DNA from: Methanotrichaceae archaeon
GTDB taxonomy: Archaea > Halobacteriota > Methanosarcinia > Methanotrichales > Methanotrichaceae
DNA length: 33,984 bases
Assembly: GCA_963813075.1 (NCBI GenBank)
Contig: CAWEXU010000022.1
Coordinates: 1 to 33,984 of the forward strand
Direction of reading: 5' to 3'
Shown here: piece by piece, positions 1 through 33,984 of the stretch
How the letters are laid out: every line of letters begins with the position of its first letter
Position numbering within the stretch: the first letter of the stretch is position 1
Made by a program: the position numbers and the translations under genes
The notes under the pieces: model-generated
What the model was told of the DNA's origin: nothing
Database searches by the model: none
What the model saw: only the letters and a program-made list of their open reading frames with translations

Positions 1-66
1 ATAATAAATCCATACATCCTTCTTGGCAACGGCAAAGGACCTTTGGAGCTGTTCTAATTGGTGCAT
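1..66 (-). CDS. ABC-2 type transporter permease, N-terminus (partial, runs off window)
   Basis: ATG at 66, 4 nt after the ABC ATPase stop; reads MHQLEQLQRSFAVAKKDVWIYY, like an ABC-2 permease start. Confidence 0.7.
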   Translation of the reverse strand, partial: MHQLEQLQRSFAVAKKDVWIYY

Positions 67-70
67 ATTC

Positions 71-1006
71 TCAGTCCTCCCCTGGTTTGTTTTTATGCGT
101 CAGGCTTACGAAAATGTCTTCCAGCGATGGCGCGAGAGTGTTCAAAGATACGATCTTCAAGTCGTGTGACCGAGCATAGTCAGTAATGCAGTCTATAGTC
201 TGATTGACATCATCCACGTATAACCTGAACTTGTCTCCCATTTTTTTAACCTTTTTAACGCAGGAGAAATTCGATAAATCCTCTGCGTCAACAATGCAAT
301 TGAAGCTCAATTCAATGGACTGAATGCCGCTGCTTGCTCGCTTTAGAGCCTCCGGGCGATCTATGGCAGCAATTACGCCGCGATTTATAATTGCGATTCT
401 CTCGCAGAGCTGACCGGCATCTTCCATATTATGGGTAGTTAAAAATACGGTCGTACCTGTCCGATTCAGCTCCCTTATGACGTCTTTAATGAGCCGAGAG
501 CTCTCCACATCCAAGCCAGAAGTCGGTTCATCGAGGATAAGAACGGAGGGCTGGTTGATAAGCGCCATGCACAGGATCAGCCTTTGCTTCATTCCTTTAG
601 AAAACCCGCGGGCAAGGCTTTCCTTCCGGTCGTAAAGGCCGAATTGCTCCAGCAGCTTCTTTGCTCGTTCCTCTCTATCCTTTTTAGGAACCCCATAGAG
701 TTCTCCCATGAGCAGGAGATTATTCCATGCCGAGAGTTCCACATAGGCATTGGACATCTCAGGGACGACGCCCATCAATTGTTTAGCTCGAATGGCGTCA
801 TCCTTGATATCGTGCCCCATAATGGCTGCCGTTCCCCCATTTGGTTTTATTATTCCCGTCAGCATTCTTATGGTGGTGCTTTTGCCGGAGCCGTTCGGTC
901 CGAGAAAGCCGAATATCTCGCCTTCTTCGACCTTGAAACTTATGCTATCCACGGCAGTGAAACTGCCATATTTCTTGGTCAGGTTATCGACTTTGATAGC
1001 GTCCAT
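71..1006 (-). CDS. ABC transporter ATP-binding protein (DrrA-like)
   Basis: Walker A GPNGSGKST, signature FSKGMKQR, Walker B LILDEP, H-loop TTH; likely start MDAIKV at 1006 (ORF extends to 1036). Confidence 0.95.
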   Translation of the reverse strand: MDAIKVDNLTKKYGSFTAVDSISFKVEEGEIFGFLGPNGSGKSTTIRMLTGIIKPNGGTAAIMGHDIKDDAIRAKQLMGVVPEMSNAYVELSAWNNLLLMGELYGVPKKDREERAKKLLEQFGLYDRKESLARGFSKGMKQRLILCMALINQPSVLILDEPTSGLDVESSRLIKDVIRELNRTGTTVFLTTHNMEDAGQLCERIAIINRGVIAAIDRPEALKRASSGIQSIELSFNCIVDAEDLSNFSCVKKVKKMGDKFRLYVDDVNQTIDCITDYARSHDLKIVSLNTLAPSLEDIFVSLTHKNKPGED

Positions 1007-1100
1007 AGCGGCCTCTTCGCCTTTCGCTGGAGTCAACTACGATTGTTTAGATGCCAGCCTGCGGAACTTTGAGTCTCAAGGCCAGTGTGCCCTTTTCTCT

Positions 1101-1385
1101 TTATTCCGTCTGGAGGGATTTCAGCACTTCCTCGACCCCATCCAGCTCGCATTTCAGCGATTCCCTGTACACCTCCAGCATCTCTATTCTTTCCTTCTTG
1201 CTCAAGAATTTGCGTTCTCCACAACCGCACATTCCGCGCGCACCGGAATGATGGATGCCGTGGTGCATGGGCAATGCATGATGACCATGTTTTTCTTCGC
1301 AGCCGCACATTTCACGCGCACCTGATTGACAGACACCGTGCATCATAGGCACAGATTCGTGACCTTGTTTTTCTCCGCAGCACAT
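1101..1385 (-). CDS. Small Cys/His-rich protein with internal repeats and C-terminal coiled coil (DUF5320-like tail)
   Basis: 94 aa; abuts the ArsR stop with GAGGTGG upstream; MCGC repeats and His clusters; tail FLSKKERIEMLEVYRESLKCELDGVEE. Confidence 0.75.
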   Translation of the reverse strand: MCCGEKQGHESVPMMHGVCQSGAREMCGCEEKHGHHALPMHHGIHHSGARGMCGCGERKFLSKKERIEMLEVYRESLKCELDGVEEVLKSLQTE

Positions 1386-1706
1386 TTATTCCACCTCTTT
1401 TTCTTCCAGCAAATCAATCACAATTCTACGGGTCTTCAGCTTCCACACCTTCTCCGGCGTGCCACCCTTGACCTCCCGGTAAGAGGCTAGCTCGACGATT
1501 CCAGCCTGCTTGAGGGCTGAGAGGTGATAGTAAAGCCCGGCCGGAGACATCTCTTCGCCAAGCCGTAGCTGCTCATAAATCTCCTTCGTGCTCTTCTCAC
1601 CGGTTCCAATGCAGCGAATGATATTCCATCTCGTGGGGCAGTGCAATGCTCGGATGTACCGCTGAATGCTCCGCAGAGGTCCGGGAAGATCTGGATTTCG
1701 ACACAT
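1386..1706 (-). CDS. ArsR-like winged-helix transcriptional regulator
   Basis: ALHCPTRWNII...SPAGLYYHLSALKQAGIV...GGTPEKVW wHTH pattern. Confidence 0.85.
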   Translation of the reverse strand: MCRNPDLPGPLRSIQRYIRALHCPTRWNIIRCIGTGEKSTKEIYEQLRLGEEMSPAGLYYHLSALKQAGIVELASYREVKGGTPEKVWKLKTRRIVIDLLEEKEVE

Positions 1707-1843
1707 AAGCTTAGACCTTGAATTGTTTAGCTGTTACTCTAATTATTCAAGTCAATGACTTTAAAGCTTTTGGTGTATTCGGACAGATAATCCATTCATA
1801 CTTTAATCTCATCTGCAATAAGATAACAAGGGAGGATCAAGAT

Positions 1844-2125
1844 ATGGAGAAATTCTTGGGAATAGTCCAGGATGGCAGGTTCTCGGTCTTGTTGCCGCGT
1901 TCGGAATGTTGCGCAGTCAAGCTAACCCGCATTGCTAGACCGGCATCAATAGCCGATGAGCTGGCAGCATCCCATGAGATCGATCTGGCAGAGCATGAGG
2001 GCAGGGCAATCATGGTCACCGGTGTCCTTCCTGAGCGCAAGGGATGGCTCTATGAGGCCAATGTGATCGATCAGGCAGGACCGATACTAACGGAGTTGGT
2101 AAAGGAAACCTTCCGCTCAGGATGA
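1844..2125 (+). CDS. Hypothetical protein (93 aa)
   Basis: GGAGG upstream of ATG 1844; protein-like sequence MEKFLGIVQDGRF with a CC pair. Confidence 0.7.
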   Translation: MEKFLGIVQDGRFSVLLPRSECCAVKLTRIARPASIADELAASHEIDLAEHEGRAIMVTGVLPERKGWLYEANVIDQAGPILTELVKETFRSG

Positions 2126-2130
2126 CTCGC

Positions 2131-2415
2131 TCAAAAAGAGGTGAGGTGACTGGAGTGGTTATAGACCGAGGATCTGTAAGTTGTGGCACCTGATCCGTTA
2201 GCCTTTTTGACTTCGCAACGCTCATCCAACTTGATGCCGTATCTCTCGGCGATTTCGGCATAAATGTTCTGAATATTGTCCAGGCACGAGGCAAAAGCTG
2301 CGATCTCCTGGGCAGAGATCACCTTTTCGGAGCACAAATGCTGACTGATGTGATCCAGGAGGAGCTACGCCAGGGCGGCACAGTTGGCATGGCATCGACA
2401 TTGATTTGTTCGCAT
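2131..2415 (-). pseudogene. Small hypothetical ORF interrupted by in-frame TAG
   Basis: MRTNQCRCHANCAALA*LLLDHISQHLCSEKVISAQEIAAFASCLDNIQ...; TAG at 2365-2367. Confidence 0.4.
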
Positions 2416-2471
2416 CTTTTCATCCCAACGGGTTCATCTGCTGATTCAATCACCTCAATAACCTCCTAAAC

Positions 2472-3267
2472 TCAAAGCGATGAGCAGGAGACTGTCTGCC
2501 CACCTTCTTGTTCTTTTTTCAGCGCTGCAAAGGAGTGCTTACCCCTGGAATGGGGAAGTGCCTTTTTATTCAGATATTCGAGATGCTGGATTATATCCGG
2601 TAGATAAGATGCCGGGAATCCCAGCACCGCCTCGCCAGAGGCCATGTCTGTGGCATCGCGGCAGCCGTAGCAGCCGAAGCTGAAGTTCAGCCTCCTCTCC
2701 AGATAAAGGTATCACTGTGGTGTCAACACAAGTGGCCTGGAGAACGGCGGTGGAGGTTTGCACCCGCGCACCTCCCCGGGCATGCATATAAGAGAGGACG
2801 ATCCACATCAACTTCTCCACCTCGTCCTCAACCACTACCAGATCCGGCAATTGATCCGCCTTCTCCAGAGGGAAGAGGTGAATTTGCCCGATGGCCCCCT
2901 TCTCCAGATGCGGCATCTGCTCGAACATCTCCTGAGCCACCTTCTCCTCGGAAACAATTCCAAATCCCACCAGGCCTTTTCCCGTGCGCAGTGGTTCTGG
3001 CAGCGGCCGAAATCCAAAGGCTCGGGCAGCAGCCGGACAGGAAATGCCTCCTGCATCCAGCACCACGTTCTGGCCGTGGCGGGCGCGCATGAGTGCCTGG
3101 CAGTAGCGATGGCGATCAAGCACCTTCGCTCCTTCAACTACCTCCTCAGCTTTAAGAAAACGCACTCCAACGGGAGAGGCAAAGAGCCCCAGGATGGTCT
3201 TCATCCGGGCGCCCATCTCTCGCATCTCTTTAATAGCATCTACTGGCATTTCTTCCTGTCTAGACAC
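2472..3267 (-). pseudogene. DUF169 family protein, frameshifted
   Basis: SPVGV..RYCQA..ISCPAA..ATC; after one extra base at about 2705-2707 another frame continues YLERRLNFSFGCYGCRDATD...SCSSL* to 2472. Confidence 0.85.
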
Positions 3268-3622
3268 AGCAACCGCCCTCGCAGCAGCCGCTCTTCTCCT
3301 CAGTCTCCTGTTTTCCTTTTATCTTCCCCTCCTCTATGAGCTGCTTTTTTACTTTGGACCAGATTTTCTCTCTCTTGTAGATCTCTCTTATCGTCTCTTT
3401 ATCGGGGAATGAGATGGCTTCTCCCATGCACAGATTGGCACAGGTGTTGCAGCCCACAATACACTGATTGGGCTTAGCCACCACCGGGCCTTCATCATTC
3501 CATTCGTAGACGTTCCTTCCGCAGTTCATGCACATCCCGCACTTCACGCACTTCTCGCGATCAATGCTGGGATGCCAGTCTATCTTCTCTCTCGGATATC
3601 CAACAAGCCATGCCATATTCAT
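3260..3622 (-). CDS. 4Fe-4S dicluster ferredoxin-family protein
   Basis: CVKCGMCMNC and CIVGCNTCANLC motifs; C-terminal GCCEGGCCV. Confidence 0.9.
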   Translation of the reverse strand: MNMAWLVGYPREKIDWHPSIDREKCVKCGMCMNCGRNVYEWNDEGPVVAKPNQCIVGCNTCANLCMGEAISFPDKETIREIYKREKIWSKVKKQLIEEGKIKGKQETEEKSGCCEGGCCV

Positions 3623-3665
3623 CTACCTCAATTCTATTGTGTTCTTGCCATCTATTGCGTTTCTA

Positions 3666-3845
3666 TCATCGATTGCATGCACATGCTATGAAGGGCTCTA
3701 TTCGCTGCCCTTCTGGGAGGGTTATCAGCAAAGGCTGATTATAGTCCAGGTATTCTGTGGTTGTATCAAGATCTATTTTTATCAGGAAATCTTCGATCTG
3801 ATCGCTCGATTGCTCCATAACCTCTGGCGTCAAAGATAATTCCAT
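3666..3845 (-). CDS. Small acidic protein (59 aa) ending CACNR; missing from ORF track
   Basis: Manual translation MELSLTPEVMEQSSDQIEDFLIKIDLDTTTEYLDYNQPLLITLPEGQRIEPFIACACNR*; co-oriented, 43 nt upstream of the ferredoxin. Confidence 0.5.
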   Translation of the reverse strand: MELSLTPEVMEQSSDQIEDFLIKIDLDTTTEYLDYNQPLLITLPEGQRIEPFIACACNR

Positions 3846-4128
3846 CCCACAACGATCAATATTGGAATTAGCAGATTCTTTTCATTCCACAAAATTTATA
3901 TAATTCCCTGTTTTTTTAACCATTTTTTTCCGCCGTGATTTGAATTATTAGCATTTTTCCTATATCAACTTTATTGGATATATACAAATATCTTAGAAGA
4001 GAGAGAGATTATAGGCCAGATAGCTCTTGCCCGATAATTTGTACAAAAAACTTATATCGAATTACTTTGATATTGGATATGCTACAAAGAAAGCTTAAAA
4101 TCAATATTATTCAAAGGAGTGGTCTGAA

Positions 4129-4911
4129 ATGGGACGAGTGGAAGGAAGAGTGGCAATAATAACAGGATCCACCTACGGAATAGGCGAGGCCATAGCCAGG
4201 GTACTGGCAAAAGAAGGTGCCGTATCCATAATCACAGGCAGGAGCAGGGAAGAAGGAAAGAAAGTAGTAGAGGCTATCCACAGTGCGGGAGGAAGGTCGG
4301 AGTACTACCCCCTGGATGTGACCGATGAGAAGAGGATTGAAGAGGTAACCAAAGCCGTCTACGAAAAATATGGCAGAATAGACATCCTGGTGAACAATGC
4401 AGGCGTGGCAGGTCCCAACAAGCCCACTCACGAGTATGCTCGTGCTGAATGGGAGTGGGTCTTCGATGTCAATGTCACCGGAGCCTTTCTCTGCACCAAG
4501 TATGTTGTGCCTTATATGCAGAGGCAGAAAAGCGGGAATATCGTTTACATCTCCTCCATCTACGGCATCATAGGTGCTCCTGACCTTCCTGCCTATCATG
4601 CCACAAAGGCTGCCAACCGGGTCATGGCCAAGATCGATGCATTGCTTTACGCTAAAGACAATATCCGCGTCAACTCCGTTCATCCTGGTTTCATCTGGAC
4701 GCCACTGGTAGAGAACTTCCTCCAGGAACAGTGCAATAAGTCGGGATTGAGCTGTGAGGAACTGAAGAAGCAACTGGACGCCAAGCATCCCATAGGCCAC
4801 ATCGGCGAGCCGGATGATATCGCATATGGTGTACTCTATCTAGTATCCGATGAAGCCAAATTTGTGACAGGCAGCGAGCTGATCATAGATGGTGGTTATA
4901 CTGCCACCTGA
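4129..4911 (+). CDS. Short-chain dehydrogenase/reductase (SDR)
   Basis: TGSTYGIG, NNAG, catalytic YHATK, IRVNSVHPG, DGG; GGAGTGG RBS. Confidence 0.95.
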   Translation: MGRVEGRVAIITGSTYGIGEAIARVLAKEGAVSIITGRSREEGKKVVEAIHSAGGRSEYYPLDVTDEKRIEEVTKAVYEKYGRIDILVNNAGVAGPNKPTHEYARAEWEWVFDVNVTGAFLCTKYVVPYMQRQKSGNIVYISSIYGIIGAPDLPAYHATKAANRVMAKIDALLYAKDNIRVNSVHPGFIWTPLVENFLQEQCNKSGLSCEELKKQLDAKHPIGHIGEPDDIAYGVLYLVSDEAKFVTGSELIIDGGYTAT

Positions 4912-4932
4912 TCATTAAATATCTAGATCTAA

Positions 4933-5337
4933 GTGATCAATATGTCAGAAACTTTAAAACAAAATGAAAAACCGGGCAAATTCATAAGCACGGTTCTTTT
5001 TACCTGTTCGGGAATTTCAAATACAGGCAAACTTACAGATATAGCGGCCAAAACGTTAAGCTTTCGCAAACCAGGTCTATTTAGGGCAATTCCTGCACAG
5101 AAAGGAGCTGAAAATTTAGAGGATGCCAAACGAGAAGGAGAATTGATTTTTGTCGTCGATGGTTGTGAGGAACACTGCGCCAAAAAGAAACTTGAGGTTG
5201 CAGGATTAGAGGCAGATATGCAGGTTGTTTTGACTCAGATTGGCATAAAGAAAACCAATCCTTCCGATATTAAATCTGAATACGTCGAACAGGTGATAAG
5301 TGCGTTAAACAGCGCAGTTAAATCCATACAGAAATAA
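4933..5337 (+). CDS. DGC-domain putative zinc-binding protein
   Basis: CSGISNTG and VDGCEEHC motifs; start may be ATG 4942. Confidence 0.85.
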   Translation: MINMSETLKQNEKPGKFISTVLFTCSGISNTGKLTDIAAKTLSFRKPGLFRAIPAQKGAENLEDAKREGELIFVVDGCEEHCAKKKLEVAGLEADMQVVLTQIGIKKTNPSDIKSEYVEQVISALNSAVKSIQK

Positions 5338-5360
5338 AATTAAAGAATAGAGTTATCAAG

Positions 5361-5885
5361 ATGAAAACCATGAAGTCAAGACAGTAGAGCGCCGGTTCCT
5401 TAGCGATCCTGCTCGCGGGGTTCCATTCTGGTTGTGGAGGTCGCAAGGAGCAAGTGGACTGGCGGCCTGGCCCCTGCTCTCCGATGGGCTCAAGTATTCA
5501 TGGACATATTCGCCCTCAGGCGGAGCTGGCTGGCCATCTGCCTATCGACCTTACCTGCAGATGAGCGGTACAGCTATGGCTTTCATCGCTTCGAGGGTGC
5601 TAGCACCCCTGGTCAACGAACTGACCCTGGGCTTCGTCTCTAGGGATACTGGTGGAAGCTTACCACAGGCTACAGGAGCCGGAACCAGTAAAAGGGCTGG
5701 ATCTTCTACTCCTGGCATCCTCAGGACTGGGCGTGTGGCTTTCGTGCTCAAGGGCAGCCATCAACATATGAGATGGAAAAAGGTTAACGGAGCCTTTTGG
5801 GATAGAACATACCACCGTCCAGTTTGAAGGGAAGAGTTGCGTCCAGGGTGTGGTGGTCTGTCTGGTGGAGAAAGGCAAGCTCTGA
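5361..5885 (+). pseudogene. Cation diffusion facilitator (CzcD/ZitB-like) remnant
   Basis: Across shifting frames: VFMDIFAL..SWLAI..LPADERYSYGFHRFE, VLA.LVN.LTL, EAYHRLQEPEPV, then directly the C-terminus FGIEHTTVQFE...CLVEKGKL*; frameshifts plus a large internal deletion. Confidence 0.8.
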
Positions 5886-5934
5886 AGCGATAGGCTTTCC
5901 TTCACTCGATGATCTTGTGCGATCAGAATGGATC

Positions 5935-5942
5935 AAAAAAAA
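5935..5942 (-). terminator. Oligo-T archaeal terminator candidate
   Basis: T8 on minus strand about 20 nt after the stop at 5964. Confidence 0.4.
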
Positions 5943-5963
5943 TACCGCGGAGATTTGAGGCTA

Positions 5964-7475
5964 TCAAGCCTTATCGGTCACCTCTATCTCCAGAACATCT
6001 TCAAAGGTTTCTGTATGGCCAGAGGCAGAGGCGGCTATGCTCACTTTGTAAATCCCTGGGGCTACCTTAGCATTCCAGATCCCTACAAATTTATATCCAG
6101 AGGTGCGCAGCAGGCTTGTACTTGCTGCCTCGGAGCCATCGGGGGCGTTTACGATGGCAGTGCAGTGCAGCGCGTTATCCTGACCAGTGGCGCTGGACTG
6201 CGACGTCTTGCCGGAGGAACTCAATTGGATGGTCCCAGATTTGTTTCCAGAGGTACTTGATGTGCCAAGAGCGAATCCTTCAAATCCGCAGGTTGAGCAT
6301 CCCTTAATCGTGAGCTTGACCTCGTCGCCTGAGGAATTGCCTGCATTAGCCATCAGTTTCTCCTGGAAGGATGCCGTTATGGTTGTAGTCGAGCCAGACC
6401 TCACCGGATTGGGCTCGGCCCTGGCCTCTGTCAGCTCATAGCCGAATTTTGGCTGATTTTCCAGCCAGTCCCGCCAGGTATAGAGCCGGGCATCATAACC
6501 GGATAGGGTCAGGGCAAACCATACTAAAGAGGCCTCAACGCCCACATTGGTGTAGACGACGACGGGCCGAGCCTTATCCAGGCCGACAAAAACCTTCTCC
6601 AGATCCTCCTGTGCCCTTACAGTCTCGTCTTCCACCACATTCTCGAAAGGAATGTTAATCGCGCCGGGGATTGAGCCTATGCTGAAGTCTCCAGGCGGCC
6701 TGGCATCCACAATCTGAGCCCCGCCGTTAACGACGAAGTCATAGGTGGCAAGAAGCTCTGGCCTGAGGGCTGGAATGTAGTCGGTTCTCGGCCTCATAGC
6801 AGACACATTGCTGGTGTTTAGTCCGGCTGCTGCCCAGTCTTCAATGCTGCCATCCAGGACTCTGACCTTTTCCTGGCCGAGATACTTGAGAATCCAGTAG
6901 CTGAAGACGGCCGGAGAGGGGCCGCCACCGCAGGGAAGGCACTCGCCTGCAATCACCAGAGAGTCATTTCGAGAAATTCCTGCCTGGCCCAAAAGCTCTG
7001 CGATCTCCCCAACGGATCTGAACCGGCCACCTTCGGCAAAAAAGTGCTCATAGTTGATATTGACTGCCCCTTCGATATATCTTGTCGCGCTGGGGCTGAT
7101 GTCCAGCACAATATCATCAGATAAGACCTCTTGAGGGGATACAAGTGCCTGGGCAAAGTTGCCTGTCCTCACTCTCGAAATACCTCCAGTAGCCGGATCG
7201 CTTTCAGGTGGGACCTGCACCTGCTCAGGAGGCGCATTCTGCGTGGTCAGTGTTATCGCTTCCTTTTCAAGCTGAGCTTTTTGCTGCTGCTCCTGCTCGT
7301 ATGCCTCCTTCTTGGCCAGCCAGCCATCCATATCGGTCCAGTCAGGACAGGTGGGACAAAATTCGCCGGTTTCTGTCCCTGCCAGGACCGGATGGGCTAA
7401 AGCCAGGCAAAGGAGGAGGAATAAGGCCAAAGCCGATGCTGACGCTATAGCTTTTCCGTCTCCGATTTTCCTCAT
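5964..7475 (-). CDS. Exported tandem-rhodanese (sulfurtransferase-like) protein with C-terminal beta-rich extension
   Basis: Signal peptide (LALFLLLCLALAHPVLA); YIEGAVNI, KVRVLDGS, IVDARP..GSIPGAINIP; CPTC, CLPC and CSTC motifs; ORF extends to 7508. Confidence 0.85.
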   Translation of the reverse strand: MRKIGDGKAIASASALALFLLLCLALAHPVLAGTETGEFCPTCPDWTDMDGWLAKKEAYEQEQQQKAQLEKEAITLTTQNAPPEQVQVPPESDPATGGISRVRTGNFAQALVSPQEVLSDDIVLDISPSATRYIEGAVNINYEHFFAEGGRFRSVGEIAELLGQAGISRNDSLVIAGECLPCGGGPSPAVFSYWILKYLGQEKVRVLDGSIEDWAAAGLNTSNVSAMRPRTDYIPALRPELLATYDFVVNGGAQIVDARPPGDFSIGSIPGAINIPFENVVEDETVRAQEDLEKVFVGLDKARPVVVYTNVGVEASLVWFALTLSGYDARLYTWRDWLENQPKFGYELTEARAEPNPVRSGSTTTITASFQEKLMANAGNSSGDEVKLTIKGCSTCGFEGFALGTSSTSGNKSGTIQLSSSGKTSQSSATGQDNALHCTAIVNAPDGSEAASTSLLRTSGYKFVGIWNAKVAPGIYKVSIAASASGHTETFEDVLEIEVTDKA

Positions 7476-7504
7476 TCGAAACAATTTCAAGCAAATCATA
7501 ACCG

Positions 7505-8596
7505 TCACTCCTGGGCGTCGCTGGATCTTTGCTCGATGAGCTGATTTGCCATCCAGTTCTGGTAGCTGTAGAGCCGGGCATCATAGCCCATGATCTCCAG
7601 GGCAAGCCATAAAACAGAGCCTTTGAAGCCCGTGTTTGTAAATGCTACAACCGGTTGCTCTTTATCCAAAATGAAAAAGCGCTCATCCAGCTCATTCACA
7701 TTCCTCAGCTTATCGCCATCAAGGACACTCTCATAAGGAATGCTGATGGCAGAGGGGATCGTTCCCGATCCGTACTCTAAAACTGTCCTGGCGTCTACCA
7801 CTTGAGCCTGGCCGCTCTTCACATAATTATAGCCTCCAATATACTGATCGGTGAATTGAGGTATGTATTCAGCAACAGGCCCAGTGGTCGCATTTGATGA
7901 TACCGGCAGGCCTTTATCCTTCCAGTCCTGCACATATCCGTTCAGGACCCTGACATCTTCATGCCCCAGGGATTTAAGCATCCAGTAGACATAGGCTGAA
8001 GCCGATGGCCCTCCTCCGCAGGGCAGGCACTCTCCATAGATGACCAGGGGATCATCACTGGAGATTCCGGCATTTCCGAGGATCTCTGCCAATTCCGGTA
8101 CGGATTTGAGCGAGTCCCCTTGCAGGAACTCCTGATAAGGAATGGCTATAGATCCAGAGATGTGCTCTTTGGCACTCTCGCTGACATCCAGGAGAACATG
8201 CTCATTTGAGATCTCATCAATCTCAATCATTATCTCATGCCACTTGCTAGTACTCTGCTCAGCGCTCAGATCAGCTCTCACATCTTCCTTAATAGTAGAT
8301 GCAGCACCGTCCTCCTCCTGGCCGTCCTCGCTGCCAGAAGACATATTCCATCTCTGTTTCCTCGATTCTGCGGGCCAATTTGCGCTGGCCTGAGCCTGGT
8401 CGTATATTCCGGTGCCTATCTCATCCAGCTTGGCCATGGGATCCCAGTCGCCGCCGTCATCGCAGCCGCCGCCAAGGGAAGCACATTCAGCCCCGCCATA
8501 TGCGCTCTGCGTAAGGGCCAGGGTAGCCAGCAAAAGAGCGCATGTTATGCTTTTTTTTGCATTTAGAATACTCATATCGCACCTACCTGATTTCAT
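7505..8596 (-). CDS. Exported tandem-rhodanese (sulfurtransferase-like) protein, paralog
   Basis: Signal peptide; HISGSIAIP, GECLPCGGGPS, VVDART..GTIPSAISIP, GYDARLY; start 8596 or 8575. Confidence 0.85.
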   Translation of the reverse strand: MKSGRCDMSILNAKKSITCALLLATLALTQSAYGGAECASLGGGCDDGGDWDPMAKLDEIGTGIYDQAQASANWPAESRKQRWNMSSGSEDGQEEDGAASTIKEDVRADLSAEQSTSKWHEIMIEIDEISNEHVLLDVSESAKEHISGSIAIPYQEFLQGDSLKSVPELAEILGNAGISSDDPLVIYGECLPCGGGPSASAYVYWMLKSLGHEDVRVLNGYVQDWKDKGLPVSSNATTGPVAEYIPQFTDQYIGGYNYVKSGQAQVVDARTVLEYGSGTIPSAISIPYESVLDGDKLRNVNELDERFFILDKEQPVVAFTNTGFKGSVLWLALEIMGYDARLYSYQNWMANQLIEQRSSDAQE

Positions 8597-8895
8597 GCGG
8601 CAAGCTCATCTTTTAACTTTTCTACCACCAGTGAACAGGCTTTTTCGTCATGCAGAGTCTTGGCTGCACACTGAACCGAGCAGCCATCTATGGCTATCAT
8701 CAGGCCAGCTTCTTTGGCTGATTTTACAATTCCTCCGATATGGCCGCCCACACCCGCCAGGCAGAAGAAGCTCGCAGCCTTCTCTTTAGCCAGCTGGATT
8801 GCTGCATCATTCGCGATCTGTCCCACATTCGAGCCGCCTGAGCAGGCTACTACGCGCACATCCATTGAGCTGCAGGTGCATCTCTTCTCACCCAT
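8593..8895 (-). CDS. DGC-domain putative zinc-binding protein (short C-terminus)
   Basis: ACSGGSNVGQ, FFCLAG, AIDGCSVQC; start MGEKRCTC at 8895. Confidence 0.85.
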   Translation of the reverse strand: MGEKRCTCSSMDVRVVACSGGSNVGQIANDAAIQLAKEKAASFFCLAGVGGHIGGIVKSAKEAGLMIAIDGCSVQCAAKTLHDEKACSLVVEKLKDELAA

Positions 8896-8908
8896 AATCA
8901 GGCCACCC

Positions 8909-9145
8909 TTATTTCTGAAGCATCCTCTTGATCTCTTCAACTGTTGCCGTTCTGCCCGCTATCATTGACTTTCCGTCGATGTAAAGGGCAGGGGTCATCA
9001 TCACACCCCGATCCATTATCTCCTGGATGCTGTCAACCTTGACCACCTCAGCAGAGACGCCCAATTCTGCTACTGCTTTCTCCACATTCTTCAGCAGGCT
9101 CTTGCACTTGGCGCAGCCTGTCCCCAGAACTTCAATCTTCACCAT
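8909..9145 (-). CDS. Small thioredoxin-like redox-active disulfide protein (TM0996/MTH895 type)
   Basis: IEVLGTGCAKC ... GVMMTPALYIDG. Confidence 0.92.
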   Translation of the reverse strand: MVKIEVLGTGCAKCKSLLKNVEKAVAELGVSAEVVKVDSIQEIMDRGVMMTPALYIDGKSMIAGRTATVEEIKRMLQK

Positions 9146-9167
9146 TTAATTCGCCTTCCTTTTTAGC

Positions 9168-10265
9168 TCAAATCAGCTCCCAGTAAATCAGCGGAGCAAG
9201 AACGATCAATGTAAGCCCTGTTATCACTCTTATGGCCACTTTGTGATTATTCCGGAAATCGTCCACCTGCTCCGGGCTCATGCCAAGGGTCATGATAACT
9301 CCCAAGAGCAGCACGGGAAGCACTATTCCCAGGTTGTATAACATCAGATATATCAGACCTGACGAGGCATATCCATGGCTGGAAATAACCCCTATGATGG
9401 CGATATAGACCGCTCCTACACAGGGGGCCTTCACTAAAGAGAACAGTGCACCTAATAGGAAATAGGAGCTAAGCTTTTTGCTGGCCAGAGCACCATGCAC
9501 ATACTTCATAGCCCAATCTGTGCGAAAGAGGGAAGCCCGGCTGGCATTCAACCTTCTCGCGTCTTCCATCTGAGTCAAGCCCAGGATCAGCAGTACGGCT
9601 GCCAGAACAAGTCGAAACATAGCAGCAGTGGACTTCTCCTGCAGAACATTGAACAGGCCTACTCCGAATATGTAGTAAACGACGAATATGCCCAGGGAGA
9701 AGAGTGCTATCATGGTCAATAGATCCCTTCTTCGGCCGGAGCTGGCCAGCACGGTGCTCGCCAGAAAGGCCAGTATGGCCAGAAGACAGGGGTTGAAGCC
9801 CGCCAGAAGGCCAGCCGCAAAGACAGTGACAGCGGAAGATAGGTTAAGATTTTGCAGTGCATCTTCAATATTCAGATTGCTATCTGTTTCATCCTCACTC
9901 TTAACGCTGATATTCTCTCCCTGCAAAGCAGCATTGATCAGTATCTTAAGTCTGCTTTCGTTTCCGCCATAGTCTTTGTAGCCGATAACCGAACTGCCGA
10001 TGATTATCGATGGAACATCCTTGACCTTATGCTCCTTTACGATCCTGTGTCCCTCTTCACTGGAAAATATAACCTCTTCAAAGGTGCTCTCCTGGTAATT
10101 AGACAGAACCTCTGTCAGCGCCCTTTCTGCAGCAGCGCACTTGCTGCAACCGGGAGAGGTGATTACAGTTATCTCGCTGTTAGCCCCTGCAGCAGCGGGC
10201 AATAAAACCATGAATAGGGCTACCGTCAGCAGAACTGCTGTGATTCTACATCGTCTGGCCTTCAT
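9168..10265 (-). CDS. Exported thioredoxin/glutaredoxin domain fused to CcdA/DsbD-type membrane domain
   Basis: Signal peptide, SPGCSKC, VP motif; hydrophobic domain with GFNPC and KAPC cysteines. Confidence 0.88.
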   Translation of the reverse strand: MKARRCRITAVLLTVALFMVLLPAAAGANSEITVITSPGCSKCAAAERALTEVLSNYQESTFEEVIFSSEEGHRIVKEHKVKDVPSIIIGSSVIGYKDYGGNESRLKILINAALQGENISVKSEDETDSNLNIEDALQNLNLSSAVTVFAAGLLAGFNPCLLAILAFLASTVLASSGRRRDLLTMIALFSLGIFVVYYIFGVGLFNVLQEKSTAAMFRLVLAAVLLILGLTQMEDARRLNASRASLFRTDWAMKYVHGALASKKLSSYFLLGALFSLVKAPCVGAVYIAIIGVISSHGYASSGLIYLMLYNLGIVLPVLLLGVIMTLGMSPEQVDDFRNNHKVAIRVITGLTLIVLAPLIYWELI

Positions 10266-10379
10266 CTCACTTTTCCCGCATCGCTTAATCTGAATAGGAT
10301 TATGCCGGAGGGAGGTATTCTTCTCCGGCTATTTTTCTCCGATTCTGCTGCTATTCTCATCGATCGGTTCTATAGATCA

Positions 10380-10943
10380 TCAGAATGCTTCATACTGCAA
10401 GACAGCCTTCTCCTCCTCTGATCCCTCTTGGGAGGCGAAGCTTATGGAGGCATCTTCATCAGCCACCAAAACCACTGAGAAAGGACAGCCCTCGCTGCAC
10501 TCTACTGCCGCCTTTTTCACAAAATCTGTAGCATCCCAGGTCTGCCAGCCTGTCTCCTGAATCTCTATGCTTCCCAGGGCCTGCGAATCATATTCAGGCT
10601 GATCCGCCCAGGTAACGGTGTTCATGGCTGCATTATCGTAAAGGTAGAGAGTCACCTTTCCTGGCCTTTCCACCCCTTTGACGTAGATCTTCAGGTTGGC
10701 GGAGCTTATCTGCTCGGGCAGCTTGGTCATGCCGGCAAAGGAGAGATAGGCTATCCTCACAGGCTCTCCCATGTGGGATGAGACCCATACAGCGCTCTCT
10801 TCTCCAAAGCTCTGATCCTCATTCTCGGCGTCGGTATAGGTATCGATATGCAATGCAGGAGTGACTTTCACCGCTCCAGCACAGCTCGCCAGAAGGAATA
10901 TACAGGCCAATGCAATTATGGCCCTAATGGCATAGTATCTCAT
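10380..10943 (-). CDS. Exported protein, DNRLRE/CBM96-like domain
   Basis: Signal peptide; DTY..., AYLSF, SANLKIYV, VTWADQP, WQTWDAT, FASQE pattern. Confidence 0.7.
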   Translation of the reverse strand: MRYYAIRAIIALACIFLLASCAGAVKVTPALHIDTYTDAENEDQSFGEESAVWVSSHMGEPVRIAYLSFAGMTKLPEQISSANLKIYVKGVERPGKVTLYLYDNAAMNTVTWADQPEYDSQALGSIEIQETGWQTWDATDFVKKAAVECSEGCPFSVVLVADEDASISFASQEGSEEEKAVLQYEAF

Positions 10944-10968
10944 TTCATCTCACTCCTTTTATTAATTA

Positions 10969-12060
10969 TTAAACCATGGCACCGTAGAGCATTCCCACCA
11001 ATGTGGATAAGATCACCACCAGGCTGATGTAGACGCTGGCCTTTTTCGCTCCAATGATCCTCCAGATAACTATCATACTGGGTAGGCTCAGGGATGGACC
11101 AGCAAGCAGAAGGGCCAGAGCAGGACCGGCAGCCATAACTCCCGTGCTATAGCCGAAGAGAGTTCCGACTACTGGCACCTCAAGCAATGTGGGCATATAG
11201 AGCAACGAGCCGATCACTGAGGCCAGAAAACAGGCCAGAAAGCTGCTGGTGCCGAAGATTGTCCTGACCCATTCAACCGGCAGGAAGTAGCCGATTACTC
11301 CGGTTACAAATGTGCCCACTACCAGGAGAGGAAAGATCTTCCTGGTCAGCCACCGGGTTTCTCCAAAGAACGCACTCTGCTCCTCTGGCTCGTAATACTT
11401 GTTCATGAGGAAGGCGGCCACTGCTATCAGCACTCCCACAATTATCGCCTTGGGCAGGAGCTCTATGGCACTTGAGGTGGCAACGAGCAGTATGGCCACC
11501 AGAACTGCCATAAATGTGCCTGTGATATAATTTGGCCGGCTCATCTGATCTGGCTCTGGATCGGCCTGAATCATAGAAGGAGCAACATCGGTTTTGCAGC
11601 TTGGGTCATGTTTTTGGAATATGGCCGCCATGATCAGACCTATGACCACGGCCATGATCACTGCGGCCACTGCCCTGGCTATGCCCAGGTCCAGGCCCAG
11701 GACCCTGGCTGTGAGGATGATGGCCATGAGGTTTATCGCCGGTCCGGAGAAGAGGAAGGCCGTTGCCGGCCCAATGCCTGCGCCTCTCTTTTCGATTCCT
11801 GCAAACATGGGCAGGATGGTGCAGCTGCACACTGCCAATATGGTCCCTGAGGTGGAAGCCACGCTGTAGCAGAGCCACTTGGGAGCATCAGCACCGAAGT
11901 ACTTGAGCACAGTATCCTTGTTCAAGAGAGCTGCTATTGCACCGGCTATGAAGAATGCTGGCACAAGGCAGGTCAAGACATGCGCCGAAAGGTATTCAAG
12001 CAGCGTTGCCAGCCCGGCCTCCAAGGCTGCCATGATGGTATAAGTTACCGTAAATATCAT
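10969..12060 (-). CDS. DUF318/ArsP-type permease, intact copy 1
   Basis: ATGA overlap with ArsR stop; AVCSCTILP, FLFSGPAIN, YMPTLLEVP, AGPSLSLP; many hydrophobic segments. Confidence 0.92.
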   Translation of the reverse strand: MIFTVTYTIMAALEAGLATLLEYLSAHVLTCLVPAFFIAGAIAALLNKDTVLKYFGADAPKWLCYSVASTSGTILAVCSCTILPMFAGIEKRGAGIGPATAFLFSGPAINLMAIILTARVLGLDLGIARAVAAVIMAVVIGLIMAAIFQKHDPSCKTDVAPSMIQADPEPDQMSRPNYITGTFMAVLVAILLVATSSAIELLPKAIIVGVLIAVAAFLMNKYYEPEEQSAFFGETRWLTRKIFPLLVVGTFVTGVIGYFLPVEWVRTIFGTSSFLACFLASVIGSLLYMPTLLEVPVVGTLFGYSTGVMAAGPALALLLAGPSLSLPSMIVIWRIIGAKKASVYISLVVILSTLVGMLYGAMV

Positions 12061-12401
12061 CTCCCGATGCCCAATGATTCCTCGAGAATCCTTCCTGCTT
12101 CTGCGAGCTGCGATATCTGCTTTAAGGCCATCCGGTCTACAAGGCGAACCAATTCGAAAACCTGAGGGTCTTTTATGCTGTAGAGCGTCTTTTTCCCGTC
12201 TATTCTGCGATCCAGAATGTCGGCCTCGAAGAGGATGTTCAGATGTTTGGATATGGTGGACTGAGATCTGGAGAAGGCGGGAAGGATCTCGCAAACGCAT
12301 CGCTCGCCCCCGCTCAGGAATTCGAGCAGCTCCAGACGGATGGGATCGGACAGAGCGCTCAGAATCTTTAAGCGCAGTTCAGAGACATTCTTTTGAGCCA
12401 T
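12057..12401 (-). CDS. arsR: ArsR/SmtB family regulator
   Basis: ALSDPIRLELL, ERCVCEI metal-site motif, SQSTISKHL. Confidence 0.92.
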   Translation of the reverse strand: MAQKNVSELRLKILSALSDPIRLELLEFLSGGERCVCEILPAFSRSQSTISKHLNILFEADILDRRIDGKKTLYSIKDPQVFELVRLVDRMALKQISQLAEAGRILEESLGIGR

Positions 12402-12428
12402 GATTAAAGCGCGATTAATGCATATTCA

Positions 12429-12457
12429 GATATAAACTTATCGCCATAAGACGATAA
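12429..12457 (-). promoter_or_regulatory. TATA box plus putative ArsR operator
   Basis: TTTATATC on minus strand (12429-12436), about 28 nt above the arsR ATG; adjacent perfect inverted repeat TTATCG-N8-CGATAA (12438-12457). Confidence 0.65.
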
Positions 12458-12551
12458 TAGAAATGCACATCTAATCGAACCACATTTAGAGCATCACGTT
12501 TGTTTTGAGAGCATCGCCTTAATACTCCGTAATAGCGGATATCTTTCCCGG

Positions 12552-12682
12552 ATGGCGATGAACAGGGACGACTGGTGCAGATCCAAAAGGAGCTTTCTCT
12601 GCTCTGCGAGCTGCACGAGGCAGTTATCTAAAGGCAGAATGCTGGCATTTCAACTCCCGCATAGAGCTTTTGTTCTGCAGCC
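12552..12682 (+). pseudogene. Truncated, frameshifted copy of the hypothetical gene at 23265
   Basis: 12512-12682 aligns by eye with about 23225-23400; gactggtgcag versus gactggttgcag (1-nt loss). Confidence 0.8.
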
Positions 12683-12699
12683 AATTTTGAGCGCGAGCG

Positions 12700-13030
12700 G
12701 GCGCCATCCCCATCCAGAGGCTCGCCTGTTTTGCATGCCACAACCATGATCTCCATCTCATCCAGGTCGACGGGCCTTCTCCCCCAGTTTCCTGCAGTTC
12801 CGCCCCATATGTTTATCACAGACATTCCCGCCAGGCGGAAGAGCAGGACGAGCTCTGTTGGCACAAATGCCTTCTCTCGAACTGCAACTGCAGGCACCCC
12901 CTCTCAGGGCGGGCATTCCGAAGACTCAACAAGTGTCAGAGGATCGAAGAACTCTTCCCATACGCTTTTCTCTGTCATCAACAACATCCCTACCGGACAG
13001 CACATAGCTTTTCCGCCCTGCCGGAGCATG
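12700..13030 (-). pseudogene. 3' remnant of a probable class I SAM-dependent methyltransferase
   Basis: FFDPLTLVESSECPP*EGVPAVAVREKAFVPTELVLLFRLAGM..WGGTAGNWGRRPVDLDEMEIMVVACK; TGA at 12904-12906; no SAM-binding N-terminus; boundaries approximate. Confidence 0.55.
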
Positions 13031-13082
13031 AGCCCCAGGGACCAATAACTTGAAAAGGAAAATAGTATGAAAGAACTCACCT

Positions 13083-13652
13083 ATGCTGGAAAGGCTCAAA
13101 AAATCATTGCTGGAAGCCCCCGTATTCAAACGGGGAGAGTATGACTACTTCATCCATCCCATCACAGACGGAGTTCCCGAGATCAAGCCGGATCTGATCA
13201 GGGAGGTCACCGCCAATATCGTGCGGATCGCCAATCTGGATGTGGACAAGATAGTGACTGTTGAGGCCATGGGAATTCCCATAGGCATAGTGCTTTCCAT
13301 CCTCTGCGATATTCCCCTGGTGATAATAAGGAAGAGAAAGTACGGGCTCCCGAATGAGGTCGAGATCAGCCAGGTCACCGGCTACTCCCGCTCGCAGCTC
13401 TATCTGAACGGAATAAACAGGGGAGACAGGGTGATCGTGGTGGATGATGTGATCAGCACCGGCGGCACCCTTCAGGCCACGCTGGACTCTCTAAAGCTGG
13501 CCGGGGCTGAGGTTATGGATACAGTGATCGTGGTGGAGAGAGGAAACGGAGCAGAGCTGCTGAGGTCCAAAGGCTACAACCTGAAGACCATGGTCAGAGT
13601 CAAGGTAGAAGGCGGCCGGGTGTCCGAGGTAGAACCGGGAATCTCAAAATAA
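13083..13652 (+). CDS. hpt: Archaeal hypoxanthine/guanine (purine) phosphoribosyltransferase
   Basis: YFIHPITDG, EAMGIP, PRPP motif VIVVDDVISTGGT. Confidence 0.9.
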   Translation: MLERLKKSLLEAPVFKRGEYDYFIHPITDGVPEIKPDLIREVTANIVRIANLDVDKIVTVEAMGIPIGIVLSILCDIPLVIIRKRKYGLPNEVEISQVTGYSRSQLYLNGINRGDRVIVVDDVISTGGTLQATLDSLKLAGAEVMDTVIVVERGNGAELLRSKGYNLKTMVRVKVEGGRVSEVEPGISK

Positions 13653-13678
13653 ATAAGATATCCTCCCACTCTTATCAA

Positions 13679-14749
13679 TCACGAAACGATGGCACCGTAG
13701 AGCATCCCCACCAACGTGGAAAGGATCACCACCAGGCTGATGTAGACGCTAGCCTTTTTCGCTCCAACGATCCTCCAGATAACAATCATATTGGGAAGGC
13801 TCAGGGATGGACCAGCAAGCAGAAGGGCCAGAGCAGGGCCGGCAGCCGTAACTCCCGTGCTATAGCCGAAGAGAGTTCCGACTACTGGCACCTCAAGCAA
13901 TGTAGGCATATAGAGCAACGAGCCGATCACTGAGGCCAGAAAACAGGCCATAAAGCTGCTGGTGCCAAAGATTGTCCTGACCCATTCGACCGGCAGGAAG
14001 TAGCCGATCACCCCGGTTACAAATGTGCCCACTACCAGCAGAGGAAAGATCTTCTTGGTCAGCCACCAGGTCTCTTCCAGGAAGGCGCTCTTTTCCTCTG
14101 GCTGGTAGTATCTATTCATCAGGAAGGCAGCCACTGCTATCAGCGCTCCCACGATTATCGCCTTGAGCAGGAGCTCTATGGCGCTTGAGGTGGCAACGAG
14201 CAGTATGGCCACCAGCACGGCCATGAATATGCCTGTGATATAATTGGGCCGGCTCATTTGATCCGGGTCTGGATCGGCCTGAATCATAGAAGGAGCAACA
14301 TCGGTTTTGCAGCTTGGGTCATGTCTTTGGAATATAGCTGCCATGATCAGACCTATGACCACGGCCATGATCACTGCGGCCACTGCCCGGGCTATGCCCA
14401 GGTCCAGGCCCAGGACTCTGGCTGTGAGGATGATGGCCATGAGGTTTATTGCTGGTCCGGAGAAGAGGAAGGCCGTTGCCGGACCAATGCCTGCGCCTCT
14501 CTTTTCGATTCCTGCAAACATGGGCAGGATGGTGCAGCTGCAAACGGGCAGTATTGTTCCTGAGGTGGAGGCGACGCTGTAGCAGAGTCACTTGGGAGCA
14601 TCTGCGCCGAAGTATTTTAGAACAGTCTCCTTGTTCAAGAGAGCAGCTATCGCACCGGCGATGAAAAATGCTTGCACAAGGCAGGTCAAGACATGCGCCG
14701 AAAGGTATTCCAAGGCTGCCATGATAGTGTGAGTTATCGTGAATATCAT
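13679..14749 (-). pseudogene. DUF318/ArsP-type permease copy 2, nonsense mutation
   Basis: Highly similar to copy 1; Trp TGG changed to TGA at 14588-14590; 8-aa deletion (AGLATLLE); arsR absent upstream. Confidence 0.9.
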
Positions 14750-14777
14750 CTCCCTTAAGGATATTCCCATATGTACA

Positions 14778-14795
14778 TATCGCAATAAAACGATG
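14778..14795 (-). promoter_or_regulatory. Degenerate copy of the ArsR operator
   Basis: TATCG-N8-CGATG in a context homologous to 12421-12460; TATA decayed (tataaac to tatgtac). Confidence 0.55.
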
Positions 14796-14821
14796 TTAAG
14801 CTAATGGCTATCTATCGATCA

Positions 14822-15580
14822 CTATTGGATCATCCAGAAGAATATCTCTGATTTTTCCCCTCTCTGTACCACTCGATAGCCATCGTAGCCCCTCTGGATA
14901 AGCTCCCTCTGGCGTTCGATGTCCAGGCAACTGAGTGCGGCTTCATCCAAGGTAGCGGCCATGCCCGCGCCGGTCATCGGCCAGTTTTTATTCTTGTAAA
15001 GGATGTATCTCCACCAGCCGGCGAACTTGGGAATGAGGGCCCTGACCCTGAATCCGCAGGAGAGGAGGTTATTCAGGCTAACTGGATTTTTCGGGGATAC
15101 GGTGCAGCAGATGTGCTCATACCCTGAGCGTTCCAGCACCTGCAAGTGGGCTGCGGCCAATTCCCGTTGCAGACCGAAGCCCCGGAAATGAGGGTGGACA
15201 GCTATGGCCTGGAGGTGGGCGAGTTTTTTCAGATCCTCTTCAGCCAGGTTCAAATCCCGGCCCAGATTATCCTTTCCCATCCCTGGATAGCGAATTATGC
15301 TATAGGCAGCAAGCTTTTCCTCTGCCAGGACTCCCAGCACGGAGAGTTCCGTCTGGAATATCCGGCTGAGGTACTCCTCATCGTGAGGCATGAAGATTTC
15401 AATCTCGTGCAGGGTGCTGACTACTAAAGACTGCAGGGCGGCTAGGTCTGAGAGGGAACTCTCGGCAAGAAACCTCATCTCCAGGCACTTGCCCCGTCTT
15501 ACGAAGCTGCGAGGATAAGAATCTGCCATATCTATTTGGCCGGTCAAATGCTCTTGTCTCGAATGCTCTTTTTCTTCCAT
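14822..15580 (-). CDS. GNAT family N-acetyltransferase
   Basis: IAVHPHFRGFGLQ acetyl-CoA motif, TVSPKNPVSLNNLLSCGF; start uncertain (15643/15580/15529). Confidence 0.85.
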   Translation of the reverse strand: MEEKEHSRQEHLTGQIDMADSYPRSFVRRGKCLEMRFLAESSLSDLAALQSLVVSTLHEIEIFMPHDEEYLSRIFQTELSVLGVLAEEKLAAYSIIRYPGMGKDNLGRDLNLAEEDLKKLAHLQAIAVHPHFRGFGLQRELAAAHLQVLERSGYEHICCTVSPKNPVSLNNLLSCGFRVRALIPKFAGWWRYILYKNKNWPMTGAGMAATLDEAALSCLDIERQRELIQRGYDGYRVVQRGEKSEIFFWMIQ

Positions 15581-15670
15581 CTTCAGTTCTCTACCATATT
15601 CCCTTCTCTGGAAATGGACATGATCAAATTCCATAATATTCATTAAGCTCTTTAAAGCTTGCCCGAAATC

Positions 15671-15838
15671 TATTCAGTCCTGTCCGGAGTTGAGCCCGCC
15701 CGGAGAAGCTTCCTGGATCCGGCGGAGACAAGAAGTTAGGAGGAAGAGGAGATGCAGGTCTTCAGAAGAGTGAGTGATGAGATAAAAGAGTGGATCTCTG
15801 TATCCAGCATAAAGGTGAGGGCCATCAAGCCGAGATGA
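15671..15838 (+). pseudogene. Arsenate reductase ArsC (LMW-PTP type) C-terminal remnant
   Basis: SFLDPAETRS*EEEEMQVFRRVSDEIKEWI resembles the F.DP...FRRVRDEI tail; TAG at 15737-15739; no CX5R N-terminus. Confidence 0.65.
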
Positions 15839-16123
15839 TGGTGGGATCAGGCGCGGTATCCGGAGGTAGGGGCAGGATTTCTTTTTATCAACATTATCTA
15901 TTTTGATTAATATATATATATTAAATTATTTCATCTCTTATCTCGAAACCTCCATCATCTATCTGCAAAAAGATAACAATTGTGAGATATGCTGCTCAAT
16001 ATTATCTAATTCAGGGATTATTACCAATCATTCTCTCAATCCCAAAAGATATTTAACTAATTACCATGTAAAATCTAGTGGATTAACGAAATGTCTCGCC
16101 GTTCAGCGACGAATTCCCGGCAG

Positions 16124-16213
16124 CAGGACTCTTACCTTTTCATGCCCCAGGTACATGAGGAGTCAGTAGCTGAAGATAGCAGGGGAAAGGGCGACGCCAC
16201 AGGACAGGAACTC
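16124..16213 (-). pseudogene. 90-bp fragment of the exported rhodanese gene
   Basis: EFLSCGVALSPAIFSY*LLMYLGHEKVRVL versus ECLPCGGGPSPAVFSYWILKYLGQEKVRVL (6855-6944); 20/30 aa identical, ungapped. Confidence 0.85.
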
Positions 16214-16240
16214 TGTCTGGTGGAGAAGGGGAAGCTTTGA
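16212..16240 (+). repeat. Second copy of the CDF gene 3' end
   Basis: 26/29 nt match to 5857-5885; all three differences synonymous in CLVEKGKL*. Confidence 0.85.
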
Positions 16241-16243
16241 TCG

Positions 16244-17128
16244 TCACATGGAAGCTAGCGCCTCATATCCTGTCAAGATGTCAAGTAGTTCTGAAGAGAT
16301 GGCATCTTGACGTTGCTTTCGGTAGTTGGCCAAAAGCTCGCTCAAATGCTCCTCTATGTTTCTCTCTGCGGCCTGCATAGACGAAAGCCTGCTGGAATTC
16401 TCGCTGACAAGCGATTCTGCGAATGCACGGTAAAGAGAGAAAAATAGATTCTCTCGGATTAAGGATGAGAACAGTAGATCTGTGTCAATGTAATAGGTGG
16501 GCAAAGATCGTGAATGCCATTCTCTTTCGGCCAGGCTGGCAAGCCATTCGGCATTAACAGGAAAAAGATCGACCATTTGAGGGCTAAATGCTCCCGCGAT
16601 GCCGGCAATGGGCCGGTTGTAAAAGAGAACAATCTTGTTGACATTGCTTTCCAGGCGCCACTGATCAATCTTCGTCAGCACCTTTCCCATAATCTCAGTT
16701 ATGCCCAGAAAATCCCCCGAAAAAGAAAATTGAGCCTCGACCGGTTGGCCTGCATCTTCGAGACGGGCGAAGGCGCGCCCACCGACTGCCAGAGCCCTTC
16801 GCTCTTCATGCTCCATCTCAGCTATCCGGTCTACAGCATAGCGGGCAATGATCTCGTTGAACTTGCCGCATAGCCCCTGCTCCGAGCCGAAGACGACGGC
16901 GCCTAAACTTCTTTTTTTATCCTCTGGTTTAGATGTTAAGAATTTCTTATTATTTTGCAATATAATTTGCAGGCCGAGCTCGATGGTTTTATTATATTCA
17001 CTAATAGAGAGCACCGACTCTTCATATTCCAGAATATTTGCTGAAGAAATTGCCTTCATTATTTTGACTACTGATTGCAGGTCAGTGGCATTTCTAATCC
17101 TTATTTTCGCTTTTTCGAGCTCTGCCAT
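16244..17128 (-). CDS. atpG: N-type F1Fo ATPase gamma subunit
   Basis: SVVKIMKAIS, FGSEQGLCGKFN, SENSSRLSSMQAAERNI, RQDAISSELLDI. Confidence 0.95.
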   Translation of the reverse strand: MAELEKAKIRIRNATDLQSVVKIMKAISSANILEYEESVLSISEYNKTIELGLQIILQNNKKFLTSKPEDKKRSLGAVVFGSEQGLCGKFNEIIARYAVDRIAEMEHEERRALAVGGRAFARLEDAGQPVEAQFSFSGDFLGITEIMGKVLTKIDQWRLESNVNKIVLFYNRPIAGIAGAFSPQMVDLFPVNAEWLASLAEREWHSRSLPTYYIDTDLLFSSLIRENLFFSLYRAFAESLVSENSSRLSSMQAAERNIEEHLSELLANYRKQRQDAISSELLDILTGYEALASM

Positions 17129-17136
17129 ATTGCCAC

Positions 17137-18648
17137 CTATATCTGAAGAATTTCTGTAAATGTTTTTAAGATCAATTCGCGGTCCTCATGGCTTAACTTT
17201 TGGCCCGATGCCATCAATTCATTCAAGCGAGGCAGTTTTTCGCGAAACGCTCTTGCCATCTTTATCTTCGCCGATGCGATCTCCTCCAAATGATGCTCGT
17301 CCAGGATTCCTTCTGTTGCCGCCAGGATAATTGCTATCTGCTCCGGTGCGGGCATGGGATCAAATTGAGACTGTTTCAAGACCTCGCGTATTCGTCGGCC
17401 TCGCTGCAAAATCTTTTGGGTTTCCTCATCAAGCCGGGTACCAAACCTGGTGTAGACCTCCAGACCCTCGAATTGCGAATATGCGAGGCGCAAAGGACCG
17501 GCGACCTCGGCAAAGGCAGGTAGCTGGCTCTTCCCACCAACGCGGGATACCGATAGGCCTACATCAACCGCCGGCAAGATCCCTTTTCTAAAAAGCTCCG
17601 GGGAGAGGTAAATCTGGCCATCGGTGATGGAGATAAGATTGGTTGGGATATAGGCGGAAATGTCCTGGGCCTGGGTCTCAATGATGGGCAGTGCCGTGAG
17701 AGATCCACCGTTGCGATAATGGGTAGCCCTCTCCAAGAGCCGGGAATGTATGTAAAATATGTCGCCTGGAAAGGCCTCCCTTCCTGGAGGACGGCGGAGC
17801 AGCAATGATAGCTCTCGATAGGCCCGAGCATGCCGGGTCAAATCATCATAAACGATTAAGACATCATGTCCCTTCTCAGCAAAGAATTCTGCCATGGTGG
17901 TAGCGGCATATGGGGCGATGAAATTCATGGCAGGCGGGTCTTCACCTGTAGCTGCGACTATGATGCAATTTTCCATGGCATCATTTTTGCGTAGCTCGGC
18001 TTCGACAAGGGCAACCTCCGATTTTTCCTGCCCGATGGAGCAATAAATACAGATTACATCTTTATCTCGCTGATTGATTATGGTATCAATGGCCATGGAG
18101 GTTTTGCCGGTTTGCCGGTCACCTAAGATGAGCTCGCGCTGGCCACGGCCAATGGGAATCATGCTATCCACCACCATTGTCCCCGTCTGAAGTGGAACAT
18201 TAACTGCCGCCCGCTCCATTATCGAGGGAGCCTCCCTCTCAATGGGCATTAGTTGCATGGTCTGGATGCTTCCACCTTCGTCCAGCGGCCTGCCCATGCA
18301 GTCCACGACTCTGCCCAAGAGTTCCTCGCCCACAGGCACTTCCATAATACTTCCAGTTCTGCGTGCGATCTGTTTGGCTTTAATGTTTTCACTTTTACTA
18401 AGCATGATGACGGCAACTTCCTCCGGATCGAGGTTGAAGACCATACCGTAATTGTCTCCAGGAAAGCGTATGAGCTCCTCGGATCCTGCATTAGGCAGTC
18501 CTTTGATGCGAACGACGCCTTTGCCCACAAAGGTCACCATGCCGATCTCTTCAATCTTTAGCTCGGGCCTATAGACCCTAATATTTTGCTCAATTGCCGC
18601 AAAAGTATCGGCCAGAACCTCCCGGATTCCCGAAGCATCTTTTTTCAT
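17137..18648 (-). CDS. atpA: N-type F1Fo ATPase alpha subunit
   Basis: [37 protein letters not shown]; start 18648 or 18669. Confidence 0.97.
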
Positions 18649-18665
18649 ATTACCCCAAAATGGTT

Positions 18666-19430
18666 TCACAAAGTTCTCTTCTCAAGCCAGCGGGAAAAAT
18701 CAGCTTCAAGAGAATCAAGATATCCGGAAATGCTCCAGGCAATTTCTACATTCTTGGCGCTCATCACCATGCCGGATATCAAATCATCTTCCTTCTCAAA
18801 TTGCACTCTTACATCTGCCTCGGCATGACTTGAAAGAACATCCTTGATTTTTTGCTGAATATCCTCAGGAACTATAAAGGCGCTACGTATGGTAATAATC
18901 TGTTCGGAATCTTTAAAAAAATCCTTAATCGTCTTCCTTTCAGGTTCTTCCAAATTTTTTAAGCGATTGATAAAAGCAATCATTATTTGCCGATCCAGAT
19001 CTTCATTGGCAAGGTCTTTGAGAGCCCGCCTGGAGATGGCATATAGCTGCTGTCCACTATATTTCCTCAAATCACTGATAAAATCATCTCTTTGGCGCTG
19101 CAAATCCATTTGCCACTCTATTTTTGTCTCTTCGATCTCGTCTCTTGCCTTTTTCATCATATCCGCTCTAAACTCTTTAGCATCTTCTTTTGCTTCGATG
19201 AGCAGCTCTTCATGCTCAGCGGACAGCTCCTCTTTCTTCTTGCGATAAGACTGGGCCTCAGCTTGCGCTTCTCTCTCTGCATTTTCTGACTCTTTTTGGC
19301 GGGAGATGATTGCATTCTCTCTTTCGTCCATCAATTTGAGCAGCGGCCCGTATAAAAAATGCTTCAAGAGAAACACTAGCAGTGCAAAATTCACAACCTG
19401 GGCAGCAATGGTAAAATAATCAATCTGCAA
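18666..19430 (-). CDS. atpF: N-type ATPase b subunit with delta-like C-terminal extension
   Basis: TTG start with GGAGG; N-terminal [20 protein letters not shown], long coiled coil, C-terminal [14 protein letters not shown]. Confidence 0.92.
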
Positions 19431-19439
19431 GATTTCCTC

Positions 19440-19706
19440 CTAACGAATCACATAATTCCAGAAGGGATTGGAGAAGATCAGAATTATGGATATTACAAAA
19501 CAATAGATTGCAGTCGATTCTACCATGGCAAGGCCTACGAATAGGGTCCGGGTTATTACATTGGCCTCGTCAGGCTGCTGGGCAATGGCACTTAAGGCCC
19601 GGGATAGCGCCCAGGCTTCGCCTATTGCTGGTCCAACGGAACCAATGGCAATAGTGAGGCCCGAAATAATTATGGATGCAATACCTATAGTCTCAATAGC
19701 GGCCAT
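19440..19706 (-). CDS. atpE: N-type ATPase c subunit, Na+-binding signature
   Basis: GSVGPAIGE, AQQP loop, AMVESTAIY; start 19706 or TTG 19712. Confidence 0.95.
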   Translation of the reverse strand: MAAIETIGIASIIISGLTIAIGSVGPAIGEAWALSRALSAIAQQPDEANVITRTLFVGLAMVESTAIYCFVISIILIFSNPFWNYVIR

Positions 19707-19708
19707 TT

Positions 19709-20413
19709 TCAAACACCTCTTGTTGATAATTTTTCCTTTTCTTTATCCCCTGTCGAACTTCCAGATACGATATACACGGTAGCCAGGACGGCAAAAATAT
19801 AAGCCTGTACCTGCCCAATCAACATGCCAAAAAGGTTCATAACAACAGGCAAAAACAACGGCACAATGGAAAACAGGACTGCTACCAGCAAATTTTGACT
19901 CATCATATTGCCAAAAAGCCTGAGGGCCATTGCCATTGTGCGGGAAAATTCTCCAATAATATTAAATGGGAGCATCAGTACGGAGGGCTGGATGTAGCGC
20001 TTGAAATAATCGGCCGCTCCCTGCTCGGCAATACCATAAAGGGGAACTGCAAAAAAGACACATATGGCCAGCGCCAGCGTAGTTGATAGAGAACTGGCAG
20101 GAGAACGATAGCCGGGAACGATGGCAAGCAGGCTGGACACTGAGATAAATAAAAACAAAGTTCCTGAAAAGGGGATATATCGTTCAGAAGCTCTGCGGGC
20201 TATTTCTGCTATCTCGCTTCTCATATAACCGATAATAGTCTCCATGAGGGCTTGCCTTCGTGAGAACGGCGGGTCAATAGAAAGCTGGCGCGTTGAAAGC
20301 CAGGCGAGGGATATCAGCAGCGCCATAACTATCCAGGTGGTGACAATCGTTTCATTAAGTGAGGATGCTCCCCATTTCCAATAAATAATTTCATCAGGAT
20401 TTATCTGGACCAT
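19709..20413 (-). CDS. atpB: N-type ATPase a subunit
   Basis: MLPFNIIGEFSRTMAMALRLFGN, QAYIFAVLATVYI. Confidence 0.95.
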   Translation of the reverse strand: MVQINPDEIIYWKWGASSLNETIVTTWIVMALLISLAWLSTRQLSIDPPFSRRQALMETIIGYMRSEIAEIARRASERYIPFSGTLFLFISVSSLLAIVPGYRSPASSLSTTLALAICVFFAVPLYGIAEQGAADYFKRYIQPSVLMLPFNIIGEFSRTMAMALRLFGNMMSQNLLVAVLFSIVPLFLPVVMNLFGMLIGQVQAYIFAVLATVYIVSGSSTGDKEKEKLSTRGV

Positions 20414-20415
20414 TT

Positions 20416-20703
20416 TCAATGCGCCTCCATTTTTGAGCGGAGAGAAAGCTTTCGAATCAATGCGATCTTGGTCAGCACAAAGCCTGCCAGACAGAGCAAT
20501 AGCGCTTCGATTCCACTGCCAATAATCAGATAGAAACCCAGGATGCAAACCAGGGACCTGGCAAAAAAGCTACCCAGACTCAATATAGTTGGCTGCTGAG
20601 AATGAGGGAGGCGTTTTATTGTCAGCCAAAGGCCGCCAAAGTAGAAGACGCCAAGGAGGGCTCCCATGAAAAAGCTCAGAGCGAGCAAAAATGCACTATT
20701 CAT
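20416..20703 (-). CDS. atpR: N-ATPase subunit AtpR
   Basis: 95-aa hydrophobic protein, YFGGLWLT and SFFAR motifs, at the atpR position of the operon. Confidence 0.85.
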   Translation of the reverse strand: MNSAFLLALSFFMGALLGVFYFGGLWLTIKRLPHSQQPTILSLGSFFARSLVCILGFYLIIGSGIEALLLCLAGFVLTKIALIRKLSLRSKMEAH

Positions 20704-21004
20704 TCATTATGTCCTCTTCAATCTCTTTTTGCCCCTTTTTGATCCAGTACCATGCGTTTGCACAGCCTATGACCAGGCCCACGAATAAAAGAGTAAGCGT
20801 CCAGGAGATAGGTCCGTGATAATTGATGTCTATCCAAACTCCCAACAAGACGCCTACAAGAGCTGGGACTGCCACAGACCATCCGATGACGCCCATCATG
20901 CCCAGGCCAAACCATATGCCTCTGGCTCTTCCTCGCCGACCCTTGATCTTGCGCGCCTCTTTTGCGGCGACTTCATCTTCGAAGCTTTTGCGATGGTGGT
21001 CCAT
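20696..21004 (-). CDS. atpQ: N-ATPase subunit AtpQ (AtpZ/gene 1 family)
   Basis: GLGMMGVIGWSVAVP..GVWID..GCANAWYW. Confidence 0.88.
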   Translation of the reverse strand: MDHHRKSFEDEVAAKEARKIKGRRGRARGIWFGLGMMGVIGWSVAVPALVGVLLGVWIDINYHGPISWTLTLLFVGLVIGCANAWYWIKKGQKEIEEDIMNE

Positions 21005-21007
21005 TAT

Positions 21008-22800
<1,793 letters not shown>

Positions 22801-22901
22801 TTACTACCAGGACTATTGAGCAACAGCAAAAAATACAGAAATCTTAGCTTGAGGATTGTATTGGTTCCGGCACGTTAATCCCAGATCAAACAGCAAGGAA
22901 T

Positions 22902-23159
22902 CAAACATGGGCAGGATGGTGCAGCTGCATACTGCCAGTATCATCCCTGAGGTGGAAGCGACGCTGTAGCAGAGCCACTTGGAAGCATCTGCACCGAAAT
23001 ATTTGAGTACAGTCTCCTTGTTCAAAAGAGCAGCTATTGCACCGGCGATGAAAAATGCAGGCACAAGACAGGTTAAGACATGCGCCGACAGATATTCCAG
23101 CAGTGTTGCCAGTCCGGCCTCTAAGGCTGCCATGATGGTATAAGTTGCGTGAATATCAT
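22902..23159 (-). pseudogene. DUF318/ArsP-type permease copy 3, 5' part only
   Basis: Matches copy 1 from the start to ...CSCTILPMF; homology ends at about 22902; 1-nt loss near the start. Confidence 0.9.
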
Positions 23160-23222
23160 CTCCTACAGCTTATTGACTCCTCGAGAATCCTTCCTGCTTC
23201 TGCGAGCTGTGATATCGCCTTG
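23156..23222 (-). pseudogene. arsR 3' remnant
   Basis: ctcgagaatccttcctgcttctgcgagctg is identical to the arsR 3' end near 12080-12110; rest of arsR and its promoter are absent. Confidence 0.85.
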
Positions 23223-23264
23223 ATCATCGCCTTAATATTTCTGAATGATGGATACCTTTCCCGG

Positions 23265-23570
23265 ATGGCGATAAAAAGGGAGGACTGGTTGCAGATCAAT
23301 AAGGAGCTTTCTCTGCTCTATGAAATGCACGAGGCTGCTATCTCGCAGACGGGAAAATGCCGGGATTTCAACTCCCGCGCCAGTATCTTATTGCAGCATC
23401 TGGAGGAGCTTGAGGCCTTTGATATGGCTGACAGAGTGATGGACCTTCTGGCCGGCTGCAACCCCAAGGACACTTCTCCCTGTGACAGTCGCCTGAGCAC
23501 AAAAGCCTCTCTGGAGAGGCTGCAAGAGAGGATCAAAAATAAGATGAGTGAGCGGGAAAAAGACGGATAG
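23265..23570 (+). CDS. Hypothetical helical protein (101 aa, three Cys)
   Basis: MAIKREDWLQINKEL...; start supported by the ATG of the duplicate at 12552. Confidence 0.8.
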   Translation: MAIKREDWLQINKELSLLYEMHEAAISQTGKCRDFNSRASILLQHLEELEAFDMADRVMDLLAGCNPKDTSPCDSRLSTKASLERLQERIKNKMSEREKDG

Positions 23571-23593
23571 GAAATGATTGCATCTTATGGATG

Positions 23594-23866
23594 CTACAGA
23601 GGACTGGCACCATATTTTCTGTACCTCATATACATCCCGGTGGCCACCATCAGGGTGAGAAAGGAGATCGTATTGGAGACGATCAGAATGCGATCCTGAA
23701 TATACAGGCCATAGAGCAGCCAGAGGAACATTCCCAGTGAAAATTGCAGGAGCATGATCAGGCTGACATCTGAGACAGACTCTGTCCGATAGATCTTGAG
23801 GATCTGGGGGACGAATCCGAACATCGTCAAAAGAGCTGCACACCAGCCAACCAGTTCCCATTGCAT
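23594..23866 (-). CDS. SemiSWEET / PQ-loop transporter
   Basis: FGFVPQILKIYRTESVSDVS, LWLLYG, SN; three TM segments; start MQWELVG. Confidence 0.9.
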   Translation of the reverse strand: MQWELVGWCAALLTMFGFVPQILKIYRTESVSDVSLIMLLQFSLGMFLWLLYGLYIQDRILIVSNTISFLTLMVATGMYMRYRKYGASPL

Positions 23867-24116
23867 CTGCCTTCTGTTAGAGCTGCAAGTATATGAGGAT
23901 TGCAGTCTTCTATCCGGCAGTATCTGCCCAACAGCTCCACCTTTTCCACTGCCTCCTCTGAGCACCTTTGGATCATGGCAGGCATTCTTCAGCCTTCTGA
24001 AAACATCAATGCCTCAGGCCCTTATTGAATGCCTGATCTCTTTATAATGTCTGCCTTTCAATAAGTGCTAGCCTCGCTCCATATTTCTGGGATCCGAATT
24101 GGCAGATGGCTCGAAC

Positions 24117-24146
24117 AAAAAAAAAGAAGCTGGTGGCGGAAGCTTC
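24117..24146 (-). terminator. Hairpin plus T9 terminator
   Basis: Minus strand GAAGCT-tccgccacc-AGCTTC followed by TTTTTTTTT, at the stop of 24145..24603. Confidence 0.6.
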
Positions 24147-24603
24147 AGATTCCGCCCAGATACTCTGCTCCGCTGGCCTTTCCCTCTTCAGATTTGCGAT
24201 ATTGATCGATAGCCGCATCCGAAAGCAGGTTCACGTCATTGGTGGAAATTGTTTTCTCGCCTGACGATCCATCGATCTCGTGCACTATTCCCTTCGAGCT
24301 GGTGGTGTTATTGGTGATGAGAACCGGCTTGCTAAGATCTATTGGAGCGGTCATCTTCTGCATCAGCATATTTGGATCTTCTCCGAAGTTAGCCCTCACC
24401 CAGGCATTGTATTCGTCAACCTTGGCGTTGAAGTCATCGATATTCTTTCCGTCAAGGGCAAGCTGGTATGCTTGACCCATCTCAAAGCCCTTCTTGAAGC
24501 CATCAATGGCTCCGTTCTGCCAATCGGTATATTCTGCGGCCACTGCCAGGCCCGCCAGACACAGAAATATCGAAATATATACGATTTTATTCTTCATATT
24601 CAA
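24145..24603 (-). CDS. Exported hypothetical protein
   Basis: Signal peptide MKNKIVYISIFLCLAGLAVAA; GGAGTG RBS. Confidence 0.8.
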   Translation of the reverse strand: MNMKNKIVYISIFLCLAGLAVAAEYTDWQNGAIDGFKKGFEMGQAYQLALDGKNIDDFNAKVDEYNAWVRANFGEDPNMLMQKMTAPIDLSKPVLITNNTTSSKGIVHEIDGSSGEKTISTNDVNLLSDAAIDQYRKSEEGKASGAEYLGGI

Positions 24604-24734
24604 TCACTCCTTTATTCGATCATGCTCATTAACGGCAGCATTTCTGCCAATAATATCAAACTCCGCCCTCATCCTGCATGTGAGCAGAGCGGCCATCATT
24701 CCGTTCGGTCAATTCAGATCTATCCGGGATGCTC

Positions 24735-25220
24735 CTATCTCAACACCGGTGGCAATGAGTAACTGCTGCTCTTCGCAACAACAGGGATGTCTGCACCGGC
24801 ATAGCCATCCACATAGAATGGCTCATTGGTGTAAGGATCCAGGTAGAAGTATTTCGTCTCCCCAGTCCTGGGAATCTTGTAGGCATATATCGGATACCCC
24901 TTGAAGGGATCGACTCCCACTTGAGCTATTCCGCTCTCTGTGATGTTGAAATCCTTCCAGCTGTTGAATGGATCGGTCAGGATCTCTCCATCCACAAGAA
25001 CGCTTCCCTTGGGCGCGCTTCCCCAGCTCCAAAGGGTATCATTCTCGCTCGTATTCTCGCTTTTTTCCTTTGATTGGGAATCAATGGCCTCCAGGCTTGC
25101 CAGGATAGACCTGCCGGAATCTCCACTTAGAGTCTGATAACTGCCAGTGCTCTGAGCTGAAGAGTTCGCTAGCAAGAGACAAGCTAATGCCAACACAATC
25201 ACTGCTAATGCAGTCTTCAT
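24735..25220 (-). CDS. Exported hypothetical protein, paralog A
   Basis: Signal peptide; LWSWGSAPKGS; Tyr/DP-rich; YSLPPVLR end. Confidence 0.8.
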   Translation of the reverse strand: MKTALAVIVLALACLLLANSSAQSTGSYQTLSGDSGRSILASLEAIDSQSKEKSENTSENDTLWSWGSAPKGSVLVDGEILTDPFNSWKDFNITESGIAQVGVDPFKGYPIYAYKIPRTGETKYFYLDPYTNEPFYVDGYAGADIPVVAKSSSYSLPPVLR

Positions 25221-25254
25221 ACCGAACCCACCGTGCTGAGATTGATGCCTGATG

Positions 25255-25268
25255 ATAAAAGGCTTTCG
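25255..25268 (-). promoter_or_regulatory. BRE-TATA promoter
   Basis: CGAAAGCCTTTTAT, 35 nt above the ATG; identical to 25867-25880. Confidence 0.75.
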
Positions 25269-25286
25269 CAGGTCATTTTATCAATT

Positions 25287-25832
25287 TTATGTGAGTATTG
25301 GTGGCAATGAGTATTGCTCTTCTTCGATGTACTGGCCGGATATGGGAGTGAAGCTGGCATATATCGGCTCGCCAGTCTCCGGATTAAAGTAGACGTAGAC
25401 CAGTTTTCCGCTATTGGAATCTGTGTATGTATAGTAATGCTGCCCGGTGATTGGATCCACATATGTTTTGACTCTCTCCCCAGTGACCGGATCGAAATAG
25501 GAATAAGCAGGGGTGTCTCCATAGGGATCCACGAACGAATCGCCCAGCCAATCGCGAATAACGCTCAGGTTCTTCAGTGTGTACCGGGGATCGCCGATGA
25601 TATTCCCGTCCACGATCAGGCTGCCTTTGGGCGCTCCTCCCCAGCTCCATAGACTTTGATTGCTCTCGCTTTTTGATGCCGTCTCGGCGTCCGATGCTTC
25701 GATGGTGCTCAATACATTTCTGCCGTAGTCTCCACCAATGCTCTGGAAGTTGCTCTTCTCCTGAGCAAGGGCGTTTCCGGCCAAGAGGCATGCTATCAGC
25801 AATGCCATTGCTGCTGCAAATGCAGTCTTCAT
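25287..25832 (-). CDS. Exported hypothetical protein, paralog B
   Basis: Starts MKTAFAAAM; LWSWGGAPKGS; repeated Y-x-DP-x-TG units; YSLPPILT end. Confidence 0.82.
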   Translation of the reverse strand: MKTAFAAAMALLIACLLAGNALAQEKSNFQSIGGDYGRNVLSTIEASDAETASKSESNQSLWSWGGAPKGSLIVDGNIIGDPRYTLKNLSVIRDWLGDSFVDPYGDTPAYSYFDPVTGERVKTYVDPITGQHYYTYTDSNSGKLVYVYFNPETGEPIYASFTPISGQYIEEEQYSLPPILT

Positions 25833-25866
25833 ACTGACCCCACTGGTGTTGAAAGGACTCTTGGCA

Positions 25867-25880
25867 ATAAAAGGCTTTCG
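25867..25880 (-). promoter_or_regulatory. BRE-TATA promoter
   Basis: CGAAAGCCTTTTAT, 35 nt above ATG 25832. Confidence 0.75.
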
Positions 25881-25900
25881 AATGCAAGAGCCATTTGTGC

Positions 25901-26848
25901 TCAAAGCCAACCCAACTGAGGCAGGGCCTGGAGCAGGGTTGCTCTGAGCAGCACATCGATGATCAGAGCCGCAAAGAGCCACGCGCGGTAGTTGGCGGAC
26001 TGATAGAAGAACTGCTCGCCTCTTTTTGCCGTTGGATGGCGCACGAAATCAAGGTTCTGACCCAGCAGCCAGCCACCGGATACAATGGCTGCGATGAAAT
26101 AGAACCATCCCAGGCCCGAGGCCAATCCCAGGGCAATGGAAAGAGCGATTCCTGCCAGCCAGAAGAGGGCCACCATCTTTGCGGTGATTGGAATGCCGAA
26201 GGTGGCGGGAGTGGTGGGAATTCCCTCTCTTCTGTCGCCCTCAACATCACGGGAGGCATCGCAGTTGGTAAATCCCCAATCGGTGATGCATATCATCGCC
26301 GCCAGGATCAGAGAAGCAGGGTGGATGCCGGCGCCGGCCTTGAGAATCCCCGCCGGCTCCATAGCCAGCCAGACGCCTAAAGGCACCAATCCATAGGATA
26401 AGCCCACGAAGATCCAGGAGAAGGGGGTATTCCTCTTGGCCCAGGCGGAGTAGATGCTTGCAAGTATGGTGGCAGCGACGAGGGCGACAAAGCTCTCAGG
26501 GTTTAGGTAGAGGGCGGCAGACAGGGCGACGAGAAAGAGAAATACTGACCAGGACTGGGCCTGCCTCTTGTCCAGCTTTGCCGAAGGCAGTGGCCGGCAG
26601 GGCATGCCGACCTTATCCACGTCGATGTCGCAGCAGTCGTTATAGACATAAGAGCTGGTGATGGCACAGTAGGCTCCGAGCACTGCTATGACAAAGGGAA
26701 TCAGAGGAGGAAGAGTCCCTTCCACTGCATAGACTGCCAAGAGAGCCGAGGCTGCTGGCATGGCGATGTCCATGGGCGCGAGCGGAGGGCGTAGCAGCTC
26801 GATATATGCTCTGAAGCTTGAGAATCCTTGGTTTGTCATTTTATTCAA
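25901..26848 (-). CDS. UbiA family prenyltransferase
   Basis: NDCCDIDVD..RPLPS first Asp-rich motif; DASRDVEGD second motif; multiple TM segments. Confidence 0.92.
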   Translation of the reverse strand: MNKMTNQGFSSFRAYIELLRPPLAPMDIAMPAASALLAVYAVEGTLPPLIPFVIAVLGAYCAITSSYVYNDCCDIDVDKVGMPCRPLPSAKLDKRQAQSWSVFLFLVALSAALYLNPESFVALVAATILASIYSAWAKRNTPFSWIFVGLSYGLVPLGVWLAMEPAGILKAGAGIHPASLILAAMICITDWGFTNCDASRDVEGDRREGIPTTPATFGIPITAKMVALFWLAGIALSIALGLASGLGWFYFIAAIVSGGWLLGQNLDFVRHPTAKRGEQFFYQSANYRAWLFAALIIDVLLRATLLQALPQLGWL

Positions 26849-26885
26849 ATTTCCCTCAGGGGTTCATTCTTCGAATTCCATGCTC

Positions 26886-27605
26886 TCAGATTACGCCTGA
26901 AAAGAGATCCAGGTGATCCCCGGGCCGGGTCAGATAATCCAGCCGACCATGCTCCTTGAGCAGAGGGTACATCTCTTTGCCTTTGGCCAGCCCCAGCTGG
27001 GAAAGGGTTCTGCCACCTGGTGCGTCGGCCCGCCGCAGCTCAGACGCCTCCGGACAGCGCGGGTTCTTGATCCACCCATCGCGGGTAAAGAAATATGCTC
27101 CCCCTCCCTTCTCCTTTATGGGATCGTAGAGGGATGAGAAGTCCCTGGCCACGAAATTGGACATCTTGAGGATCTTATTGGATCGATTGATGGTGATATG
27201 CCCGTAATTGGGGGGAACCAGGACCTTATCCCCGGCGACTGCGTTTATGGCCACCACATCGGATAGGTCCTCATTCTGCAGGAGATAGAGCGCTTCGCCC
27301 TCCAGCACCTCATAGAGCTCAGGATAGGTGACGGCAGACCCCGGTGCCTGTGGATGGTAGTGGCCTGCGGTCTTAATGTACTCGCAACCCATCATCCCTG
27401 GAGGGATTATGGTGATATCGTATCTCAAGTTCTGGTCTCGAAGCTTATCCCCGTCCGCCCGGCTCAAGAAGAGGTCGCGGAACATATAGTACAGCTCAAA
27501 GTTCTCTCTTCCCGCCAGCCAGCTCTGATCGAATATAACGTCTTTCATGTCAAAGAGCCTGCGAATATCAGGCTCTCTGGTCTTGCCGCCAAATTCTAGA
27601 TCCAT
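26886..27605 (-). CDS. Cupin-type (archaeal) glucose-6-phosphate isomerase family protein
   Basis: LRYDITII, KTAGHYH, PELYEVLEG, VPPNYGHITIN. Confidence 0.9.
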   Translation of the reverse strand: MDLEFGGKTREPDIRRLFDMKDVIFDQSWLAGRENFELYYMFRDLFLSRADGDKLRDQNLRYDITIIPPGMMGCEYIKTAGHYHPQAPGSAVTYPELYEVLEGEALYLLQNEDLSDVVAINAVAGDKVLVPPNYGHITINRSNKILKMSNFVARDFSSLYDPIKEKGGGAYFFTRDGWIKNPRCPEASELRRADAPGGRTLSQLGLAKGKEMYPLLKEHGRLDYLTRPGDHLDLFSGVI

Positions 27606-27747
27606 CTTCTATGCCACCGCTCTCCTTAGGACCTCCTGCATTTAAATGGTCTTCCACTGGCATTCGAGCAATGGAATGGAAAGACCAAAAGCAAAGCTAA
27701 CGCTTTAGCTTGCCAGTCTTATCATTCAGGACCTTTATTTAAAGGAC

Positions 27748-28203
27748 TCAGCAGGCATAAGGAGTGTTGATGGTGAAGTACTCCGTGAGCTCCTTTTTGA
27801 AGTCCACTATCACATCCACCCTCCAGTTTCCTGGAAGCCTGGCAACGTCGGTTCCCTTGATCTTCAGGCAGCTCCAGACGGGTGCCGCCCACATTCCCGT
27901 GAATCCGTCGATGGGCGGAATGGTGGAAAACGACCGGGCATAGGTCCTGCCCTCGGGCCAGTACCATCTCCACTCCACAGTATGCGACTTTGAGTCCCGC
28001 CAGATAAGCAACCATGAGACGGCCTGCTCATCATCGGTGGTAAATGTGGTTGTCCTGTATAGCGGCATGCCGCTATCGGTAATATCCTTGGCTATGGTAT
28101 GCTCGCTAAGGGGAAAGAACATAGGATGGGATGCCAGAGCCCCTCCGCCCATGAGCAACAATGCCAACGCCACTAAAGCAAATACTCTCGTTCTCATTAC
28201 CAC
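27748..28203 (-). CDS. Exported hypothetical beta-sandwich protein
   Basis: Signal peptide; VEWRWYWPEG...PGNWRVDV...FTI Ig-like pattern. Confidence 0.75.
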   Translation of the reverse strand: MVMRTRVFALVALALLLMGGGALASHPMFFPLSEHTIAKDITDSGMPLYRTTTFTTDDEQAVSWLLIWRDSKSHTVEWRWYWPEGRTYARSFSTIPPIDGFTGMWAAPVWSCLKIKGTDVARLPGNWRVDVIVDFKKELTEYFTINTPYAC

Positions 28204-28308
28204 TCACCATAACTTTGAAAGCTTTTCAAACCCCAATAGTATATTAATCCATGTAGCATAAAAAGATAACGATTGGATAATAGAGATAAAAGATAGTGTC
28301 AGCAATTG

Positions 28309-28953
28309 TCAGAGAGTCAGAGGCCTTATGCCCGATCTTCTGGCAATCTCTCGGGGAAGGTCCATAACATGATCCAAGCTATCGATCACATTTCCGTCGC
28401 TGGTCAGCACTATTCCCCTGGTTGCCTTTAGAAGGCGATCGACATCTCTGGCGGTTCTGGCTGTGCCGCAGAGATGCCGCTCTGCCATCATTCCTCTTAT
28501 CATCTCCGCAATCTCTCCGCTGCGGCTCATCTGCTGGTCCAGCAGCACCTCTGTTCGGGCTGGACCGGCCTGGGCCAGAAGATCAAGGATCTGGTTGAGG
28601 GCAAGAGCGGTGAGCGAGGAGATTTTGTAGCTCCTGAAGATCCCTCTGCTGTCTCGCAGGAAGCCGTCATCGCACGAATAGATGGGATGGCCTCCGAGGA
28701 GGCTCTCGGTGGTGATAAGGACATTGTAGCCGTCAATGAAGATGGCCTGATCCTTCAGGTCCTCCAACTTCTGCATCCTGGACCTTCTGATCCGAGCAAC
28801 GTCCGATTTCACTATTACCCTCATCAGGATGAACCTCTCTTCAATCGCCAATCGATGGTGATTGGAGATGAACCTGACAGCAGAATCCTTGGGGTAGCCC
28901 CGGTCCACCAGATACCTCGCCTCCTCCAGGGCTTTTGCCGTTTTTGCTTTTAT
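28309..28953 (-). CDS. DUF434 domain protein (PIN/NYN-like)
   Basis: YLVDRGY..FISNHHRL; IDGYNVLIT; DDGFLRD; TSD; probable ATA start at 28953. Confidence 0.8.
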   Translation of the reverse strand: MKAKTAKALEEARYLVDRGYPKDSAVRFISNHHRLAIEERFILMRVIVKSDVARIRRSRMQKLEDLKDQAIFIDGYNVLITTESLLGGHPIYSCDDGFLRDSRGIFRSYKISSLTALALNQILDLLAQAGPARTEVLLDQQMSRSGEIAEMIRGMMAERHLCGTARTARDVDRLLKATRGIVLTSDGNVIDSLDHVMDLPREIARRSGIRPLTL

Positions 28954-29486
28954 CGCTTCTCTCTTGCAGCCTTCGCCGACAGTCTCACATCCTGGTAAAG
29001 ATCCCGACCATGCGAGTCCACTGCCACCACCATCGGACCAAGATCTTCGGCCTCCAGCTCCCAGATGGACTCCGCCATCCCCAGCTCCGGGAAGTGGACA
29101 GCACAAACCCGAAGCTGTGATGCAGCCGCCGCGCCGCAACCCCCTGGATAGGCAAGATAGACCGCTCTATTCAAGAACGGCTCTCCTGGCAGGCCTCCTT
29201 TGCCGATTATGGCCTTCACCCCTAAAGCCAGGATCTCCTCGGTATAGCGCGTCATTCGGCCGCTGGTGGTAGGCCCGGCAGAGATGACCGAATCATCCTG
29301 AATGATGGGGCCGCAATGATAGAGCGCCGCTCCCTCTAAAGTTACTGGGCTGCCCTGGCGGCGAATCAGAGCATGGGCTTTGTCCCGAGCGGTGAACACC
29401 TTGCCCTTCAGAAATACTATATCACCCGCGTTCAGCTTTTTCACATCCTCCTGGCAAAGGGGAGTCTGGAGATGAAATATGGTCAT
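28950..29486 (-). CDS. Fe-S hydro-lyase (class I fumarate hydratase/tartrate dehydratase) beta subunit
   Basis: FTARDKAH, YHCGP, AGPTTSGRM, IIGKGG, LGMAES, DSHG; ATGA overlap with alpha. Confidence 0.93.
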   Translation of the reverse strand: MTIFHLQTPLCQEDVKKLNAGDIVFLKGKVFTARDKAHALIRRQGSPVTLEGAALYHCGPIIQDDSVISAGPTTSGRMTRYTEEILALGVKAIIGKGGLPGEPFLNRAVYLAYPGGCGAAAASQLRVCAVHFPELGMAESIWELEAEDLGPMVVAVDSHGRDLYQDVRLSAKAAREKR

Positions 29487-30388
29487 AAAATCACCTCGGT
29501 GGCGCTTCTGTTTGCCCAGCACTGGAAGTTTATGGCCACCGGCAGGGAGGCGGTATGGCATAGCGCCTTCTCGATTCTCAGGCCGAGGACGGTGGTGTCC
29601 CCGCCCAGGCCCATGGGGCCGATGCCCAGGCTGTTCAGCCTCTTCATGAGGTTCTCTTCAAACCTCTGCCTTTTCGTCTCTTCAGGCGAGCTGGTATGGA
29701 TGATGCAGCGGTCGGTTCTCTGGGAGGATTCCCGAGAATATGGCTGGAGGCAGTGCATATTGAGCAGAGCGTGCTTAGCCAGCCGGGCGGCCAGATCGAA
29801 GCTGCCGCCGATCCCTATTCCCAGGAACAGAGGTGGACAGGCATTGGCTGCCCTCTCCCTGACCGCATCGACGATGAACTCCATTGGGTCGTCTGCCGGA
29901 TTGAGCATCATGACGAGGCTCATGTTCTCAGATCCTGCTCCCTTGGGAAAAGCAGTTATGCTCAGGCTCTGGCCACAGGTCCGGTCCAGGATGATGTCCG
30001 GCATCCCGGGACCGGTATTGTCCTTGCTGTTCTCTCTTGTTAGGGGATCGACTGCATTGGGCCGGAGAGGTATCTGGGATGTTGCTCTCCTCACTCCTTG
30101 AGCTATGGCCTCCTGAAGATCGAAGTCCAGGATCAGATCCTGGCCCATCAGAACATGAAATATGGCCAGGCCGGTATCCTGGCAGATGGGCAGGCCTCTT
30201 GATCCGGCAAGGCTAACATTGTCCAGCATGAACTGGAGCTGAGAGCGGGCCAGGGGACTGGTCTCCCTTTCAAGCCCTTCTTTTATTCTCTCCAAGACCC
30301 AGGGAGGAAGAGAGGTTTCAGCTCGATATAGGGCGCGAACGGTGGCATCTGTCACCTGAGAGCTAGTGATCATCTGATTCTCACCCAT
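29483..30388 (-). CDS. Fe-S hydro-lyase (class I fumarate hydratase/tartrate dehydratase) alpha subunit
   Basis: PICQDTG, PKGAGSEN, ACPP, GIGPMGLGG, HTASLPVA, QCWA. Confidence 0.95.
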   Translation of the reverse strand: MGENQMITSSQVTDATVRALYRAETSLPPWVLERIKEGLERETSPLARSQLQFMLDNVSLAGSRGLPICQDTGLAIFHVLMGQDLILDFDLQEAIAQGVRRATSQIPLRPNAVDPLTRENSKDNTGPGMPDIILDRTCGQSLSITAFPKGAGSENMSLVMMLNPADDPMEFIVDAVRERAANACPPLFLGIGIGGSFDLAARLAKHALLNMHCLQPYSRESSQRTDRCIIHTSSPEETKRQRFEENLMKRLNSLGIGPMGLGGDTTVLGLRIEKALCHTASLPVAINFQCWANRSATEVIL

Positions 30389-30393
30389 CTCCT

Positions 30394-31134
30394 TTACCCT
30401 TCCAACTTCTTGCCCTTCTTTCCCGGCTCGATCTTAATGGGCTTGGACTGCTCGGGAAGGACAAGCCGGGTGACCTTACCCAGAGCCCTCTCCATGGCAT
30501 CCTTATGCAGGTCTCCGGAGGTGTGGATGCCCCCTGGACCTCCCCTCACTGCGCGACAGGGATACTGCTGGCAGAATAGGCCGGTGAGGGACGGGGCCTC
30601 ATCCACAGTCTTTCCCACTATGCCGGAGGCGGCATGCCATGTCGCCCCGCAGGGGGAGCCGCGCAAGACGCGCACACCGCTGATCTTGCCGTCCTTTGTC
30701 TGGACCTCTAGCTCCGGTTTTCCCAGCTTTTTCGCGAACTGGTCGATCGCCGGGACGCCGCATTCCTCCAGGGTGCAGCAGATCTCATCAACCTCGATGT
30801 GGATGTTATACTCCTCAGCGATCTTCTCCAGCTCAGTGATGGAGCCCGCCCGGCCTATGCCGCCGGGAATGATGACCGCCTTAACTTTCTCTTTTCCTGC
30901 CAGGCGGACGATCTCCGGAGTGAGGTCCGGATGAAATGTGTAGAGAATGAGCAGGTCAGCCTGGAAGATTTGCGGGTCTAAATTCAGCTCCCGGACGAAC
31001 TCCTCAGGATCCTCTATGAATCCCGGCAGGATCTCCGGGACATCAACCGATACCACCTGGAAATCGGTGCGGGCCTTTATGGTCTCCAATAGGCGTTCGC
31101 CGTATTTTCCTCTCTTGATTACCCCAACCAGCAT
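30394..31134 (-). CDS. DUF166 family protein
   Basis: HPDL, ICCTL, GKP, RGSPCGAT, YPCRA, IHTSGDLH; start MLVGVIKRGKYG. Confidence 0.85.
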   Translation of the reverse strand: MLVGVIKRGKYGERLLETIKARTDFQVVSVDVPEILPGFIEDPEEFVRELNLDPQIFQADLLILYTFHPDLTPEIVRLAGKEKVKAVIIPGGIGRAGSITELEKIAEEYNIHIEVDEICCTLEECGVPAIDQFAKKLGKPELEVQTKDGKISGVRVLRGSPCGATWHAASGIVGKTVDEAPSLTGLFCQQYPCRAVRGGPGGIHTSGDLHKDAMERALGKVTRLVLPEQSKPIKIEPGKKGKKLEG

Positions 31135-31185
31135 GCAGAAGGGATCGGCCAGCGTATTAATATCCTTGCCGGAGAAGAGGGACTC

Positions 31186-32565
31186 ATGCGCCCGGCAAGC
31201 TCGGAGAGATGGTTGGATAGATCGGTTCCAGCGGTGCTCGTCGCCGGCACCCATAGCGGAGTAGGCAAGACGACGATCACCCTAGGTCTGATGGCCGCCC
31301 TGCGCGCTCGCGGTCTGGTGGTTCAGCCCTATAAGGTGGGCCCGGACTTCATCGATCCCTCCCACCATACTGCTATCTGTGGACGGCCTTCCTTCAATTT
31401 GGACCCCTTTATGATGGGCGAGGAGGGTGTCCGTCGCTCCTTTTTCTCGGCTATCGAGGGAGCAGATGTGGCGGTGGTGGAGGGGGTGATGGGTCTATTC
31501 GACGGCATGGATGGCACAGAGGTTGGCAGCACTGCCCAGGTGGCCAAGATACTGGATATACCCGTTCTCCTGGTGATCAATGTGCACGGCATGTCGCGAA
31601 GTGCTGCCGCCATGGAGCTGGGATTTGCCAGCTACGATCCAGAGGTGCGGCTAGCGGGGACGATACTCAACCGGGTGGGAAGCAAGAGGCATCTGGATAT
31701 GCTCAAAAGCTGCCTGGCAAAGCCCGTATTCGGAGCCCTGCCCAGGGATAAAGAGATGGAGATGAAAAGCCGCCACCTGGGGCTGGTTATGGGCTTTGAG
31801 AAGGATCATGATCCAGGACTCCTGGCGACATTCCTGGAGGAGAATGCCGATATCGACATGATTCTTAAGCTTCCGGGCCAGGCCCGGCCACCCGCGATAG
31901 CCGCTTCTGTTGAACTGGCAGGGACAAAAGGAGATGGGGAAGGGGCGGTGCGAATAGGAGTGGCCAGGGATCGAGCCTTCTGCTTTTATTATCATGAGAA
32001 CCTCTTGGAGCTGGAGAGGCATGGCGCGGATCTGGTCTATTTCAGCCCTCTGAAAGACCAGTTGCCCGATGTTGAGGGACTCTATATCGGCGGGGGCTAT
32101 CCAGAGCTTTATGCCTCTGAGCTGGAGAGGGCTCCTGCCAGGAAGCAGATCAAAAAGGCCTCCGAGGATGGCATGCCCATCTATGGAGAGTGCGGGGGTC
32201 TGATGTATCTGGGAGCAGCCCTGGAGTCGGAGGCAGGCTCCTTTAAAATGGCAGGGGCCCTTCCCTGCACCACGTTCATGGAGAAGAGGCTCATGGCCCT
32301 TGGCTATGTGAAGGCGGAGGTATCGGAGAGAAATCCTCTGGCTGATGTGGGCAGGAGCCTTCGCGGTCATGAGTTTCACTATTCGCGCTGCATTTGTGAT
32401 AGGGATGCCCGTTATTGCCTGAAGCTTTCCCGGGGAAAAGGAATCGCTGATGGGCGGGACGGTCTGGTGGAGAACAACACTATGGCTGGATATCTGCATA
32501 CCCACTTTTATTCGATATCAGGTAATAAATTCGTCGAAAGCTGTCGTGCATACAGAAGGAGTTGA
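31186..32565 (+). CDS. cbiA: Cobyrinate a,c-diamide synthase family (CbiA or F430 pathway CfbB)
   Basis: SGVGKTT, KVGPDFIDP, EGVMGLFDG, SRHLGL, GGGYPE, GECGGLMYL, GHEFHYS. Confidence 0.9.
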   Translation: MRPASSERWLDRSVPAVLVAGTHSGVGKTTITLGLMAALRARGLVVQPYKVGPDFIDPSHHTAICGRPSFNLDPFMMGEEGVRRSFFSAIEGADVAVVEGVMGLFDGMDGTEVGSTAQVAKILDIPVLLVINVHGMSRSAAAMELGFASYDPEVRLAGTILNRVGSKRHLDMLKSCLAKPVFGALPRDKEMEMKSRHLGLVMGFEKDHDPGLLATFLEENADIDMILKLPGQARPPAIAASVELAGTKGDGEGAVRIGVARDRAFCFYYHENLLELERHGADLVYFSPLKDQLPDVEGLYIGGGYPELYASELERAPARKQIKKASEDGMPIYGECGGLMYLGAALESEAGSFKMAGALPCTTFMEKRLMALGYVKAEVSERNPLADVGRSLRGHEFHYSRCICDRDARYCLKLSRGKGIADGRDGLVENNTMAGYLHTHFYSISGNKFVESCRAYRRS

Positions 32566-32658
32566 AGCTGGATATCCGCAATATCTTTATAAGGGGAAAA
32601 GCTTGTTTTTTGCTGATCAATTAGCCTCTTATCCTGAGATATGCATATTTTTTGTCAC

Positions 32659-32674
32659 GGGAAAGTTTATATTC
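32659..32674 (+). promoter_or_regulatory. BRE-TATA promoter candidate
   Basis: GGGAAAG-TTTATATT upstream of ATG 32719. Confidence 0.55.
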
Positions 32675-32718
32675 AATAAAGATTTTCACGCGCATATAAG
32701 CAAAATGGAGTGTAAACT

Positions 32719-32946
32719 ATGAGCAAAATATCAAGCGGATTGGTACTCTTCTCCCTCTTGATGGCTCTGTCGATTGGAGCTGCCTTGAGCGAGGAAGTAT
32801 TGGATGAGACCCTGAATGCCAGCGAGAACGAATCCACAAACATGACCAATGTAACCAATATGACCAACGTTACCAACATGACAAACATAACCAATGTGAC
32901 CATCGAAGCCGAAAACGTTACTGTTACTGAGTCCGCTGAGGAGTAA
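32719..32946 (+). CDS. Small exported N-glycosylation-sequon-rich protein
   Basis: Signal peptide, GGAGTG RBS, tandem NxT units, acidic. Confidence 0.8.
   Translation: MSKISSGLVLFSLLMALSIGAALSEEVLDETLNASENESTNMTNVTNMTNVTNMTNITNVTIEAENVTVTESAEE
32839..32901 (+). repeat. Seven degenerate 9-bp units encoding N-[MVI]-T
   Basis: aacatgacc aatgtaacc aatatgacc aacgttacc aacatgaca aacataacc aatgtgacc. Confidence 0.85.
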
Positions 32947-33095
32947 ATCAAATCCCAGGTCAGGAGATGGTGGCTCAGCAAAATCGCCTAAACGAGCGGA
33001 TTAGGGCCAATATTCTCTTGCCATTCATTTTTGCCCAATGGCCATAAGCAGCAATAAATTATATTGGCACTATGGATGGATCGAAAGAAGCCATA

Positions 33096-33111
33096 AGAAA
33101 GGCTTATATTT
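33096..33111 (+). promoter_or_regulatory. BRE-TATA promoter candidate
   Basis: AGAAAGGCTTATATTT about 30 nt upstream of ATG 33138/33144. Confidence 0.55.
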
Positions 33112-33137
33112 TTCTGCGAATACGTTTTGATAGAGGT

Positions 33138-33948
33138 ATGAATATGAAGTGTACAGGAATGTTGATTCTATCTATGATGGTAGCCTTCTCCGTTGGGCTG
33201 GTTTTTGCCCAGGACGTAGATATCGCTGCCCTCGCAGATATGAACATCACCAATCTCACTAATCTCACGAACGCCACCAATGTCACAAATATGACAACCG
33301 TCACCAATGCAACTGCTGCAATAGAGACAATTAATGTCACAGAGGCCCCTGTAGAAGAGGTTCCAGTGGTTGAGATCCCCAATGAACGAGACCCCAATGA
33401 ACGAGACACTCGCGGAAGAGGTCGCTGTCGTTGAGGAGACTGCATCAAGGTTCAAGCAGCTCTCCAATTACACCGCTGGCACCTCCATGGTTCTGGGTAA
33501 AGCTCTTCCGGAAGGCTATTCTGATGTGGCCACATCCGCAGATCGGGCTGCTGTATTCAACCGCGATTCTGGAATTCCGGCTCCTTCGGTAAAGGTAACA
33601 ATCACCAGAGTAGTTGATACTCCTGGGGACAAGTATGTCCAGGTGGCCAATGAGGCCGTTGGCGAGTGGGATATGACCGGTTGGACGCTGGAGTCTGCGG
33701 GAGTTGCCACATTCGTCTTCCCTCAACTGGTCCTGGAGGATGGCACGTCGATCAAGGTTCATGAGGGAATGGGCGCCGGAACTGCCACCGATATCTATAC
33801 CAACAGCACTGAGCCCCTCTGGATCGACAATATCGTTACCTTAAAGGATGCTGCGGGAAATACCTTAACCAGCTATGATGTCACCACAGCTGCAGCAGAG
33901 GTAGCAACTGAATATGTCGATCCCTGGAAGGATAGGATTCAGTACTAG
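33138..33948 (+). pseudogene. Exported NxT-rich protein with lamin-tail-like (LTD) domain, split by a frameshift
   Basis: Signal peptide and NxT tract in one frame; PMNETPMNET...YVQVAN..WDMTGWTL..FVFP..L..G.SIKVH in the next; switch at about 33376-33380. Confidence 0.8.
33377..33406 (+). repeat. 15-bp tandem duplication
   Basis: ccccaatgaacgaga twice. Confidence 0.9.
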
Positions 33949-33984
33949 AGCTTGATGCGGCCATTGCGGCCGCAGATTTTTCTT

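Follow-up and report, generated by a model that had tools for sequence, protein, structure and literature searches.

The window analysed here, a 33,984-nt stretch of a Methanotrichaceae contig, carries on its minus strand eight open reading frames in one direction, from arsR (first) to rhdB (last). All features below lie on that strand. The junctions from arsR to rhdB are, in order, -4, 25, 114, 22, 13, -4, and -4 nt, and the genes would form a single transcript. Pfam assigns HTH_5 to arsR, ArsP_1 to the permease, CBM96 to the DNRLRE protein, Thioredoxin_3 to the small thioredoxin (Trx), and DGC to the DGC protein. Trx-CcdA matches DsbD_TM and, weakly, Thioredoxin_3, and the rhodanese-fold proteins RhdA and RhdB each match Rhodanese over two stretches. 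NCBIfam cut-offs were passed by DNRLRE_dom and by the MTH895/ArsE-family Trx.

The TATA box TTTATAT (12430-12436) is located about 30 nt ahead of the arsR ATG, and the arsR transcript may be leaderless or have a short leader. Directly upstream, at the BRE position, is the palindrome ATCG-N8-CGAT (ATCGTCTTATGGCGAT, 12440-12455), the putative ArsR site. Its support is conservation, since arms of just 4 nt were not listed by the repeat finder: a perfect copy is found in 31/37 regions upstream of arsR (those of 36 relatives and of the window). Genome-wide, a TATA box follows 4 of 48 such palindromes, and arsR copies lie downstream of all four. A T-rich tract 3' of rhdB (5930-5945, limits approximate) is a likely archaeal terminator. 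The eight co-directional genes, tight junctions, TATA box, and palindromic operator of the first-pass annotation were all confirmed. Of 22 sequencing runs listed, 4 are recorded as RNA, all from one study. The four runs examined (three RNA-labelled and one doubtful) look like DNA because they consist of contigs with flat depth across genes and spacers and records of up to 124 kb.

ArsR (12057-12401) is an ArsR/SmtB repressor with an alpha3 CVC motif (C35, C37). These are its only two cysteines, and both are kept in 60/60 homologues; the third Cys of CxC(xxC) and an alpha5 His site are absent. The permease (10969-12060) is a member of the DUF318/ArsP_1 family (PF03773, E 1.4e-68). It contains a CSC motif (C78-C80, 11821-11829), and this motif, H27, and C31 are retained in 67/67 homologues. 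The small cytoplasmic Trx-like protein (8909-9145) belongs to the MTH895/ArsE family (TIGR00412, 104 bits, cut-off 62) and possesses a GCAKC motif with both cysteines present in 70/70 homologues. Methanosarcina homologues of GCPKC-type small thioredoxins did not reduce insulin and have no known function (PMC6262447), so the identity of the cytoplasmic electron donor is uncertain.

The DGC gene (8593-8895) is present as first described, but it is not intact. An in-frame deletion of 25 codons, overlooked earlier, removes 25 internal residues found in homologues; the PF08859 match spans model positions 2-71 of 106, and the conserved Cys residues are kept. In related populations the gene has an additional 156-nt deletion (8642-8799), and it is probably decaying.

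This arsR-permease-thioredoxin-DGC core is of a known kind. The arsR5-arsP-arsE-DGC operon of the sulfate reducer Pseudodesulfovibrio mercurii ND132 has the same four genes in the same order, a likeness by Pfam family rather than by sequence. According to its report (bioRxiv 10.1101/2022.10.17.512643), the ND132 operon is up-regulated by arsenic and also by adenosine dialdehyde, so its induction is not arsenic-specific. Unlike the present operon, it is described there without CcdA, a DNRLRE protein, or a rhodanese. A plasmid search returned one record, a Leptolinea arsR-trx-permease cluster without ccdA or rhodanese.

Trx-CcdA (9168-10265) is composed of a signal peptide, a predicted exported Trx domain (CSKC, 10137-10148), and a six-helix CcdA part with two Pro-Cys cysteines, C160 (47/47 homologues) and C282 (48/48). 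Export calls for this and the other proteins are based on signal-like N-termini judged by eye and on hydropathy, and the short h-region of RhdA fell under the threshold. Six helices, both Pro-Cys cysteines, and an outside thioredoxin partner are shared with CcdA/DsbD/ScsB relays (5vkv). Here, by contrast, the thioredoxin forms the N-terminal part of the same polypeptide, after the signal peptide, and two kinds of protein are candidate clients, a CBM96-fold protein with CxxxC and the pseudo-rhodaneses. By analogy with CcdA/DsbD relays, a cytoplasmic Trx may pass electrons on to CxxC proteins outside the membrane. Trx-CcdA was matched in 82/301 genomes of the phylum, many across the membrane part only, and is thus not confined to the family. 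A copy is encoded elsewhere in the genome in 65/65 family genomes. In the Tso system (review PMC13188914), TsoB joins a rhodanese to a DsbD-like membrane domain and the regulator TsoR is of the ArsR type (NF045694, NF045707). TsoB is a bacterial selenoprotein in one polypeptide, whereas here the genes are separate and have no in-frame TGA; TsoB-type models reach 17.8 and 20 bits in the operon against a cut-off of 805.

The DNRLRE/CBM96-fold protein (10380-10943), also predicted to be exported, had been correctly identified, but its conserved CxxxC (C149, C153; 10485-10499) was missed. C149 is found in 37/37 homologues and C153 in 37/38. The model has a pLDDT of 89.9, and its top fold matches are chondroitin and alginate carbohydrate-binding modules (8wab, 7vbo); a PDB sequence search gave no significant match. 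Across genomes it is the closest companion of Trx-CcdA, with a stricter co-occurrence than that of the rhodaneses. A predicted complex between the Trx domain (28-118) and RhdB (44-354) scored 0.06 against a mark of 0.32, with controls not folded.

RhdA (7505-8596) has an N-terminal C38/C45 pair, a CLPC in the N-domain loop (8018-8029), and a C-domain loop, TNTGFKGS, that contains no Cys. RhdB (5964-7508) has an N-terminal CPTC arm (7347-7358), an N-loop CLPC (6930-6941), a Cys-free C-loop, YTNVGVEA, and a C-terminal Ig-like domain with a CSTC insert (6288-6299). Both share the two-domain fold of TST/MPST/SseA/CysA (3aax, 1uar, 4jgt; Foldseek E 1.8e-16; Z 25.4, rmsd 3.1, 233 aligned). They differ from these enzymes in their predicted export, the replacement of the C-domain catalytic Cys by Thr, a CxPC inserted in the N-loop, an added N-terminal Cys arm, and, in RhdB, the Ig-like domain. 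The CxPC is invariant in the normally inactive N-domain loop of 31/31 aligned RhdB proteins, and the catalytic Cys of the C-domain is absent from all 31, with Thr or Ser in its place. A second rhodanese alignment (27 rows) likewise lacks Cys there. In the top 150 representatives, the N-loop CxxC occurs without the catalytic Cys in 79 (for 14 of these the alignment shows no C-loop) and together with it in 3.

The earlier description of two exported rhodanese-fold proteins with CxxC thus holds for the fold and the CxxC, but the proteins are tandem-domain, the catalytic Cys is gone, and the CxxC is in the other domain. With two rhodanese domains but no Cx4R/T catalytic Cys in the second, RhdA and RhdB are, by motif, not classical sulfurtransferases, and the suggested sulfur redox system is unlikely in the classical sense. 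Public annotation names these proteins thiosulfate or 3-mercaptopyruvate sulfurtransferases, which the motif test contradicts. In the predicted structure the CLPC loop is of low confidence (pLDDT <50 at 191-194), and the three CxxC pairs of RhdB are located on flexible parts. A wide fold search with the RhdB tail gave generic Ig-like matches only (Z about 10-11). A CxxC after the signal peptide was considered as a general Methanothrix trait and rejected, as 15/553 candidate ORFs match; about half of these belong to the Rhd family or are a lone Ig paralogue, and the rest are apparently unrelated or spurious.

Among 38 permease-containing rhdB loci of Methanothrix and Methanocrinis, arsR is present in 37, the small Trx in 37, DGC in 33, and a rhdA-like gene in 26. 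The rhodaneses are therefore syntenic with arsR, permease, Trx, and DGC, which passes the synteny check proposed earlier. The proposed link to ccdA fared less well: a full Trx-CcdA is the neighbour in 12 of these loci and a truncated one in 8, while the other 18 have none alongside. Purifying selection on RhdB is about equally strong in either setting, with a median dN/dS of 0.16 (4 pairs) with full Trx-CcdA and 0.19 (18 pairs) without. The N-terminal CxxC of RhdB in permease-type loci is found in 10/11 proteins with full Trx-CcdA and 6/24 without, and the Fisher p of 0.0006 is overstated since the loci are kin. The phylogeny is a quick tree.

The four-gene module of Trx-CcdA, DNRLRE, and RhdA/RhdB also occurs at a conserved locus without arsR or permease (31/80 loci), where Trx-CcdA and DNRLRE are divergent in 20/31. 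The copy in the ars operon duplicates an envelope module found throughout Methanotrichaceae, and the ArsR-free locus shows that this module also serves some purpose unrelated to arsenic.

A third paralogue, RhdC, has an N-terminal Cys pair and no loop Cys. In 30 RhdC loci, examined with 1.5-kb flanks of which some are cut by contig ends, acr3 is beside 25, arsR 24, and a divergent exported-Trx/CcdA pair 23. The position next to acr3 suggests that the Rhd family joined ars operons twice. A thioredoxin-RhdB fusion is found in six sequence clusters of one lineage, with a WCEPC thioredoxin in place of the CPTC arm, and P0302 is a RhdA-RhdB fusion. Members are also fused to unrelated domains, e.g., transglutaminase-like, which weakens any argument from fusion. 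No description of this operon or of the CxPC motif was found in the non-subscription literature covered. One paper on Methanothrix uses Mthe_1071 only as a qPCR target. The available sheets of a DIET transcriptome with magnetite (PMC10470525) give modest changes for Mthe_1071 and Mthe_1274 (1.6-1.8-fold) and include no arsenic condition.

The favoured reading, to which we give slightly less than an even chance, is a two-layer operon in which CcdA-fed surface dithiol proteins are induced by trivalent arsenic or a similar thiol stress. ArsR would occupy the palindrome beside the TATA box until a soft thiol ligand, in all likelihood a trivalent arsenical, displaces it. The DUF318 permease would then export the toxic species. 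Electrons would move from a cytoplasmic thioredoxin through the two CcdA cysteines to the fused outside thioredoxin, and from there to the Cys pairs of the exported proteins, the DNRLRE CxxxC and the N-terminal arm of RhdA/RhdB. RhdA and RhdB, the presumed terminal acceptors of the relay, would act as dithiol scaffolds rather than classical sulfurtransferases. Their reduced Cys pairs may bind the metalloid after its export or remove it, or they may repair surface thiols that it has damaged. In favour of this reading, all relay cysteines are conserved, as is the operator, whose TATA-linked copies are confined to arsR promoters. Against it are the full Trx-CcdA adjacent in just 12/38 loci and the similar selection on RhdB. 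A stronger form is doubtful, though a serious candidate: Methanotrichaceae would have rewired an exported sulfurtransferase into a CcdA-fed dithiol family, twice recruited to ars operons. The result would be an extracytoplasmic arsenic-defence arm, derived from envelope thiol machinery, that takes over once efflux has occurred and captures or chemically processes As(III), MAs(III), or thioarsenicals in the gap separating the membrane from the sheath.

Envelope or sheath thiol housekeeping is an unlikely explanation, but it accounts for the ArsR-free locus with its beta-helix protein and subtilase. The module would maintain or isomerise surface disulfides, and the ArsR-linked copy would only boost this under thiol stress, never touching a metalloid. 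The Rhd family is limited to Methanotrichaceae (9/9) and one ANME-1 family (7/43), with 0/278 in the other genomes searched. Both lineages have sheath proteins according to PMC11576556, whose Table S5 pairs a signal-peptide 'thiosulfate sulfurtransferase' with DsbD/thioredoxin in 13/13 Methanotrichales and 0/35 controls. In G043, one CxPC paralogue is located 3' of an MspA-like gene (575 aa, 60.9 kDa). This linkage was rejected as a conserved trait: neither the window's genome nor the other fetched loci contain a homologue of the MspA-like protein. MspA is also judged probably not the main sheath protein (PMC11576556). At the cut-off, no Rhd family member was found in the other phylum genomes searched, presumably including the sheathed Methanospirillum group, and housekeeping leaves the position of RhdC between arsR and acr3 unexplained.

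Distinctly unlikely is a swapped-site persulfide or polysulfide reductase, in which C193 would accept a sulfane sulfur carried by polysulfide or a thioarsenical, C190 would free it as H2S, and the disulfide left behind would be reduced again by Trx-CcdA. Superposition of the N-domain on a catalytic domain places C193-GGGPS opposite the catalytic CRIGER loop, but five inserted residues set C193 off from the strand end and no Arg/Thr is found at the Cx4R/T position. MPST probably hands its sulfur to thioredoxin (PMC10135228), and dsrE/F/H-like genes are downstream of the RhdC operon, though RhdC has no loop Cys at all. ANME-1 relatives also argue against a swap. The rhodanese-Ig proteins P0241 and P0250 (Methanophagales/ANME-1 by source names) share the signal peptide, the N-terminal and N-loop Cys pairs, and the Ig domain with CxxC, but unlike RhdA/RhdB they keep the catalytic Cys. 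Of 10 relatives listed, 9 have both the N-loop pair and the intact catalytic Cys, and the motif search missed the C-loop of the tenth; the N-loop pair thus arose as an accessory, not a replacement. In 15 fetched ANME-type loci, matches to arsR, permease, Trx, and CcdA were all absent, and a metagenome scan with an ANME-1 protein as query gave four short loci.

A metal other than arsenic (Cu, Zn, Cd, Hg, Co/Ni) is more improbable again. Pairs of CxxC motifs would form a four-Cys site kept reduced by CcdA for loading, for which RhdB offers three CxxC on flexible parts, and the permease would be a metal exporter. The alpha3 CVC motif is also found in Cd/Zn sensors, but additional Cys or His ligands, typical of CadC/SmtB-type sensors, are missing from this ArsR. 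The permease's sole NCBIfam matches, SaoE and SO_0444 Cu/Zn, are both under the cut-off, and no equivalog is reached. Two ArsP clades, probably of different function, are described (PMC6205960). Arsenic is favoured by the ND132 analogue, which is As-induced, and by the acr3 and arsM-like genes that recur in the neighbourhoods.

An arsenate or organoarsenical reductase, either Acr2/Cdc25-like or part of an ArsEFG-like pathway, is very improbable. Reduction of As(V) outside the cell would yield a more toxic form. ArsEFG of Shewanella combines an ArsE-family Trx with a CcdA-like membrane protein among ars genes, as does this operon with its extra exported proteins, but the CcdA part misses the ArsG cut-off (NF040495, 40.1 bits against 200). 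Rhodanese-fold arsenate reductases exist, with Cx5R as the Acr2/Cdc25 loop motif (PMC10135228), and the loops here (GECLPCGGGPS, TNTGFKGS, TNVGVEAS) have Cx5R in neither domain.

In this operon a copy of an envelope module is joined to an ars core of a known kind. If the relay holds, CcdA gains new client types, a pseudo-rhodanese and a CBM-fold dithiol protein, and ars systems gain a step outside the membrane. Methanothrix is a main acetate-consuming methanogen of digesters and sediments, and few studies have addressed its resistance to metalloids or the redox biology of its envelope. The same relay would supply candidate helpers for sheath thiol chemistry, and the predicted exported rhodaneses with conserved Cys pairs hint at metalloid handling outside the membrane in a family of sheathed methanogens.

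The operon (5964-12457) consists of eight ORFs on the minus strand, separated by gaps of -4, 25, 114, 22, 13, -4, and -4 nt. Positions and gene families agree with the first-pass annotation, the families on profile search, and the component parts are of known kinds. The TATA box and palindromic operator that it described are also present: a putative operator, ATCG-N8-CGAT (12440-12455, minus strand), lies immediately ahead of the TTTATAT of the arsR operon promoter (12430-12436, minus strand). Of 37 regions upstream of arsR (36 relatives and the window), 31 have the palindrome in perfect form. A TATA box accompanies 4 of 48 genomic palindromes, and an arsR copy is found downstream of all four. 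Genome G000 has four arsR copies (contigs C6, C21, C22, and C26) with 93-100% identity and near-identical promoters; the order ubiA-PQ-loop-arsR is repeated on C21 and C26, either through duplication, perhaps, or because the assembly mixes strains. An operator-like site on C30 (461166, minus strand; score 24.4) has no ORF of at least 70 aa behind it. The DGC gene of the window has lost 25 codons in frame relative to its homologues, and in sludge populations another 156 nt are deleted, the joint being present in contigs from four runs of two studies.

Synteny was assessed in the best 80 of 146 rhdB-like loci, where the named relatives are Methanotrichaceae; 43 are window-type, 31 are of a second type, and 6 are unplaced. 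Among the 38 loci bearing the permease, arsR occurs in 37, the small thioredoxin in 37, DGC in 33, an rhdA-like gene in 26, and the DNRLRE gene in 13. The proposed linkage of the rhodaneses holds for arsR, permease, and small thioredoxin, but a full Trx-CcdA adjoins in only 12; CcdA is truncated in 8 and absent or a mere remnant in 18, so the eight-gene form is a minority. The adjacent copy is dispensable because another exists elsewhere in the genome: all 65 genomes of the family that are at least 90% complete have a Trx-CcdA match, fragmented in one of them. In other families of the class, eight permease loci carry permease-Trx(-DGC), and a rhodanese was found in 0/8 within the 14 kb fetched. 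The second type lacks ArsR and permease and comprises a beta-helix (NosD-like) gene, rhdA2, rhdB2, and a subtilase. Divergent Trx-CcdA2 and DNRLRE2 genes occur in 20 of the 31, and contig ends interrupt 5 of the other 11. This locus is also present in further genera, and its RhdB2 forms a separate clade in a quick tree. The DNRLRE-CxxxC protein is found in 8/8 family genomes and 0/292 others. The ArsR-free locus and the family-wide spread of its module indicate that the window operon is a known core joined to a duplicate of a Methanotrichaceae-wide envelope module.

Several further copies and neighbors were observed. At G000 C16:79606-83212 lies a trx-DGC-rhdA-rhdB copy that lacks arsR, permease, and operator, with like arrangements in L041-L043, L123, and L124. 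In the window, an alternate F1F0 (N-type) ATPase operon (16244-22770, minus strand; TIGR03305, TIGR03306, and TIGR03166 above cut-off) is flanked by decayed ars-operon pieces: a disrupted permease whose operator is degenerate (13669-14794), what is left of a rhodanese (16124-16213), and, at 22813-23343, remnants of an arsR tail and a permease start. In L073/L106 and L107, this ATPase comes after the operon. The ars operon is adjoined at 2566-5337 by another DGC gene together with an SDR, a ferredoxin, and DUF169; homologues of the ferredoxin, SDR, or DGC gene also neighbor it in several relatives. Between another ArsR-type gene and an ABC ATPase, a small protein (1101-1385) that is rich in His and Cys and has two 78-nt repeats looks, by eye, like a metal-binding peptide.

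Envelope housekeeping is a possible but unlikely explanation. All Methanotrichales and part of ANME-1 have sheath proteins, with hoops joined by disulfides (PMC11576556). In Table S5 of the same source, a "bifunctional thiosulfate sulfurtransferase" with a signal peptide and a pair of DsbD and thioredoxin proteins are given as enriched in Methanotrichales (13/13 versus 0/35 controls). The sulfurtransferase is likely the Rhd family, the motif or operon of which is not discussed in the sections consulted. In genome G043, a CxPC paralogue bears the published Mthe_1071 primer site and sits after an MspA-sized gene; this linkage is not conserved.

RhdA and RhdB both have the TST/MPST fold with tandem domains. 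Active rhodanese domains require a loop Cys (PMC10135228). Here, the C-domain loop is TNTGFKGS or TNVGVEAS, without the catalytic Cys, and the normally inactive N-domain loop bears an inserted GECLPC. C190, P192, and C193 are invariant across 31 aligned RhdB, with the catalytic Cys in 0/31. The best 150 representatives from a search of 1.84 billion proteins were classified by loop Cys: 65 have the N-loop CxxC without the catalytic Cys, and in 14 more the CxxC is present but the aligned sequence lacks the C-loop; 3 carry both, 24 the catalytic Cys alone, and 44 neither. Two of the three with both belong to clusters named Methanophagales or ANME-1. ANME-1 homologues retain the catalytic Cys alongside an N-terminal Cys pair, the N-loop pair, and an Ig-domain CxxC. 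From unrooted comparison, we infer that the simplest history would be an exported sulfurtransferase with accessory dithiols, the catalytic Cys being lost in Methanotrichaceae. That the N-loop dithiol acts as a swapped-site persulfide reductase is rather improbable. At E<=1e-30, the family occurs in 9/9 Methanotrichaceae genomes, 7/43 of one ANME-1 family, and 0/278 of the remaining phylum genomes searched; all 24 genus relatives drawn have matches, 2 to 15 each. No report of the rewired exported family, its CxxxC-CBM96 partner, the ArsR-free parent locus, or the double recruitment was found in the literature searched.

Other variants were seen. Between the window and G005, the RhdB core is 98% identical but the Ig-like tail (5964-6440) only 55%; with more distant loci the tail shares 78-83% identity, and there are loose ends at 6425; sequence comparison indicates a module swap through recombination. 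Ahead of the pseudo-rhodanese, P0130 has a fused transglutaminase-like domain and P0177 a Cys-rich unknown region. ANME-1-type loci (L209:641-10163, L210, and L213) encode, near mcrB, an exported rhodanese-Ig protein that has an intact catalytic Cys and a Cx7C in the N-loop. Genes for YcaO, radical SAM, PNPOx-like, U32, and methyltransferase proteins accompany it; a connection with MCR or with sulfur modification of a cofactor is possible.

The cysteines of the proposed relay are all conserved among homologues. Structure prediction and fold search assign the DNRLRE protein a CBM96 fold; it keeps CxxxC in 37/38 homologues and is present beside 11/12 full Trx-CcdA and 0/8 truncated ones. Truncation deletes the thioredoxin domain in frame, and purifying selection is relaxed but persists (dN/dS 0.22 vs 0.08). 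Among permease-type loci, the N-terminal CxxC arm of RhdB was scored in 10/11 that have full Trx-CcdA, with CxxxC in the eleventh, and in 6/24 that lack it, a correlation limited by kinship and recombination, with losses scattered over several parts of the tree. In one lineage (6 clusters, 83-100% identity), a fused WCEPC thioredoxin stands in place of the arm. This correlation and the thioredoxin fusion favor a redox link through the arm. Against it, selection on RhdB is alike with or without adjacent CcdA, the family is also fused to unrelated domains, and Methanosarcina GCPKC-type small thioredoxins lack insulin reductase activity (PMC6262447).

The ArsR has two Cys only, and a two-Cys MAs(III) repressor is described in bioRxiv 10.1101/2022.01.25.477449. 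The permease reached no characterised equivalog in the NCBIfam search; ArsP function is given in PMC6205960. The arsR-permease-Trx-DGC core, which P. mercurii ND132 shares, is induced there by arsenic and likewise by adenosine dialdehyde (bioRxiv 10.1101/2022.10.17.512643). A metal other than arsenic is an unlikely substrate, slightly more so than the persulfide role, and an arsenical reductase is the most doubtful explanation.

The first-pass annotation had placed the rhodaneses as terminal acceptors of a surface metal(loid) or sulfur redox system; its observations were confirmed, and this interpretation is supported in part only. Our tentative preference is for ArsR-controlled efflux with a CcdA-fed surface dithiol system: ArsR would control efflux by the operon permease, CcdA would feed surface dithiol proteins, and the pseudo-rhodaneses would serve as thiol scaffolds. 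In the third paralogue, RhdC, the N-terminal Cys pair is the only Cys pair kept. RhdC adjoins acr3 in 25/30 loci (an SBF-family protein, presumably Acr3) and arsR in 24/30, and an exported-Trx/CcdA pair lies opposite in 23/30. Two separate recruitments into ArsR operons, each adjoining a CcdA conduit, make the strongest case that this family has a role with metalloids.
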